Origin: a virus
Direction: 5' to 3' (one strand)
Virus record (IMG/VR): IMGVR_UViG_3300031452_000002
Length of the DNA: 64,000 nt
The notes under the pieces are model-generated. The model was not told the origin of the DNA, did no database searches, and worked only from the letters and a program-made list of their open reading frames with translations. Positions 1-64,000 of the stretch are shown piece after piece (the stretch's first letter is position 1; each line of letters begins with the position of its first letter). The position numbers and the translations under genes are program-made.

Positions 1-1116
1 CCGGTCGGTCTGTGCGGTCCATGGGTGCCCCCGCAAGCGGGATATCTCGCGGATGATGGCCTCATCGGCCAAGTCAACATTATATCCGCGTGACGCACAA
101 ACATCGACCGCACGCTGGCGCCGTAGACACACATACTGTCCCCGTTCGTGACGATGCGAACGAATCACCAAGCCACCGCAGACATAACAGCGCAATAATC
201 CCGCGAGCACAGCGGGTGGGGGACCATCCTTTCTCTGACTGCTGTAAGCGCTATGCGAACGCGCATCGACCAGGCGACGCTGTACAGTCTCAAATACATC
301 GGGATCAACGATGGCTGGATGCGTGCCCGGCCGCACGAACGACGCCCCCTCAGCCGCGCGCTCAAAGCGGCCACTGGGATGTACATCGTAACTCACACAG
401 CCTTTGTAGACGACTTTACGTAAAATGTTGCGTATTTCGCCACCATTCCAGCGCTCCGCGCCGCCAGGCGGCGGTGGCACGCGTGGATCAGCCTGCATCC
501 AGCCGGCTAAAACACGTAATGAGCCTTCGCCAGCGGCATAGCGGCGGTACAACTCAGCCACGATCCAGTCAGTCGCCGGGTCTGGTACGAGACGCCCAGC
601 GGGTCGTTTGCCTTTGCCGTCCCACTCAGGATAGAGCCGCTTGTACCCAAACGGTGTCTCTCCCATGTACTGGCCGGCCCAAGCCGCCGCCCGGCGCGGC
701 CCAATCACACGTCGGGCAATCTTATGACTCTCTTCCTGCGCCATGCCCGCGCGCACAAAACTAATGAGTCCGCCTTCCTCTTTGCCCTCCTGGACCGAGA
801 TAAGTTTCACCCCGAGCCGGCGCAACTCCTGGGCACGCGCTAGCCACTCCACACCATCACGACCCCAGCGATCAAACATGAACACGTACACGGCTTTGAC
901 GCGCTTAGCGCGTACAGCGTCGAGGATGCGTTGATAGCCCTTACGCGTGACCTTGTGTCCGCTCTCCCAGTCTTCATCCTCAATGGCGATATAGTAGCCG
1001 TCACGAGGCGCTCGATCCGCGATGGACGCCCGTTGCACCTCCGGGCTATATCCATCCTTCTGCATCAGCGTTGAACCCCGTACATACGCCGCCGCCGGCT
1101 CTAACACGCCCTCCAT
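1..1116 (-). CDS. Large serine recombinase/integrase, 3' end beyond window start (missing from ORF track)
   Basis: Manual translation from ATG 1116: MEGVLEPAAAYVRGSTLMQ (catalytic Y-x-R-x-S), VYVFMFDRWGRDG, TPFGY, then zinc ribbon LLCLRCGGL...YVC...C; SD-like GAGGTG upstream. Confidence 0.88.
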   Translation of the reverse strand, partial: MEGVLEPAAAYVRGSTLMQKDGYSPEVQRASIADRAPRDGYYIAIEDEDWESGHKVTRKGYQRILDAVRAKRVKAVYVFMFDRWGRDGVEWLARAQELRRLGVKLISVQEGKEEGGLISFVRAGMAQEESHKIARRVIGPRRAAAWAGQYMGETPFGYKRLYPEWDGKGKRPAGRLVPDPATDWIVAELYRRYAAGEGSLRVLAGWMQADPRVPPPPGGAERWNGGEIRNILRKVVYKGCVSYDVHPSGRFERAAEGASFVRPGTHPAIVDPDVFETVQRRLVDARSHSAYSSQRKDGPPPAVLAGLLRCYVCGGLVIRSHRHERGQYVCLRRQRAVDVCASRGYNVDLADEAIIREISRLRGHPWTAQTDR

Positions 1117-1167
1117 CACCCCACCTCTATCCTGCACTGATGCGACATAACGGTCCTCTATCGCACA

Positions 1168-1185
1168 TTTACGACTTGTCGTAAA
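1168..1185. promoter_or_regulatory. Perfect inverted repeat TTTACGAC-TT-GTCGTAAA (operator or att core)
   Basis: 8-bp arms around a TT centre, about 50 bp upstream of the integrase start. Confidence 0.5.
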
Positions 1186-1229
1186 GTGGCATGCTGGTGA
1201 TACTAGCTCTATCCGTTCGCCACAAGTAG

Positions 1230-1258
1230 TTGACGAACACGGTCGCACATGATACGTT
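1230..1258 (+). promoter_or_regulatory. Putative sigma70-type promoter facing the repressor 3' end
   Basis: TTGACG-17 bp-TACGTT. Confidence 0.3.
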
Positions 1259-1401
1259 GATAGCACATCTGTTCTACGACAAACAAACTAGGACGCCGCC
1301 ACAGCCCGGCGACGCGGAGAGGAACGACTTTCCTATGCTCACCGGCATCACCGCGATGGATAAAGAGTTAACCGACCCTTTTATCATCAATACGCTGCGC
1401 C

Positions 1402-1899
1402 TTATGGCTCCCTCGTGTCCTGCTGCTCGCCGGGCTCTGGATCGCGCCGCCGTGCTGACCGCTTTGCCCAGCGATCACGAAGACTCGCCAAGTCTTCAAC
1501 AAGCTCAAACACTTCCGCCATATCGTCACCATCCGAGTCAACGCCCAGTGTCTTCCTAATCGCTTCCTGTCTACGCCCCTCCTCAATATAAACGGCAATA
1601 TCTTCATCGGTGAACCATCCCATGGCCCGATAGAGTTTCAACGGGTTTACATTGCCATGGCGCGCGACCCGCAAGAGCGTTTCAGCGGTAGGTTGGTTTC
1701 CACCAAACGTCGCATCCAGTCCTCGCGACGACATCCCTGACGCCTCAGCGAGCGCGCCGCGATTGATTGCTCCATCGCGTCGCCGATACCCCATTTTCTC
1801 GGCGATCTTCTCAATAATCGCGATGGCCTCGGCGTTAGGATTGTCTTTCGTCGATTCTGCCACGCTACCGCATTCTCCCCATCCCTGTACTTCAGTCAC
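1402..1899 (-). CDS. CI-like XRE HTH repressor
   Basis: NRGALAEASGMSSRGLDATFGGNQPTAETLLRVA HTH; divergent from a Cro-like gene, next to the integrase. Confidence 0.75.
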   Translation of the reverse strand: MTEVQGWGECGSVAESTKDNPNAEAIAIIEKIAEKMGYRRRDGAINRGALAEASGMSSRGLDATFGGNQPTAETLLRVARHGNVNPLKLYRAMGWFTDEDIAVYIEEGRRQEAIRKTLGVDSDGDDMAEVFELVEDLASLRDRWAKRSARRRDPEPGEQQDTREP

Positions 1900-1920
1900 G
1901 CTTTCACCCTCATGTTAATC

Positions 1921-1995
1921 TATACACCCACATGTTGCACCTTGATACCTCCATGTGCTAACATAAATGTGTAGGTAATAACCTACGGGTGTATA
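1921..1995. promoter_or_regulatory. Lysis/lysogeny switch operator region
   Basis: TATACACCC (1921-1929) / GGGTGTATA (1987-1995) inverted pair enclosing GTAGGT-4-ACCTAC (1971-1986). Confidence 0.5.
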
Positions 1996-2024
1996 TACTA
2001 GTTAGCTAGGAGGGGGGTTGAGAC

Positions 2025-2264
2025 ATGAACGACATTGCCGAGACGCCGGATGGCGCGCTCGATCCGGCGATTCGCATTCTCAAATACCGGGAACAACCAA
2101 CGAATTGGCTGTCCCGCCGGACAGGAAATCGCATCACGGTGAGTCGTGCCCGTCGCGTGTTGCGCGGCCAACGCGCTTGGACACTGATTGAGCGCTCTAT
2201 CATCGCGGATGCGTTTGATATTCCAGAGGATGTGATCTGGCCATCGCCTACGGGGGCCGCATGA
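2025..2264 (+). CDS. Cro-like HTH protein
   Basis: Small basic HTH-like protein divergent from the repressor; SD GGAGG. Confidence 0.6.
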   Translation: MNDIAETPDGALDPAIRILKYREQPTNWLSRRTGNRITVSRARRVLRGQRAWTLIERSIIADAFDIPEDVIWPSPTGAA

Positions 2265-2470
2265 ACGATACATCCAGCACACCTGCCACTTCGGCGTCAA
2301 CACTGTCCGTTGAAGAGGCGCTCACGATAGCGTCACGTCTCATGCAAGACATGGCTATCTCAATGATTGGCCACCAAACGGCTGAGGCAAGAAAAGCCGC
2401 GGACAACACCACAAGCACAAGCATGGAAATGCAAAAATCCGCTGCACGAGCGACCGTGCAGCGGACGTGA
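2261..2470 (+). CDS. Hypothetical protein
   Basis: ATGA-coupled to the preceding gene. Confidence 0.5.
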   Translation: MNDTSSTPATSASTLSVEEALTIASRLMQDMAISMIGHQTAEARKAADNTTSTSMEMQKSAARATVQRT

Positions 2471-2718
2471 AAAACCCACTGAGCAAAGGATTGTCCATCA
2501 CCATGGTACACGAGAACAACTATCTGTTGCAAGCGCCCCAGAAAAGCGAACCTTTCGCGCCCCTGAACCTGTCACCCCGCAGCCTGCTCACCATCAAGAC
2601 CTGCGCGCAGTGCAAGCGCGAGAACGCCTTTCACTACGACTCTGATACGTCATGCGTGGCGTGCGCCTTATCTATCGACGGCAACGTGATCGACGGCGGC
2701 GTGGAGTTTTTTCGATGA
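2467..2718 (+). CDS. Hypothetical Zn-finger-like protein
   Basis: CAQC...CVAC; coupled overlap. Confidence 0.5.
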   Translation: MKNPLSKGLSITMVHENNYLLQAPQKSEPFAPLNLSPRSLLTIKTCAQCKRENAFHYDSDTSCVACALSIDGNVIDGGVEFFR

Positions 2719-3080
2719 CCGAGACCATCTACTCCAATTGGCTCGCGGGCTACCGCGTCCTGACGGGGACGTACGACGCCCTCTATAACCTCCAACGCTC
2801 CTACACGCGCGTCACCCCGCTCGGCGTGGACGGCACGGAGCCGCCGACGCCCGCAACCGACTACTGGGTTGATTACGACACGATAGACCCCATCGCGCTG
2901 TGCGACCTACACCGTGAGGCGCTGATGGCCGTGCGTGATGGAGCCGTCGATGAGTGGTACGCCGCGCGATGCACGGCAGACCAAATCGTCTCGGTCGAGC
3001 CGGTTGCCCCGCGCCCGATGTTGGCCGCGATCATGGTATGCGTGGATGCCGTCAGCGGTGATGAGGCGGTGGCGTCATGA
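2715..3080 (+). CDS. Hypothetical protein
   Basis: ATGA overlap; start re-assigned to MTETIY. Confidence 0.55.
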   Translation: MTETIYSNWLAGYRVLTGTYDALYNLQRSYTRVTPLGVDGTEPPTPATDYWVDYDTIDPIALCDLHREALMAVRDGAVDEWYAARCTADQIVSVEPVAPRPMLAAIMVCVDAVSGDEAVAS

Positions 3081-3505
3081 CACGTCATCTGTCGGTCGTC
3101 CCACGACCCCTCGACCCTAACCACACGTATCCGCCCGACCTCGCACGGCCGCTGCTGGCCCATCGTCGCACGGGCAAGGACCTGGGGGGGCAGGTCGTGA
3201 TAACTTTCGCGCATAACGGCGTCACGATGGCCGTGGACGTGTTTACCGACCCGCTCTACGCGATGCGGGAGGCCAAGTTGATCCCGGCGCCACTTCTCGA
3301 CCCGCGCCATCCCCAGGGCGTCTACGAGGCGTGGCTAGCCGCCGAGGATGCGATGCGCGACCTGGCCGACTACTGGCGCGAGAGGGGCGAACGGCGATCC
3401 GCACGCCTCTGCGACCTGTCGGCCGCCGTTATTGACGACTACAAGCAAAGCGCGTTCCGGGCGGTCGAGGAAGCCCGGCTCATCCTACGGCGTTACGGCG
3501 CATAG
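3077..3505 (+). CDS. Hypothetical protein
   Basis: ATGA overlap; GC-rich third positions. Confidence 0.55.
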   Translation: MTRHLSVVPRPLDPNHTYPPDLARPLLAHRRTGKDLGGQVVITFAHNGVTMAVDVFTDPLYAMREAKLIPAPLLDPRHPQGVYEAWLAAEDAMRDLADYWRERGERRSARLCDLSAAVIDDYKQSAFRAVEEARLILRRYGA

Positions 3506-3549
3506 CCGTCGCTATTTACTCCCGATAGGGGCGAAAGGAGACGCACAAG

Positions 3550-3948
3550 ATGCACACGATACACACGCTCTACACGGACGCGGACATCTCCACGGACCTC
3601 GATACATCAGCCATGGCCCTGGAGCCGCGCACGCGGCTCTACGCCGTCCAGACGCCATCCGGCGACGATCAGGCGACCCAAGCGCCCGGCGACGAGCCCG
3701 GCACGGTCACGCTCACGCTCACGCACACACTGGCGCCCCGCCCGTCGCACCGACCGAACCGGAGGGCGCCACATCGCCGCGCCATGATCCTGTCGTGGGC
3801 GAAACGCGCCGCCGTCGCGGTGGTCGTTTTCGCCGCGCTTAGGTTGCTGTGGCATTACCTCACCGTCAATGATCTATGGAGCGCGAGCCTGCTCACTATG
3901 GCAATTGTGCTTGCCCTCGTCGGGTTGTCGTGGGCGGGGTGGTCATGA
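3550..3948 (+). CDS. Hypothetical membrane protein
   Basis: SD AAGGAG; two C-terminal hydrophobic segments. Confidence 0.55.
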   Translation: MHTIHTLYTDADISTDLDTSAMALEPRTRLYAVQTPSGDDQATQAPGDEPGTVTLTLTHTLAPRPSHRPNRRAPHRRAMILSWAKRAAVAVVVFAALRLLWHYLTVNDLWSASLLTMAIVLALVGLSWAGWS

Positions 3949-4391
3949 TGCGCGACGACGACAACACAACGGTAGACATCACAGGCCTGGACAAGGCGCG
4001 CGTCCTGTGCGCGCTTTACGACGCCGCCAAGACGCAGGGGATGGGCCGGCTGCACTACGTCCCTGGCGATATGTCCATCGCGGATGCAGCCCGTATCATC
4101 ACGCGCGGCGACGAGCGCATCGACTACGGCGTGCCGGCGCGCAATCTGCCCGACGACGGCAACAGCCCACGGCTGGCGGGCTTCTCACGCCCGCTGGAGT
4201 TCGATTACCTCAAAGGGCGCGTGCTAAAAGTGGACATAAGTGGCGATACGTTCGGCGCGTGGGGCTACGACCGCGACAACGGAGAGGGCGCGGCGCATGC
4301 AGCCATCGAGCGACTACGCCGCCGGTTGGAGTTGGAGCGCGTCGAGTCTGCCGTGGTGGGACGCGGCGAGAGAGAGGAGCAAGCGTCATGA
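3945..4391 (+). CDS. Conserved phage hypothetical protein
   Basis: GLDKARVLCALYD and FDYLKGRVLKVDISGD...YDRDNGEGAA resemble a recurrent phage family. Confidence 0.6.
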   Translation: MMRDDDNTTVDITGLDKARVLCALYDAAKTQGMGRLHYVPGDMSIADAARIITRGDERIDYGVPARNLPDDGNSPRLAGFSRPLEFDYLKGRVLKVDISGDTFGAWGYDRDNGEGAAHAAIERLRRRLELERVESAVVGRGEREEQAS

Positions 4392-4960
4392 CGACCTATA
4401 CAACACGGTCAGAGCCACGGACATACAACCACACGGCGCCCGATACGGCCGGGAAAACCATGCCGATCCCACCCAAGGGGTCGCGGCTCCCACGGCGCGA
4501 CGCCAACGGCAAGAGTCTGCCCGCCGGCGCGTGCCCGCCGTGTGAGCGCTGCACGATGCGCGACGCGTTCCGCGACTGCGACGGCCACGCGCTATGCGCC
4601 CCCTACATTTTCGACATCGCCTTTCCCGGACGCCTGCCGAACGACTCGCCCTGCACGGCGCCGAACATCACGCGTCGCGCCGAAGAGCGGGCACAGCCTG
4701 ATCGAGCGACGGCCGTGCGAGCGGTGGCAACGGCCACACGGGCGAGACGAGCGACAAGCACGCTGGCAACGCTGCCGGTACGACCGACCGTGCGCTGCGA
4801 CGTATGCGGGTCCACCACGCGTCGCAAACCGCACCGCGACGGCTCCTACGGTCGCTGCCCGGTCGAGGGATGCCCTGGCGCCCTCTCGCGTGTTCCAACG
4901 CGTGACCAGGACAATGCGCGGCGACGGGCAGGCACGCGGCAAGGGCCGGTGGCAGCATGA
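4388..4960 (+). CDS. Cys-rich hypothetical protein
   Basis: CPPCERC, CDVCGS, CPVEGC; ATGA overlap. Confidence 0.5.
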   Translation: MTTYTTRSEPRTYNHTAPDTAGKTMPIPPKGSRLPRRDANGKSLPAGACPPCERCTMRDAFRDCDGHALCAPYIFDIAFPGRLPNDSPCTAPNITRRAEERAQPDRATAVRAVATATRARRATSTLATLPVRPTVRCDVCGSTTRRKPHRDGSYGRCPVEGCPGALSRVPTRDQDNARRRAGTRQGPVAA

Positions 4961-5535
4961 CCATCATCGGCGCCATGGCCCCGACCACCAACGACACACA
5001 TCAACTCTCGTTCGCCGACGCGCTGGCCCCGGCTGCCCCAACCGGGCCGACGCTGGCCCAGGCGCGTGAGGATACGATGCGCGCCGCCGCTGGCGCGGGT
5101 GTGCGTTGTCCCTGTTGCGGCCAGCATGTCAAGTGCCAGCCGCGCTTGCTCAATAGCATCATGGCCCGCATCCTCATCGCGCTCTATCGCGCCGACAATG
5201 GCACGGGGAACTACTCACACCTCCAGACGGTAGCTGACTACGCGGCCAATCACCACGGCGGCGACGGGGCCAAACTGCGCTACTGGCGGCTGATCGAGAC
5301 GGACAGCAGGGCGCGCGGCGACGGCGGCAAGGCCGGTTTCTGGAAGATCACGCCGGAGGGGCGCGCGTTCGTGCGCGGCCTCTCTACCGTCCCCAAGTAC
5401 GCGGTCGTGTTTGACGGGGCGTGCCTGGAATTGGACGGGCCGCCTATCGGTATCAGGGATGCGCTCGGCTCCGACTTCGACTACGACGACCTGATGAGCA
5501 CGACGGCCAACGCCGTGCGGAGAGGGGCGGCCTGA
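4957..5535 (+). CDS. Hypothetical protein with CPCC zinc knuckle
   Basis: CPCCGQ; coupled start. Confidence 0.55.
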   Translation: MTIIGAMAPTTNDTHQLSFADALAPAAPTGPTLAQAREDTMRAAAGAGVRCPCCGQHVKCQPRLLNSIMARILIALYRADNGTGNYSHLQTVADYAANHHGGDGAKLRYWRLIETDSRARGDGGKAGFWKITPEGRAFVRGLSTVPKYAVVFDGACLELDGPPIGIRDALGSDFDYDDLMSTTANAVRRGAA

Positions 5536-5536
5536 C

Positions 5537-5827
5537 ATGCAAGACATCAGTTACTACTATCTCGCCACCGAGCAAGACGAGCTGATGCACGCCGCCGATG
5601 TGGCCGCACAGGCGACGGAGCGCGGGCACCTGCTCGGCGCGTGGCTTAGGGGCCGTGACGACTTGTGCCGGGCGCGCTGCCACCGTTGCCTGCTCTGGAT
5701 CTTCGCGGACACAGACGAAGGGCCGGTGCGCCACTACGGCGGCCCGGCCTATTGGGAGATGTGCGACGTGGAACCAACGCTACTCATCGACTGGGCGCTA
5801 CCGGGAGAGGAGGGCACATGGGACTAG
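5537..5827 (+). CDS. Hypothetical protein
   Basis: Operon position; CHRC motif. Confidence 0.5.
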   Translation: MQDISYYYLATEQDELMHAADVAAQATERGHLLGAWLRGRDDLCRARCHRCLLWIFADTDEGPVRHYGGPAYWEMCDVEPTLLIDWALPGEEGTWD

Positions 5828-7854
5828 CAGACACTAGGGCTATGCCCCAATCAGAAGAAAAGAAAGGCTTAGGGGCTTATCGCACATTGACACACGGAGC
5901 CCTATTCATGGGTATCGACGGATTTGGTTACGGCTTCGCGCAATCCGGCATAGAGACACGCTGGGGTGTTGAAATAGACGCGACGTGCCGATCTGTCGTG
6001 CGTCGCCACAATCCAGACATCATGTTACTTGATGATGTCTGTACGTCTGGCGCGCATAACCTCACGCCCGTAGACATTATTTCATATGGGAGTCCCTGCC
6101 AAGATCTATCTCTCGCCGGCAGAAGGAAAGGGCTAGCAGGTGAACGCAGTGGCCTCTTTTTCGAGGCGATTAGGATCATCAGAGAATTACGTCCAGCCAT
6201 CGCTATTTGGGAAAACGTACCGGGAGCCCTCAGCTCTAATGGGGGACAAGACTTCGGGGCAGCCCTCAACGCCTTGGCCGACGCAGGGGCGCTGGACATC
6301 TGCTGGCGAGTGTTGGACGCGCAGTGGTTCGGAGTTCCCCAACGGCGCCGTCGCATCTTCGTTGTCGCGGATTTTGTTGGCTGTCGCGCCGCCTCGATAC
6401 TTTTTGAGCCCGAAGGCGTGTCGGGGTATTCTCCGACGCGCCGAGAAACGCGGGCGCGACCTACCACCGGCGCTGCAACAGGCATTGCAAGCGATCTCCG
6501 AGCGCAATCAGCCGACGGAGCCGACGGAGCCGATAGCCTGATCCCCCGCCTGAGTGGGACCCGAGGGTCCCACTCAGGCGGGGGACACCGCACCGACCTA
6601 GACACGAGCGGGGCATATATCCCCGTGTTAGCGGACACCGCTCCCCTTGCCGTAGCGGGCAGTTTAACTGCCCGCTACGGCAAGGGGAGCGACAGCAGCG
6701 TGACCGACCCTATTGTTATCCAGAATGGCGCGCGCCCACGCGAGTATTCGCAAGGGTTAGGCGTGCAAGTAGGCGGGCCTATGTACACGCTGGACACTTT
6801 CGGAGAGCATGCCGACGGCATGCTCTCCGAAAGTGTCCAGCCAACGACCCGTGCACTAACCGCCGAAGGGCACGATGCCAGCGAGGATGGCACAGGGCGC
6901 GGGACACCGATCATCCCAGTAGCGTCGCGTGCCTCCGGTGGGTTGGAAGCCGATGACATCGGCTTCCAACCCACCGGAGGCACGCACGGATTGGCCGAAG
7001 GTTACGACATAGCCCCAACGCTCAAAGTCGGGACGGGACTGGGCATACCATCGGGGCCAGCCATCGCGTTCACAAGCAAAGACCACGGCGCCGACGCCAC
7101 GACCGATCTATCGCCCACACTACGGGCCATGGAATACGACCAGAGCCACATCAACGGTGGCGGCCAGGTGGCCGTGGCCTATCAATGCCAGGGGACCAAT
7201 GTCGGGCCTATGGGCACGCTCAGGGCCGGTAACGGCGATATAACAGGTGGCGTGCCGTTCGTGGCTCAGGGCATATCGCTCAGGGGGCGCGAGGGTGGCG
7301 CGACAGCGGAACTCAGCGGCGATCTATCGACCGCGTTGCGCGCCAGTACGGGCGGCGGAGATAAAGCGCATGTCCTGCTCACAAAGCGTGATCCATGGGA
7401 GAGCGAACCTCTCGATGACGCTACGTGCTCAAAGTGTGGCGCGCGGTTCCCAATGAGACTCCCTGCATGCCCCATCTGTGGCGGTGATCCTATTCGCTGG
7501 CCCACGCCCCCAACTGCCTCCGTCACAGCCTTTGCCTGGCAGCAGGGCGACGACAGCAAGCACGGCAAGGACGGGCGTGGGCGGTCGTGGATCACGCGCG
7601 CGGGCGACTATGCTGCTGGATTAAGCAAATCACGCCATGACGCCGTAGCGGGATTCTTCGGCGTGCGCCGACTGATGCCCGTAGAGTGCGAAAGATTGCA
7701 AGCGTTCCCTGATTCATGGACGGAGTTCCACGCCGACGGCACAACAGTCAGCGACTCCAAACGCTATCAGATGCTAGGCAATGCGGTCTGCACAAGCGTC
7801 ATCGCATGGATTGGTCATCGTATCGTATTGGCTTGGGATCAGGTGCAACCATGA
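5818..7854 (+). CDS. DNA cytosine-C5 methyltransferase with very long variable region
   Basis: FMGIDG (motif I variant), GSPCQDLS (IV), WENVPG (VI), QRRRRIF (VIII), RRLMPVECERLQAFPDSW (IX), YQMLGNAV (X). Confidence 0.9.
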   Translation: MGLADTRAMPQSEEKKGLGAYRTLTHGALFMGIDGFGYGFAQSGIETRWGVEIDATCRSVVRRHNPDIMLLDDVCTSGAHNLTPVDIISYGSPCQDLSLAGRRKGLAGERSGLFFEAIRIIRELRPAIAIWENVPGALSSNGGQDFGAALNALADAGALDICWRVLDAQWFGVPQRRRRIFVVADFVGCRAASILFEPEGVSGYSPTRRETRARPTTGAATGIASDLRAQSADGADGADSLIPRLSGTRGSHSGGGHRTDLDTSGAYIPVLADTAPLAVAGSLTARYGKGSDSSVTDPIVIQNGARPREYSQGLGVQVGGPMYTLDTFGEHADGMLSESVQPTTRALTAEGHDASEDGTGRGTPIIPVASRASGGLEADDIGFQPTGGTHGLAEGYDIAPTLKVGTGLGIPSGPAIAFTSKDHGADATTDLSPTLRAMEYDQSHINGGGQVAVAYQCQGTNVGPMGTLRAGNGDITGGVPFVAQGISLRGREGGATAELSGDLSTALRASTGGGDKAHVLLTKRDPWESEPLDDATCSKCGARFPMRLPACPICGGDPIRWPTPPTASVTAFAWQQGDDSKHGKDGRGRSWITRAGDYAAGLSKSRHDAVAGFFGVRRLMPVECERLQAFPDSWTEFHADGTTVSDSKRYQMLGNAVCTSVIAWIGHRIVLAWDQVQP

Positions 7855-8210
7855 ATGCGGAAGCTAAAGACTTATGTCGCTCACACCAAGGCGGTTTGTA
7901 TCTCGCGGGACCAATGAGTGGCATTGCGAACCACAATTACCCCGCTTTCCATGCGGCGGCATCTGACCTACGTGCGCGGGGCTTTCATGTCATAAGCCCC
8001 GCTGAATTACACGCTGACTTTAAGACTAATCCAAAGCCTTATGAGGACTATCTACGCGCCGACTTAATAGCGCTGCTGGGCACCACGGCGGTCGTCGTAC
8101 TGCCGGGATGGGAACAGTCCAACGGCGCCCGCTTGGAAGTCACGGTCGCGCGGGCGTTGGGCATGCTGGTATGGGAGTACGAGCCACACCATGAGGGGGC
8201 AGCATCATGA
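7851..8210 (+). CDS. DUF4406 / nucleoside 2-deoxyribosyltransferase-like protein
   Basis: YLAGPMSG...NYPAF...LPGWEQSNGARLE. Confidence 0.8.
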   Translation: MNAEAKDLCRSHQGGLYLAGPMSGIANHNYPAFHAAASDLRARGFHVISPAELHADFKTNPKPYEDYLRADLIALLGTTAVVVLPGWEQSNGARLEVTVARALGMLVWEYEPHHEGAAS

Positions 8211-8581
8211 CCAACCCCACTGCCACGACAGGCACACATGCATCCATCACAGCCACCGACCGCGACCGCTGGCTCACCCTTTGCCCTTCGCTCACCGACC
8301 GCCAGATTGAGGTCGGCGCGCTGCTCGTGCGCGGCGCCAGCGACCAGGACATCGCCCGCGACCTGGGCATCTCGCCCAGCACCGTCAAGAACCACTCTAA
8401 GGCGCTCCTAGTCCTCTGCGGCGTCCACAACCGCACCGCCCTGGCCTACGTCTACGGCGGCGGCATGGACCCCTACCACGGCCCTCTGACGCGTCCTGAC
8501 GAGGCTCAGGACGACTCTGGGATTGCGGAAGATGCTATCCCGCGTTGGGCATGGCTGGACAGCGGGAGGGCAGCGTCATGA
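8207..8581 (+). CDS. LuxR/GerE-type HTH regulator
   Basis: LTDRQIEVGALLVRGASDQDIARDLGISPSTVKNH. Confidence 0.8.
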   Translation: MTNPTATTGTHASITATDRDRWLTLCPSLTDRQIEVGALLVRGASDQDIARDLGISPSTVKNHSKALLVLCGVHNRTALAYVYGGGMDPYHGPLTRPDEAQDDSGIAEDAIPRWAWLDSGRAAS

Positions 8582-9069
8582 CCAAGCACTCACTACCGCC
8601 CAAGCCATGGCCGCGCCTGTCCGAGACCCTAACAGCCCCGAAGCATCCCAATCTCTGCCAATCGTGCGGCAAGGAGACCGACGTGACGGACGGCGTGGGC
8701 GCCGCGCCATGGCAAGAGTGCGACGAAAACGACAAGCCCGAGCCCATCGTCGTCATGCTCTGCCGCGACTGTAGTGCCCGCCTCATCGAGCCACACCCAC
8801 GCCTTTACCGGCGCCTCGATGTCAATCAACCATGGCCGGGCGTCATCTCGTTCTGCGTGGACTGCTGGTGGCGGTCGGGCGTGCGCTGCGACCATCCGCG
8901 CGCCAAGGCTAACGGCGGCCCCGGCGTGATGCTCACCGTTGCCAAGCCCATCAGTATGCATCTGACCCTAGAGCGGGGCAAAGGGTATTGGCTGGACATG
9001 TGGCGCCAGCCCGCTGAGAAGTGCCGGCAATTTGAACCGGCCGATAGCACAACCAAGGTGGCGTCATGA
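8578..9069 (+). CDS. Cys-rich hypothetical protein
   Basis: CQSC, CRDC, CVDC; ATGA overlap. Confidence 0.55.
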   Translation: MTKHSLPPKPWPRLSETLTAPKHPNLCQSCGKETDVTDGVGAAPWQECDENDKPEPIVVMLCRDCSARLIEPHPRLYRRLDVNQPWPGVISFCVDCWWRSGVRCDHPRAKANGGPGVMLTVAKPISMHLTLERGKGYWLDMWRQPAEKCRQFEPADSTTKVAS

Positions 9070-9078
9070 CCACAAAAT

Positions 9079-9738
9079 GTGACAAGCGCACACATCGTAC
9101 ATACGAAGGAGGGTGGCGTGATTGTCGAGTTTAAGCCATCCTCCCATGCACAGAAGCGGGCGCCGCAACACGAAAAGCGGGCGCCCCGCGATGTCGTGGC
9201 CTCGACTATTGGCCAGGCCACGATACGCGAGCACGACCTAGCGCGGGTTGCCTACGACGCGTATAGCGTCACGCATCAAAGCATGAGTGGCGTTCCGTGG
9301 GACATGCTAGACGACGCCGATCAAGAGCCGTGGGTGGCCGCCGTGCAGGCCATCGCGGTACAGCAGGAGCGATACGCCATCGAGGCTGCTCAATCAGGCG
9401 TGACGTTCGTGTGGGACAAGCCCTTTCAGGCGCGAACATATGTCGGCCTGCCGAATGGGCAAAGAGAGGACCGGGATACGCGCGTGTCCTTCTGTTGGGC
9501 GTCGTGGCCGGATAAAGACGATCCCGCGCTGGCCGGGGAAGTGGAGCGCATAGGGATGCGCTTCACGCCGATGGTGTCGCGGCACGGTGGGGCGTTTACA
9601 GACGCGCTTGATGCGCGCGGCTGCACTGTGCATGGGCATCTCCATGAGCTGTACGACCTGGCCGCGTCGTGCTCATCGCTGGTGACGGCAAAGCGCATGG
9701 TGGAAACGTATGTGCGCGAGGTGGGCATATGGGGCTAG
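9079..9738 (+). CDS. Hypothetical protein (start may be GTG 9118)
   Basis: Long ORF; SD AAGGAGG before GTG 9118. Confidence 0.5.
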   Translation: MTSAHIVHTKEGGVIVEFKPSSHAQKRAPQHEKRAPRDVVASTIGQATIREHDLARVAYDAYSVTHQSMSGVPWDMLDDADQEPWVAAVQAIAVQQERYAIEAAQSGVTFVWDKPFQARTYVGLPNGQREDRDTRVSFCWASWPDKDDPALAGEVERIGMRFTPMVSRHGGAFTDALDARGCTVHGHLHELYDLAASCSSLVTAKRMVETYVREVGIWG

Positions 9739-10046
9739 CCTATTCTCCCCAATCCGAACCTATGGGCGAGGGGCGCGAATACGCGACGACTGCCGAGTAT
9801 ACCGCAGCTGTGCGGCTTGCTTACGCACGCCTGCTGTCTGAGCAGCCGACGCTGGCCGAAGTGGTGCGCCTGTGCGACGCGCACGGAATGACGCAGCGAT
9901 CTGCGGCCCAGCATCTTGGCATCAGTCCATCAGCAGCGGGGCGGTTGGTCGTGACGGGAAGGGAACGCTTAGGAACCCTCTGCGCGATGCACCCCGACCG
10001 CGTGACCTATGAGTTAAAAAACGGCGCACTGAACGAGGAGAAATAG
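9729..10046 (+). CDS. HTH-containing hypothetical protein
   Basis: MTQRSAAQHLGISPSAAGRL. Confidence 0.5.
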   Translation: MGLAYSPQSEPMGEGREYATTAEYTAAVRLAYARLLSEQPTLAEVVRLCDAHGMTQRSAAQHLGISPSAAGRLVVTGRERLGTLCAMHPDRVTYELKNGALNEEK

Positions 10047-11299
10047 ATGGTCGCACAAGAAATGAGCGATATGGTTGACTTCCCGATGCTGGCCGAGCAG
10101 GAACAGGAACACGCTGTCATCTTCGGCGCCATGAACCGACTCCTTGTGCTGCCCGAAACGGTAATACAGCGCTTGCAATTATTCACTGATGAGCAAGTGC
10201 TACAGATGCGGCAATATGCCCGTGAGTGGGGACAGAAGGCGTGGCTACTAGTACCTTTCGCCTGAAAACATTCCGCATATTCGGTGGCCCGTTCCCCCGT
10301 GAGCAGCGCGAAGATCGAGGGTCTTTTCCGCGGAGCCATTTCCGTCGGACGGTACTAGAATGCGCATGCGATGCGGAGATTAAGCGACGCGACAAGCTGC
10401 GCGGCGGTCGCGGCAACAAGGACATTGCCGGTGTCGGCTGTGTTGCAGCCATCGACCAGGCTGCAAGGGATGCTGGCGTTTCTCGTCGGACTATCTATCG
10501 AAATGCCGAAATATACGAAACCTTCTTTGAGGAAAATGATGATAAAACTATTGTCCGCGCGGACAATAGTTTACTGCTCGATGACAAGCAGTATTACAAG
10601 GAGGCACTCAACGCCCCCGATCCACATGTAGCTCTGGAGGCGATGGCCGAGCGCAAGGCCGACAATCCGTACTACTCAACACGCGACGCTCGCGAGGACG
10701 TAGAGCGCCTAAAGTTTCAGGCAAAAACGGAACGCCTTGCTGAACTGAAAGCGGCGGCCCCCGAACAAGCCGCATTATTGGCCGACTTCCCTGTTGTCTA
10801 CGCAGACCCACCATGGCGTTACGACGACAGCACGACCAGCCCCAACCGCTTTATTGAGAACCAGTACCCCACGATGGACTTGGACGAGATATGCGCCATG
10901 CCAGTTGCCTCGTGGGTCGCCAAGGACGCCATCCTGTTCCTATGGGCCACCAGTCCCAAGTTAAAAGAGGCGTTACGTGTCATGGCAGCGTGGGGATTTG
11001 TCTATCGCACAAATATGGTCTGGATTAAGGACAAGATTGGGTTAGGGCATTGGGTACGCCAGCAACACGAATTACTCCTTATTGGCCGGCGCGGCTCCTT
11101 TCCGACCCCTGACCCTTCGGTGCGTCCCTCATCCGTTATTGAGGCGCCACGCGGCGTGCATAGCGTCAAGCCAACTGAGATGTACGACACCATTGAAACG
11201 ATGTACCCCAACCTCGCCTATTTAGAGCTTTTCGCACGAACAGCTAGGCCGGGATGGACGGCTTGGGGCAATCAGGCCCCCGTAGGAGTGGCTGAATGA
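10047..11299 (+). pseudogene. MT-A70 family adenine methyltransferase with N-terminal extension, frameshifted by a 107-bp insertion
   Basis: VVYADPPWRY, YPTM, LFLWAT, HSVKP, LELFAR; removing 10252-10358 joins 10047-10250 to the MT-A70 frame (AWLLECACDAEI) as one 381-aa ORF. Confidence 0.8.
10252..10354. mobile_element. 103-bp MITE-like insertion with CTAG target duplication
   Basis: CTAG at 10248-10251 and 10355-10358; termini TACCtTtCG...CGgAcGGTA; excision restores the reading frame. Confidence 0.65.
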
Positions 11300-11916
11300 G
11301 CGCGAACGGATGGGGCATAGGGGCGACGACCCGCGTTTTTGATTTTGATGACGACCTCGCACGATCACAGACGCAAGCAAACGACCCGATGTGGCGCGAA
11401 ATCTACGTCCAGTGGTTCCCGCGATTCCGGTCGATGGAATACGTCACTGATAGTGACGGTCAGCGCAGCGGGACCGACCGGCTTGTAACACTCGCGGGCG
11501 GGGACGGGGGCGGGACCATTGTGCGTATCGAGGAGAAAATTGACTATACCTCGTACAACAACTTTTTCCTCGAAACGTGGAGCGACGCCAAGCGGCGTGT
11601 GCCGGGATGGATGGGGCACCCCCTGGACTGCGACTACATCGCCTATGCCTTCATCCAGCGCAGGCAGTGCTACTTCCTCCCGTACCAAGCGCTGCGACAC
11701 GCGTACTACGTGAACGCCCGTCGGTGGATAGACGCGTACAAGGAAAGGAAGGTGGCAAACCTGTGCGATGGGCGCTCATGGATAACCAAGGGTGTCCCCA
11801 TCCCCATCCAAACGCTACGCCAGGAGATTGAGCGAGGTTCGTATGTGGAGTGGACGGCCGAACCGCAAGCCGGCGACATGACCATACTGGACGACGACGA
11901 GGAGACCGCCGTATGA
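11296..11916 (+). CDS. Putative PD-(D/E)XK nuclease
   Basis: GTDR...IEEK pattern, then FFLETWSD...GW...CDYIAYAF; coupled to the MT-A70 gene. Confidence 0.5.
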   Translation: MSANGWGIGATTRVFDFDDDLARSQTQANDPMWREIYVQWFPRFRSMEYVTDSDGQRSGTDRLVTLAGGDGGGTIVRIEEKIDYTSYNNFFLETWSDAKRRVPGWMGHPLDCDYIAYAFIQRRQCYFLPYQALRHAYYVNARRWIDAYKERKVANLCDGRSWITKGVPIPIQTLRQEIERGSYVEWTAEPQAGDMTILDDDEETAV

Positions 11917-11920
11917 CCGC

Positions 11921-12148
11921 CTACTCACCCCGTGTAGCGCGCCGCCGTGCGAGCTGCGTGTCCTTGTACCGTACCACGTCCTCCCGCTGGAAGCGTAGCG
12001 GCTCACGCGTATGCCCCGTCCCTGTCTCCACGCGCGCTAATTCACCCCGCCGCATGATGCTATACAACGCGCTCCGCGTCATCCCTAAGTACTGCGCGGC
12101 CTCTATCCCGGTCATCAGTTCCTCTCCTGTTTCCGTTTTGTCGTCCAT
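11921..12148 (-). CDS. Excisionase/AlpA-like (HTH_17) DNA-binding protein
   Basis: LMTGIEAAQYLGMTRSALYSIMRRGEL. Confidence 0.7.
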   Translation of the reverse strand: MDDKTETGEELMTGIEAAQYLGMTRSALYSIMRRGELARVETGTGHTREPLRFQREDVVRYKDTQLARRRATRGE

Positions 12149-12212
12149 ATGCGTGTATCCCTCCGCGCACAGTTTACCAATGCACGAAAGGACTTGTTTT
12201 CTAGTTTACCTA

Positions 12213-12241
12213 TTGACGTGCAAGGCGTCAAGGGGTACACT
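12213..12241 (+). promoter_or_regulatory. sigma70-type promoter
   Basis: TTGACG-17 bp-TACACT; -35 is one arm of TTGACG-7-CGTCAA. Confidence 0.65.
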
Positions 12242-12289
12242 AGGGTAGTTACCTATTTACTTATTTACATGGCAAACAGGAGGGGCGGA

Positions 12290-12529
12290 ATGGTCCAGGT
12301 GAAGGCATCAAACAGTCGATTGCGGGCGCAAGGCGCAACGTCCGGCGACATTACCGTCGCGCTCGAACGCTGGCTACGTGCACCTGATAACGCCTACGAC
12401 CCGCTCAACACGAAGGACGTGGACGGTACCATACGCGATTACCTCGCCGTAGAGGCGATCACGTCGATGCAAGGCCGCCATCTCCGCAGTGTGTGGTCCA
12501 ACTTACAGGAGGCAGGTCATGGCGTTTAA
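12290..12529 (+). CDS. Hypothetical protein
   Basis: SD AGGAGG; first gene after the promoter. Confidence 0.55.
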   Translation: MVQVKASNSRLRAQGATSGDITVALERWLRAPDNAYDPLNTKDVDGTIRDYLAVEAITSMQGRHLRSVWSNLQEAGHGV

Positions 12530-13091
12530 TCCCTCCGAACATTTGAGATCGCTCAAAGGGCAGCAGTACCTTGACGTGAAGTGGCGCCTTGTGTGGCTCT
12601 CGGAAGAGTGCCCTCATTACCGCATCTCAACGGAGTTGATTAAGTACGTGCCCGAAGAGAAGATGTGGATTTTCAAGGCCCGTGTGGACATCTTCGACGA
12701 CAACGGTCAACTGATTAAAAGCGCCGAGGGGACGGGGCAAGAGACCGAGAAGGATTTCCCGTCCGGTCCCTGTGAGAAGGCGGAAACCAAAGCGTTAGGG
12801 CGTGCGTTGGCGCATATCGGATTTGGGACACAATTCGCAACCGAGATTGACGAGGGCGACAGGGTTGTAGACTCGCCCGTTAATCGATCTAGCCCCGCTA
12901 GCGGTCGATCCTCCGATAAAACAACGACAAAACAAAGCGACGCGAAATCTCTACTGACTGAGGTCAACGCGCTGTTTGAGTCCGATCCCGACGCCGCATC
13001 AAAACTGCCAAAGCCAGCGTTACAGATGACCCACGAAGAATTAACCAAGACGCTGACCTGGCTGCAAGGTAGGGCGCGACAGCGCCAATAA
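12519..13091 (+). CDS. Sak/Rad52-like single-strand annealing protein
   Basis: YLDVKWRLVW...GTGQE...EKAETKALGRALAHIGFG. Confidence 0.7.
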   Translation: MAFNPSEHLRSLKGQQYLDVKWRLVWLSEECPHYRISTELIKYVPEEKMWIFKARVDIFDDNGQLIKSAEGTGQETEKDFPSGPCEKAETKALGRALAHIGFGTQFATEIDEGDRVVDSPVNRSSPASGRSSDKTTTKQSDAKSLLTEVNALFESDPDAASKLPKPALQMTHEELTKTLTWLQGRARQRQ

Positions 13092-13166
13092 CGTCAGCGC
13101 GGGGCCGTGCCAACCGCCAAGAAGCCACGGTCCCGCTCGCCCCACCCGCTCACACGAGGAGGCAAC

Positions 13167-13493
13167 ATGAGCCTAACAGAAATGCCGTCCTATACCATTC
13201 CCCCCGGCTACGAGGTTGTACGCGGGGAAACCCTGCCACTCGTTAAGGTGCCGCTGCTGACGTATTGGGATGAACCTACACAACGCTGGACATTCATCTC
13301 GCCTGCATGGCAAGACGACATGGCTGCTGTCCACGAGAAATGGCTGCGTTCACGCGAGTACGAGACTAATGAGGATCTAAGGCGCGAAGTCCACACAGCC
13401 ATAACCGCCGATGAGGCCAGCAACTGTATCTCACCCGCGCACGCCAAGCACCTACGCGGCGTATGGTCGGACGTGACGGGCGGTGTGCGATGA
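13167..13493 (+). CDS. Hypothetical protein
   Basis: SD GAGGAGG; C-terminal motif shared with 12290-12529. Confidence 0.55.
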   Translation: MSLTEMPSYTIPPGYEVVRGETLPLVKVPLLTYWDEPTQRWTFISPAWQDDMAAVHEKWLRSREYETNEDLRREVHTAITADEASNCISPAHAKHLRGVWSDVTGGVR

Positions 13494-14455
13494 GCCCACT
13501 AACAGAGCGCGCACGGCGCTTCATCGACGCGGGTATCGGCGTCCTCTCCGTGCGCACGGACGGCACGAAACGTCCGACACTGCCTGAATGGGCCTTCCTG
13601 CAAGGACGATTCGCCACGCTAGACGAGATCACCGACTGGTTCAACACGCCCGCCGGCATAGCGCTCGTGTGCGGGGGCGTGAGCGGCAACCTAGAGGCCC
13701 TGGACATCGACGCGCCGTCACTGGTGGACGAATGGATCATGGCCGTGGGTCGCCTGCACGCGGGACTTGTGGAGCGCCTGGTCTATGTCGAGACGCCCAC
13801 GGGGGGGGCGCACTTCTGGTACCGCCACATGGATGCCCCAATGGGCAACAAGAAACTCGCACAAGAGTTGCGGACGGACGACAACGGACGCCCACGCCCG
13901 TACACGCTCATCGAGACGCGCGGGCAGGGGGGCTACGCCATCGCGCCCGGATCGCCCGCCGCATGCCATACGACGGGCCGCACCTACGACCTCAAGCGCG
14001 GGTCGTTTGGGGACGTACCCCGCCTCACCATAGGCGAACGACTGTGCCTTTTAGACGCGGCGCGTGGGTTGGGAACATGGACGCCGCCGGCGCCCATCGC
14101 GCATTTCCCGCGCGGCGAACAATCGGGGGATCGGCCCGGTGACGTCTTCAATGCGGAGGCGCGCTGGGACATCATCCTCGGCCCGCATGGTTGGCGCGTC
14201 GATCACGCGGCTGGCGACGAGACGTTCTGGCGTCGCCCCGGCAAGGGCGACGGGCAGAGCGCCACGACTGGCTATGCGGGCTCCAACGTCCTCTACGTCT
14301 TTTCCAGCAACGCCTACCCGTTCGAGCCGGAGCAGAGCTATACGCCCTTCGCGGCCTACGCGCTCCTTGAACACGGAGGCGACTATCAGGCGGCGGCGCG
14401 CGCGCTCAAGGGCAAGGGCTACGGCGCGGCACCGAGAGCGGCGGTGGGCGCATGA
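13490..14455 (+). CDS. Bifunctional DNA primase/polymerase (prim-pol), no fused helicase
   Basis: DGTKRP, GIALVCGGVSGNLEALDID, VETPTGGAHFWY, IETRGQGGYAIAPGS. Confidence 0.8.
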   Translation: MSPLTERARRFIDAGIGVLSVRTDGTKRPTLPEWAFLQGRFATLDEITDWFNTPAGIALVCGGVSGNLEALDIDAPSLVDEWIMAVGRLHAGLVERLVYVETPTGGAHFWYRHMDAPMGNKKLAQELRTDDNGRPRPYTLIETRGQGGYAIAPGSPAACHTTGRTYDLKRGSFGDVPRLTIGERLCLLDAARGLGTWTPPAPIAHFPRGEQSGDRPGDVFNAEARWDIILGPHGWRVDHAAGDETFWRRPGKGDGQSATTGYAGSNVLYVFSSNAYPFEPEQSYTPFAAYALLEHGGDYQAAARALKGKGYGAAPRAAVGA

Positions 14456-14898
14456 GCCGCTACGAGGCATCTGAGGCCACGGTCAACGTCTGGTGCGGCG
14501 ACGTGATCGCCGTCACCTGGCGTAGCGGGGCGTACTTCGTGGAGATCCTGCGCACGTTCCGGGCGGCGTTCCCGTCGGCGCGCTACGACGGCGATCACAA
14601 AGAGTGGCTGCTTGATCGGTCGTGGGCGACCCCGCTCAATGCGTGGCTACAGCAGTACTTCGAGGCCCAGGCTATCGCATGGCAGGAGGAGTCTCCCACA
14701 CCAAGCGACGCGTCGTACATTGCTGACGCCTATGCGGCGCTCCATCTCACGACAGATGCCCCGACATGGGCAGTGGAAGCTATCTACAAAGCTGCTATGA
14801 AGGTCCATCACCCCGACCACGGCGGCAATCACGATGAGGCCGTGCGCGTCAACGCGGCTATCGACACAATCCGCGCCTATAACGCGCGGCGTAATTAA
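14452..14898 (+). CDS. Protein with C-terminal DnaJ-like J domain
   Basis: AYAALHL...YKAAMKVHHPDHGG...VNAAIDTI (HPD motif). Confidence 0.7.
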   Translation: MSRYEASEATVNVWCGDVIAVTWRSGAYFVEILRTFRAAFPSARYDGDHKEWLLDRSWATPLNAWLQQYFEAQAIAWQEESPTPSDASYIADAYAALHLTTDAPTWAVEAIYKAAMKVHHPDHGGNHDEAVRVNAAIDTIRAYNARRN

Positions 14899-14913
14899 TA
14901 GGAAAACAGAATC

Positions 14914-16182
14914 GTGATGAACACTTTTTACCCGAACACGACGCAATTCCCCGATGAACTGCTTGACTACTGGATGGCCCACGTATCACACGCCGAATGG
15001 AAAGTCCTGTGTTACATCGTGCGGCATACCTACGGGTTCCGTAAGAGTGCGGACAGCATCAGCTTCACGCAGTTTGCCGACGGCATGAAGCGTTCGGACG
15101 GATCCTATATCAATCACGGATGCGGCATTAAATCCCACGCAACATTATCATCCGCGCTGACCGAATTGGAAAAGCGTGGCCTCGTCGGTCGTACCATCTC
15201 TCCCAAGGTTAAGGGGGTCAAGACGGCCACAACGCTCTATGAGTTTAAGCCGCTCGCGCGGGATCAAGACAACGGGCGACTATACATTGTGGACAAGGAG
15301 CCGGGGGCGTTCACTGAGCGAACCCCTAAAGATGATGTTACTAGTTCACTGAGCGAACCCCAGGCGTTCACTGAGCGAACTAGTAGCCAGTTCACTGAGC
15401 GAACCCCCCCTAGTTCACTGAGCGAACACACAACACCCACGTTCACAACACCCACACAACACCCACAGGCACAAGAGACGGGCGCTAACGCGCCGACCGC
15501 CCGCTCGGTGGAACCTGTTGAGGATTTGCCGGAGTGGGGACCGGCGGTGGTGGCCCCATGGACGATTGACGCTGAAACGCCCCAGCCCATGATGGAAGAC
15601 ATCCCGGCTACGCCCCCGGTCACAGCGACGACATCGAAGTCCAGCCGGAAGGCAACGCTCCAGCAATCCGAGCCGGAGATCTACACCTGCCGCGAGGCGA
15701 TCAAGGCGCGGTACTTCGAGCGCTACACAGCCGAGACGTGGGATACCCTGGCCCGCTCCAAGCAGACCTACGCTAACGACGACGCGGAGCGTATCGCCCG
15801 CGTCTGCGTTGACCTGGACGAGGCGTACGGCCTGATGCAGGCGGTGTGGGACGAACGGTGGAGTAACGGGACGTACCCCAACCGCGCCCCATTCAAGTTG
15901 TCTAGGTGCCCTGAGAAGCTGAAGGCGTACCGCAACGGCTTGCTGACGGCGACAGCGACGCCGCGCCCCTCGAACGTCGGTCGCCCCGCCGACTCCCAGG
16001 TCGGCACAGGGCGCAAGGATGGCTTGCGCTACAACCCCATCCCGCAGTACTACTCATGCGACCGCGGTATCGGCAATCGCCTGGGGTGCGGCTTCGCGGA
16101 AGGTTTCTCGCACGAGACGGAGACGTGCGGACGTACCGGCATCGTGACGCCGGGGGAGGAGACGACCCGTGCAGCTTCATAA
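14914..16182 (+). CDS. Phage replication initiator (O-like)
   Basis: EWKVLCYIVRHTYGF...ISFTQF...LSSALTELEKRGLV winged helix; internal iterons; upstream of DnaC/DnaB. Confidence 0.75.
   Translation: MMNTFYPNTTQFPDELLDYWMAHVSHAEWKVLCYIVRHTYGFRKSADSISFTQFADGMKRSDGSYINHGCGIKSHATLSSALTELEKRGLVGRTISPKVKGVKTATTLYEFKPLARDQDNGRLYIVDKEPGAFTERTPKDDVTSSLSEPQAFTERTSSQFTERTPPSSLSEHTTPTFTTPTQHPQAQETGANAPTARSVEPVEDLPEWGPAVVAPWTIDAETPQPMMEDIPATPPVTATTSKSSRKATLQQSEPEIYTCREAIKARYFERYTAETWDTLARSKQTYANDDAERIARVCVDLDEAYGLMQAVWDERWSNGTYPNRAPFKLSRCPEKLKAYRNGLLTATATPRPSNVGRPADSQVGTGRKDGLRYNPIPQYYSCDRGIGNRLGCGFAEGFSHETETCGRTGIVTPGEETTRAAS
15309..15427. repeat. Five exact copies of GTTCACTGAGCGAAC; candidate replication origin iterons
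   Basis: Copies start at 15309, 15344, 15366, 15390 and 15413, inside the initiator gene. Confidence 0.8.
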
Positions 16183-17017
16183 CCGAGCACTTTCGCCCGA
16201 CGACGACGACGGGTGCGCCATCTGTCACGGTGGCCTGTTCGTGCTCCGTGGGGGCGACGGGACGCGCTACCCCTGTGTGTGCGGCGCGGAGCGCATCCGC
16301 TGCCACAAACTCGTGGCCGACTCGCTCGACGCGATTCCTGGCGCAACCGACGCCGACGGCTGGCTCGTGCCGGCCGTACCGACGCTTGACGAGATGACGC
16401 CAAACATGATGCAGCGGCGTGTCTACCTGACCGCCCGTCGCTTTGTGGACGACCCGTCGTTCAGCGTTCTCCTGCTCGGTGATTATGGTCTCGGAAAAAC
16501 GCGCGTGATGCACGGCATGGCCCTGGCTTTGTGTGCGCACCCCGACGTGCGGGTGCAGCCGCGCTACGTTAAGGCGTCGGCTATGGCCGAGCACATCAAA
16601 GCCGGGATAGACGACGGCACGGCGACGGCGCGCGCGCTGTCTTTCGTGGCGGCTCCTGTCCTGTTCGTCGACGACCTGGGGGCGCACTACGACACGGCCT
16701 ACGTCAGCCAGAAAATGCAGGACGTACTCGACGCGCGCTACGAACGTCACGCGCCCACGGTCGTCAGCAGCAACCAGGGTCTGACCGACATGGGCGGGCG
16801 CCTCGGGGACCGCTTCCTCGACCGCGCGGTCTACACCATCCACGCGCTGCGCGGGGAGAGCGTCCGCGAGAGCGGCATCAGGGGACGCCTGCCGTCGTGG
16901 CGGGAACGCCCGCCCATCGAGGGCGGTCCCGAGACGCCGCTGCACAAGTTCCGTGACCGGCAGGCGATCTGCAATCGTTGCGACACCCGCCCGTGCCAGT
17001 GCGAGGCCCGGTCATGA
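16169..17017 (+). CDS. DnaC/IstB-like helicase loader ATPase
   Basis: CAIC...CVC zinc motif, GDYGLGKT, LFVDDLG, TVVSSN, RLGDR. Confidence 0.85.
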   Translation: MQLHNRALSPDDDDGCAICHGGLFVLRGGDGTRYPCVCGAERIRCHKLVADSLDAIPGATDADGWLVPAVPTLDEMTPNMMQRRVYLTARRFVDDPSFSVLLLGDYGLGKTRVMHGMALALCAHPDVRVQPRYVKASAMAEHIKAGIDDGTATARALSFVAAPVLFVDDLGAHYDTAYVSQKMQDVLDARYERHAPTVVSSNQGLTDMGGRLGDRFLDRAVYTIHALRGESVRESGIRGRLPSWRERPPIEGGPETPLHKFRDRQAICNRCDTRPCQCEARS

Positions 17018-18354
17018 GTGACCGCGATGACGTGCTGGAGCGGCGGTTCGTGAGTCCGGAGCTTGAGCGGGCCGTGCTCGGTGGACTTCTCGACCATGAC
17101 GGGGCCTATGCTCTTGTGCGCGACCTGCTAGCCCCTGGCGACTTCCACGACGCCCTGCACGCGTCGCTCTACGCCCTCATGGCCGACATGTGCGACCGCG
17201 ACATCGCGCTCGATGTGCATACGGTCGCCTACGAGGCCGTCACACGTCGCATCGCGGGCTATGAAGGCGCCCCGACATTGCGCGCCTTGGTGGAGGCGAC
17301 GCCCGACCCGACGCACGTCAAGGATCACGCGCGCATCGTGGCCGACTTGGCGAGTCGGCGCCGCCTCCTCAACGTGGCGCGCCGTACACAGGAACGGCTG
17401 CTGTCGGGTATGGAAGAGGATGCCGCCGCGCTGCAACAGGAGGCGCGCGAGTTGTTCGCCGGGGCCGTGGCCGCGCCGCGCGCGTCGCTTGAGGACGCGT
17501 CATATCGCAGCGTGGGCGCCCGCTTCCTTGAGCGGTTGCGGACGCCATCCGACCAACGCCCCCCGTCATTGGCGACGGGGCTATCCGACCTCGACGCATT
17601 GCTGAAAGGTGGCCTGCGGCAGACGGAGTTCGTGGTGATCGGGGCCAGGCCGGGCTTGGGTAAGACGGCGTTGATGCTGACCCTGGCGCACAACATGGCG
17701 CGCGAGGGGCGGCATGTGGCGATCTTCTCACTGGAGATGCCGGAGGATCAGCTATGGCTCCGCATGCTGGCGCTGGAGACGAGCATCCCGTTGTCGGACG
17801 TTGAGGAGGCCGACCCGTCGTCGCGCTGGTATAGCGCGCTTGAGGTGGGGACGGCGCGCCTGGTTGAGCACGAGGGCCATGTGTTCGACCATCCGGTCCA
17901 ATCGGTCGCGGACATCATGGCGTCCGTGATGGCGCTGCGCGAACGCGGTCAACTGGACGTGGTGATGGTCGATTACATCCAGATCGTCGCGGGCACAGGC
18001 GAAGGGTCGCGGCATCAAGACGTGGCGCGCATCGCGCGCGACTTGAAGTCAATGGCGCGCTTGATGTGTGTGCCCGTCATCGCGCTATCGCAGGTCAATC
18101 GTGCGGTGGATACGAGGGCCGACCATCGCCCCATGCTGGCCGATTTGCGCGAATCGGGCGACATCGAAGCTGAGGCGGATGCGGTGTTGTTTCCCTACCG
18201 AGAGCACGCCTACACCAAGACGCCGGAGTTTGAGCGGCACGCCGAGATAGAGGTTGCTAAGAGGCGTAACGGCCCGACGGGTCGTGTGCAGATCGAGTGG
18301 ATAGGTAATCAGACACGGTTCAGGAGCATCCCGACGGACCATTATCCGTTTTAG
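17014..18354 (+). CDS. dnaB: Replicative DNA helicase
   Basis: ERAVLGGLL, GARPGLGKT, FSLEM, VDYIQ, LSQVNR, DLRESGDIE, KRRNGPTG. Confidence 0.93.
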   Translation: MSDRDDVLERRFVSPELERAVLGGLLDHDGAYALVRDLLAPGDFHDALHASLYALMADMCDRDIALDVHTVAYEAVTRRIAGYEGAPTLRALVEATPDPTHVKDHARIVADLASRRRLLNVARRTQERLLSGMEEDAAALQQEARELFAGAVAAPRASLEDASYRSVGARFLERLRTPSDQRPPSLATGLSDLDALLKGGLRQTEFVVIGARPGLGKTALMLTLAHNMAREGRHVAIFSLEMPEDQLWLRMLALETSIPLSDVEEADPSSRWYSALEVGTARLVEHEGHVFDHPVQSVADIMASVMALRERGQLDVVMVDYIQIVAGTGEGSRHQDVARIARDLKSMARLMCVPVIALSQVNRAVDTRADHRPMLADLRESGDIEAEADAVLFPYREHAYTKTPEFERHAEIEVAKRRNGPTGRVQIEWIGNQTRFRSIPTDHYPF

Positions 18355-18377
18355 GCGAAGGCGAGAGGAGGAGAGAG

Positions 18378-18899
18378 ATGGAACCTGTCATAGCCCATTT
18401 TGATGGACTCGTGGAACCACGTAATCCAGGTGGTCACGCCTGCGGTGGATGGGTCATACTGGCGCACCCTGCCGTGCAGGGACTCGAAAAGATGATCGCG
18501 GGCTACACGATCTACGGTCACGGCGAGGGAATGACGAACAATCTAGCCGAGTACAGCGCCGCGCTTGACGCGCTGCGCGCCGTCTATCGCATCGGGTGGC
18601 GCGGGCCGGTTGTGTTACGTGGTGATAGCCAGTTGGTCATCCGGCAGACGACCGGCCAATACGCCTGCAACGTGCCGCACCTGATCACGCTGCGTGACAA
18701 GTTGCGTGGGGCCATGACGCACTTTGAGAGCGTCACCCTCGAATGGGTGGGGCGTGACGACAACGAATTGGCCGATCGGCAGTCGCGCATCGCCTATGAG
18801 AGTGCGCGTCGAATGTTTGGGAATGTGCGGCCCGACCCGTGGAACATACACGATGACGTACGTCAAGAGATAGAGGCGCGAAAGGCGGTGCAAGCATGA
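18378..18899 (+). CDS. Ribonuclease HI-like protein
   Basis: HFDG..EPRNPGG, TNNLAEY, GDSQLVIRQ, WVGRDDNELAD. Confidence 0.85.
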   Translation: MEPVIAHFDGLVEPRNPGGHACGGWVILAHPAVQGLEKMIAGYTIYGHGEGMTNNLAEYSAALDALRAVYRIGWRGPVVLRGDSQLVIRQTTGQYACNVPHLITLRDKLRGAMTHFESVTLEWVGRDDNELADRQSRIAYESARRMFGNVRPDPWNIHDDVRQEIEARKAVQA

Positions 18900-18918
18900 C
18901 AACCGACCAAAGAATGAC

Positions 18919-19311
18919 ATGCGCTATAGCCATTCATCGCCACAGGGCGCGACGGTGGACCCACAGGCCGGGTATCGGGCGCTGCTGGATTGTCTGGCAC
19001 CTCACGCGGACGATGGCCTACTGGCGCGCACAGGCGCGGCAAGCAAAGGGAGGGCAGGCGGCATGAGCGACTACCACGGCTATGCATGCCGCGAGCGCGC
19101 CATCAGGCGGGCGGCGCGCGTGGGGTTGATGCACAGGCTGGCATGCCGTGCCATCGCGCGTGAGTTCGACCTGGCCCTACCTGAACAGGTGTGTTCCGCA
19201 TACAACCGGCACGCCTGGGCCAGGGTCGACGCCGACGCGCGCATCGCGCGACTCAAACGACAGACAGACAACGAGAGAGACGACGAGCAGGAAAGGAGCG
19301 CCGCGGCATGA
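18919..19311 (+). CDS. Hypothetical protein (start uncertain)
   Basis: Fills the gap and couples to the next gene. Confidence 0.35.
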   Translation: MRYSHSSPQGATVDPQAGYRALLDCLAPHADDGLLARTGAASKGRAGGMSDYHGYACRERAIRRAARVGLMHRLACRAIAREFDLALPEQVCSAYNRHAWARVDADARIARLKRQTDNERDDEQERSAAA

Positions 19312-19883
19312 TAGAGCACAACGACACGACAGGGGCTGGGCGAGCGACGGACGCCGGGGAACCGATGATGCCGAAGGCGCTAGTCGGGATGCGAGGACCG
19401 CGCGAGATACACGCGGCCATCGACCAGGCCAAACAAGAGGCGCGGGACGAGCGTCAGGCGGCGCGGGTTATCGACCGGGAGTTTGACGGCGCTATGCCGA
19501 CTGACCCCTTCGAGTCGCACCAACGGCATACGAAAAAAGCCGAGATGGCCGACGACGCCGTGCGCGCGTTGTACCGGGAGTTGTGGGACAACCCGGCGAG
19601 CGCGCTGACGCCGGAGCAGATCAAAGCCGACGCGCGAGCTGTCGGCGACGCGCCGTGGTACGCGGCAGGCGCGGCCACGCCCGAGGAGGTGCGACGCATG
19701 GCGGCGCTGGCCGACCCGGCGCGCATCGTCGGCTACGCGTTCGGGGACGAGGACAGTGCAGGCGATGAGGATGAACCCGTGAGGGCGGGCGGCGCGTGGC
19801 GCGTGCTCCTGGGGATCGCGGGCATCGTGGCGGTGCTGGCTCTGCCGTCGCTGTGGGAGGGGTTGGTGCGATGGCTGTCATAG
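19308..19883 (+). CDS. Hypothetical protein with C-terminal TM segment
   Basis: SD AAGGAG; hydrophobic C terminus. Confidence 0.55.
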   Translation: MIEHNDTTGAGRATDAGEPMMPKALVGMRGPREIHAAIDQAKQEARDERQAARVIDREFDGAMPTDPFESHQRHTKKAEMADDAVRALYRELWDNPASALTPEQIKADARAVGDAPWYAAGAATPEEVRRMAALADPARIVGYAFGDEDSAGDEDEPVRAGGAWRVLLGIAGIVAVLALPSLWEGLVRWLS

Positions 19884-20101
19884 GGGCTGCGGGTACCGAT
19901 ATGGATGGAGAGGACAGCGCCATGGTGACGGTGGACACAAGCTATCAGCAAGGCATAGAAACCGCCGCTATCATCGGCGCGCGTAATGACAGAAGTGTGG
20001 ACAAATCGGACTGGATACGCATCTGGGTCATGAGCCGCAAGCAGCAGGGTTTACCACACGACTCCGACGACTGGAAGCACGCATACGAGAAGGGACGGTA
20101 A
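19871..20101 (+). CDS. Hypothetical protein
   Basis: Operon position. Confidence 0.4.
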   Translation: MAVIGAAGTDMDGEDSAMVTVDTSYQQGIETAAIIGARNDRSVDKSDWIRIWVMSRKQQGLPHDSDDWKHAYEKGR

Positions 20102-20105
20102 GCCG

Positions 20106-20609
20106 ATGGACGTAATAGAGGCGGTGGGGAGCCGCTGGCATGCGGCAACGCCCCACAGGCGCACAGGGGCGCGGAGAGGAGCGAGGGGCACGCGGAGAGG
20201 CAGATGGGCTATCGTCGCGCTGCTGACGCTGACGGGGCTTACTGTTGCCCCGCACAAGGCGCATGCCGATGGGATTACCGACCTGAACGTGTTGGCTAGC
20301 GTGCAGCGGTGGTCAATCGCGTATACCCTTGACCCTGCTTATGTGGAGCGCGTCATCCTGTGCGAGAGTAGCGGAGATGTCAACGCGTTCAATCCGAGTG
20401 GCGCCAGCGGCGTCTTGCAATTCAAGGTCGACACATTCCTCGAATTGGAGGCGCGGCTCGATCAAGATCCGACCCTGGCGCCGGGGTTGTCATCTTTCGA
20501 TCCTGAGTATCGTGGGTTGTGGGACGCCGATGCTCAGATCCACGTATTTTCGTGGTTTTTGTACCACTTTGGAACAATAGGCGTGGCCCAACTGTGGGCG
20601 TGTGCATGA
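20106..20609 (+). CDS. Secreted lytic transglycosylase (SLT/lysozyme-like)
   Basis: Signal-like WAIVALLTLTGLTVAPHKAHA; ILCESSGDVNAFNPSGASGVLQF. Confidence 0.7.
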   Translation: MDVIEAVGSRWHAATPHRRTGARRGARGTRRGRWAIVALLTLTGLTVAPHKAHADGITDLNVLASVQRWSIAYTLDPAYVERVILCESSGDVNAFNPSGASGVLQFKVDTFLELEARLDQDPTLAPGLSSFDPEYRGLWDADAQIHVFSWFLYHFGTIGVAQLWACA

Positions 20610-21352
20610 TCAACCTCATACATGGCGACTGCTTAGATGTCATGCGCGGCATGCCGAGTGGCAGCGTGGACCTTGTATTTACCAGCCCACCATACAATCT
20701 CGGTAACTCGACCGGCGCGGGGGTGAAAGGTAACGCGGCATCCAATAGCACCCTCTGGACTTCATCAAAGTTGGGCGCGGGCTATGACGACTATGGGGAC
20801 GATCTGCCATGGCATGAGTATGTGGCCTGGCAGAAAGACGTACTTGCCGAATGCTGGCGACTCCTAAGCGATGAGGGGGCCATTTTCTATAACCATCGCC
20901 CGCGTGTGCAGGACGGCATGCTCCGCACGGCTTTCGACCTCAATCCCGGCTTGCCGGTGCGGCAGGTTATCATCTGGGACCGCAAGGGATGGGGCATCAA
21001 CTTCACCACCATGAATTACTTGCCGACGGTGGAGTGGGTGGTGGTGTTCGCCAAGCTCGCGTTCCGGCTCAAAGATCAGGGCGCGTCGGCGGTCAGCGAC
21101 ATTTGGCGTATCACGCCCGACCAGAAGAATCCGCATCCCGCGCCGTTCCCTCTTGGCTTGCCGCTACGTGCCATTGTCTCTACCACCGCGCGACACGTCC
21201 TTGATCCATTCATGGGGAGCGGGACAACTGGCCGCGCCGCCGTCATGGAAGGACGTGACTTCACAGGAATTGACCGCGTGGCCGCCTATGTCGAAATGGC
21301 CCGCCAGAACATAGCTACATCGGAGCAACAACCAATGTTGTTTACAGCATGA
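20606..21352 (+). CDS. DNA amino-methyltransferase (N4-C/N6-A, beta class)
   Basis: GDCLDVM, VFTSPPYN, HPAPFP, VLDPFMGSGTTG; start re-assigned to MINLIHGD. Confidence 0.88.
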   Translation: MINLIHGDCLDVMRGMPSGSVDLVFTSPPYNLGNSTGAGVKGNAASNSTLWTSSKLGAGYDDYGDDLPWHEYVAWQKDVLAECWRLLSDEGAIFYNHRPRVQDGMLRTAFDLNPGLPVRQVIIWDRKGWGINFTTMNYLPTVEWVVVFAKLAFRLKDQGASAVSDIWRITPDQKNPHPAPFPLGLPLRAIVSTTARHVLDPFMGSGTTGRAAVMEGRDFTGIDRVAAYVEMARQNIATSEQQPMLFTA

Positions 21353-21591
21353 CAGCACAACGCGCGATAGAGGGCCAAGAGGGGCAGCGGGCGGCGCGCA
21401 CGTTCACGGCGCGACGGACGACGCACCGGACGTTGCGCGTAGACAAGCTGGGCGGGGAGGGTTACATCGAGTTGGGACTGGGCACGATAGAGCGGACGCG
21501 ATTGGCGCTGGAGGATGCCCTGAGTGCGCTCTATGGTGAACCGTGCCAGGTGCAGGTAGAGCGTGCGAGGAAAGGGGCGCAGCAGGAATGA
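21349..21591 (+). CDS. Hypothetical protein
   Basis: ATGA coupling. Confidence 0.45.
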   Translation: MTAQRAIEGQEGQRAARTFTARRTTHRTLRVDKLGGEGYIELGLGTIERTRLALEDALSALYGEPCQVQVERARKGAQQE

Positions 21592-21884
21592 GCGAGCGCG
21601 ACTGGGACGCATTTAGGTATCGTCGCACGACCGATCTAGGCGACGGAGCATTTACGGTCTCAACGATTTTCGGTGGCCCGATGAGGGCACATCCCGAAAC
21701 TATAATCTTCGATAACCGCACCCATGACGCGCGTTACCACGAGAGCCACGCCACCTATGAGGTCGGTGCGTTGGATGCGTGCCATGAGCGCATCGTGGCC
21801 GCGTTCGCGGCGGGGGAGATTGAGCTAATTCCGGCCATGCGTGACGGGTGGTGGCTGGAAACGGGCGTTGAGGAGGGCGTATGA
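21588..21884 (+). CDS. Hypothetical protein
   Basis: ATGA coupling. Confidence 0.45.
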   Translation: MSERDWDAFRYRRTTDLGDGAFTVSTIFGGPMRAHPETIIFDNRTHDARYHESHATYEVGALDACHERIVAAFAAGEIELIPAMRDGWWLETGVEEGV

Positions 21885-22087
21885 GCAAGCTCGAAGGCGT
21901 GACCGGCCCCGTGTTCAAGTCGCTGACGATAAACATGGACTTTTGCCAGGTGGATATGTGTGGCAAGCAGGCGTTTTACGATGTGCATATCAAAATGAAC
22001 AATAAGGTCGTCAAAGGCATAACAGTAGCGATGTGCCGGGAACATGGCGATTATGCGACCCCTGTCACGATGGACGGTGAGTCATGA
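21881..22087 (+). CDS. Hypothetical Cys-containing protein
   Basis: SD GAGGAGG; coupled. Confidence 0.5.
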   Translation: MSKLEGVTGPVFKSLTINMDFCQVDMCGKQAFYDVHIKMNNKVVKGITVAMCREHGDYATPVTMDGES

Positions 22088-22311
22088 GCGAGTGCGAATG
22101 GGCGGCGGCCGAGCGGGGACGCCTCGACCAGGAGCGGGTCGAACGCGTTCTAGAGCGGATCACCGTGCGGCGCCGTGTGTATACGCCTGCGATGGCTAGA
22201 CGGCGGCGCTTATGGATGCGTGTGAAGTGGCTGGATGATCATGTGGCGCGGCACACGCTGCCGCCGTTGTGCGCCCTAGTGATGCGCGGTGGATGGAGGC
22301 GAGGATCATGA
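22084..22311 (+). CDS. Hypothetical protein
   Basis: ATGA coupling. Confidence 0.45.
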   Translation: MSECEWAAAERGRLDQERVERVLERITVRRRVYTPAMARRRRLWMRVKWLDDHVARHTLPPLCALVMRGGWRRGS

Positions 22312-22709
22312 TAAGCGACGAGGCGCTGATAGAGATTGCATACAAAGCGTTCCTGACGATGGCACCGGATGACGGCGACGAGTACGAGGCGTACGACGAC
22401 CTGGACGCGCGTCAACGGGATGCTTTGGGCGCGATGGTGGGGGCCGTGCGCGCGGCGGTCATGCACGACGCGATAGTGGCGCTCAGGGGCATAAGGACGC
22501 GCGCGTGTGACGACTACGATATCACAGCCAGCGGCGCTTTTCACATGGCCGTGCGGGTCGGGACGATAGACGACGCGTTGCTGGCGCTTGGGGCCGTTCC
22601 TGACACCGGCGTCGATGATAGCGGAGAGGGCGAGGATGCCGACAACCGGCATGACGACGCGATGGGGCGCCACGATAGAGAGGACGGGCACAAACATGGG
22701 AACGATTAG
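22308..22709 (+). CDS. Hypothetical acidic protein
   Basis: ATGA coupling; SD GGAGG. Confidence 0.5.
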   Translation: MISDEALIEIAYKAFLTMAPDDGDEYEAYDDLDARQRDALGAMVGAVRAAVMHDAIVALRGIRTRACDDYDITASGAFHMAVRVGTIDDALLALGAVPDTGVDDSGEGEDADNRHDDAMGRHDREDGHKHGND

Positions 22710-23127
22710 TCACTTCGGGCCGGCGAACGCGGAGCGTTTCGTAATGGCGGTCTGCACGCATTTCAACATCAGCATTGAGGAGTTGCGCGGCAAGGACCGC
22801 CGCATGGCGCTGGTGACGGCACGGCGCTGCCTGGCCTACCTCCTTGTCCACGAGGCGGGTCTGTGTGCTACCGAGGCGGGCCGCATCATGGGTCGGGACC
22901 GCAGCACGGTTGAACACCACGTCGCCGTCGTTGAGAGCGCGCGGGGGAAGGGCGGTTCCGGCGCCGGGGCCGATAAGCACATGGCGACGCACCTGCGCTG
23001 CGTGCGCAGCGAAGCCAAGTGGTTGACACAGCAGGCGCGGATCAAACGTGAGATGCGCGCGATAGATCCGGTGGCTATCGCCGGGGTGCGCGCCCTGTCT
23101 CTCTCCGGCAAGATGGCGTTTGCATAG
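22696..23127 (+). CDS. Stand-alone DnaA C-terminal (domain IV)-like HTH protein
   Basis: FNISIEELRGKDR...ARRCLAYLL...EAGRIMGRDRSTVEH. Confidence 0.7.
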   Translation: MGTISHFGPANAERFVMAVCTHFNISIEELRGKDRRMALVTARRCLAYLLVHEAGLCATEAGRIMGRDRSTVEHHVAVVESARGKGGSGAGADKHMATHLRCVRSEAKWLTQQARIKREMRAIDPVAIAGVRALSLSGKMAFA

Positions 23128-23146
23128 GACAGTAGTCGCGGGGGCG

Positions 23147-23182
23147 CAAGAATCCCACAGCCTGTAGGCGTGGGAGTATCAA
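23147..23182 (+). mobile_element. Orphan IS200/IS605-type end hairpin 1
   Basis: CAAGAATCCCACAGCCTGTAGGCGTGGGAGTATCAA. Confidence 0.6.
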
Positions 23183-23200
23183 AGAGCGGAGGGCACGACG

Positions 23201-23836
23201 ATGACGGTGGCGAAAGATTGGGCGCGGGCCATGACGGAACCGTTGCCCCAGGAGTGGGCCGACGAGGCGGCGCGGCTGGCGCGTGAGCCCGTGGCCGTGA
23301 CGACGGTGACGCTGGCGGTGCCCCCCTCAATCAATCACTGGTGGAAGCCGTTCACGCTGCATCGGGGCGGGCATGCGGTGGCGTCCATCAAGCTCACCGA
23401 AGAAGCGGAGGCGTATACGGCGCGGGCGTGGGCCGACCTGCGTCGGCAGAAGCAGACACCCCAGGCGCTGGCCGCCCGTTATGCCGACCTGTGGCTCACC
23501 TTCCACGTCGGGACGTATCTGGCGACGCCTCTGGAGCGCGATGCCGACGGCCCCGTAAAGCCACTCCAAGATCTCCTCTGCGGCGTGCTTGGTGTTGACG
23601 ATTGTCGTGTCCGTCAGGTGGTGGCGCGGGTCGCGCTGGACCCGGCCAACCCTCGTCTAGAGGTCACGATAGAGGGCTACCGCGCATGGGACGCCGGTGG
23701 GGAGGGGCGTGGGCCGTGGTACGTGATGCGGTCCAAGCGGGTCGGGGCGTCGCTGTTGACGGAGCCGGTGCTGGTGACGACGCGCAAGTGCAAGGCCGGG
23801 CTGTTGGACGCCAATGGCGCGAAAGGAGCAGCGTGA
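23201..23836 (+). CDS. rusA: RusA-like Holliday junction resolvase
   Basis: VPPSINHWW, RDADGPVKPLQDLL...GVDDCRV, NPRLEVTI. Confidence 0.7.
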   Translation: MTVAKDWARAMTEPLPQEWADEAARLAREPVAVTTVTLAVPPSINHWWKPFTLHRGGHAVASIKLTEEAEAYTARAWADLRRQKQTPQALAARYADLWLTFHVGTYLATPLERDADGPVKPLQDLLCGVLGVDDCRVRQVVARVALDPANPRLEVTIEGYRAWDAGGEGRGPWYVMRSKRVGASLLTEPVLVTTRKCKAGLLDANGAKGAA

Positions 23837-23952
23837 TGTTTCAGAGCGAAAACGAATTAATGAATTGGCGCATCGTTGCTATTGGTGTAGCGACGCTGTT
23901 TGTGCTGTTAGGCGTGGCCGCCATTGTGTTGGCTGTCTCGCAACTTCATTAG
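23836..23952 (+). CDS. Small TM peptide
   Basis: SD AAGGAG; one hydrophobic helix. Confidence 0.4.
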   Translation: MFQSENELMNWRIVAIGVATLFVLLGVAAIVLAVSQLH

Positions 23953-23971
23953 ATCGGTGAGGGGGGCGGAA

Positions 23972-24271
23972 ATGAGTGAAGCGGAACACGCGGCGGCGTT
24001 GAAAGATGGTCCGACACCGGCAGAATTACAGGGCCGGCTTAATGAGTCCTTCATCAACTTCTACGCTTGTGAGGCTATGCAGGGTGCCGTGGCAAGCATT
24101 GTATTGGCACTCAGCACGACGTTCACTAGCGAAGAATCTGACGGCGCATTGGTAGTGCAACGGGCGATTATGAGCGATGCGGCGATGGCTTTGCGTAATG
24201 AGTGCATGGTTTATCATCATTTGTGCGCCGCTGCACTCTCGAAAGCGCAGTTGGACCTACTGCGTCAATAA
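23972..24271 (+). CDS. Hypothetical protein whose stop codon lies in the IS end
   Basis: TAA 24269-24271 directly follows GTCAA of the tnpB element end. Confidence 0.45.
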   Translation: MSEAEHAAALKDGPTPAELQGRLNESFINFYACEAMQGAVASIVLALSTTFTSEESDGALVVQRAIMSDAAMALRNECMVYHHLCAAALSKAQLDLLRQ

Positions 24272-24278
24272 CCGTCAG

Positions 24279-25442
24279 CTAAAAGCAGACGGCTTGTCCC
24301 TCCACCGAAGCGGGAGACGATAGGCCAATTGACGGTGGCCCGCCAGCAGTGGTCATGCCTCTGCTGGCAAGGAGTTTAGCGGCAATATTCAAGGCTCCGT
24401 TGCGGTCGGCATTGGTCCGATACCCGCAGGAGCGACACCAAAACTCCGCTTGTGAACGACGGTTAGAGCGGTGTTGAAAGGAACAGCGATGACAGGTTTG
24501 CGATGTATGCCTAGGGTCTACACCCTCAACACGGATACCCCGATCCTCAGCCTTGTAGGCGATCATGACCCGGAGACTCGCAAAGGACCAGCTATGCAGC
24601 CGCCTTTGTCCGCCGTTGGCCTTCTTCGCCTTGACGCGGGAACGGATATTGGTGAGGTTCTCAACAGCAATGGTCGCGCCTACGGGCGCCCCGTCCACGA
24701 TGCGCCGACTGACGACATGATCGTGGTCGCGCCGCCGTCGCGTCGTCTTGCCAGAAAGACGTTTGAGATGCCGTTTGGCGCTCTTGGTTCCTTTCTTCTG
24801 AAGCGCACGACGCAGTCGAAAGTCGCGGGCTTCCAGTTCGCGCCAACGTCGCTCGCCGTGGAAGCGGTTGTCGCTGCTGACGGCGGCGCGTGTCACGCCC
24901 ATGTCCACTCCCACTACCACCTCGGTCGGCTCCACATCCGGCGCAGGCACGGAGACGACGACGTGCAGATACCAATGCCCACGGCGTTGAATCAAATCGG
25001 CGGTCGCGGTGGGGCAACCGGCATAGCGCGCCGCATAGGCTGGGACGTGGAAGGGAATGCGCTGCCGTCCCTGCATCGTGGACAGGCTAACTATGCCGGT
25101 TGCCCAGTCAAGTCGATAGGTGCGCTCATTGTAGCGTGGCGGACACGACGCGGAGTGCGGGCAGGACACACGTCGCCCCTGCCGTTGCCGGGTCAGCGCA
25201 CTCCTAATCGCCTCAGTCGCCTTGACGCGCGCCTGGATGTGCAGGTTGCTCGGCAACGCAGGACACGCCGCTTGCGCCTCTCGGTACGTCGCATGGTGGA
25301 GTTTGACGCCGTTCTTCTCTGCATTGTGCCATCCGTGCGCGCACACGAGATTGAAGGCGTCGGTAAATCCACGCGCCGTCGCGGCCAGCAGGTCGCCATG
25401 TTCTCGCGTCGGCGTGAGCATGAGGCGTATCGTCCTATCCAT
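24279..25442 (-). CDS. tnpB: RNA-guided endonuclease TnpB
   Basis: RuvC VGVDMG, IAVENL, NADRNGALNI; zinc finger TSQTCHRC...CRSCG; start re-assigned to MDRTIRL. Confidence 0.93.
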   Translation of the reverse strand: MDRTIRLMLTPTREHGDLLAATARGFTDAFNLVCAHGWHNAEKNGVKLHHATYREAQAACPALPSNLHIQARVKATEAIRSALTRQRQGRRVSCPHSASCPPRYNERTYRLDWATGIVSLSTMQGRQRIPFHVPAYAARYAGCPTATADLIQRRGHWYLHVVVSVPAPDVEPTEVVVGVDMGVTRAAVSSDNRFHGERRWRELEARDFRLRRALQKKGTKSAKRHLKRLSGKTTRRRRDHDHVVSRRIVDGAPVGATIAVENLTNIRSRVKAKKANGGQRRLHSWSFASLRVMIAYKAEDRGIRVEGVDPRHTSQTCHRCSFQHRSNRRSQAEFWCRSCGYRTNADRNGALNIAAKLLASRGMTTAGGPPSIGLSSPASVEGQAVCF

Positions 25443-25448
25443 ATCGGT

Positions 25449-25459
25449 AGTATACCACA
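25449..25459 (-). promoter_or_regulatory. Extended -10 promoter for tnpB
   Basis: TGTGGTATACT ending 6 nt before the ATG (likely leaderless). Confidence 0.5.
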
Positions 25460-25645
25460 AAAAGCATATATAACTAGTTTCTGAAAGGAGGGACCGCATT
25501 CCACCGCCTCCTTTAGGAGGCGGTGGAATGCGGGATTCTGCATGCCCCAGGAACGTTAGAGCATCGTGTCCCAAGCGACGACAATAACACATAGAAAGAC
25601 TAGGGGGCATGTCTTCAGCCTCCACTACGGTGAAAGGAAATTGTA

Positions 25646-25969
25646 ATGGCAGAATGGATTACCGAACCTCGGAATGTGACGGTAGAGGTTGCGCCGAAGG
25701 GTGTCATTATTACGATGGTCTCAGGACCGATGGGCATCAATGACTACAAGTACCTTCTAACGCCTCGCCAGGTGGCTCACCTGCGTCGCGATCTGACTGT
25801 CGAGCTAGAGGCCACGCTTAATGCCCTAAAGAGCGCGCTGGATGGTATACCTGCGGCACAGAATGAGACGAGGTGGATGACGGGGATGGTTAACGTTGAC
25901 GAGGAAGCCGCGCGAGGGCAGGCATCGGGAACGTACCCCTTGGCAACGCCCATAAAGCACGAAAGCTAA
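25646..25969 (+). CDS. Hypothetical protein
   Basis: SD AAAGGA. Confidence 0.55.
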   Translation: MAEWITEPRNVTVEVAPKGVIITMVSGPMGINDYKYLLTPRQVAHLRRDLTVELEATLNALKSALDGIPAAQNETRWMTGMVNVDEEAARGQASGTYPLATPIKHES

Positions 25970-25989
25970 CGAGAAGGAGTAAGGACAGC

Positions 25990-27441
25990 ATGACGACAGA
26001 ACAAGCGGCAAAAACGCGGGGCGGCCAGCACGCCTACGTGCTAGCGACAATCCCGGTGGAGATGATCGAGATACAGGAGCAGATACGCCAAGATTGGGAG
26101 CACGACGACAGTGCGGAGAAGATGCGTGAACTCACGGAGACGGTGCGAGAATGGGGCATCTTGCAACCGCTCTTGGTCAAGCAGACCGGGGCTGCGAACA
26201 GGTATCGACTGGTGGCAGGGCATCGGCGCTACAAGGGCGCGCTGGAGGCGGGCGACCCGTTGGTGCCGTGCATGATTTGGAGCGGGAATGATAAGGATAT
26301 CCCGCTCATCCAGTTGATCGAGAACACGCAGCGCCAACATCTGTCGTTTGCCGACAAGGTAGCGGCGTTGCAAAAGTTGGTTGACGGAGATCGGTCATCC
26401 GCTTCCGTTGATCATGAGTGGAGTGTGCCACACGGTACGACCGCTAGAATCTTAAGGATAGCATGTCATCCAGTGTTGATGAGCGGGCTAACGCATGATT
26501 TGATTGCTGAGTCAACATCTGTGCTTGTCCTGAACTTACACGAGGACTATAGCGCGCCGCTCTATGATATGCTGCGCAACCATCAACGAGTAACAGAGGC
26601 GATGGTGCAGGAAGCGCGTCAACAGCAGGAACGGGATGGCATTGTAAAGGATGCTCACGTTCATCGACGCGGGCTAACTGATCACACGAAAGTACGTGTC
26701 GATGAGGTGGGGAAGTTAACGGAGCAGGGGCTAACGCTAGAGGAGATTGCGACACATCTAGGCATCTCAAAATCCCTAGCTTATCAGGATAAACAACGCT
26801 ATCAATATGGGCTTGTCAGTGAAACCCCACTCACGCAGCAAGCGTTGCGGTCACTGGTTATCGTTCTCTCCGCTGATGGATTGTCGCGGAGTGCGATTGC
26901 TATAAGAGCGGGTGTGGATCGAGCTGTAATTGATCGGATACTACGGGAGATTGAGCGCGACGCATCCGCGCCCGCCTCCAACTACTTCGCGCAACCCGAC
27001 TCCGACGCACCCATCCCAAACGCGGTGCGCTCGCCCTTGCCGCAGCGCACCGACAACCCGACTGCGCCGGATGCCGCACCGTCCCCTGTTCATACGCGCC
27101 CCACACATAGCCCCATCCTATGGGAAAACATGGATGAGGACATGCGGTTACAGACCAGGGATAACACAGGGCTCCCGGTCACGGTGGACACGCGCGATTA
27201 CCTTGTCAATGCGGTCCAGACAAAAGACGCGGAGCAAACAGGCGCGACGACAGCGCCGACCATCCCCCCGCGCTATGTGGCCGACCCGACACTGGCCGAC
27301 ATGACCGTCCTGCTGCGCAACCACTTGACGCCGCTGCTACGACTGCTGCAATGGGCAGGCGGGCACGGTATGAACGCGGCGCAACTCCACGACGAGATTA
27401 AGGATTTGTACGGCACAGAGTCGCGCCGACCAGTGGCGTGA
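25990..27441 (+). CDS. ParB/Srx-domain protein with additional HTH motifs
   Basis: GILQPLLV, YRLVAGHRRY, LIENTQRQHL; LTLEEIATHLGISKS and LSRSAIAIRAGV. Confidence 0.8.
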   Translation: MTTEQAAKTRGGQHAYVLATIPVEMIEIQEQIRQDWEHDDSAEKMRELTETVREWGILQPLLVKQTGAANRYRLVAGHRRYKGALEAGDPLVPCMIWSGNDKDIPLIQLIENTQRQHLSFADKVAALQKLVDGDRSSASVDHEWSVPHGTTARILRIACHPVLMSGLTHDLIAESTSVLVLNLHEDYSAPLYDMLRNHQRVTEAMVQEARQQQERDGIVKDAHVHRRGLTDHTKVRVDEVGKLTEQGLTLEEIATHLGISKSLAYQDKQRYQYGLVSETPLTQQALRSLVIVLSADGLSRSAIAIRAGVDRAVIDRILREIERDASAPASNYFAQPDSDAPIPNAVRSPLPQRTDNPTAPDAAPSPVHTRPTHSPILWENMDEDMRLQTRDNTGLPVTVDTRDYLVNAVQTKDAEQTGATTAPTIPPRYVADPTLADMTVLLRNHLTPLLRLLQWAGGHGMNAAQLHDEIKDLYGTESRRPVA

Positions 27442-27450
27442 TTAGGGAGG

Positions 27451-27496
27451 AGAAATCCAGTCAGTAGCCCACGGCTTTAGCCGTGTGGAGTGTCAA
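27451..27496 (+). mobile_element. Orphan IS200/IS605-type end hairpin 2
   Basis: TAGCCCACGGCTTTAGCCGTGTGGAGTGTCAA. Confidence 0.6.
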
Positions 27497-27519
27497 GTAG
27501 GCTAAGAGAGGGTATCTTC

Positions 27520-27753
27520 GTGGGCGATATAACCATCGAAACAGAAAGATGCGAGGAGTGCGGGGAGGAAACGCCCGCGCTAGAACTGTGGGCGATTGAC
27601 GACGGGGCGATACTCGTGTGCAACAAGTGCCGTTTCACCGTCTATCCGCTATCGACTGCGAGGCGTTTGCAAGGGACATGGGTCCAACGCGGGCTAGTGA
27701 CCGTGACATATTACGGGACCGATGGATCTATTGTCACCAAGACGAGCGATTAG
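27520..27753 (+). CDS. Zn-finger hypothetical protein
   Basis: CEECG...CNKC. Confidence 0.45.
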   Translation: MGDITIETERCEECGEETPALELWAIDDGAILVCNKCRFTVYPLSTARRLQGTWVQRGLVTVTYYGTDGSIVTKTSD

Positions 27754-27762
27754 GGGCGCGAC

Positions 27763-28047
27763 ATGGGCTACGGCTACTACGAGATCGACGGCCGGAAGCG
27801 CGGCTACGGTGTGCAGTGCAAGTGCCACAAGCGCGGTTGTCCCGAGCGGATAGATCGCGGCTTGTCTTTTCTGTGCCACTGCTGCACTTGGTACTTTTGC
27901 GGCAAGCATTTAACGACTGCGTATGATCAGGACGACAACCTGATTGAAGTGCAGTGCTTCACCGGCTTGGATAGCCAAGTGTGCCAGCGATGCGCCGACC
28001 ACTTGGAAGAGGACGCTTTGGCCGCGATGGTTGAGGCGCTAGCATAG
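27763..28047 (+). CDS. Cys/His-rich phage hypothetical protein
   Basis: RGYGVQCKCHKRGC...IDRGLSFLC...YFCGKH. Confidence 0.6.
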   Translation: MGYGYYEIDGRKRGYGVQCKCHKRGCPERIDRGLSFLCHCCTWYFCGKHLTTAYDQDDNLIEVQCFTGLDSQVCQRCADHLEEDALAAMVEALA

Positions 28048-28061
28048 GAAGGGGAGAGAAG

Positions 28062-28256
28062 ATGCACACCTACAACGACGATCAGCAGACACAGCGCGAG
28101 ATACAGGACCGCTACAAAGCCGCGAAGGCGAAGTTAGATGGCGTGCGCGGCGTGGTCGATGCCGTGGCGAAGGGCAAGCCTGCACCGACGCCGGCCGAGG
28201 AGGTCAATGAATTGCGGCAAGCGATCCGACAGGTCGGGGAGATCGTCGCACGATGA
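28062..28256 (+). CDS. Hypothetical protein
   Basis: SD GGAGAG; coupled to next gene. Confidence 0.5.
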   Translation: MHTYNDDQQTQREIQDRYKAAKAKLDGVRGVVDAVAKGKPAPTPAEEVNELRQAIRQVGEIVAR

Positions 28257-28648
28257 AACTGGAAGATCAGGTTGTATCGCGCGATGTCGCCAAGGCGCTG
28301 CGTGACGTAGGAGTGTCGCAAGATAGTTGCTTCTATTGGATCAACACGACCGCGGGCTATCGACTGACGGAGACAGAGAACGCGCACCAGCGTTATGATG
28401 GCGTACCTGCATGGATTGACGAGCCTGATACCTACGCGGCCTTTAGTGTTGCGGAGTTGGGCGAGATGCTGCCGCTCTGCTGCATGAGTTGGTCCACGCC
28501 GCAGACGGGTGAGATGACGTGGTGGTGTCGCATCAATGAGACCCATATGGTTGTACACAAGGAGCGCCCCATTTTCACGGCGGCGAAAGAAGCCGACGCA
28601 CGGGCGAAGATGCTGCTCCACGTAACAACGGAAGCCCATGAAGGGTAA
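28253..28648 (+). CDS. Phage hypothetical protein
   Basis: LEDQVVSRDVAKAL...AAFSVAELGEMLP pattern. Confidence 0.6.
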   Translation: MKLEDQVVSRDVAKALRDVGVSQDSCFYWINTTAGYRLTETENAHQRYDGVPAWIDEPDTYAAFSVAELGEMLPLCCMSWSTPQTGEMTWWCRINETHMVVHKERPIFTAAKEADARAKMLLHVTTEAHEG

Positions 28649-28683
28649 GAGGCCATGGCATACATAGGGGGGAGGGGCAACTG

Positions 28684-28899
28684 ATGAACGATAGGCCAAC
28701 GCGATGGGACTATCGCACGATGCTCGGTGCTATTGACGAGTACGATGGGTATTCCTTGACATTCAATCCCGGCGATGGGATGGACTGGCTCACCCTCGAC
28801 GACATGGGCGCCCAAGGGTGGGAGATGTGCGGGCTCGTGCAACCGCTGGGGCATGCCTGGGTTTCTGCTGTTTTTAAGCGTGCCTCGTCTGCGGAATAG
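28684..28899 (+). CDS. Hypothetical protein (DUF4177-like)
   Basis: WDYR...LDDMGAQGWEMCG...AVFKR. Confidence 0.5.
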   Translation: MNDRPTRWDYRTMLGAIDEYDGYSLTFNPGDGMDWLTLDDMGAQGWEMCGLVQPLGHAWVSAVFKRASSAE

Positions 28900-28912
28900 G
28901 GATTGGGTGAGT

Positions 28913-29356
28913 ATGATGACGCACGATGAATTGTGGGCCGTGTGCAAGTTAGACGTTGAGGACTACGAGCCCTACGGCAAGGTAGACCGCGATGTAGCGG
29001 CTGAAAAGTACGGCGCCGGGGATTGCTCATCTGGCTGTCGGTGGTTTCTTGAACTTGAAGGGGAAAGGGGCAGCGACTGGGGAGTATGCGGTAGCCCGCG
29101 TAGTCACAGGAAAGGGCTGTTGACGTTCGAGCATCAAGGATGTAGGGCGTTTGAGGCTGACTCGCACCGCTTTGACGACGATGACGACGATGCGGAACTG
29201 GACGGGTTGGAGTTGGACCCGCGCAAGGTTAAGCGTGCGGGTGGCACGGGGCGCGCGGAGTCGTGCGGGCTTGTGCCATGGGATACCGAGGGGCCACGCA
29301 CAGGCATATGCACATGCACGCTACCGAGGGGCCACGAAGGGGGGTGTGGGTCATGA
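28913..29356 (+). CDS. DUF3027-like protein
   Basis: CSSGCRWFLEL...DWGVC...GLLTFEHQGC. Confidence 0.6.
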   Translation: MMTHDELWAVCKLDVEDYEPYGKVDRDVAAEKYGAGDCSSGCRWFLELEGERGSDWGVCGSPRSHRKGLLTFEHQGCRAFEADSHRFDDDDDDAELDGLELDPRKVKRAGGTGRAESCGLVPWDTEGPRTGICTCTLPRGHEGGCGS

Positions 29357-29634
29357 GTCGCGCCACCTATGATCCAGACGCCAAGGCGCTCTATGTCTAT
29401 CTGAAGGAGAATGAGGAGCGCGCCGTGAAATGGTCGGGGCGCCTGTCGGAGGGCGTCAACGTTGACTATGACGCCGACGGCTCACTTATCGGCGTGGAAG
29501 TGTTAGGCGTGGAGATCATCACGCGGATAGTAGATGCCGACCCGTTATGCGGGCAGGATACGCGCCACTCTCAATCGCATGTGACGAGCTTGTGCCGGTT
29601 GCCGCAGGGGCACGAGGGGGCGTGTGAGGCATGA
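29353..29634 (+). CDS. DUF2283-like protein
   Basis: YDPDAKALYVYL...VNVDYDADGSLIGVEVL. Confidence 0.7.
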   Translation: MSRATYDPDAKALYVYLKENEERAVKWSGRLSEGVNVDYDADGSLIGVEVLGVEIITRIVDADPLCGQDTRHSQSHVTSLCRLPQGHEGACEA

Positions 29635-29912
29635 TAGACGACAACGAAACGTACACGGTGACGATGAGTGGCGGCTTGACCGAGGCCGGCAACGCCTACC
29701 TCGCTCAATCGTTGGCAAATCAGGCAGAGCGGTACAAGCAGGCGACGTGGATTGGCCCCGTTGAGGATGCTCCAACTGGCGGACTTGTGCGCCTCCAGTT
29801 CATGCTACGCGGCGACAGGCCCTACGCTATTGTCAGTTCGCCCGCGCAAGACGCTACGTGGGAACGACAGGCGCGTGAGATGGGGCTACCGCTCAGACCT
29901 CTATTACATTAA
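29631..29912 (+). CDS. Hypothetical protein
   Basis: ATGA coupling. Confidence 0.5.
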   Translation: MIDDNETYTVTMSGGLTEAGNAYLAQSLANQAERYKQATWIGPVEDAPTGGLVRLQFMLRGDRPYAIVSSPAQDATWERQAREMGLPLRPLLH

Positions 29913-30076
29913 CTACTACCACGGCCATGGCATGCACAGCGAAGGGGTTGTTAGCCCCGTCAAGTTTTGGTTTGTGTACCTGACGCAGTTCTGGCGCTTC
30001 CGACGCTGGCGCAACGTACTACGTGAGCATGACGATATGTGAACTTTCCTTGCATGCAATGCACTCAGCATGATAT

Positions 30077-30134
30077 GACATAGGGTATGGCAACGGGGTG
30101 ACACAACCGTCACCCCGTTGCCATACCCTATGTC
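30077..30134. repeat. Perfect 26-bp inverted repeat with 6-nt loop
   Basis: GACATAGGGTATGGCAACGGGGTGAC-ACAACC-GTCACCCCGTTGCCATACCCTATGTC. Confidence 0.85.
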
Positions 30135-30143
30135 GTAGGCGAA

Positions 30144-30734
30144 ATGGGAGGGATAGCGATGGTTGCGATGATAGACGAGAAGACGGTGACGCTGAGAGAG
30201 GCGGCGGATATAGCCTGTAAGGACAAGCGCACTATTCAGCGATGGATTGCCGACAAGAGCATCGGCGCGACAACAATACTCGACACGGGTGGTCAGCAGC
30301 AGACGCGGGTTAGCCTTGCCGATTTGCACCGTAAACTCGGTGTTGGTCTGCCGGAAATCCGTCAAGATGTCCCACACGACGGAATAAGAGCGCGCGATAT
30401 GGCTTATGGCAATGCCGACTCTATCATTGACCAGCCAAGCAATGTCGCGGTATCGGCGGGTTCCATGCAGATGCAGGCATTCGTGGCCGTTATTGGTAAG
30501 AGTGTCAGCGAGGGGATGACACCTCTTGTCGGAGAGTTGCATAGCGCCCATGCCGAGCACGCCGCGACCATTGAGCGAGCCGTCCGCGCCGAAACGAGCT
30601 ACGAAATTATGAAGCGGCAAAACGAACAGGCCGAGCAGCGCATACGCGATCTGGAAAATGTCGTGAGCCAAAGGTCTGGACGGGAGCGGCGACCATCTTT
30701 TGTTGCGCGGTTAGTGACATCTTTCGCGCATTGA
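30144..30734 (+). CDS. N-terminal HTH plus coiled-coil DNA-binding protein (start may be ATG 30159)
   Basis: VTLREAADIACKDKRTIQRWI; C-terminal heptad region. Confidence 0.65.
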   Translation: MGGIAMVAMIDEKTVTLREAADIACKDKRTIQRWIADKSIGATTILDTGGQQQTRVSLADLHRKLGVGLPEIRQDVPHDGIRARDMAYGNADSIIDQPSNVAVSAGSMQMQAFVAVIGKSVSEGMTPLVGELHSAHAEHAATIERAVRAETSYEIMKRQNEQAEQRIRDLENVVSQRSGRERRPSFVARLVTSFAH

Positions 30735-30749
30735 TGATTGGGCAGGGGT

Positions 30750-30800
30750 GACACGCAAGGGCCGACATGCCGTGACACGGCATGTCGGCCCTTGCGTGTC
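30750..30800. repeat. Perfect 24-bp inverted repeat with 3-nt loop
   Basis: GACACGCAAGGGCCGACATGCCGT-GAC-ACGGCATGTCGGCCCTTGCGTGTC. Confidence 0.85.
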
Positions 30801-31027
30801 TAGTCATGTCGTTCGGTAGGGTCGGGCGGCAGGAACACGTCTAATCCTCTCACTTGCATCTCGGCTACCGCGATTGGCAAGCCCTTGCGGAAGATGATGC
30901 GTGCCGTGTCATTCTTTTTCCGCTGATCAAATCCGGTAATCGCCATGACGGTTTCATATTCGGCTTCCGTGACGCGGATGCTGAACTGCCTGCTCAATCG
31001 GGCCTCCTCGTTGTTTGTGTCCGACAT
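30800..31027 (-). CDS. Small ribbon-helix-helix-like regulator
   Basis: RQFSIRVTEAEYETV...ARIIFRKGL. Confidence 0.55.
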   Translation of the reverse strand: MSDTNNEEARLSRQFSIRVTEAEYETVMAITGFDQRKKNDTARIIFRKGLPIAVAEMQVRGLDVFLPPDPTERHD

Positions 31028-31086
31028 GCATGCAATCCCCCCTTTGCCTGAACGATAGCACAGGATGCTCGCCGTCGGTGTGTGCC

Positions 31087-31115
31087 TTGCATACATTGCA
31101 TGCATGCTGTACTAT
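31087..31115 (+). promoter_or_regulatory. sigma70-type promoter for the conjugation-like operon
   Basis: TTGCAT-17 bp-TACTAT with TG at -14/-13 region; overlaps TGCATGCA. Confidence 0.6.
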
Positions 31116-31204
31116 ACCAAGTAACGGCGACGCGTTCCGGCTATGGGCTGTGGCTGTTGATTGCGTCGCCGCTACATAACATCTACGGCATGGAGGCAAG
31201 ACGA

Positions 31205-31777
31205 ATGAGGGGGACATCGCACCTAGCGACAGGCCTGGCGCTCGGCGCCACCGTGGCCGCGCTGACCCTGCCGCCGCTCCTCGTCGTGCCGTTCGCTCTT
31301 GTCGCCGGGGGAGCGGCGACCCTACCCGACCTCGACACGCCCAACTCCCTCGCATCCAAGGCCCTGCCGCCCGTGTCCGCTATCGTGTGCCATATCCCGT
31401 TCAACAAGCACCGACTCCTGACGCACTGGCTGGCGCTGTGGGTTCCGCTATCCGTCGCCGCCGTTGTCCTGACGGCGCTGTGGCCGCTCATACAAGATGC
31501 GGTGGTGGCGTTGTGTGTCGGCTACCTCGTCCATATTCTCGGCGACGCCTTGACGATTGAGGGTGTGCCCCTGCTCAATCCCAAGAAGCGCTGGCATCTG
31601 GTGCCGTGGTTCCATTTCCGGTCGGGTGGGTTCGTCGAAAAACCCGTGGTGGCGCTGGTCGTGCTGGCCTGTCTGGCAACGATGATCGGATACTACGTGC
31701 CTCAAGGGCGCGACGTGTATGCGACCGCTTTGGCGCATGTAGTGGTGCGGATACACGACCTGGCGGGGCGCTGGTAA
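31205..31777 (+). CDS. YdjM-like membrane metal-dependent hydrolase
   Basis: GTSHLATG, LPDLDTP, KHRLLTH, VHILGDALTIEGVP. Confidence 0.8.
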   Translation: MRGTSHLATGLALGATVAALTLPPLLVVPFALVAGGAATLPDLDTPNSLASKALPPVSAIVCHIPFNKHRLLTHWLALWVPLSVAAVVLTALWPLIQDAVVALCVGYLVHILGDALTIEGVPLLNPKKRWHLVPWFHFRSGGFVEKPVVALVVLACLATMIGYYVPQGRDVYATALAHVVVRIHDLAGRW

Positions 31778-31919
31778 TGTGTGCCATCGCCGTTTCCCTG
31801 TGTGGCCGTGTGGACGGTTTTCATCCACACCACACGGGCGTTTTCAGCTTGGTAGGTAAGCGTGTGTTTTCAATGTCTTGTAGGTGTGTGGGTCTGTCCA
31901 CGCGGGGGCGTGTGTAGCG

Positions 31920-32444
31920 ATGGCTCTCTCATCCTTACCGAAAACCGACGCCGCGAAGAAAGAGCGCGTGAACGTGTCACTGGCGTCTGACCTCTTGGAT
32001 GCGCTGGACAGCGAGGCGGCACGGCGCAAGATGGACCGTTCGGCGCTGCTGACGGAGTACGCGCGGACGGGCTTGCATGGCGGGGTGGCCCCGGCGCCAG
32101 TGGTGGTGAGCGCGCCGACGGCAGAGGAGAACGCAGCGGCCGTGGTGGACCTACTAACGAAAACATCTATGGTGGGCACGGTGGCCGCCGATCCTCTCTC
32201 GCCGTCACGGACGGCGCCCGATGACCAGGGAGACAAACTCAAAGCGATCTACGTGGCGGTGCTGACGCAGACGGAACTCGTGAAAGACGCCATCGCGGCG
32301 CGGCATATCGAGCGTGAGCGACGTGGTATCGTCGCGCGGCTCATGGGGCGGAAGCGTGCTCTTGTTGACGGAGTAACTGTCGTTGAGGACGCCTACGCCG
32401 TGGCGAAAGACAAAGCGCGTCGACAGATGGGACTCTCACAATGA
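31920..32444 (+). CDS. CopG/RHH-domain protein
   Basis: RVNVSLASDLLDALDSEAARRKMDRSALL. Confidence 0.7.
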   Translation: MALSSLPKTDAAKKERVNVSLASDLLDALDSEAARRKMDRSALLTEYARTGLHGGVAPAPVVVSAPTAEENAAAVVDLLTKTSMVGTVAADPLSPSRTAPDDQGDKLKAIYVAVLTQTELVKDAIAARHIERERRGIVARLMGRKRALVDGVTVVEDAYAVAKDKARRQMGLSQ

Positions 32445-34423
32445 AAGCACGTATGGCGGTGACGCTCGGTGGCGTGGCGTTGATGGCGGGTGGCGCCGTC
32501 GTGTGCCGGCCTGTGGCGGAGCATGTCTACCCTTCGTTGGCCCATGCGGCGCACGCGCTGACGATGCCTACGACGATGGATCATATCGACGCCGACAGGG
32601 TGACGCTCACGGCGACGTACAGGACGCTGCGGGGCGACGCGGTGTTGGGACAGGCTCCCGTGCCGGAAGGGGCGGGGGCGGCGCTCCTGGGACTGCTCAT
32701 CGCGTCTAGCGCTATCGGTGGCGGTATCGGCCAGCGACGGGCGCGGCGTGAGGTAGAGCGTGAGGCGCGCAAGAGCCTGGTGCGGTCGGCAGCCAAAGAC
32801 CGCATCGACCCGGAGAAGCAAGAGGAGCGGGCGTTGGTCGCACGGCGCGAGGCGGAACGGCAACGCATCCTGACCAAAGAAGGCTGGTATGCATCAAACA
32901 CAGGCGGGTGGTATCTCGGCATTGAGAAAGAGTCGGGAAAGGCGCTTTCTTTGCCACGCGACATTCAGGCCCAGCATCCGCTTGTCAACGGCGGCAGTGG
33001 TAGCGGGAAGACGCTTCGCTTTCTCATTGGATGGGTGCTTGGCGAGGCGCTTTTGCAGGTAGCGCTACGTGCGTCGCTCATCGTCATCGACCCCAAAGAC
33101 GGGGGCGAAATAACGCGCAAGACAATTGCCGTCATGCGGCGCGCTGGTTACCGGGTGTGGGTGTATGATCCGTACGCCGTCGGTTCCGTCCGTTTCAACG
33201 CGGCGTCGATCTATGAAGACCCCGAAGGCGTCGAATCGATGGTCGAGGCGTGGGTGAGGTCGATGGGCGATTTCCATTCGTACTTCGGGCCGATGACGGT
33301 CGCCCTCGTGGCCGGCGTGCTCTTGTACTTGCGCGACGTAGAACGCGCGAAAAGCGACGGTGACTGGCGCCGTGTGTCGATGGCCGACGTGGCGGCATGG
33401 AACAGGACGCACGAAACTATCGAGACCGCCGAAACCATCGTGGCCCACGTCGCGGCCCAGCGGGACGCGGGCCAGTCCGATCCAACGATTGAGGGGCTGG
33501 CGCGGCAGATGACGGAGCTGATTGGCTCCAAGGGCGCGGCGTCAAACGTCATGGGCGGTGTCACCTTGCGGCTCAAGTGTCTCAACAATCCGCGCGTCGC
33601 AGCGTCAATGGCCGGCAACGACATCGACTGGGAGGAGTTCGTGCGTGTGCCGACGATCCTGTACATGGCGATTGATCTAGGCACAGCTAAGACCATTTCG
33701 CCGGTCATTGTGACGGGACTGACGGCCACCAAGGACGCGCTGTCACAGGTAGCGGCGCGGCATGGCGGGCGCTTGCCGCGGCCCGTGCGGTCGTTGACCG
33801 ATGAGGCCGTCAACATTGGCAAGATCGACGGGCTACCGACCATTGTCTCGACGGCACGCAGCATCGACTACGGGTTGGGGTTTGCCACACAAGGGCCGAA
33901 GGACATCAAGCGCGAGTACGGCACGCAGGGTGACCGCGTGATGACCTCATTGCTGACACATATCGTGCTCGCGCAGTCGAACGATGACGATCTGGAGCAC
34001 TACACCGATGCGCAAGCAGGCGTCAAACTGGACGATCTGAAAGAACGGGACGGGGCCTATATCCGACGTGCGGGGCTGCGACCGACCTACGTCCAGACGC
34101 GCCTGTGGTTCCGCGACAAGCGGCTGGTGGCGCTCGTCAAGGCAGCGGGCACGTATACGAAGGTCGATGCGCTGCGGGAGCAATTGGCGATTCAGCAGGC
34201 GGGCATGAACCGTGTCGTGGCCGACGTGCCCGTGACGATTGACAAAAAAGCGGCGAAAGCGGAAGCGAAAAGCAGTAGGACATATACGCCACGTCCGACC
34301 GACGAGATAAAAAGCGACGGCGATGTGGAGAGAGAAGGAGGATGGGGTGATGTAGACGACGGCGACGGGGCGGTGTGGGGCGATGGTGAGTTGGTGGAGG
34401 CCCACGCGTTGGCGTGGGACTAG
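32441..34423 (+). CDS. virD4: Type IV coupling protein (VirD4/TraG-like)
   Basis: N-terminal TMs; VNGGSGSGKT, VIDPKDG, TDEAVNIGKI, FATQ. Confidence 0.85.
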   Translation: MKARMAVTLGGVALMAGGAVVCRPVAEHVYPSLAHAAHALTMPTTMDHIDADRVTLTATYRTLRGDAVLGQAPVPEGAGAALLGLLIASSAIGGGIGQRRARREVEREARKSLVRSAAKDRIDPEKQEERALVARREAERQRILTKEGWYASNTGGWYLGIEKESGKALSLPRDIQAQHPLVNGGSGSGKTLRFLIGWVLGEALLQVALRASLIVIDPKDGGEITRKTIAVMRRAGYRVWVYDPYAVGSVRFNAASIYEDPEGVESMVEAWVRSMGDFHSYFGPMTVALVAGVLLYLRDVERAKSDGDWRRVSMADVAAWNRTHETIETAETIVAHVAAQRDAGQSDPTIEGLARQMTELIGSKGAASNVMGGVTLRLKCLNNPRVAASMAGNDIDWEEFVRVPTILYMAIDLGTAKTISPVIVTGLTATKDALSQVAARHGGRLPRPVRSLTDEAVNIGKIDGLPTIVSTARSIDYGLGFATQGPKDIKREYGTQGDRVMTSLLTHIVLAQSNDDDLEHYTDAQAGVKLDDLKERDGAYIRRAGLRPTYVQTRLWFRDKRLVALVKAAGTYTKVDALREQLAIQQAGMNRVVADVPVTIDKKAAKAEAKSSRTYTPRPTDEIKSDGDVEREGGWGDVDDGDGAVWGDGELVEAHALAWD

Positions 34424-34450
34424 CAGAACAGGACGAGAAGGGGTGTGGGA

Positions 34451-34738
34451 ATGGACTGGGCGACACAACCGATCAACGATTTACTGCTTATCTTGAGCAT
34501 CGTCGCGGGGGGGGGGGCTATTATCTGCCTGATGAAGATTATCCCCCATGCGACGCAACTGGGGACGAACACGGGGCAGTCAATCAAGGGCATCGGGTTC
34601 GGGATTGCCGGCGTCCTGCTCTGTATCGCGGTAGCCGGCGGAACGCTGATTCACTTGGCGCAGACGGCGCAGGCGCCGGCGACGGTGCAGAACCCGATCT
34701 CGAACACGGGCGGGTCAAATGCCCCTGCTAAACCGTAA
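34451..34738 (+). CDS. VirB2/pilin-like small membrane protein
   Basis: Two TM helices; position between VirD4 and VirB3/VirB4. Confidence 0.55.
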   Translation: MDWATQPINDLLLILSIVAGGGAIICLMKIIPHATQLGTNTGQSIKGIGFGIAGVLLCIAVAGGTLIHLAQTAQAPATVQNPISNTGGSNAPAKP

Positions 34739-34794
34739 GAGATCAGCGCGGCGTCGTTCGCCGATAAAAAAGCGTCGCTGAAAAGGGATAACTG

Positions 34795-35235
34795 ATGGAT
34801 GACGATATGATCGCCCCAGAGCAGGCGCTATCCCGGCTTGACCGGCCCTTGGTGCAGTGGGGCTTGAAGTGGAACCCTCATCAGGTTGTGGCGGTCGGGG
34901 GAGCGTTGGTCGTGGGCGCGGCTTGGACGCTCGGATGGGTGTTGTGGGGCGTGGCAACGAACATGTTCATGACGCTAGAGGGGTTACGCGTCATGCTGCC
35001 GTGGCTGGCCGCGCCGTGGGTCCTGTTGCTGATGGGGGGGTGGTATGGCAAGCGCTTGCTGCGTGACGGGGTGGAACCCGTCGCGCGTCAGCGCTGGGCG
35101 CGGCGCTATCGCCTTTTACGCGTCCCCATCCGCGTAGACACCCGTCTTTTTGCTGTGCCGTGGCTCCGCGTGAGGCAGGGCGTCGTGCGGTCAACCGTAT
35201 CGGCGCCCCGTCGCCGACAGAAAGGGCGTCGGTAA
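34795..35235 (+). CDS. PrgI/VirB3-like membrane protein
   Basis: Two TMs then basic tail; directly upstream of VirB4. Confidence 0.55.
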   Translation: MDDDMIAPEQALSRLDRPLVQWGLKWNPHQVVAVGGALVVGAAWTLGWVLWGVATNMFMTLEGLRVMLPWLAAPWVLLLMGGWYGKRLLRDGVEPVARQRWARRYRLLRVPIRVDTRLFAVPWLRVRQGVVRSTVSAPRRRQKGRR

Positions 35236-35278
35236 ACTTTCCCACGGCTAAAGCCGGGGGTCTCCTGGAGGTTCTTAG
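35232..35278 (-). mobile_element. Orphan IS200/IS605-type end hairpin 3
   Basis: GTAAACTTTCCCACGGCTAAAGCCGGGGGTCTCCTGGAGGTTC on plus strand. Confidence 0.6.
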
Positions 35279-37702
35279 ATGATCGCCGACTATATCAACC
35301 TCGACCGTCGGCCGACGCGCTTGCCCGTGCGTCTGTGGCGCGACGTGGCCTACCCACCACTGCTCCACCCGATTGTGACGGTCGACGATGCGGGGGTAGC
35401 GCGTGTGGCAAGCGACGGCGAGTACCGCGCCTACCTTGACGTATCGGGAGTCATCCTGCGCGGCAAGGACACAACCGAGCGTGCGACGGCGCGCGCCCGA
35501 CTGGCCGATATCCTGCGCCTGGCGCGCGCCGGGCAGCGTATCCAGATGTGGGTAAACAACACGCCGACCGACGCCTGGGGGGTCGCGGCGGCGTTGGATC
35601 GCGCCGAGGACGCGGATGGCGCCCTGCACGACGTCATCCGCGCGGGCCGCCATCGGTGGCTGGGCGCGGAGATGGCGCGGACCTACATGGCCACGGCGCG
35701 CTATCTCTTGGTGATCGCGGGGCGTGACAAAGGGCCGCTGCTGGCGCGGCGAGAGGACATCGCGCGGTTGTTAGGTGTGGTGGGCGCTGCCGTGCGGCCC
35801 TTGGTGCGCGCGGAGGTCGAGGCACTGACGCGTCTGCCGGCCGCGTTGGATGGATTGCGTGCGGGCGCCGTGGTCGTGGATGGAGAGTGGCGCACGACGC
35901 TATGGGTGCGCGCGTGGGCAGCGACTGTCTCGTTTGATGACCTGCTCTCGCTGCCGCTACTGCCCGTGCGCTCCACCCTCTCCATCACGGCACGCGGACG
36001 TGACCAGGCGGCGTCCCTGGCGTGGCTGGAGGGGCAGGCCACGCGTATGCGCGCCTCGGACCTTAACAAGAGGCGTGCCATTGCCCGCTCCACCGTCAAA
36101 GACGGCCTGGTGCTCATCACGCAGGAGCAGGGCGACGTGGCCTTGCAGCGGGACGCGGCTGAACTAGACGCGCTCTATTTGGAGGCGCGGGCCGGACGCG
36201 CGGCGCTGGTCGATGTCGGTGTGGCGCTGACGCTCCACGCGCCCGACTCGGTGGCGCTGGAGGATGCGGTGGACGCTGCCCTGACGGCGCTACGCCCGCT
36301 AGGGTTCACGGTTGAACCGGGGCTGGAGGCGCAGGCGCCGCTCTATCGCGCGTCGTTGCCGCTGGCTTTAGCGCCCTACCGTCCACTCGCGCTGACAGAC
36401 AAAACGGCGTCGGCATTGTTCCCGTTTGTCAAGGAGGCGCCTGGGCCCGCGGATGGTATTTTGTTGGGGCGCACGGAGCGCGGTGGGCAGTTGGCCTTTT
36501 TCGACTGGGGACAGACAGCGGCCGATGTCGTGGCGATCTTGGCCGACCAAGGCATGGGCAAGAGCTACGTCATGGGGTTGTTGCTCGACGCCACGTTGCG
36601 ACGACAGGGTTGGGTGACGGTGCTCGACCCGGTGGGCAGTTTTACCGACCTCATCGAGGGTCACGGTGGGGTAGAGGCTGAATTGCTCGCGCCGGGTGTG
36701 AGCATCAATCTGCTCGACCTCGCACGCCGTTCTAAGGGCGACCCCACGCTTATCATGCTTGACAACTTCCAAATCTTGTTCGGCTACGACCTGACGTCCG
36801 CTGGCGATGACGCCATTCTGGAGCAGGGCTTGCGCGCCGTGTACGCCGCGGCCGCGCGCCGCGCCGCGCGCGGCTGGGACGGGACGCCGCGTTTACGCTA
36901 TCTGGCGGCATGGCTGCGGGGCCAGGAACGCAAGGCGCGCGCGGCGAACGATCAGACTGAGGCGCAAGCGTGTCGCAAGTTATACCAGCGCATGCGCTCA
37001 TACTATGGGCACGGGTCATTCGCGTCGCTCATGGACTATCCGACAACGGTGGATCTCGAAACATCGGGCCTCATCCTCAACACGGCGCGCTTCGCCATGA
37101 ACGAGGCGGGGGCAGCGCGCCTCTCGGCCGTCGTGGCGACGACGACGGCCGACCTGCGCACCGCGCTGGCGGAACGGGCGGGGACCTACGCCGTGACGGC
37201 GCTCGATGAGGGGTACGGGACGATTAAGCAGTCGGGGCCGTGGTTGCAGGGGCGCGGGCGCCGCAATCGCCACGAGCGCACCAAGGTCCTCCTCGCCACC
37301 CACATGGTTGAGGACTTGGCGAACGATCCCGAAACGCGTAAGATCATGACCGCTATCAAAATATACTTCGTGGGTTGCACGCAGAGCGGGCGCGCCGCGC
37401 TGATTGACCACCTGCGCTTTCCGGCCCGCCTTGTGGAGCGTGCGCCGGACCTGCGGCGCACCGACGAACGTGCCGAGTTCGTGTACCTCGTGCGGCCTCC
37501 CGACCGGGCGCCGGAGTACGCCGTGATTCACGTCAAACTCGTGCCGGAGCTGGCCTATACACTCGGCAGCTACGGACCACAGAAAGATCAGCGGGCGCGG
37601 GACATCGCGCGCTATGGGTCGGTCGCCGACGCCGCGCGTGCTTTCGTGGCGGGGACGGACGAAACCGGCGGCGGTGACGATAAAAGGGTGGGTGTCGCAT
37701 GA
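35279..37702 (+). CDS. virB4: VirB4/ConE-like ATPase
   Basis: EAQAPLYRASLP, GILLGRT, ADQGMGKS, TVLDPVGSF, ALDEGY, LATH. Confidence 0.8.
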   Translation: MIADYINLDRRPTRLPVRLWRDVAYPPLLHPIVTVDDAGVARVASDGEYRAYLDVSGVILRGKDTTERATARARLADILRLARAGQRIQMWVNNTPTDAWGVAAALDRAEDADGALHDVIRAGRHRWLGAEMARTYMATARYLLVIAGRDKGPLLARREDIARLLGVVGAAVRPLVRAEVEALTRLPAALDGLRAGAVVVDGEWRTTLWVRAWAATVSFDDLLSLPLLPVRSTLSITARGRDQAASLAWLEGQATRMRASDLNKRRAIARSTVKDGLVLITQEQGDVALQRDAAELDALYLEARAGRAALVDVGVALTLHAPDSVALEDAVDAALTALRPLGFTVEPGLEAQAPLYRASLPLALAPYRPLALTDKTASALFPFVKEAPGPADGILLGRTERGGQLAFFDWGQTAADVVAILADQGMGKSYVMGLLLDATLRRQGWVTVLDPVGSFTDLIEGHGGVEAELLAPGVSINLLDLARRSKGDPTLIMLDNFQILFGYDLTSAGDDAILEQGLRAVYAAAARRAARGWDGTPRLRYLAAWLRGQERKARAANDQTEAQACRKLYQRMRSYYGHGSFASLMDYPTTVDLETSGLILNTARFAMNEAGAARLSAVVATTTADLRTALAERAGTYAVTALDEGYGTIKQSGPWLQGRGRRNRHERTKVLLATHMVEDLANDPETRKIMTAIKIYFVGCTQSGRAALIDHLRFPARLVERAPDLRRTDERAEFVYLVRPPDRAPEYAVIHVKLVPELAYTLGSYGPQKDQRARDIARYGSVADAARAFVAGTDETGGGDDKRVGVA

Positions 37703-39468
37703 TGTGTGTGAGGCGTCGGGTTGAACGCACGCTCGCGTGGGCGGCGCTGGCGGTGATGTTGTGTGGCGCGTCGTCATCCATGACGGGGCACGCGCATGCG
37801 GCCACGTCGCCTCCGCCCACGGCCATCCCCCCCACGGCCACGGTGGCGCCACAGACGGGCCAGTTAATCCTAGGGCAGCAGCACATCCCTCAGGGCACGA
37901 CGACGCTGGACGCGGCGGTGAGCCAGTTCCGCGAGGGGCAGCGCGTGACGTTTACGTGGGCGCGCGACAATGGGGCGACCGCCCCCATCGGGTCGGCGTT
38001 GGTCGGCGTCGGCGGGTCGGCCACGACGCAATTGACGTTGCCGACGGACGCGCCGGCGGCGACCTACACCGTCACGGCGACCGGGAATCGTGGCGACACG
38101 GCCACGGCATTTGTGACGGTGGATGCGCCGGGCGCGACGCCCGCGCCGACGGCGCTATCCTACAGCCCGCGCCTTATCGCGCCGCCATCGTTCACCCACG
38201 GCATTAGCACGACGGCGGGCACGTCCGGCAACGGCGACCAGTTGCCCATTCGCGTGTTAGGCTTCCCGCCCCATGCCACGCTCCATATCACTCTCCAATT
38301 ACTGGCGCACGGGCCACACGCCACCGTCGACGGCGGGAACTTCGGGCCGACCGACGCCACGGGCGCGGCGGCGGGCGACGTGGCGTTGCCTGCCGACCTG
38401 CCACCTGGCCCCTACGACGTGGAGGGGACGGTGGGGACCGTGAAGACGGGCGCTACGGTGCAGATCCAGGCGACGGTCGCCGATCAGGTCGCGGGGTGGG
38501 ATAGGAACGTGTTCGCTGGCCTGTGGGCCAATGCCACGGAGGGCTTGCTGACGTGGTGGCAAGGTGTGACGACGGCGGGGCACGCCGCGTTGGTGCACGC
38601 CATCCTGGGGGTCACAACAGTTGTCCTTGATTTCACATCAGCGGCCTATGCCTTTCTGTTCGACCTCTCCAAACCGCTATTGGTGTGGGGCGGCGCCGCG
38701 TTGTTCGTCCTCGTGAGTTTCCGCATCCTAGCCGAGGCGGTGACGATGCGCGCGGAAGCGGATGGCGCGCATCACGTCCTGAAGTGGGGGCTGCTGATCG
38801 GAGAGGTGGCTATTGTCCTAACGGTAGCGGGCGCGCTCAAACCCATCGAGCATGCCGTATGGGCGTGGACAGCCGGCTCTCCGAAGGGTTTGGGCGGTGG
38901 GGCGAAAGGACTCAAGGGGTACGGAGACGCCCTGGGGACGTGGACGACCTATCGCGGCCCCTCGCTCCAAGAGACCGCCAACTGGGGGTTGGGCCAGATC
39001 GCGGCGCTGTGCCTGCTGGCTATCCTCGCCATTCAGTTGGTGTTGCTGACCCTAGGCGTGTTGGCGGGATGGGTACTCAAGCTATTTCTATGGCTCACAG
39101 GACCACTGTGCTGGGCGGCGATGGGGACGCCACATACACGTCCCCTCGGCTTATGGTGGACGCGCTCCATGATCAGTGTGTCGCTGTGGATTGTCGGATG
39201 GATGTATCTTTTTTCCGTTGAGGGAGCGGCGGTGGGGCAGGTCGCGCGGGGAGGTGGGCTGGACCCGGCGAAAGCGCCGAACACGCTGGTCGCCATTGGT
39301 GTCGGCCTCGTGATGATGCTCTCGACCAACGCCGTGCCAGCGGCGCTGCGACGCGGGACGCATCTCCTGATCGCGGGAGCAGGCGGCGTCGTGGACGAGA
39401 TGGCCGGGCCGGGCGGCGCTGTGTGGGGCTGGGCCAAGAACAAGGTGCCGTTGTTAGGGAGGTTATAG
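37699..39468 (+). CDS. VirB6-like polytopic membrane protein with secreted beta-rich N terminus
   Basis: Signal peptide, Thr/Ala/Gly-rich domains, about 7 hydrophobic segments, TGPLCWAAMGTPHTR. Confidence 0.6.
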   Translation: MMCVRRRVERTLAWAALAVMLCGASSSMTGHAHAATSPPPTAIPPTATVAPQTGQLILGQQHIPQGTTTLDAAVSQFREGQRVTFTWARDNGATAPIGSALVGVGGSATTQLTLPTDAPAATYTVTATGNRGDTATAFVTVDAPGATPAPTALSYSPRLIAPPSFTHGISTTAGTSGNGDQLPIRVLGFPPHATLHITLQLLAHGPHATVDGGNFGPTDATGAAAGDVALPADLPPGPYDVEGTVGTVKTGATVQIQATVADQVAGWDRNVFAGLWANATEGLLTWWQGVTTAGHAALVHAILGVTTVVLDFTSAAYAFLFDLSKPLLVWGGAALFVLVSFRILAEAVTMRAEADGAHHVLKWGLLIGEVAIVLTVAGALKPIEHAVWAWTAGSPKGLGGGAKGLKGYGDALGTWTTYRGPSLQETANWGLGQIAALCLLAILAIQLVLLTLGVLAGWVLKLFLWLTGPLCWAAMGTPHTRPLGLWWTRSMISVSLWIVGWMYLFSVEGAAVGQVARGGGLDPAKAPNTLVAIGVGLVMMLSTNAVPAALRRGTHLLIAGAGGVVDEMAGPGGAVWGWAKNKVPLLGRL

Positions 39469-39470
39469 CG

Positions 39471-39917
39471 ATGCGCAGGGACGATACGGCTGTCGATGAT
39501 GACCGATGGCGCGGCAGACATGAGCGGTTGTGGCGTCTGTTGGGCCACCTGTGGGTGACGTTGCTGATCCTGTGCCCGCCGTTGGTGGTGTGGGTTGAGA
39601 TATGCGACGGATACGACGCGTGGCGACTGGTCGCGCGCAACTTGGAGTTGACTGAGCGCCGCGCTGGTGTCCTAGCACTCTCGCTGCTGAGTGGGATCGT
39701 CGGCGCGGCATTGGCCGGGGGGAGTGAGTCGATGGCGGGAATAGCGATACTGGCGGTGTGTGGCGTCGGGGCCGGGTGGGTGATGTCGCGACCCTACCGA
39801 CGCACGATCATGGCTGTGCGGCGCGGACAAGCGCCCGTGGCAGCGGTGCGCCAAGCTCAGGCGGAGGTGGAGCGCGTGCTGACCGCTGCGACGACGGGCG
39901 ACCGCTGGGAGAGTTAG
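39471..39917 (+). CDS. Membrane protein
   Basis: Three hydrophobic segments; SD GGAGG. Confidence 0.55.
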   Translation: MRRDDTAVDDDRWRGRHERLWRLLGHLWVTLLILCPPLVVWVEICDGYDAWRLVARNLELTERRAGVLALSLLSGIVGAALAGGSESMAGIAILAVCGVGAGWVMSRPYRRTIMAVRRGQAPVAAVRQAQAEVERVLTAATTGDRWES

Positions 39918-39938
39918 CCGGCCCGGGGAAACGGCGCG

Positions 39939-39963
39939 AAGCCATTAGCCGTGGGAGTATCAA
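39939..39963 (+). mobile_element. Orphan IS200/IS605-type end remnant 4 (internally deleted)
   Basis: GAAGCCATTAGCCGTGGGAGTATCAA; shares GTGGGAGTATCAA with 23170-23182. Confidence 0.5.
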
Positions 39964-39985
39964 CTGAATAGAAAGGGACGCACAC

Positions 39986-41167
39986 ATGACCATGAGGAAA
40001 AGAACTATCATTCGTACCGCGGTCGTCATAGCGACCATCGTCCCCGCACTGTGGGGAAGTAGCGCGGCGCTGGCATGGCATGGCGGCATCCAACCGCCGA
40101 CCGAACGCTGCACCGGCACACAACCGACTGAGACATTCAGCGGCGTCGTGGACCCGCCGAGCGGCCACTGGCGCATCGTCATCACCGGCTTTGCCACTGG
40201 CTCTAACGGATCGTCGTCGCTGTCTGTCACCTTCATACCGGCGACGGACGGGACGTTCACGACGCACCCCGTTGAGCTGCATCCCGGCACCTACACCGCT
40301 ACGCTCGGGTCTGACGATCCCCACACGACCACGATCACGCCGCAACAATTCGTGGTGATGGCGTGCACCACGCCGACCGCGACGCCGACCGCGACGCCCA
40401 CGACGGTCCCAACGAATACCCCGACCGACGCGGCAACGGCGTCGCCCACCCCAACCATGACCGCGACGCCTACGACGACGCCCACGACGACGCCCATGAC
40501 GACGCCCACACAAAGCGCCACGGCGACCGCTAGCCCCAGCGCGACCGCGACCGTCCTCTCGGCAACGGCGACGGCCAGTCTGACCGCCACGGCGACAAGC
40601 GCTCCGTCATCCACGGCGACGATGACCGCGACGGCGACAGCAACTGTCGCCATGCCCACGCTACGGACGCCAGCGCGCCTACCCGCGTTGTGTGCGGCCC
40701 AGTTGGACTTTGTGGCCGGGCTGCCCTCCATGAAAGGACGGTATGCCGCGCGCTTCATCGCCGGCGGACTCGGCGAGGGTCCCTGCGCGTCCGGCGCTGC
40801 CAGCGCGCCGCCCGTGGGCGTCATCCGGGGCGAGACCATCTTCACGTCGGCCCGCGCGTGCGTGGACCGCCGAGCGGTCACGCGCTACGTTTTCGCGGTC
40901 ACACGTCCCCACGCTCTACGCCCCGTCGCGTCGTTGCACCTGCTTGGCCTGGTGCGGCCCGGTGAAACGGTCTGGGTCACGTTCACCGTGGGCCATCTGC
41001 CGGCAGGGTGCGCGGCGGTACGCCTGACGCTGGCCTCATACGTGGCCGTGTCCACGCGCCTGGCCGACCGTGAGCGCCAGGTGCTGTACCAGTACCAAAC
41101 GGGCGACTTCAAGCCGGGCACGCATCGACTGGCCCTGTCCGTGGCCGTGCCGGCCCTGCGCCCCTAA
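39986..41167 (+). CDS. Secreted/surface protein with Thr-Ala-Pro linker
   Basis: Signal peptide ending AALA; long TPTATPT low-complexity linker between two domains. Confidence 0.7.
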   Translation: MTMRKRTIIRTAVVIATIVPALWGSSAALAWHGGIQPPTERCTGTQPTETFSGVVDPPSGHWRIVITGFATGSNGSSSLSVTFIPATDGTFTTHPVELHPGTYTATLGSDDPHTTTITPQQFVVMACTTPTATPTATPTTVPTNTPTDAATASPTPTMTATPTTTPTTTPMTTPTQSATATASPSATATVLSATATASLTATATSAPSSTATMTATATATVAMPTLRTPARLPALCAAQLDFVAGLPSMKGRYAARFIAGGLGEGPCASGAASAPPVGVIRGETIFTSARACVDRRAVTRYVFAVTRPHALRPVASLHLLGLVRPGETVWVTFTVGHLPAGCAAVRLTLASYVAVSTRLADRERQVLYQYQTGDFKPGTHRLALSVAVPALRP

Positions 41168-41238
41168 TGGATGGACCGCACCGGCACAGAGCCTGAGAAG
41201 GGCGCGACGCTACTAGCCAATACCGTACATACGGCAGC

Positions 41239-41276
41239 AGAGGCCCTATCCCCGCGCAGGGATAGGGCCTCTTTTT
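41239..41276 (+). terminator. Intrinsic terminator ending the conjugation-like module
   Basis: AGAGGCCCTATCCC-6-GGGATAGGGCCTCT followed by T run. Confidence 0.8.
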
Positions 41277-41281
41277 CGCGC

Positions 41282-41354
41282 GAAAAGATCTTTCGCCGAA
41301 CGCTTGACAAGGACACGATAGCGTGTTATTATTAGAGAGTGAGGGGCGACTGAG
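41282..41354 (+). promoter_or_regulatory. 73-bp repeat copy 1, strong sigma70 promoter
   Basis: TTGACA-17 bp-TATTAT with ACACG-4-CGTGT in the spacer; identical to 42227-42299. Confidence 0.85.
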
Positions 41355-41392
41355 GCTCCTCGCAGGCAGATAGATGAGGAGAGGGTACTGAC

Positions 41393-41647
41393 ATGGGAGC
41401 ATGGAACATCATTCGCACGGCCACCACGGACGATCAGACACGCCTTGACGCCGCCGCCGAGCGGTTCATGAGCCGTCACAACGTAGATGTCAACGGCAGT
41501 GGCTCCGCGTCGTACAACCTGGAACTATGCTTGTCCGATCTGGAGGATACGCGACTTGTAGGGTTGTGGCGGCAGGTTGTTAAAAGAGCGCTATGCGATC
41601 CGCACGCCGAAGGCATCGCCTATGGTCAGGTCGGCTACAATGCCTGA
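41393..41647 (+). CDS. Hypothetical protein
   Basis: SD GAGGAG; first gene after promoter copy 1. Confidence 0.6.
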   Translation: MGAWNIIRTATTDDQTRLDAAAERFMSRHNVDVNGSGSASYNLELCLSDLEDTRLVGLWRQVVKRALCDPHAEGIAYGQVGYNA

Positions 41648-41735
41648 CACCGTACTGCTCACGACAAGCGAGGCGGCGGCGCTCTTGGGAGTGTCGCCGT
41701 GGCGCATTAGAGGAGGAGCGACGAACGATGGCTGA
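41640..41735 (+). pseudogene. Truncated HTH_17 gene remnant
   Basis: MPDTVLLTTSEAAALLGVSPWRI then abrupt switch into the SD of the next gene. Confidence 0.5.
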
Positions 41736-42228
41736 CAATAATCATGATGATCTGCTCACCCTTTCCGAGGCCGCCACCATCAGCGGCTTGTCCGCCGCGA
41801 CGCTGCGCAGCTACATCCTCGGCCGGCGCGGTACGGAGGACAGGCCCCCGAAGCCTCCCGTGCTCACGGGCGTCAAGCGTGGCTCACGCTTGTTGATGGT
41901 GCGCCGCGCCGATCTCGACGCCTACCTCGCGGGACGGACGCGCCGCGTCTATGGCGCGTCCGACGAGGAGGACGATACGGGCAACCTCACGATACGCGAT
42001 GTCGCGCGGCTGATGGGGGTCACGCGTCAGCGTGTCCATCAAATTATCGCGCGTGGCGATCTGCGCGTTGCTGTCGATTCACACGATGGGCGACGGGTGG
42101 ACATCGCGCGCGCTGATGTCGACGCGTACATGGCGGGACGGACGTGGCGCGCCGGCCGCATCAAACGCCCCGACCGCGCCAAGCCATCCCCGGTCCCAGC
42201 GGAGACGAGCGCCGACAGCGGCACCTGA
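41728..42228 (+). CDS. Tandem HTH_17 (excisionase-like) protein
   Basis: LLTLSEAATISGLSAATLRSYI and LTIRDVARLMGVTRQRVHQII. Confidence 0.75.
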   Translation: MADNNHDDLLTLSEAATISGLSAATLRSYILGRRGTEDRPPKPPVLTGVKRGSRLLMVRRADLDAYLAGRTRRVYGASDEEDDTGNLTIRDVARLMGVTRQRVHQIIARGDLRVAVDSHDGRRVDIARADVDAYMAGRTWRAGRIKRPDRAKPSPVPAETSADSGT

Positions 42229-42299
42229 AAAGATCTTTCGCCGAACGCTTGACAAGGACACGATAGCGTGTTATTATTAGAGAGTGAGGGGCGACTGAG
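42227..42299 (+). promoter_or_regulatory. 73-bp repeat copy 2, strong sigma70 promoter
   Basis: Identical to 41282-41354. Confidence 0.85.
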
Positions 42300-42362
42300 A
42301 CCCCTCCCAAGCCCTCCTCTCGACGGAGGGACGGCCCGGAGTAGGGCAAGGAGCGACGACCG

Positions 42363-42734
42363 ATGAACACGACCGACACTTGCGAGACCGAGTTAGCTGC
42401 ATTGTACGCAAGCGGCCTTATGCCCGCATTGCCGGCGCTCACCGGCAGCGACAAGCAAATCGCGTGGGCCGAAAAGATTCGCGCGGGGAAAGTGGTCGAG
42501 GTCGAGAACGTGGTGGTCACTGAGATGCAACGTGTGTGCGCGGCAACGCGCCTCCTACCGCATCTCGCCGCCGTCGCGGCCATCGATGCGGAGATGGCCG
42601 CGACGCTTGTCGATCAAACGTCGCTCAAAGCGGCCGAGCGAACGATTGAGTCCTACCGCACGCTGTTACTCGCCGCGTCCGCTTCCTGGTGGATCGACCA
42701 TCGTATGCACGATATTGAGATGTTAGCGCGCTAG
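42363..42734 (+). CDS. Conserved phage/plasmid hypothetical protein
   Basis: LPALTGSDKQIAWAEKIR...ASWWIDHR. Confidence 0.65.
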   Translation: MNTTDTCETELAALYASGLMPALPALTGSDKQIAWAEKIRAGKVVEVENVVVTEMQRVCAATRLLPHLAAVAAIDAEMAATLVDQTSLKAAERTIESYRTLLLAASASWWIDHRMHDIEMLAR

Positions 42735-42735
42735 C

Positions 42736-42780
42736 GTCACTGACCCGCGGCTAAAGCCGGTGGGCTTCCTGGGAGGTTCC
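42736..42780 (-). mobile_element. Orphan IS200/IS605-type end hairpin 5
   Basis: GTCACTGACCCGCGGCTAAAGCCGGTGGGCTTCCTGGGAGGTTCC; close relative of 35232-35278. Confidence 0.6.
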
Positions 42781-42800
42781 TGTGAAAGAGAGTGAGAACC

Positions 42801-43100
42801 ATGCGTACAGACAATAACCCCACTGATTTTAGCTACGTTGGCAGCACTGACACAACCATACCGCGCTACAAAGCACGCTACGCGCCTGAGCTGCGCGCGT
42901 GGGGCTGCTTTGACCGTGGCGCGCAACTCGCGCTAGGCGCGGGCTACAACCTGAGCGACCGTGGTGCACACGATAAAGCGGATCACGCGAACGGCCTGCA
43001 CGAGGGATGGTTACGTGTTCAGCCAGGCACGTTTGGCCGTTCTTGTGGCTGCAATGAGCACCAAGACGATGCGGCCCGCGAGAGATCCAATGCCAGATAG
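42801..43100 (+). CDS. Hypothetical protein
   Basis: Operon position. Confidence 0.5.
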   Translation: MRTDNNPTDFSYVGSTDTTIPRYKARYAPELRAWGCFDRGAQLALGAGYNLSDRGAHDKADHANGLHEGWLRVQPGTFGRSCGCNEHQDDAARERSNAR

Positions 43101-43311
43101 CAGTCCACGCACGCGTTACGTCGCCCCGACCACAACCGGCGCCCGCTTCGCTGTGTACGAGCGGTTGGACGATGGTTCCAGCCGCAGGGTGCGAGGCAAC
43201 TACCCGACCCATGCCCGCGCGGAACGGGAGATACCGCGCATTGAGGAGAGTCGCCGCCAACAGCGTCGCTTTCTGGACGCGTTGGAACACGGCCCGACGG
43301 CAAACGATTAA
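43090..43311 (+). CDS. Hypothetical protein
   Basis: Overlapping start MPDSS. Confidence 0.45.
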   Translation: MPDSSPRTRYVAPTTTGARFAVYERLDDGSSRRVRGNYPTHARAEREIPRIEESRRQQRRFLDALEHGPTAND

Positions 43312-43336
43312 ACGACAACCACAAGGAGCACTGACC

Positions 43337-43546
43337 ATGGTCACGAACGTCACAGAAACCATCACGCCCATTGACACTAACGCCGATCCCCAGATGTATA
43401 TGTACGTCTGCTGTCTCTGCGGTCAACAACGTCCTGTTGGCTCACTGATCCGTGACAACCGGCCGGAGATCAAGGACGAGGACCGCGACCGCTTCGTCTG
43501 TGCCGCGTGTTGGCACCCACACATCGCCATCAAGGCATGGGGCTAG
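43337..43546 (+). CDS. Small Zn-finger protein
   Basis: SD AAGGAG; CCLCG...CAAC. Confidence 0.55.
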   Translation: MVTNVTETITPIDTNADPQMYMYVCCLCGQQRPVGSLIRDNRPEIKDEDRDRFVCAACWHPHIAIKAWG

Positions 43547-43590
43547 CGACGACAACAGGGTCGGTGAAGACAAGTTGACTCATTATTCAC

Positions 43591-43632
43591 GGAGGGGCCG
43601 TCCATCCAATAGATGGACGGCCCCTCCAGTTT
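43591..43632 (+). terminator. Intrinsic terminator
   Basis: Perfect 16-bp stem GGAGGGGCCGTCCATC-5-GATGGACGGCCCCTCC, then AGTTTT. Confidence 0.75.
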
Positions 43633-43727
43633 TATTCGCAATTACTACAAAATTGTCACGTTCCGCGGTAAGATGAGAGTGAGAGCGCGCCTGTGTCGCG
43701 CCTGCTGACAGGACGGGGGACGCCACG

Positions 43728-44609
43728 ATGAGCCTTGGACATGATGCACTGTACGCGACACTGATAGGTCACACCGACGACGGAGGCGCCGACGACCCGT
43801 TTGACGCCGCGTCGCCAGCCACGACCACCGACCGCTGGGAGCGCGTGATCGCCGCCCATCGCGCCGAGACCAAGGAAGCAGAGGATCGCGCCGAGACCAA
43901 GGAAGCAGAGGATCGCGCCGAGACCAAGGAAGCAGAGGATCGCGCCGAGACCAAGGAAGCAGAGGATCGCGCCGACGAGGAGCACAAGGCGTCGGCTTTC
44001 CCCGGCACCTATGTCGTCCGCGACAAATACGAGTCGGGCGTTATCCTCCTCGGCGACAAAAAGGGCGCGGTGTCCTTCCCGCGTCCGAACGCCCCGCTTC
44101 TGATCGGCCCGCTGGGGACGCCGGCCCTCTCCGGCCAGGTGCTGACCTACCTTGAAGGCCCGCCGGAGGACGACGACCCCGACAAAGCCCTTTCTGTTAA
44201 GCGTCTGCTGAAGGCCATGGACCGCCTCCGCGACGACGATCCCCAGGCGTTCCTGGTCGTCGCCGCCCGTTTTGGGTTGATCGACCGTGAGGGCAACGAG
44301 GGTAAGGGGACGTGGGGCGATACGCTGTCGTGGGCGGAGATCGCTGACCGTTTCGCTGTTCCACCGTCCACGGCGCGCGACGCTGTGGCGCGGTTCGTGG
44401 AGCGCATGGCGGACGTGGCGCCGCTGGCCCGTGCCGCCGAGTTGGAGCACGGCGCCGCCGCCAGCGGCGCTATCGACCCCGCCGACCTTCCGCCCGCGCC
44501 GTGGCGCGCGCCTGAGGACGCGCCGTTTACCATGCCGTCGCCACTAGACGTGTATCGCCATAAGATGCGCACGAAGGCAAAGCGCGACGCCTACGAACGC
44601 GGCGCCTAA
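43728..44609 (+). CDS. Putative late-gene regulator with sigma70 region 4-like HTH
   Basis: LSWAEIADRFAVPPSTARDAV; last gene before the packaging operon. Confidence 0.55.
   Translation: MSLGHDALYATLIGHTDDGGADDPFDAASPATTTDRWERVIAAHRAETKEAEDRAETKEAEDRAETKEAEDRAETKEAEDRADEEHKASAFPGTYVVRDKYESGVILLGDKKGAVSFPRPNAPLLIGPLGTPALSGQVLTYLEGPPEDDDPDKALSVKRLLKAMDRLRDDDPQAFLVVAARFGLIDREGNEGKGTWGDTLSWAEIADRFAVPPSTARDAVARFVERMADVAPLARAAELEHGAAASGAIDPADLPPAPWRAPEDAPFTMPSPLDVYRHKMRTKAKRDAYERGA
43858..43975. repeat. 27-bp exact tandem repeat, about 4.4 copies, in frame (RAETKEAED)
   Basis: ATCGCGCCGAGACCAAGGAAGCAGAGG x4 plus partial. Confidence 0.9.
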
Positions 44610-44723
44610 CGGGCAGCGCAACGCCCCCTGCCATGCGCCGCTAAATGTTATGTAAACATTGCGCCTGGCCTACCCGTTGGATAGACTGAAAGTATAGTAG
44701 TGCGTCTTGCTAGCACTGGCGCC

Positions 44724-44764
44724 AACAGCCCACTCGTGACATAAAACGTCGCGGGTGGGCTGTT
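44724..44764 (+). promoter_or_regulatory. 17-bp leader stem-loop upstream of the late operon
   Basis: AACAGCCCACTCGTGAC-7-GTCGCGGGTGGGCTGTT with two G-U pairs. Confidence 0.5.
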
Positions 44765-44811
44765 TCGCTATGCGCGCATGCATCTGTCGTCCCCGGAAGG
44801 GAGAGCTAGCG

Positions 44812-45156
44812 ATGGCGACTGAACCGGAAGCGATGTTGGCCTTGTCTGTTATCGAGATGGTTGTCATTGACCTGGTGCGCGACTGTCGCTGCGGGGTGTG
44901 CGACCGTTTTGGGCGCCCGCTGCGCTGCCATTATCATGAGGCCGTCGCGGACCTGCGGAGCGACGACGCGCTAGACGCGTGGTGCGCGGTGCTCGGCTAC
45001 GACGCGCCGATGTGCGACGCCTTGCGCGAACAACTCAGGGTCGCTGCCCACAGCAGGCCGGTGGCCGCGCGCATGGCGTCGGCGCTCTCCACCTACGCGT
45101 CATCTCTCGCGCATCAGTCCGCGCACGACGGACGCCCGCTGTGCGAGGTGGCCTGA
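44812..45156 (+). CDS. Hypothetical protein
   Basis: SD GGGAG; CRCGVC motif. Confidence 0.5.
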   Translation: MATEPEAMLALSVIEMVVIDLVRDCRCGVCDRFGRPLRCHYHEAVADLRSDDALDAWCAVLGYDAPMCDALREQLRVAAHSRPVAARMASALSTYASSLAHQSAHDGRPLCEVA

Positions 45157-45159
45157 CCC

Positions 45160-45450
45160 ATGCCGCGCCGCTCCACCACCTATTATCACTCCAATCCGCC
45201 CCGCGTGATGGCCGACGACCCCTTGGAGGGCCTGACGGGGGCCGTACGCGTCCGTGGCTCTCAGACGTTGTACGGCCTAGACGCTGCCCGACGTTCCCGC
45301 GACACCGTGGAACGCCTGAGACGTGCTGAGAACGCTTCTCTGCTGGCTGGCTGCGACACGACACTGGAGCGTATGCGCATCGTCGCGCCCATCTCGGGCG
45401 ACAGGGCGCGCCTGAAAGCCGTAGAGGTGGTGGGCGATGCCTGTTCTTGA
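45160..45450 (+). CDS. Hypothetical protein
   Basis: SD GAGG. Confidence 0.45.
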   Translation: MPRRSTTYYHSNPPRVMADDPLEGLTGAVRVRGSQTLYGLDAARRSRDTVERLRRAENASLLAGCDTTLERMRIVAPISGDRARLKAVEVVGDACS

Positions 45451-45658
45451 CACAGGGCGTCTGACGATGGATGGCCCGCGTGTCGCGTCGGGCGATGACC
45501 CGATCCCACTGTCGCCGGACGAACGCCGCAGCATCGCGGGGCGCCTACGCGATTGGAACGACCTCGTACGGTTCTGCCGTGCCACCGGCGTCATCACGGC
45601 GCGTGACGAACGCCTACCGCGCGACACACGCGCGACGCGAGAGGCGACGCCGGCATGA
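45437..45658 (+). CDS. Hypothetical protein
   Basis: Overlapping, coupled. Confidence 0.45.
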   Translation: MPVLDTGRLTMDGPRVASGDDPIPLSPDERRSIAGRLRDWNDLVRFCRATGVITARDERLPRDTRATREATPA

Positions 45659-46197
45659 GCGATTATAGCGGTGGCGGTTATGGCGGGAACGACGCCCGCA
45701 TCCAGAACATTGAGAGCCAAATAGCCACATTGTTTAGGTGGGCAGGAACGGTAACGCGGGCGCACAATGCGCTCGCCAAGCAAGTAGGAGACATCATGAG
45801 CGATACGCAGACGACGCATGACGAGATCGCGGAACTGACGACGGATGTGGCGCAGAACCAGGCTGATGAGCAGGCCATGTCTGCCCGCATCGACGCGTTG
45901 GTAGCGGCGGGTAAGCCGCTGTCAGCCGAAGACGCAACAGCACTGAAGGCCGCGCTTGGGGCGCTAGAGCAGGAGCATACGGCCTATACCGCCGCGTCTA
46001 CGCCCGCGACAGCAACACCGGCCGCAGGTGGGACAAGCACGACGCCCGCGTCTACGCCCACGAGTGGTAGTGCTGGTAGCGCGACGCCGGCGCCCACGGA
46101 TGGTGGCACGCCCACGTTGCCTGCGTCGCCTGCTCCCGCCCCGACCGATGGCAGTGGCAGCGGTACACCCGCTCCTGCTCCCGCGCCTGGTAGCTAG
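45655..46197 (+). CDS. Coiled-coil protein with Pro/Thr/Ala-rich tail
   Basis: Heptad N half, low-complexity C half. Confidence 0.6.
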   Translation: MSDYSGGGYGGNDARIQNIESQIATLFRWAGTVTRAHNALAKQVGDIMSDTQTTHDEIAELTTDVAQNQADEQAMSARIDALVAAGKPLSAEDATALKAALGALEQEHTAYTAASTPATATPAAGGTSTTPASTPTSGSAGSATPAPTDGGTPTLPASPAPAPTDGSGSGTPAPAPAPGS

Positions 46198-46430
46198 CCC
46201 TTTCCCTCAGAAATCCCACCCCGTACGTCGCCGGGTTCCTCCACCCCAGCTAGCGTTCCATCTTTGACCCATGGGGCGCGTTGATACGGCGGGGGCAATC
46301 CTTCTTTTTTGGAGATGAGCCGCCGGTCGCCCCGTGGCGTTGTGGTGAGGGGAACCTTTCGGGCGCTCCCCTCGGGCGGCTGTTGGCTACGTTGTCGCGT
46401 GAACACTATGGGCGTGAACAGGGTTAAGCG

Positions 46431-47012
46431 ATGTCCAAGCAACAAAAGAAGCCCTCCGATGAGGACGTGCAACGCGATGCCCACATGGATGCTGTGTGGG
46501 AGATGAAGCGTGATGCGTGGACGTACCGTGATATCGCCGCGCAACTGTCCCTCAGTGTTGGAGTGGTTCACAAGTACTATCATGCACGTCTTGCGGAAGC
46601 GCAGGACAAACGCACGCAAGAGCACGCTGCCGACATCGCTTTAGAGAATGAGCGCTATGACGCATGGACGCGCTCCCTGTCCTCGCGTACGAAGTTCAGT
46701 GATCCACAGGCCATCGTCGTTGCGCTCGCCATCTCTAAAGAGCGTCGGAAGCTCAATGGGTGGGACGCGCCGACGCGCGTGGCCCATGAGGGCAAGGACG
46801 GTGGCGCTATCGCGCACACGGTCATCCAGCGCGAGGAGACGCCCGAGGAGGCGTTCGCGCGCTTGACGGACCCCGTAGCGAGGGAAGCGTACATTGAACG
46901 CATCAGCGCCGTCCATAGCGCCCAGCAGCACCTTATCGAGCTACAGCGCCAACTCGGACTTCCTCACCAATCAACTGCTGCTCAAGTGGACGCTGGCGCA
47001 CCGCCTGATTGA
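46431..47012 (+). CDS. Terminase small subunit (HTH type)
   Basis: WTYRDIAAQLSLSVGVVHKY, ERRKLNGWDAP; precedes TerL. Confidence 0.7.
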   Translation: MSKQQKKPSDEDVQRDAHMDAVWEMKRDAWTYRDIAAQLSLSVGVVHKYYHARLAEAQDKRTQEHAADIALENERYDAWTRSLSSRTKFSDPQAIVVALAISKERRKLNGWDAPTRVAHEGKDGGAIAHTVIQREETPEEAFARLTDPVAREAYIERISAVHSAQQHLIELQRQLGLPHQSTAAQVDAGAPPD

Positions 47013-48552
47013 TGGTCGCGCCTTCGATGTGACCTACGCGCTCCAGGGCATCTACGCCGACCGCCATCCGCGCCTTGTTATTCGTAAGGCGGCACAGGTC
47101 TTCGTGTCCGAGTTCCTAGTCAACACGGCGTGCTGGTGTCCCTATACTAAACAAGGTGGCCGCGGCAACGCACTGTTCGTGTTCCCCAAAGACCGGCAGG
47201 CGCAGGACTTCAGTGTCGCGCGTATCGACAAGGCTATCAAGGGGTCGCCCGACATCATCGCGCGCACCGAAGCGCCCATGAACGTCGGGTTGAAGCGTAT
47301 CGGCGACGGTTTCATTTATGTACGCGGCGCGCAGACGCGTGAATCGCTTATCTCGGTAGACGCCGACATCGTGCTGTGCGATGAAATCGCGCAGTATCCC
47401 CCTGGTACTATTGACGTACTTGAGAAGCGCCTAGGATCATCCCTTCTGGGGTGGGTGCGTGCTGGTTCGACGCCGCGCTATCCCGCCGATGAGGCAGGCG
47501 CACGCTGGGACCAGTCCACGCAATCTGTCTATGAGGTGCGCTGTTCCCACTGCGGCGCGTGGCAAGCCATGGAGTTGCTGACGCATCTCAATGCGGAGAC
47601 AGCGCGGGTCGCGTGTCAGCATTGTCGCGGCGACATGACCGCCGACCGCCTCTCGGAGGGTCGGTGGGTCGCGGGCAAGTCCGACGCGCCGTGGCACGGC
47701 TACCAACTCACCAAACTGCTGTCCCCGCGCGTTGACCTGCGTTCGTTGGCCGACACGATGGGGCGCGTGCTGGATGGGCGCGCCACGGCAACCCAGGAAC
47801 AAGAGTTTTACAACTCGGATTGCGGCCTGCCGCACCTGCCCGAGGGCGGGTATGTGTCGGCGTCCATGTTGGACGCCTGCCGCGACATGTCCTTGACGAC
47901 GATGGACACCGCACAGGGCGCCGTGATGGGCGTGGACGTGGGTAAGCGTCTGCACGTCACCATCGGGCTACCGCTGGAGGGCGCTGGTATCCAGCTGATT
48001 GACGCCGATAGCGTGCGTGCCTTCGAGGAGTTGGACACGCTGATGCATCGCTACGGCGTGCGTTGCTGCGTCATCGACGCTAACCCTGAGACACGTCTGG
48101 CGCAGGAGTTCGCGGCGCGCTGGAATGGGCGTGTGTGGCCGGCGTTTTACCCCAACTTCGCCGAGGGGAGCCGCCCTGATCTGCTGGCGATAGACGAGGT
48201 GGCGGGCGTCGTGCGCATCGTCCGCACGGCCATTCTGGACCTGGAACAGGCCATGGTGGCGCGGCGTCTGCTCGTTTTACCGCGTAATGCCCGTGAATTA
48301 GGCGGCGGCGTTAATCAGGCGGGCGTGGGTGAGTTCTACCAACACATGAGCAGTGCGGTGCGTGTGGTCGAGGATGACACCAAAGGTAACCCCATTGTCC
48401 ATTTTCAGCAGAATGGGCCAGATCACTATTGCCACTCCGTCGCCTATATGCTGGCGGCTATGGTCATCGCCCAACAGCGCGCGGCATCGTACGAAGAAGT
48501 CGAATATCTCGAAGACTACATGCCGAGCGTCCGCGTGCGGATCAGCGGCTGA
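46894..48552 (+). CDS. terL: Terminase large subunit, lambda gpA-like (start uncertain)
   Basis: IRKAAQVFVSE, CDEIAQY, GSTP, CSHCG, MGVDVG, IDANPE, DHYCHS. Confidence 0.85.
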   Translation: MNASAPSIAPSSTLSSYSANSDFLTNQLLLKWTLAHRLIDGRAFDVTYALQGIYADRHPRLVIRKAAQVFVSEFLVNTACWCPYTKQGGRGNALFVFPKDRQAQDFSVARIDKAIKGSPDIIARTEAPMNVGLKRIGDGFIYVRGAQTRESLISVDADIVLCDEIAQYPPGTIDVLEKRLGSSLLGWVRAGSTPRYPADEAGARWDQSTQSVYEVRCSHCGAWQAMELLTHLNAETARVACQHCRGDMTADRLSEGRWVAGKSDAPWHGYQLTKLLSPRVDLRSLADTMGRVLDGRATATQEQEFYNSDCGLPHLPEGGYVSASMLDACRDMSLTTMDTAQGAVMGVDVGKRLHVTIGLPLEGAGIQLIDADSVRAFEELDTLMHRYGVRCCVIDANPETRLAQEFAARWNGRVWPAFYPNFAEGSRPDLLAIDEVAGVVRIVRTAILDLEQAMVARRLLVLPRNARELGGGVNQAGVGEFYQHMSSAVRVVEDDTKGNPIVHFQQNGPDHYCHSVAYMLAAMVIAQQRAASYEEVEYLEDYMPSVRVRISG

Positions 48553-48575
48553 TCGCATAGCAGGGCAGGACAACC

Positions 48576-48872
48576 GTGGCAACGTCCGACACACCCGCGC
48601 TCCCACCGGAGCCATCCCCCAAGCGGCGCCGCACGACACGCGCCCGTGTCTCTTTGTACGTGTACATCATTATTGATGATGAGGCTGAGACGACGTTTCG
48701 TGGCGCGCTGGTGGACAACGACTACGACGTGTCGTTCCTGCGGCTAGAGGGCGCGGAGATCGCCGTGCGCGACGCCAAGACGAATATGCAAGACTGGATC
48801 GTGCCGGACGGCCCGGTGGTCATCTACGCCGATCGCGTGAAGTACATGATCGAGGCGCCGCCACCGCGCTAA
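48576..48872 (+). CDS. Hypothetical protein
   Basis: Between TerL and portal. Confidence 0.5.
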   Translation: MATSDTPALPPEPSPKRRRTTRARVSLYVYIIIDDEAETTFRGALVDNDYDVSFLRLEGAEIAVRDAKTNMQDWIVPDGPVVIYADRVKYMIEAPPPR

Positions 48873-48916
48873 AAACCAAGGCATCCGTCTAGCGCGGACG
48901 GGGATGAGGATAGGCT

Positions 48917-50659
48917 ATGGCGATCATCCCCTCTGCCGGCAAAGCCCAATACGTTACCTCGTTCCGCGAATCGTTCATCTCGACGGACATTTACGCAGAT
49001 CCTCTCCGCATCGTTGAGGACGCGGGTTGGTCAAATCTCACGACCGACGCGATGGCCGTGCAGACGGCGCGCGACATGAACCCGCAAGATCGCCGCAACG
49101 TCATCGGCCGCGCCCGCCAGTACTGGCGCATGTACCCGCTGGCGAAGCAGGCCATCCGTCTGTTCACGACCTACGTGCTGGGGCAGGGCGTCAGTTATCA
49201 CGCCGACGACTCCAACGTGCAAAAGGTGCTCGACGACTTCTGGAACGACCCCGACAATCGCCTCTCCCTGACCACCGCTCCCGCGCAGAAAACGCTGTTG
49301 ACGCGCCTCCGTGTGGATGGCGAAATTATAATTTTCCTGTTCGTAGACAAAGAGACCGGGCGTGTCAAGGTCCGTGTGGGTGAGCCGCTGGAAATAGACG
49401 ACATCATCCCCGACCCGGAGGACGAGGCGCGGCCCCTCTATTACAAGCGGCGCTGGACCAAGCGCACCTACGACTACGGCAGCGAGGGCACATGGAAAGC
49501 CGGTGAGAGTGCGACCGCCTACTACGCCGCCATCGACAACGCCGCGCTGCCGCACAAACCGCCCCAACTGAACAAAGACGCCGTAATTCTCCATGTAAAG
49601 ATCAACGCGCTCGGTCAGCGCGGCATTTCCGACCTCTACGCCGCCCTCGATTATCTCTCGGTCCATCGGACCTACATCGAGGACATCGCCACCTTCATGC
49701 ATAGCAAGGCGTCAGTGGCGTGGGTCAAGAAAACGAAGGGCGGCGCCAATCAGGTCAACGCGTCGGCGGCCCTGGACCGCTCCAGCGCGTCTGGCCCTCT
49801 TGGTGCGTTGGGCGCGCGTTCCTACGAGAGCAACCCGCCTCCCGCCACGGCCTCGACCAAGGTGCTGAACCCGGCCGTCGACCTGCAAGGGTTGACGATG
49901 GATTCGGGCGTGGCCGGCACCGAGGCGGGTGGGCGTATGCTCATGACGCAGGTTGGGGCCGCAACGGGCATCATGTTGCACTATTTCGGGGATGGCGGCG
50001 ACGCCAACCTGGCGACGGCCACGGCGATGGACCTGCCGATGCTCAAGCTGTTCGAGGACGGGCAGGAAGAGTTCAAGGACATGCTCCTCGCCATCTTCAT
50101 GTACGTCGTCCTGCAAGCCGTCAAGGCCGGGACGTTGGACGGGACCATTGAGGATCGCGACGGGCGCGAGGTGGTCGACCTTGCCTCGGATGAAGATGGG
50201 GTGTACGTCGATTTTCCCTTAATTGTTCAGAGGGATACGCTAGCGATGACGCAGGCTACTACATCCATGAAGCAAGCCGGCGGCATTTCTTCGGAGTTGT
50301 ATGCGCGCCAGTGCGCCACGCTGCTAGCCGTGGACGACGTGGACCAGGCCGTCGAGGATGCCATGGCCGAGAAGCAGCAGGCCAAAGACGAGGCTGCTGC
50401 TATCGCTCAACAAGGGCAGCAGCCACTCTCAGTCGGCGGTACTGGCTCATCCAAGGGTTCCGGCGCCACGACAAACGCCGATAAACCTGATAAACCTGAT
50501 AAGACATCGGGCGATGGCGATAACAAGCCGCTCCCGACGGCGCCCGCGTCGACGACAAAGCCCACAAGCCCGACGACCCCGCCGCTTGCCCCTCCAGCCC
50601 CCGCGCGCGGGAAGGGCCGTCAGCGGGCCGCTCAGGTCGCCAAGGGCGGCATCCGGTAG
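48917..50659 (+). CDS. Portal protein
   Basis: Follows TerL; RQYWRMYPLAKQAI, VDGE, RGISDL; 580 aa. Confidence 0.8.
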   Translation: MAIIPSAGKAQYVTSFRESFISTDIYADPLRIVEDAGWSNLTTDAMAVQTARDMNPQDRRNVIGRARQYWRMYPLAKQAIRLFTTYVLGQGVSYHADDSNVQKVLDDFWNDPDNRLSLTTAPAQKTLLTRLRVDGEIIIFLFVDKETGRVKVRVGEPLEIDDIIPDPEDEARPLYYKRRWTKRTYDYGSEGTWKAGESATAYYAAIDNAALPHKPPQLNKDAVILHVKINALGQRGISDLYAALDYLSVHRTYIEDIATFMHSKASVAWVKKTKGGANQVNASAALDRSSASGPLGALGARSYESNPPPATASTKVLNPAVDLQGLTMDSGVAGTEAGGRMLMTQVGAATGIMLHYFGDGGDANLATATAMDLPMLKLFEDGQEEFKDMLLAIFMYVVLQAVKAGTLDGTIEDRDGREVVDLASDEDGVYVDFPLIVQRDTLAMTQATTSMKQAGGISSELYARQCATLLAVDDVDQAVEDAMAEKQQAKDEAAAIAQQGQQPLSVGGTGSSKGSGATTNADKPDKPDKTSGDGDNKPLPTAPASTTKPTSPTTPPLAPPAPARGKGRQRAAQVAKGGIR

Positions 50660-50690
50660 TCAAGACGGCATAGCGAACAGGCGATAGACC

Positions 50691-50948
50691 ATGGATACGG
50701 ATGCGTGCGTGTTGTGCGGGACATCCATCCCTGCGGATGACACGCGATTGACGTTGATTTTCGCGCTGGAAACGAACAGCGACCCGTTCGGTGACCCGTA
50801 TCTCGTAGCGTGTGAAAGACACGGACAGGGCGCCCTCGCTTCTGTCGGGGATGCATTGCCGCGCGACGATGGGGGCTGGGTCATCATTCCCGGCTATGAG
50901 CGGCAGGACAAGGCCTATGTGCCCAAGGGTCAGGGCGGGATGTCATGA
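50691..50948 (+). CDS. Hypothetical protein
   Basis: CVLC...CERH. Confidence 0.45.
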   Translation: MDTDACVLCGTSIPADDTRLTLIFALETNSDPFGDPYLVACERHGQGALASVGDALPRDDGGWVIIPGYERQDKAYVPKGQGGMS

Positions 50949-51322
50949 GCGCACGCACAGATGAAGAGGAAAAGCGGCATCTCACGCAGTGGCACAACCA
51001 GATGCGAGTCGGTGGCTATCAGGGTGTCACGCCCTTGGGCGACCCGCCGCAAGGTGAACCGTTGTTCGCGTCAGGCTTGGTGCCTCCGCCACCTACCTCA
51101 GATGGTAGCCGCTGGTATGCGGGCGCGGATGTTGACCTGAACCGCGATTATCCCGAGCGCTATATCCTGCTTGCCGACGACTATACGATACGGGGCTACG
51201 TGGCGCGCACTCCCGACCGTGGGCAATGGAAAGCTGTGCGCTTCGATGGCGATGGACGCCACTTTGCGGGCATTTACGGCAACCTAAGCGAGGCGCAACT
51301 GGCCGTCAGTGAAAGCATCTAG
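50945..51322 (+). CDS. Hypothetical protein
   Basis: ATGA coupling. Confidence 0.5.
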   Translation: MSARTDEEEKRHLTQWHNQMRVGGYQGVTPLGDPPQGEPLFASGLVPPPPTSDGSRWYAGADVDLNRDYPERYILLADDYTIRGYVARTPDRGQWKAVRFDGDGRHFAGIYGNLSEAQLAVSESI

Positions 51323-51354
51323 CGGCACGATTTGTCTATGGGAGAAGCATCACC

Positions 51355-51825
51355 ATGTCGGAGACCAGCGAACTACAACCGGGCGGCTACGTGCATAAGG
51401 CCGTCGTCACGCCCACTGGCATCTATCCCGGCATGGCGCTCATTGACCCTATATCGGGCAACCCCTATGCCGTTGGATCGAGTGGGGGCGCGATCCTGAA
51501 TCAGGCCAGCGCCGCGCAAACCGCCAATGGCGTGAGTGGGAACCTGTCCGTCATCGGTTATCGTGAATTGCTGGTGGCTGCGAACGTGACCGCCGTGGCT
51601 GGCACGACGCCCACGCTGACACTTGCTCTTGACAGTTTGGGTGCGGATGGCGTGTGGTATACCCTCTGGACATCAACCGCTGTGACCGCCGTGGGGCAGA
51701 CGGTGGCGCATCTCGGCGTCGGTGCGGCCACGAACGTCGCGTTTGGCGCGACGGTGCGCCTACGCTGGACGATTGGCGGCGCGACGCCCTCGTTTACGTT
51801 CAGTGTGTCTATGATCGGGAAATAG
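51355..51825 (+). CDS. Probable virion structural protein
   Basis: Beta-rich Ala/Thr/Gly/Val composition, RLRWTIGGATPSFTFSV. Confidence 0.55.
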   Translation: MSETSELQPGGYVHKAVVTPTGIYPGMALIDPISGNPYAVGSSGGAILNQASAAQTANGVSGNLSVIGYRELLVAANVTAVAGTTPTLTLALDSLGADGVWYTLWTSTAVTAVGQTVAHLGVGAATNVAFGATVRLRWTIGGATPSFTFSVSMIGK

Positions 51826-51844
51826 CCTGTTGCTTCTACGCCGT

Positions 51845-52285
51845 CTACGGGATGCGTGGACGCCTTTCGCTTTCGTAGCGCGCCAGCGCGTCTTGAACCG
51901 TTGCCTGCGCGTCAGGTCCTATATTGTGTATCGCTTTCAGTGCGGCGGCGTCCATGGTACGCACTTCCTCAACGGTGTCGATGCCCGCGCGAAAGAGTGT
52001 ATTACGCACATGCGATGGCAAGCAGAGCGCATCGAGGGGTTCTGGCACAAGGCTTCCGCGCGGCCAGTCGGCTTTTGCGTACCGCTCTATGGCCCAATCA
52101 ATTTTACGGTGAGCACCCACTAAAGCTGCTGCTGCTGCGGCGAGTGCCGCCTGCGCCGCGCGCATCTGTTCCTGCGCCGCGCCCATGTGTTGCATGGCTG
52201 CGGTCATGCACTTGTCGGCGCCAACGCGATAGGCGCAGTTAGCTTCTCGTCTGTCTTGTGCGGCGATGGCTTTCTGGTTTGGCAC
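51845..52285 (-). CDS. Protein with RNA polymerase alpha-CTD-like domain
   Basis: LDALCLPSHVRNTLFRAGIDTVEEV...LKAIHNIGPDA. Confidence 0.75.
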   Translation of the reverse strand: MPNQKAIAAQDRREANCAYRVGADKCMTAAMQHMGAAQEQMRAAQAALAAAAAALVGAHRKIDWAIERYAKADWPRGSLVPEPLDALCLPSHVRNTLFRAGIDTVEEVRTMDAAALKAIHNIGPDAQATVQDALARYESERRPRIP

Positions 52286-52352
52286 GGTGTGCACCCTCCT
52301 TCAACTCAGTATCGCAGAGGAGAATATCCATCATTTTCACGCCCATTAAGAG

Positions 52353-52652
52353 CTAAGGCGTATCTATCTCTCCGTCACTATCATCGGTCACGATATAGTC
52401 ACGGGGAAAGCCAAGAAACAGTTTAGTTGTGATTGATAGGGCATATGGGTTATCGGGATGGGCGGTAATATCTTCTTCGATATGTTTTCCCATCTTCCTC
52501 AAGACACTATCTAGGGCATCCCGCATCTCCTGTTCACGAGATGCTCGTTCCTCGTCGGATACGGGCGGCTCATCGGGCACGGATACGCCGCGCGCTTTCG
52601 CTATCTCACGCCACGATAGCCCCGTGATTGACCCGTTTGGTTGTATTGTCAT
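52353..52652 (-). CDS. Hypothetical protein
   Basis: SD GAAGGAGG. Confidence 0.55.
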   Translation of the reverse strand: MTIQPNGSITGLSWREIAKARGVSVPDEPPVSDEERASREQEMRDALDSVLRKMGKHIEEDITAHPDNPYALSITTKLFLGFPRDYIVTDDSDGEIDTP

Positions 52653-52706
52653 CGGACTATCCTCCTTCCTCTGAGTATCGCACTGTCCAGCGTGAGGCGT
52701 GCCGCC

Positions 52707-52907
52707 ATGTCCGCACCCGCCCCCGTCACGGCCTACACCCTCACGCTGCTGGCGCGTCGCCATGACCACTCCCTGCACGGCGACTGCAACGGCCGCTACG
52801 AGTGCGGCGTGTGTCATTGGGCCGTGCGCCATTCGGTAGAAGTGCGGCAGGGCAAGCACGCTAGGCTTGAATCTGCACAATTAGCACTGCTGTTTGACGA
52901 TGAGTAA
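52707..52907 (+). CDS. Hypothetical protein
   Basis: CGVC motif; short ORF. Confidence 0.4.
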   Translation: MSAPAPVTAYTLTLLARRHDHSLHGDCNGRYECGVCHWAVRHSVEVRQGKHARLESAQLALLFDDE

Positions 52908-52958
52908 ATCAGGTATGGGGTGTTGATACAGGCGTGCGTAATGCATCCTGTTCGCTTC

Positions 52959-53786
52959 CTATGCTGCCATCGCACGGGGACGCATAATTGCCGCCATGGT
53001 AGGGCAATTGCTGCAACTGCGTCCCATTTGCCAAATTTCAGTAAGAGGATCGCGTGAATCGTTAACTTTAGCCATTTCGGACACGCAGCGCGTCCCGTGC
53101 GTGTCCATTTCGGTACTCAGTTTCGACAGCCTACACCACCAGCGCCGCCCGTCAAGGATGTTTTCAGGAACGAGGTATACAAGGTCTACCTTTGGGCCGT
53201 ACTTGTCGTTGGCAATGCGCAACTGCGCCCAAGCGTTGAGGCGGAATCCCATATCCATTGAAGACCATGGGATGTCATCAATGCCACTCTTATAGTCGAG
53301 GATGACGGTGCGTCCGCCTCTCCGGTGGCCTACGAGGTCAAAACGAGTGCTGACACGTTGCTGGCTATGGTCGTCGTGGGTGAGGGTGACGCCATGCATC
53401 ACCTCGGCAGCGGTGATGGTGACGCCATGTTCCACAAGGAACTCCATCATGCCCGACAGAGCGAGCCTTTGGCGGTTCCAAAAATCGGGTCTGTTTAACT
53501 CGAACGGCAACGACACATCGCGCATGATAACGTGGGGGAACGGGAACGTCCCGCCACTGCGTAGAGTGGCCTTAGCCACCAGTTCCAGCGTCTTGTGGAT
53601 GGCCTTGCCTTCCGCACGCGCCCGTTCATAGGAAGGGGCGCTACCGAAGAGGTGTCCGTATGTGTCACGGAAAGCGGGCACGTATTGTTTGGCCCAACAG
53701 TAGGGGCAGTAGACGAACTCCTTACACTGGCTAGCCCCGAACGATGGGCGAGACTGCGCGTGCAAACGGTACGGTAGTGATGTCAT
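52959..53786 (-). CDS. PD-(D/E)XK exonuclease (RecB/Cas4-like)
   Basis: FVYCP, GKAIH, RFDLV, ILDYKSG, C-terminal CSNCP. Confidence 0.75.
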   Translation of the reverse strand: MTSLPYRLHAQSRPSFGASQCKEFVYCPYCWAKQYVPAFRDTYGHLFGSAPSYERARAEGKAIHKTLELVAKATLRSGGTFPFPHVIMRDVSLPFELNRPDFWNRQRLALSGMMEFLVEHGVTITAAEVMHGVTLTHDDHSQQRVSTRFDLVGHRRGGRTVILDYKSGIDDIPWSSMDMGFRLNAWAQLRIANDKYGPKVDLVYLVPENILDGRRWWCRLSKLSTEMDTHGTRCVSEMAKVNDSRDPLTEIWQMGRSCSNCPTMAAIMRPRAMAA

Positions 53787-54421
53787 TAATCTACCCTTCC
53801 TGTCAGGTCTGTCAGGCGGGTATCAATCCAATCTAGACTCTCCTCTAGGTCAATCAGTGCCACAAGCCGAATCCGCCCGAGACGAGTGCCGCTTTCCATC
53901 ATGATGTCCCATCCAGTCTCCCTTGCCACAGGGTTGCTATACGCGCGCAGTGTCGTCATCCCGTGAGATAACACGCTCAGGAGTGCTAAAAGGAAGGGTG
54001 AACCCACGGCACCTTGCGGCAATGACGTACTGTACATGATCGCGCCATTGTCCGTTTCCCATAGCAACAAAGGAAAGCCGGGTCTTACGAATGACATATT
54101 CCTGAACGTAGCCATCGCAGGTAGGAATTCTTCTTTAACGACACCACGAACTTTCAAAATTCTTTGTTTTATCTCCTCACAGTGGCGTTTCTCTAGATCA
54201 GCTTCACCAGCAGCTTGTGCGTAAAGGGACATAGAGGCTTTAATTGAGTCTGGGGCCACCCTTTCTATGTGCGCCCTGATGGCGTTTTCCGCGCACTGGG
54301 TCATGGAACTTCTCGTTCTTTTGGCGAACGTCTCTAATTGGTCTCGCAGGTAGATGGGTATTTCGATACTGGTTTTGAACTTACTACGTGGCATGATAAG
54401 TTTTCCTGCATCACTAACCAT
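53786..54421 (-). CDS. RHH-domain protein with uncharacterised C-terminal domain
   Basis: KTSIEIPIYLRDQLETFAKRTRSSMTQCAENAI; TAATG-coupled to the nuclease. Confidence 0.6.
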   Translation of the reverse strand: MVSDAGKLIMPRSKFKTSIEIPIYLRDQLETFAKRTRSSMTQCAENAIRAHIERVAPDSIKASMSLYAQAAGEADLEKRHCEEIKQRILKVRGVVKEEFLPAMATFRNMSFVRPGFPLLLWETDNGAIMYSTSLPQGAVGSPFLLALLSVLSHGMTTLRAYSNPVARETGWDIMMESGTRLGRIRLVALIDLEESLDWIDTRLTDLTGRVD

Positions 54422-54434
54422 GGCTTATGTTAGG

Positions 54435-54464
54435 ATGATAGACTGCACTCCATTCGCGCGTCAA
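54435..54464 (-). promoter_or_regulatory. sigma70-type promoter for the RHH-nuclease cassette
   Basis: TTGACG-18 bp-TATCAT. Confidence 0.55.
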
Positions 54465-54855
54465 GGCTTTGCACGAGTACTACACGAGTCGATGGGCGTG
54501 CGGCGGTCGAGTTGCGCCTAGAACAGCACAGCGATGTCCTGGAGCAAGGCCGCCGTCAAACGGCTACGCGACAAAGCGGCGCATCATCGCGCCGAAGCGG
54601 AACGGCATGCGGAACTGCACAAAGCGGGCAGGGGCGCTGTTCGTTAAACGTCCATGCTCACAGCCCTGCACAGGCGGCTATAGCGCACCTATCACTGCAC
54701 GGTAGGAGTCGCCATGTCCAACGATCATAGCGACTCAAAAAGCGTTGGTTATGAGGTTTTATAGGGGTAAAAGTGGTAAAATAAAGGCAGAGCGTTAGGC
54801 GCTATCAACACCTAACGCTCCTAGACGACAACGCTAGTTCAGGAGCGATGACGCC

Positions 54856-55590
54856 ATGCCTCTAGTATACCCCCTCGACTTCTCTGCCCATCTTCCCTCT
54901 GAGCAACCCTTCGCTGACGCTGTTGCTATTTATGGATTGGATGATCCGCGTAGCGGTGAGTTGCGTTACATCGGTAAAACAAAGAACCCTGCACATCGCC
55001 TCTACCAACATGTGAAACCCGCGCATCTACACCGACATACCCATCGTTCCCACTTCATTACATCGGTTGTCGAAGCGGGATTAATGCCCATTATGCGTAT
55101 CTTGGCTTGGGTCCATGTGGACGAATGGATGGCGGCTGAACGTTTTTATATCGCTGAAGCGCGGCGACTAGGCTATCGCCTCGTTAACACAACTGATGGC
55201 GGTCAGGGGACCAACGGGATAAAACCTACCCCGGAGTTTCGTGCAAAAGTATCAGCGACGCTAAAGGGCCATCCTGTTTTACCGGGGACGCGGTTGAAGA
55301 TGGGCGCTGCTGCACGAGCGCGTTGGGCACGTATGACGGCAGTGGAACGAGCTAAAGCTGTTGCCGATGCCCGTCAAGCAAACGCACTATCGGTGCAGGC
55401 TAAATACGCTCAGCAAGGTCTAACGCTTGATGAAATAGAGGGGCGCATTGCCAAGCGGGATGCCCCTAAGCGTCCCAAGTCCGGCTTTCACCTGACACCC
55501 GAACACAAGGCAAAGATAGGCGCGGCAAATAGCGCCACGCATCGAATGAAAGTGGCTACTCCACATTCAGGGCAATTGCCGTTGTTCTAG
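54856..55590 (+). CDS. GIY-YIG homing endonuclease-like protein with NUMOD3-like repeats
   Basis: AIYGLDDP...RYIGKT...RLYQH, AERFYI, LVNTTDGG; TPEFRAKVS, TPEHKAKIG. Confidence 0.8.
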   Translation: MPLVYPLDFSAHLPSEQPFADAVAIYGLDDPRSGELRYIGKTKNPAHRLYQHVKPAHLHRHTHRSHFITSVVEAGLMPIMRILAWVHVDEWMAAERFYIAEARRLGYRLVNTTDGGQGTNGIKPTPEFRAKVSATLKGHPVLPGTRLKMGAAARARWARMTAVERAKAVADARQANALSVQAKYAQQGLTLDEIEGRIAKRDAPKRPKSGFHLTPEHKAKIGAANSATHRMKVATPHSGQLPLF

Positions 55591-55613
55591 CATCCGGTAG
55601 TGATCGGATAACA

Positions 55614-55653
55614 CAGGGCGATAAATCCGCATGCATGCGGATTTATCGCCCTG
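55614..55653. repeat. 40-bp perfect palindrome with no spacer
   Basis: CAGGGCGATAAATCCGCATG|CATGCGGATTTATCGCCCTG. Confidence 0.9.
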
Positions 55654-55675
55654 CGTGCATATGGGGGGGGTGACC

Positions 55676-58198
55676 ATGCCGACACCCAATTCCGAGCAAG
55701 CGCAGGATACCGATGCGTCATCAATAGACCCTGAGAAAAGCTTGGGGCAAGGTGGGTTAGCACCTGACCTGATGGCTGAACACCTGGCGTCGATGTATCC
55801 CGGCCTGGGTATCACCGACGAAACAACGCTGTACGACTACTTGGAGCAGCACGAGCGCGACCGCAAGGGTGGCTATGCCCCGACTGGATTGCGTGAGGCC
55901 GTAGGGATCGCCCCTGCCGATGGTATAGACGGGGATGACGGGGGCGCCATGCTATCCACTCCATTGAGCGAGGCGCTGTCGGCAGAGGAACGCGATAAGC
56001 TCGGCGACGATCAGTTCGCCATCCCGTATGCGCGCCAGCTCCCTATGCCCGATGCCACTCACGCGCGCCTCGCGTGGTCGATGCTGTCCCGCACGGAGGG
56101 CCTATCCCACGCCGAGAAGCGCCAAGCGAAAGTGCGCATCCTCGCGGCGCTCGAAAAGTTCGGCGTCGATACCACCGACTTCGACGCGCACGACGACATG
56201 CGGCGCCACAAAGACAAAGACGACGCGACGCGCATGCCGCTGACGCACGACACACACAGGACCGCCGGGATGCGTGAGGCGTTCGGCGACACGTCGGGCG
56301 GCGCATCCGACGGGGGAGACGGCACGATGTACAACCCGCCCACCAAGGCGAAGGCCAACGCGCGCGCCGGCCTCAACTGGCATGACCAGTTAGGCCACGG
56401 CGACGACGACGCGGTGGAGATGGCCCATAAGATCGCCGGCCATGCCCGCCACGACCCGCTTGATGACGACGACATCGACGCCATCAAGACGTACCACAAA
56501 GGGCACAAAGAGGATCGCGACGCCTCGCCTGATGAGCGGCGCCCCTCCGCTGGTCGTGTCGGCTACCTCCTGTACGGAGGATCGCCCATGGCCGCCTACG
56601 CCAACGACCCAGACCACGACGGCGACACCGACACGCCGGGAGCGCCGGACACGGACGCCCCGGCCGCGCCGGCGGCTTTGACGGCCTCGACGGGCGGACG
56701 TGCCCCCCTGGCCGAAGCCGCTCTCGCGGAGGCCGCGCTACCCGCATCCAGTGTCGCGGACGCGCCCGCGACGCACCATGGCGACGGGAGCGACGGAAAC
56801 GACGACAGGCTGGACATCCATGCGACGGGGGCGATGGCCCCATCGTCGTTGCGCGAAGCGGCGACCAACGTGGTGCGCCATGTGGACCGCACGCACCGCG
56901 ACATGGAGGTCCGCATCATCTCACCCGGTTTCGGCGCGTCACGGCACGGTGGTCTACCCGTCTACTACACCGAGGCGGCCCTGAAGCCGGCGGCCCCGAA
57001 GTTCAAGGGCCTGAAGTGCTACCTGAACCACCCCACGGCCACGGAGCGGCGGGAACGCCCCGAGCGCGACGTGACCAAATGGGCGGCGACGATGCGTGAG
57101 TCCTGGTGGGACCCCCAGACCAACGAGGTGCGCGGCGTCATGCGCGCCTACGACCCGTGGCTGATCGACCGCGCCGCCGCCGCGCCCGATGAGTTGGCCC
57201 TCTCCATCGACACCAAGGGCATGGTGGCCCACGGTACCGTGGGCGGGCGCAAGGCCGCCATCGTGGAGTCCATCGACACGTTCGGCAGCGTGGATATCGT
57301 CACCGAACCGGGCGCGCGCGGTGGCGTGGTCCGCTTGCTGGAGTCGCGGCGCGTGGCGCTCAACGACCCAGCCACCGTGGCGTCTGGCGACGGGGCCGAC
57401 AATGCCACGGACCACAACACGGATAACGACACGGCCCGTGTCGTCTTTAGCGAGGCCGAGAGGCACGAGGTACGAACTGAGATGTTGGAGCAAGTCACCC
57501 TGACCGACCTGCGCGAGGCGCGCGGGGACATCGTGGCCGAGATCGAGCGCGCCGCCGCCGAGAAGGCCGCCACGGACACCGAAGCGCGCGTCCGCACCGA
57601 GTTGCGCGAGGCCGCCGACCACGACAAGCAGACCGCCCTCTCCGTCGAGACGGCGCGGCAGACCGACCTGATCGAGGCGATGCGCAAGGAATACGAGGAT
57701 CGCCTGTACACGATGGAGCGTGACCTCAACGTGCGCGACACGCGCACGCTGGTCGAGCGCGCTGTCGGCGCGACCGCGCTGCCCGAGGCCGCCGAGCGGC
57801 GCGTGCTGGCACAGTTCACCGAGGCGACATGCGGCTTCGGCGAGTACGCCACGTTCGCCACGCCGGAGGACCTGACGGCTCAGGTCCAGGCCGCCGCCGA
57901 GGCCGAGAAGGCGTACATCAAGAGTGTCGCCGGTCCCACCTCTGTCATCCGGGGCATGGGCGCCGCGTCCACGGGCGCGCCGACCGGCCTGACCGAGGCC
58001 GCCAGTGGTCCGCTCACCGCGCTGCGTGAGGCCAACGCGCGCCTGGACGACTACATCGCCAAGGTCCCGACCGCACGCGCCTCCGCCATGGGCGGACAGG
58101 GCGCACCTGTAATCGAGACGTCGGTCGGGACGGGGACGGTCGGCCAGGTCGCCGCTGCCGCGACCAAGCGCCTCGACGCCATTCTGGGGGCCGCGTAG
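55676..58198 (+). CDS. Prohead protease/scaffold fusion with N-terminal accessory domains
   Basis: Protease-like YYTEAAL...YLNHP...ALSID...SVDIVTEPG; helical scaffold C terminus; precedes capsid. Confidence 0.75.
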   Translation: MPTPNSEQAQDTDASSIDPEKSLGQGGLAPDLMAEHLASMYPGLGITDETTLYDYLEQHERDRKGGYAPTGLREAVGIAPADGIDGDDGGAMLSTPLSEALSAEERDKLGDDQFAIPYARQLPMPDATHARLAWSMLSRTEGLSHAEKRQAKVRILAALEKFGVDTTDFDAHDDMRRHKDKDDATRMPLTHDTHRTAGMREAFGDTSGGASDGGDGTMYNPPTKAKANARAGLNWHDQLGHGDDDAVEMAHKIAGHARHDPLDDDDIDAIKTYHKGHKEDRDASPDERRPSAGRVGYLLYGGSPMAAYANDPDHDGDTDTPGAPDTDAPAAPAALTASTGGRAPLAEAALAEAALPASSVADAPATHHGDGSDGNDDRLDIHATGAMAPSSLREAATNVVRHVDRTHRDMEVRIISPGFGASRHGGLPVYYTEAALKPAAPKFKGLKCYLNHPTATERRERPERDVTKWAATMRESWWDPQTNEVRGVMRAYDPWLIDRAAAAPDELALSIDTKGMVAHGTVGGRKAAIVESIDTFGSVDIVTEPGARGGVVRLLESRRVALNDPATVASGDGADNATDHNTDNDTARVVFSEAERHEVRTEMLEQVTLTDLREARGDIVAEIERAAAEKAATDTEARVRTELREAADHDKQTALSVETARQTDLIEAMRKEYEDRLYTMERDLNVRDTRTLVERAVGATALPEAAERRVLAQFTEATCGFGEYATFATPEDLTAQVQAAAEAEKAYIKSVAGPTSVIRGMGAASTGAPTGLTEAASGPLTALREANARLDDYIAKVPTARASAMGGQGAPVIETSVGTGTVGQVAAAATKRLDAILGAA

Positions 58199-58936
58199 AT
58201 GGCCCGCCAGGCATCGACCACATCCACCGCATCGACCGCGCCCACGCCGCGCAAAAGTGGCGGCGCTCGTCGGGGTGACGCGCTGATTGAGGCGCGGCAG
58301 ATCATCCCCAGTCACCGCGCTGCCCAAGCGTCGGCAACCGCTGTGTTGGACGTGCCGGAACCCCTGACGCGCGCCGATGAGGCGCGTATTCAACGCGAGC
58401 AGCAGACGCTGGATCGCGCGGACACGCTGGCCCCCGACCGCACGCTCGACCGCGACCTGGCGCACCTAGCCGATCCGTTGGCGGGCAAGCGGACGGCGCC
58501 CGCGCGTCGTCGCCATCCCGACGAGGTGGGGTTGGTGTATCGCGGCAAGCGGCAGGGCATGTTGCACGACCAGGATATCGACATCCTCGTGCCGGACGAG
58601 GACAACGACGACAGGGTGGCCGAGTTCCAGGCCGTCATCCCTGGTATGGATGAGGACAGCCAGCACGAGGCGTGGGCCGCACGCGCCGAGAAGACGCGCG
58701 CCACGGGCAAAGAGCCTGCGCCGTACGTCCCGGTGCGCGAACGGTTGACCATCTCGGGCATCCCCTACCACTTCAAACTGGGTCAGACGACACTCGTTCA
58801 CGAGGACGACGTGGACTATGTGCTCTCCTATCCCGCCTACCGCATCGAGCGCGCCACCGACCTCTCCACCTCCGACGTGCTGCCGCACGAGCGGACGCGG
58901 GGCGTGGTGACGCCGGGCGCGCGGAGGGCACGCTGA
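58199..58936 (+). CDS. Head-region hypothetical protein
   Basis: Starts right after the scaffold stop codon. Confidence 0.6.
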   Translation: MARQASTTSTASTAPTPRKSGGARRGDALIEARQIIPSHRAAQASATAVLDVPEPLTRADEARIQREQQTLDRADTLAPDRTLDRDLAHLADPLAGKRTAPARRRHPDEVGLVYRGKRQGMLHDQDIDILVPDEDNDDRVAEFQAVIPGMDEDSQHEAWAARAEKTRATGKEPAPYVPVRERLTISGIPYHFKLGQTTLVHEDDVDYVLSYPAYRIERATDLSTSDVLPHERTRGVVTPGARRAR

Positions 58937-59694
58937 TGCCACGCGCCGCGAAAGATACATCCTCTGTGCTGGTCCTGGGCGATGAAAGCGCGGTCACGCC
59001 CGCCATCAGGCCCGACCCTATCACGGCGACGACGACGATCCTCCCACCCGACGTTCTTGTCGCGCCGGATGGATTGCCGTTGACATCATTGGCCGGCGAC
59101 GCGCCGGATGGCCTGCCGCTCACGTCGCTAACCGACGACACGCCGGTTTCACTAGCGCTTGACGCGCCTCTCTTGACGCCCCCGCCCGACGCGGTGGAGG
59201 CGTCCGTACCCCCCGAGGAACCGACCATGCCCGAGACCACACCGTACGACGCTTTGTCGGCCAAGGAGAAGGCGGCTCAGACGCCCAAGGACCTGGCCGA
59301 GGCCAACCGGGGCGCCGTCGCCCCGCGTCCCTACGCCGAACACAATGAGTCCCCACGCGGCGACGAAACGTCCGAACGCGGCCTTGAGACCCGCGGCCCT
59401 GACGCCCTGGGCATCCTCTCGCCCAACGGCCCCGGCGCCGCGCGCATCCCCGTTGAGGGCGAGACGCCGGTGTACGACGGCTACGGCCGCACGTTCGCCG
59501 AGGGCGAGTCGACCGCGCTGGTGACGTTCGCGGGCGGCAAGTCCCGCTATATGGGCGACAACATCGACCAGATCCACCCCGACTCGCAGCGCACCTACCA
59601 CTTTACGGCCGGGCATCCCACGCGGGTCCACGCCGACGACGCTCCCTTCTTCTTGGAGCACGACACATTGGCCTTCACGAAGGCTGAGGAGTAG
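58936..59694 (+). CDS. Head-region hypothetical protein
   Basis: TGATG overlap; C-terminal motif shared with the previous gene. Confidence 0.6.
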   Translation: MPRAAKDTSSVLVLGDESAVTPAIRPDPITATTTILPPDVLVAPDGLPLTSLAGDAPDGLPLTSLTDDTPVSLALDAPLLTPPPDAVEASVPPEEPTMPETTPYDALSAKEKAAQTPKDLAEANRGAVAPRPYAEHNESPRGDETSERGLETRGPDALGILSPNGPGAARIPVEGETPVYDGYGRTFAEGESTALVTFAGGKSRYMGDNIDQIHPDSQRTYHFTAGHPTRVHADDAPFFLEHDTLAFTKAEE

Positions 59695-59699
59695 CCGCC

Positions 59700-60083
59700 A
59701 TGGCACGTAGTATCCTCCGTAGTTCGGGCAACCGGACGGTTATTCCCGCCGTCGCGGCGGCCCACAACGTCGGCGACCTTGTCATTGAGAAGCGCATGGC
59801 GGGGATGGTGGAAACCACGGTGGCGCTGGGCGCCACGACCACCATCATCATCGCCGGGGCCATCGGTCTCGTGACGGTGCCCGTCGGCATGAACCAGGGC
59901 GATCCCGTGTACGCGGTCGGCGCGTCGCCCATCGCGGCCGGTACGCTCTTGGCGAACCAGAACGCTGCGACCGGCCTCGCGGCCGTGGCTACGGGCAACA
60001 CGCTCATCGGCCAACTGCTCGACCAGCCGACGGGGGCCAACCAGTCGCGTATCCTGCTCTTCCCCCAGTCCGGTCCCAAGTAG
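59700..60083 (+). CDS. Capsid cement/decoration protein (DUF2190-like)
   Basis: GDLV...QGDPVY; position before the major capsid gene. Confidence 0.6.
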   Translation: MARSILRSSGNRTVIPAVAAAHNVGDLVIEKRMAGMVETTVALGATTTIIIAGAIGLVTVPVGMNQGDPVYAVGASPIAAGTLLANQNAATGLAAVATGNTLIGQLLDQPTGANQSRILLFPQSGPK

Positions 60084-60292
60084 GACCACCGGACCTGCGC
60101 GGGTAAATGTGCCGCGCCCCCTCGCACCCCCATGACGACCCCTTTTTCGCTTTCGCTGTTCCTCTGTCGTAGCCCGCGCCCGTGCGCCGGGCCTGTTTCC
60201 CCTCGCGCACGGGCGCCTGTCCATCGGGCGGCGCTCCCCCCTGTCGCCCCATTGAGATTGAGGGGCGCCGTATCCTCTCAGGAGACACGTCT

Positions 60293-61420
60293 ATGCCGCG
60301 TCATTCCGGGCTGCTCGACCTCTGGGCAGCGTTCAAGGAGGCCCGCCTCGCGGCCGGCCTACCCGTCGTCGGGTCCTTCCCCGGCGAAAACCGCCTCGCG
60401 CCCCTGGCCGAGGCCGCCTACCAGTCCAATGGCGACCTCCAGGCCGCCGAGTTGACTGAGGCCGCCGTCCCCTCCGACTTCCCCAACGCCCTAGGCAACA
60501 CGCTGTACAAGCGCATCGTGCAGTGGGCCGGTCAGATCGCGCCCGAAGAGATGTGGCGCAAGTACATGGCCGAGGTTGAGAACATCGACTTCCGGCCCAA
60601 CAATCAGATCCTCGTCTCTGAGATGGAGGACCTGCTGCCCGTGCCCACCGGCATGGAGTACCAGGACTCCACCATGGGTGACGCGGTGTACCCCATCACC
60701 GTCGCCGTGTGGGGCCGGACGTTCAGCATCAACCGCGAGACCATCATCAACGACAACATCGGCGTCTTGTCGGATTTGCCGCAGAAGATGGCGCGCGCCG
60801 TATCCCGCACCAAGAACAAGCAGTTCGTGCGCGTCGGTCTGGAGGGGAACATCAACTCCTACGACGGGACGCCCGTGTTCTCGGCCGCCCACCGCAACCT
60901 CGCCACGGGCGCCGCGTCGGCCCTCAGTGGCACCAGCTTGCAGACGGCCATCTACAGCGTCCAGACGCAGACCGGCGACCCGAACCTGTTCCCGGACGGC
61001 GGCCCCATGCAAATGGAGCCCAAATACCTCGTCGTGCCCCCCGCGCTCCAGTTCGTCGCGCGCCAGTTGATCCAGTCGACGTTGGTGGTCGCCGCCGGCG
61101 GCGTCACGCCTGACATGACCTTCGGCAACATCAACCCGCTCAACAACTTGCTGGAGGTCGTGGTGGACCGCTGGCTCACCAGCCCCACCGCCTGGTTCGT
61201 CTTCACCGATCCCAACGAGGCCCCAGGATTCGCCACCGCTCACCTGCGCGGCAAACTCACCCCCGACCTCCTGCTCGAACGCCCTAATGTCGTAGACGTC
61301 ATGGGGGGCGCGGACGACCCTTATGAAATTTCCGTGGATCGCTTTTCATATAAGTGTCGTGACCAGTTTGGGGTAGCAGGTGCGGCCTTTTGGGGGGTCT
61401 ATAAAGGACAGGGCAGCTAG
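60293..61420 (+). CDS. Major capsid protein (Mu gpT-like)
   Basis: WGRTFSINRETIINDN, FSAAHRNL, PKYLVVPPAL, LTSPTAWFV; SD AGGAG. Confidence 0.85.
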   Translation: MPRHSGLLDLWAAFKEARLAAGLPVVGSFPGENRLAPLAEAAYQSNGDLQAAELTEAAVPSDFPNALGNTLYKRIVQWAGQIAPEEMWRKYMAEVENIDFRPNNQILVSEMEDLLPVPTGMEYQDSTMGDAVYPITVAVWGRTFSINRETIINDNIGVLSDLPQKMARAVSRTKNKQFVRVGLEGNINSYDGTPVFSAAHRNLATGAASALSGTSLQTAIYSVQTQTGDPNLFPDGGPMQMEPKYLVVPPALQFVARQLIQSTLVVAAGGVTPDMTFGNINPLNNLLEVVVDRWLTSPTAWFVFTDPNEAPGFATAHLRGKLTPDLLLERPNVVDVMGGADDPYEISVDRFSYKCRDQFGVAGAAFWGVYKGQGS

Positions 61421-61451
61421 TACTACTATCCAGTAGTACTAGCTGCCCTGT
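61408..61451. terminator. Perfect 20-bp hairpin between convergent capsid and HNH genes
   Basis: ACAGGGCAGCTAGTACTACT-ATCC-AGTAGTACTAGCTGCCCTGT; no clear U tract. Confidence 0.6.
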
Positions 61452-61478
61452 GGTGCGGGAATGGGCGTGTGCCTGGGG

Positions 61479-62759
61479 TTAGATGGTTGTGCGGGGTTTC
61501 CTCGCGCTGTGTCCCCTCACAAATCGGCGGTCGCGTCCATTCAAGCCGCGCTGCGAGAATGTGACGCCGCACCCGCACTCACACTCTACGGTAGGGTTAG
61601 GCTTGGGGTTAAGTCCATGTATCTCTCGGTGACATGAGTGTCCAATGCAAACCCCATTGTCCAAAATGTAGCGAGCAAAAGGATAGAGCGCATAATTCAG
61701 GATGTGGTGAGAGTTCGCACGATGCTCCCATGTGTCGCACGGCTCAAAGCACGCTTGGCAGATGTTCTCATCGCGTTTGAGAATTTGCTTGCGCCACGCC
61801 GCATAGCGTGGGTCATAGTAGCGATAGGCAAATTTGGCACGGCCATGTTTGTACCAAGGGTGTGCGGGGCCGGATATAAGCGTACCTCGCTCTCGTTTTG
61901 TTGCTATGGCTTTGCGGTGCGATGCGGGATCGTGCGGCCTGCCCGTGTGTGCTACGGCAATCTTGCGCCGTTGCTCTACGGGCATCACGTACCCTTTGTG
62001 CGCCTCACTCAACGTCGCTCTATGCTCCGACGATAAGGGGTGCCCCGTCAGCGCCGCGCTGATCTTCGCGCCCGTTCCCTCCGGTCGCACCATGCTCCGA
62101 TGCGCGTTGCCGATCTTGGCGCGCGTTTCTTCGCTGGCCGGTTCGCGCGTTTCCCATGCCTTGCTCAGGCTGGCCTTGTGCTCGTCGGTGAACGTCATAC
62201 CCGTGCGGACCTCGCTCAGGTACGCCTTCTCGGCCTCAGTCTTGGCGCGTGGCACGCACGAACGTTGACAATAGCGACCCTTGCCGATCTTGACGTTGGC
62301 AGTCTTCGCCCAGAACGTGTCGCCGCATGTCTCGCACACACGCTCCACCATGGGCGGTTTAGCGACCTTGCGACATGCCTTCGTGCAGTACAGCGGTTCG
62401 CCTGCGTCGATGGCGCGTTGCGTCGCGCTATACACCGTTTCGCAGACCTCGCACGGACGGTCGGCGCGCGGGAGCGGCACATGGACGCCGGCCCGTCGCG
62501 CCTCGTAGAAATGCTCTTTACGGCAGTACTGCCCCTCGTTGTTGAGCCAATTGGCGCGGGCGGTGGGGAAATGCTCGCCGCACCAGCCACACGTACAGTC
62601 GATGGTGTTGGCGGGGTCGGCCTTGCCAACGTCACGGGAGGCGTCGGAGCAGTAGCGCCGCCCACGTTCCGCATCAAGGCGCGATACCTCAAACGCGATG
62701 TGGCAAATGGGGCATTCCATGGGAATGCGAATAGCGCGTGTAGTACCATGGGGTTGCAT
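61479..62759 (-). CDS. HNH endonuclease with four Cys-rich zinc repeats and NUMOD3-like repeats
   Basis: CxxC...YC repeats; TDEHKASLS, SEETRAKIG, SSEHRATLS; RDENICQAC...SHHI...DNGVC...CHREIH. Confidence 0.85.
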   Translation of the reverse strand: MQPHGTTRAIRIPMECPICHIAFEVSRLDAERGRRYCSDASRDVGKADPANTIDCTCGWCGEHFPTARANWLNNEGQYCRKEHFYEARRAGVHVPLPRADRPCEVCETVYSATQRAIDAGEPLYCTKACRKVAKPPMVERVCETCGDTFWAKTANVKIGKGRYCQRSCVPRAKTEAEKAYLSEVRTGMTFTDEHKASLSKAWETREPASEETRAKIGNAHRSMVRPEGTGAKISAALTGHPLSSEHRATLSEAHKGYVMPVEQRRKIAVAHTGRPHDPASHRKAIATKRERGTLISGPAHPWYKHGRAKFAYRYYDPRYAAWRKQILKRDENICQACFEPCDTWEHRANSHHILNYALYPFARYILDNGVCIGHSCHREIHGLNPKPNPTVECECGCGVTFSQRGLNGRDRRFVRGHSARKPRTTI

Positions 62760-62841
62760 GGGTGGTTGTCCTTTGCACTCATCTATGCGTGGCCGGGAGC
62801 GTGGATTAAGCACGCACCGGCCTTATTGTTAGTTGGTCGTG

Positions 62842-63048
62842 CTACTCGTCTACAAATTCCATGGTTTCGGCGTCGTATACCATCCCAAGAGAGGGCGGGA
62901 TACCGTGGGGCGTATCGAGTCGCCACCGTGCAATGGCCCATTCTCCGTATCCCCACGCCTTAATCCAAGCCAGTGCTCCATCTAAAGTTGTCGCCGCATA
63001 TGACGGCCAACTTTCATGTCGGTATGCGCTCACGACATAAATATCCAT
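62842..63048 (-). CDS. Hypothetical protein
   Basis: MDIYVVSAY; TAATG-coupled to the Arc-like gene. Confidence 0.5.
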   Translation of the reverse strand: MDIYVVSAYRHESWPSYAATTLDGALAWIKAWGYGEWAIARWRLDTPHGIPPSLGMVYDAETMEFVDE

Positions 63049-63221
63049 TACGGCTCCTCTCTTTGCGTGTATTTGGTTGTCTCGTGACGTACATGCGCGC
63101 GTATCGCCACTACAATCTCCTTGTTCAGCGAACGCTCGTTCCATGTCGCTACTTGACGCAGTGCTGCTTTCAGATCCGCAGGTAAACGCACACTGATAGG
63201 CTGCCCATTCTCTCGCTCCAT
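63048..63221 (-). CDS. Arc-like RHH repressor
   Basis: ISVRLPADLKAALRQVATWNERSLNKEIV; SD AGGAGG. Confidence 0.75.
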   Translation of the reverse strand: MERENGQPISVRLPADLKAALRQVATWNERSLNKEIVVAIRAHVRHETTKYTQREEP

Positions 63222-63239
63222 TCTCAACCTCCTGTATTT

Positions 63240-63268
63240 ATTATAACCCATAATGGATACAAATACAA
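63240..63268 (-). promoter_or_regulatory. Near-consensus sigma70 promoter
   Basis: TTGTAT-17 bp-TATAAT. Confidence 0.75.
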
Positions 63269-63287
63269 GTGATAGGCGGTGGGGAAT

Positions 63288-63497
63288 ATGAGGAAGCCAG
63301 CACCCGACTATTTCGCGGGCACGCACCCCATCTCGTGCGAGAAGTGCGGCGCCTCCTACGCCGCCAACCTCATGCTGATGATCGAGTCTACGGGCTGGCG
63401 GCAGTACGATGGCGGCGATACCCTCTGTTGGCTGTGCCGTACCTGCGATAAACAGGCCCGCGCCCTGATCGACACCTGGTTGACGAGCGAGAATTGA
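63288..63497 (+). CDS. Small Zn-finger protein
   Basis: CEKCG...LCWLC. Confidence 0.45.
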   Translation: MRKPAPDYFAGTHPISCEKCGASYAANLMLMIESTGWRQYDGGDTLCWLCRTCDKQARALIDTWLTSEN

Positions 63498-63599
63498 CGC
63501 GCGGCCCGCTGCCTAACTATTTATGACCAACTCTCGACTAGGTAGCGGGACGCGGCTACCCCTCCCTCTATTCACCTATTCCCACAAGGAGACACCCCT

Positions 63600-63977
63600 A
63601 TGCCTGCTATGGAAGACGCCCCTTTGGGCGGTACGCCCGTCGCCCTCGCCGTCACGGAGACCACCATCCTCGCCGTGCCCGCTACCGCCACGAACGGCGC
63701 GGAGTTGCGCACGATTGAGGTGTCCAACTCAGCGGCCGCCGCTGCCAACGTGACCATCCACATTGTGCCGTCCGGCGGCGCCGCCGGGGCCGGCAACGCC
63801 CTGCTGCAAGCGGCGGCGGTGCCCGCCAACGGCACCCTCTCGCTGGTGGGGCTGGAAGTTCCCGTCGCGGCGGGCGCGACCGTGTCCGGCTTTGGGTCGG
63901 CGGTCGGCCTCAACGCGACGCTCGGCGCGCTCTCCTACCCCTCGTCCGGCGCCGAGAGTACGCAAGTACAGTTTTAG
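63600..63977 (+). CDS. Probable virion structural protein
   Basis: SD AAGGAG; Ala/Val/Thr beta-rich; next ORF starts at 63980 and leaves the window. Confidence 0.55.
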   Translation: MPAMEDAPLGGTPVALAVTETTILAVPATATNGAELRTIEVSNSAAAAANVTIHIVPSGGAAGAGNALLQAAAVPANGTLSLVGLEVPVAAGATVSGFGSAVGLNATLGALSYPSSGAESTQVQF

Positions 63978-64000
63978 CCATGCCGAACCTAGACTTCCCC

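Follow-up and report, generated by a model that had tools for sequence, protein, structure and literature searches.

The window analysed here, a stretch of 64,000 nucleotides, derives from a 79-kb tailed-phage virus record (roughly 80 kb) that was recovered from rock metagenomes and carries a block of type IV secretion system (T4SS) genes. The tailed-phage setting described in the original prediction is real. The genome encodes a large serine recombinase, PrimPol, RepO, a DnaC-like protein, DnaB and ParB, together with a gpA-type TerL, portal, capsid, an SLT-domain tape measure and an HK97 gp10-like protein. The T4SS block is placed mid-genome and in phage orientation, with the replication and ParB genes on one side and TerS, TerL, portal and capsid on the other. 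Its left context includes a ParB-like phage protein (25990..27441, plus strand; Pfam ParB_N, 8.5e-17). To the right lie the terminase large subunit (47029..48552, plus strand, GTG start; Pfam GpA_ATPase, 9.5e-22), whose 507-aa product is also called in other contigs, the portal protein (48917..50659, plus strand), recognised by its canonical position after TerL and by weak, sub-cut-off matches to Phage_portal_2 and Phage_portal, and the major capsid protein (60182..61420, plus strand; Pfam Phage_capsid_4, 5.1e-37). Distal tail and lysis genes are absent from the phage contig, which is incomplete, and the serine recombinase at the contig end is the sole basis on which the phage may be called temperate.

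Between 31.9 and 39.9 kb, the block encodes an RHH protein, a VirD4 coupling ATPase, a 2-TM protein, a VirB3-like protein, VirB4, a VirB6-like polytopic protein and a 3-TM protein. The same gene order occurs in three further divergent phage-like contigs (lineages B, C and D), with VirB4 25-41% identical, and this recurrence is our main new result. The VirD4-type coupling protein (32441..34423, plus strand; 660 aa) has the Walker A motif GGSGSGKT, two N-terminal TM segments and an acidic C-terminal tail with Trp as its last or next to last residue, a tail end common to all four lineages. It matches Pfam T4SS-DNA_transf (2.8e-17) and TraG-D_C (1.9e-8), and the NCBIfam CD1115-type VirD4 model at 1e-31 with a score far under the curated family cut-off. 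VirB4 (35279..37702, plus strand; 807 aa) has intact Walker A (DQGMGKS) and Walker B (LDEG) motifs that are invariant among relatives. Its matches to the NCBIfam CD1110-type VirB4 and TraC-F models, each at 1e-10, score far under the curated family cut-offs, and its Atlas structure model superimposes on VirB4/TraG-P-loop clusters with a TM of 0.81-0.85 over about 720-750 residues. The VirB3-like membrane protein (34795..35235, plus strand; 146 aa) aligns at 50% identity (E 5e-34) with the first 125 residues of VirB3-VirB4 fusions of 936-973 aa in relatives. The identities of VirD4, VirB4 and VirB3 are thus established by profiles, fold and gene fusion, bearing out the earlier calls, the last of which had been made as PrgI/VirB3-like.

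The small 2-TM membrane protein that follows VirD4 (34451..34738, plus strand; TM prediction) had been described as pilin-like. That identity is unsupported; it is a conserved 2-TM protein, whose homologues in L005 and L006 occupy the corresponding position and are 52-56% identical. Downstream of VirB4, a 589-aa protein (37699..39468, plus strand) has a signal peptide, two Ig-like domains and a helical polytopic C-terminal half, and its counterpart follows VirB4 in every lineage at 28-54% identity. This VirB6-like product may be a VirB6 homologue; its only family leads, to TrbL, are weak (ESM features, 0.76-0.79). Next comes a conserved 3-TM protein (39471..39917, plus strand; 148 aa; TM prediction), 54% identical in L006; proteins of similar size and topology come after VirB6 in lineages B, C and D. 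The 393-aa surface protein that had been anticipated (39986..41167, plus strand) does have a predicted signal peptide and Thr/Pro-rich linker, and would be secreted or anchored. Tandem repeats occur within its coding sequence. It has no homologue in the other lineages and is accessory and lineage-specific.

A near-perfect hairpin with 29-nt arms (30074..30137; 97% complementary in a repeat search), a candidate operator, cruciform or transfer origin, sits just 5' of a gene for an HTH/coiled-coil DNA-binding protein (30159..30734, plus strand; 191-196 aa; weak, sub-cut-off HTH_17 and HTH_29 matches). This gene is also called in an independent contig, its product shows no conservation in the other lineages by protein comparison, and it is a candidate regulator heading the T4SS block. 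A perfect hairpin with 25-nt arms (30750..30800, repeat search) lies between this gene and a convergent one, which encodes a small, divergently transcribed protein of 75 aa (30800..31027, minus strand); a small minus-strand gene occupies the equivalent place in lineages B, C and D. A YdjM-family membrane-bound metal-dependent hydrolase follows (31100..31777, plus strand; Pfam YdjM, 1.8e-23). Such a hydrolase is often attached to the conserved T4SS core: L006 has a homologue upstream of its block, and in lineage C (111.5 kb) YdjM is fused to VirD4 as a 963-aa protein. The intergenic region 31778..31919 contains iterated GTGTGG/CCACAC repeats and inverted repeats (repeat search), a candidate RHH-binding array, and leads to the gene for the 174-aa RHH DNA-binding protein (31920..32444, plus strand; Pfam RHH_1, 2.3e-5, 24.6 bits against a cut-off of 20.5). 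In lineages B, C and D, similar arrays of TGGATGG type precede the gene for an RHH counterpart, which shares the N-terminal pattern and is encoded immediately 5' of VirD4. Of the two RHH genes originally proposed, this one stands, whereas the 75-aa minus-strand protein has no Pfam family match and is RHH-like by eye only.

ATGA overlaps join RHH to VirD4 and VirB4 to VirB6, the coupling style noted earlier. These overlaps, the strong intrinsic terminator that closes the block (41241..41276, plus strand; a GC-rich 13-bp stem, then TTTTT) and the strong promoter downstream of it show the genes to form a single operon. The gene set is based on VirB4 and VirD4 with none of VirB7/9/10, which supports its assignment to the monoderm kind; no VirB8-like protein and no dedicated cell-wall hydrolase were identified in the window's block. 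It is best explained as a phage-resident minimal T4SS operon of the single-membrane (monoderm) bacterial kind, with a conserved core of RHH, VirD4, 2-TM protein, VirB3, VirB4, VirB6-like protein with two external Ig-like domains, and 3-TM protein.

A T4SS without a relaxase is usually not classed as conjugative. Neither a relaxase from a known MOB family nor, among the unannotated ORFs, an HUH motif was found in the 79-kb genome; Pfam listings for about 57 kb of lineage B and for the 20-kb neighbourhoods of lineages C and D are likewise free of relaxases, and neither the 79-kb genome nor the 57 kb of lineage B yielded a proven oriT. For this reason contact-dependent spread stays an inference, and conjugative spread of the phage is plausible. 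The interest of the locus is that phages carry an intact conjugation-type export gene set, yet spread by conjugation has still to be demonstrated for any phage; according to a 2025 review, no conjugative phage or phage-plasmid is known.

Beyond the T4SS genes, lineages B, C and D have almost nothing in common with the window, and portal, terminase or tail genes are within reach in two of the three. Lineage B (80.6 kb) encodes a tape measure (phrog_28, 1.5e-33), a baseplate wedge (phrog_6, 4e-30), Portal_Mu and an S49 protease, and its T4SS block adjoins tail genes. In lineage D (L032/L033; more than 20 contigs of 62-92 kb), VirD4-VirB3/4-VirB6 lies next to an Acb2/Tad1-like anti-defence gene and precedes a same-strand TerS-TerL-portal by about 6.5 kb, so that the proposed search for relatives with terL and virB4/virD4 in this order gave a positive result. 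All five core genes have dN/dS of 0.10-0.47 and are under purifying selection. Long co-residence, as originally suggested, would be better argued from this selection and from recurrence in unrelated phages than from the putative orphan IS605 ends. Searched by tblastn, the window's VirB4 matches none of 72,556 plasmids and none of 50,697 phage records (threshold 1e-5 for the latter), and it matches only five protein clusters (90% identity) among 5.8 billion proteins. The VirB6-like protein matches only 17 representatives of 50%-identity clusters among 1.84 billion proteins, and its Atlas cluster is labelled 91% viral. The operon is best explained as stably kept under selection in several unrelated tailed-phage genomes of rock communities, and not as a passenger.

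The operon probably encodes a functional translocon that belongs to the phage. The RHH gene directly 5' of VirD4, the repeat arrays before RHH and the acidic, Trp-bearing VirD4 tail, common to all four lineages, suggest how it may work. The RHH protein would bind the array 5' of its own gene and dock on VirD4 at its acidic tail with the Trp residue; the two ATPases, VirD4 and VirB4, would move phage DNA, alone or complexed with protein, through a VirB3/VirB6 membrane channel; and the transported DNA would enter a touching neighbour cell. We infer DNA as the substrate, the docking, when and in which direction transfer takes place, and DNA processing without a recognisable relaxase. To this full mechanism, with RHH-VirD4 docking and contact-dependent transfer of phage DNA, we assign a probability of about 0.4; T4SS-mediated transfer of phage DNA between cells is, taken singly, a tentative proposition at somewhat less than even odds. 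The RHH protein and repeat arrays could also serve simple operon autoregulation. If the mechanism is true, the phage has a virion-independent, contact-dependent means of spread in dry, biofilm-like rock habitats.

A VirB4/VirD4-powered channel could instead be built in the lytic or early programme for purposes other than conjugation, a possibility that we hold to be rather unlikely. Its cargo would be proteins or other macromolecules, such as effectors sent into neighbours, cell-wall or surface factors, or superinfection-exclusion components, and it would be a functional analogue of the gp31.1/gp31.2/gp32 cassette of phage SPP1. The lack of a relaxase in any lineage agrees with such a role, as do the placement amid early and middle genes, adjoining an anti-defence gene in lineage D, the external Ig-like domains of the VirB6-like protein and the surface protein downstream. 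However, a VirD4 with a conserved docking tail, always preceded by RHH and repeat arrays, is a DNA-transfer layout; no candidate effector is conserved across lineages; and the comparable ATPase of phage SPP1 has no BLAST-level relation to the window's VirB4. It is improbable that the operon is a DNA release or uptake machine of the Neisseria GGI or Helicobacter ComB type, altering community gene flow with no directed phage transfer. A T4SS core with a coupling protein and no recognisable relaxase would suit one, and extracellular DNA may well matter in desiccated rock biofilms such as this habitat would offer. ComB-type uptake systems, however, have no VirD4, whereas the phage operon has a conserved one, a relaxase does serve the GGI release system, and no competence-type genes were seen.

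There is similarly little chance that the block is a plasmid or ICE remnant captured by the phage, or part of a phage-ICE or phage-plasmid composite, with no role for the phage. A plasmid-like setting, beside ParA/ParB genes on a 14-kb contig, is indeed that of the closest VirB4 (69% identical), phage-ICE tandems are common (612 reported; PMC13651849), and short-read k-mer contigs break near both block edges (29940/29946 and 41311/41325). These breaks, however, coincide with repeats, an 86-bp duplication and a 27-bp tandem repeat, depth is even, and paired-end assemblies bridge both. As predicted, no second integrase or att site marks the edges: none of the former is encoded within 29-46 kb, and a repeat search found no direct repeats bracketing the block and only two short repeat families common to its inside and outside. 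With no integrase, relaxase or flanking att repeats, a nested ICE is rejected. Mid-genome position and phage orientation, the intactness of every gene with dN/dS well under 1, retention in three other, unrelated phage backbones and absence from the plasmids searched likewise argue against a passenger. An assembly chimera of phage and T4SS DNA from different replicons, conceivable from the metagenome source and the contig breaks, can be dismissed, since another sample yielded a 71-kb contig that shows 100% identity over 29800-31300 at the left edge and continues unbroken to TerL, identical VirB4 occurs on nine long contigs with the same neighbours in seven, phage/block/phage depth is even and co-varies over three runs (93/103/105, 11/12/14.5 and 37/40/42), and the arrangement was assembled independently in lineages B and D (D from both JGI and ENA data).

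Among known systems, pCF10 Prg/Pcf, ICEBs1 and the Clostridioides CTn (VirB4 CD1110 and VirD4 CD1115 families) resemble the phage operon in VirD4, VirB4, a VirB3-like protein and a polytopic protein after VirB4. These monoderm conjugative T4SSs also share the absence of VirB7/9/10 and an RHH accessory-type protein beside the coupling protein. Unlike them, the phage block has no relaxase, identified VirB8-like protein or dedicated wall hydrolase, its profile scores fall far under cut-offs, BLAST matches none of the 72,556 plasmids, and it resides in tailed-phage genomes. In the F plasmid, TraM, an RHH protein, binds the acidic, Phe-ended tail of TraD. The RHH gene beside the coupling protein and the acidic tail with terminal or penultimate Trp in four lineages may be compared with this pair, as an analogy only. 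Phage-plasmids (P1, N15) and the 'conjugative prophage' Phi1207.3, in which we know of no T4SS genes, similarly blur the boundary between phage and plasmid lifestyles, although ParA and a plasmid replication module are absent from the window, which has ParB. Phi1207.3 is reported to transfer in matings (PMC4260502, PMC5154133). The nearest phage precedent is the uncharacterised gp31.1-gp31.2-gp32 cassette of SPP1, also found in GBK2, a proposed phage 'translocon of macromolecules' whose non-late operon likewise encodes small membrane proteins and a TrwB/VirB4/FtsK-like ATPase (PMC6316719). It differs in having one ATPase and no separate VirD4, VirB3 or VirB6-like protein, and the window's VirB4 has no tblastn match to SPP1 at 1e-5. 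SPP1 is a virulent 44-kb Bacillus phage in which the cassette is dispensable (PMC6316719), which points to an infection-stage role over lysogen-to-cell transfer. Phage-ICE tandems, in Streptococcus and others, also place phage and conjugation genes on one DNA, and co-transfer has been proposed, but they consist of two complete elements side by side, with an integrase in each, and are stressed to be so 'rather than a hybrid element' (PMC13651849). The window, in contrast, carries a relaxase-less, integrase-less operon inside a single phage genome, between its early and late genes.

The window spans positions 841-64840 of one virus record of 79,181 bp, and its DNA is found in rock metagenomes. 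The left end of the contig encodes, on the minus strand, a large serine recombinase (657 aa in full), followed in order by DNA methylases, a PrimPol, a RepO-like initiator, a DnaC-like loader, and a DnaB helicase, and then by an IS605-type TnpB and a ParB-like protein that lead up to the type IV secretion system (T4SS) block at about 30-41 kb. To the right of the block lie TerS, TerL (gpA type; Pfam GpA_ATPase, 9.5e-22), a weakly matched portal, and a Mu-gpT-like capsid (Phage_capsid_4, 5.1e-37), and the record continues past the window with an HK97 gp10-like protein and a tape measure of 1150 aa that contains an SLT domain. With TerL, portal, capsid, and tail genes all on the same molecule as the block, as in Caudoviricetes, the source element is a tailed phage. 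The contig ends about 1.2 kb past the tape measure gene, so it does not include the distal tail genes or the lysis genes. The phage is probably temperate, the one feature that speaks for this being the serine recombinase. GC content is 0.64-0.68 in the block against 0.57-0.70 in the rest of the phage, and does not set the block apart.

Several further features of this genome deserve description. TnpB (24279-25625, minus strand, between the methylase region and ParB) is intact at 448 aa, with OrfB_IS605 and a Cas12f1-like TNB domain, and its best genome matches reach just 30-34% identity. These relatives occur in an Acidimicrobiaceae MAG and others, and no host can be assigned from them. When 401 genomes from the phylum of that MAG were sampled, only 7 had VirB4 matches, all weak, and DnaB resembles proteins from many phyla, none at more than 41% identity; these proteins did not yield a host either. 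Two short intergenic repeat families are present both within and beyond the T4SS block, family 1 at 35236-35263 and 42739-42766 (and at 27471-27483, minus strand) and family 2 at 23159-23182 and 39940-39963. One of the two contains a GGCTAAAGCC mini-palindrome, and the other is CGTGGGAGTATCAA, located about 20 nt ahead of two start codons; both are candidate IS200/IS605 ends, an identity that we could not confirm. Three genes resembling GIY-YIG/NUMOD3-type homing endonucleases are spread across the late region (54856-55590; 61479-62813, minus strand; and L012:8382-9575, minus strand). The 363-aa ORF at 3869-4960 is extremely rich in Arg, Ala and Gly, has no matches, and has the appearance of GC-rich DNA read out of frame, not of a real gene. 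As for TerL (region 46431-47031), its start is most likely the GTG at 47029, which gives the 507-aa product annotated on other contigs, and not the TTG at 46894. The TerS stop occupies 47010-47012, 17 nt ahead of this GTG, so neither a long TerS/TerL overlap nor the recoding suggested earlier is required.

The original prediction of a T4SS module within a tailed-phage genome is borne out by profile matches for both VirD4 and VirB4, with terminase, capsid and tape measure on the same molecule. VirD4 matches Pfam T4SS-DNA_transf (2.8e-17) and TraG-D_C (1.9e-8) as well as NCBIfam CD1115 (1e-31) and has two N-terminal TM segments, as befits a coupling protein of the VirD4/TraG/TraD type. VirB4 is recognized as a VirB4 ATPase by NCBIfam CD1110 and TraC-F (both 1e-10) and by DUF87 (8.6e-6), and its ESM Atlas model superposes on VirB4/TraG-P-loop clusters with TM-scores of 0.81-0.85 over some 720-750 residues. 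The 146-aa protein preceding it (34795-35235, plus strand) is VirB3-like, matching the N-terminal domain of a VirB3-VirB4 fusion (E 5e-34) that occurs, at 936-973 aa, in four relatives. The 589-aa protein that follows VirB4 (37699-39468, plus strand) overlaps it by ATGA and combines a signal peptide and two Ig-like domains with a helical, polytopic half containing 5-7 TM helices. Its position, conservation and topology, together with weak feature-level leads, suggest a VirB6-like protein; the ESM search points to TrbL families at scores of 0.76-0.79, no match was found in Pfam or by PDB sequence search, and a Foldseek search with its model returned Ig-like domain proteins only. A 2-TM protein and a 3-TM protein are the remaining members of the operon, which a Thr/Pro-rich surface protein completes in the window's lineage only. 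At the other end, a ribbon-helix-helix (RHH) protein scoring above the Pfam RHH_1 cut-off is joined to VirD4 by ATGA, so that the ATGA coupling claimed for the block is seen at two junctions, and a gene for a YdjM-type membrane hydrolase precedes the RHH gene. A strong terminator (41241-41276) closes the operon, with a near-consensus promoter just past it and a second copy of that promoter 945 bp on. These promoters belong to an 86-bp duplication with copies 95% identical (41282-41367 and 42227-42312), each holding a TTGACA-17-TATTAT promoter close to consensus, whose spacer contains a palindrome; behind each copy, directly after the T4SS terminator, comes a small-gene cassette.

No VirB7, VirB9 or VirB10 match was obtained among the proteins scanned, in line with the predicted gene set and with the absence of an outer-membrane core. 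Searches of the block with Pfam, NCBIfam and PHROGs recognized neither a VirB8-like (NTF2-fold) protein nor a VirB1-like wall hydrolase; the SLT/M23 domains that do occur are confined to tail proteins, such as the window's tape measure, or lie beside the block in a related lineage (lineage B, described below). Against the PADLOC defence models, the sole result was a weak partial P-loop match of VirD4 to mad8 (6.5e-5), and the block does not match a known anti-phage defence system.

An operon with VirD4 and VirB4 is a conserved, selected part of at least three to four unrelated tailed-phage genomes. The window's VirB4 is rare: tblastn against 50,697 phage records and against 72,556 plasmids gives no match, and a pattern search of genome contigs and viral contigs found no relatives, which came from protein collections only: five clusters of VirB4 relatives in 5.8 billion proteins, and 17 representatives of the VirB6-like protein in 1.84 billion, its Atlas cluster being labelled 91% viral. 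Long contigs carrying relatives of either protein were examined gene by gene, yielding three divergent groups with the same gene order, lineages B, C and D. In lineage B (80.6 kb; VirB4 identity 40%), the order is RHH-like, VirD4, small TM, VirB3-4 fusion, VirB6-like and 3-TM, in a block convergent both with a tail module and with head genes (tape measure phrog_28, 1.5e-33; baseplate wedge phrog_6, 4e-30; M23/SLT lysins; Portal_Mu; S49 protease). A capsid candidate in this lineage, with an ESM Atlas score of just 0.77, was replaced by these PHROG and Pfam hallmark matches. Lineage D (62-92 kb) is represented by more than 20 contigs, drawn from JGI, ENA and NCBI. Its operon keeps this order and is followed 6.5 kb downstream by TerS-TerL-portal, encoded on the same strand; these are the relatives with both terL and virB4/virD4 that had been sought. 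About 3 kb upstream of its operon lies a gene of the Acb2/Tad1-hairpin family (L032:1035-1274), a family of sponges against cyclic-nucleotide defence signals. Lineage C (111.5 kb) has no phage hallmark gene within reach and shares one gene with the tail-side module of lineage B. Its 963-aa fusion (L030:3758-6649) joins a YdjM-type hydrolase domain (residues 6-167) to VirD4 (residues 411-773); this is a Rosetta-stone link between two genes that are separate in the window, and ties the hydrolase to the T4SS machine.

Closer VirB4 relatives (68-69% identity) lie on two short contigs, L005 and L006, the former with ParA/ParB beside the block. Outside the T4SS genes, the window has only one or two small genes in common with B, C or D, so the same operon resides in unrelated phage backbones. 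One such gene, of about 78-110 aa and 59-68% identical, is found at 64378-64644 in the window, at 66777-67109 in contig B, and at L032:12667-12903, just downstream of the operon in lineage D. The core genes have dN/dS of 0.10-0.47, rough values because synonymous sites are near saturation. Two contigs with TerL relatives (L008 and L010, 51-59% identity) are without the block, yet TerL is all that they have in common with the window, and they are therefore unsuitable as controls for the same phage without the module.

The gene immediately before VirD4 encodes an RHH-like N-terminus in all four lineages, preceded by arrays of short direct and inverted repeats; in the window, candidate oriTs are a hairpin at 30074-30137 and a repeat array at 31778-31919. 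In all four, too, the C-terminal tail of VirD4 is acidic and has Trp as its final or penultimate residue (...LAWD, ...DIDRW, ...DDLSW and ...DDFW). In the F plasmid, the RHH protein TraM, bound at oriT, docks on the acidic, Phe-ended tail of TraD. By analogy, this resemblance favours DNA as the T4SS substrate. A predicted complex of the RHH protein with soluble VirD4 (score 0.00, partner pLDDT 47) weighs neither way. A conjugative T4SS in the CONJScan sense comprises VirB4, a coupling protein and a relaxase. No relaxase of any MOB family was found in a Pfam scan of about 70 larger ORFs of the incomplete 79-kb record, no HUH motif in its unannotated ORFs, and no relaxase in the Pfam listings of lineages B, C and D; a relaxase of a new kind is possible. 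PDB sequence searches with ORFs 3869-4960 and 43728-44609 were empty, and the latter, rejected as a relaxase candidate, is instead a repeat-containing acidic protein. This 293-aa gene holds a 27-bp tandem repeat of about five copies (DRAETKEAE units; 43831-43992), at which short-read contigs break; its counterpart in another sample's contig is one unit longer (302 aa), so repeat copy number varies in the population.

We assign a probability of roughly 0.4 to our preferred reading, in which the block is a phage-owned, contact-dependent DNA-transfer machine. The original interpretation is partly supported: the block belongs to a phage and is recurrent, but no relaxase was found, and the phage only may spread by cell contact. 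The absence of a relaxase from all lineages searched counts against conjugation. The main rival, a somewhat less probable reading, holds that the block is an infection-stage translocon for protein or another macromolecule.

That the block is a passenger, an ICE nested in the phage or in tandem with it, is unlikely. The sole recombinase is that at the contig's left end; as originally predicted, there is no second integrase in 29-46 kb and no direct repeats flank the block, which also has neither a relaxase nor att repeats of its own. A chimeric assembly is also unlikely: k-mer contigs from four runs do break at 29940/46, 31265, 31614, 41311/25, 42256/70, 42777 and 43887, but most of these points coincide with repeats (the 86-bp duplication, the 27-bp tandem repeat, a short intergenic repeat), depth stays even from one phage flank across the block to the other in three runs that differ greatly in coverage, an identical VirB4 is present on nine long contigs with the same neighbours in seven, and another sample's 71-kb contig, 100% identical over 29800-31300, runs through the left edge and the block to TerL. 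Contig joints were rejected as module-less variants: all sides are 20-22 nt, and none cleanly removes the block. The k-mer contig 29946-31265 (an HTH gene and two flanking hairpins) has about two-thirds of its neighbours' depth in two of three runs (64 vs 93-103; 25 vs 37-40), which hints that part of the population carries another cassette there.

Phages and conjugative elements are treated as two separate routes of self-driven gene transfer. On the boldest reading, which is tentative, no tailed phage before these would have combined virions with self-transmission of a conjugation-like kind. The genome would leave a cell either in virions or by way of a VirD4/VirB4 channel of its own that opens into an adjoining cell, a non-canonical enzyme would process the DNA instead of a known relaxase, and the T4SS lineage would be phage-specific, retained in several unrelated backbones among phages of rock-dwelling bacteria. 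The existence of a 'conjugative phage' thereby becomes directly testable, the question being whether cell contact can spread a phage without virions in settings that hinder virion diffusion, such as dry rock biofilms. A negative answer would still leave a defined, phage-specific T4SS lineage, one that BLAST searches of plasmids and phage records do not reveal. A warning also follows: VirB4 and VirD4, used as plasmid/ICE markers, can make mobile-element classifiers mislabel such phages.

The literature searched contained no description of VirD4, VirB3/4 and VirB6-like genes occurring together as a full set, with an RHH adaptor, and conserved in different phages. Phage-ICE tandems are whole elements side by side, explicitly not hybrids (PMC13651849), and Phi1207.3 is described as transferred in matings (PMC4260502, PMC5154133). 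There is precedent for a phage with a conjugation-type ATPase in SPP1, a virulent phage in which gp31.1, gp31.2 and the TrwB/VirB4/FtsK-like gp32 are proposed by the authors to form a membrane translocon of unknown role, encoded by a dispensable cassette (PMC6316719). Compared with this SPP1/GBK2 cassette, the window's VirB4 gives nothing at 1e-5 by tblastn among the phage records and no PHROG match, and its model matches a structural cluster of viral P-loop_TraG proteins (TM 0.82). A distant fold-level relation to the SPP1-type ATPase is therefore possible on the modelled structure, and the lineage may help to explain the VirB4-like cassettes of SPP1 and other model phages, which have long been a puzzle.
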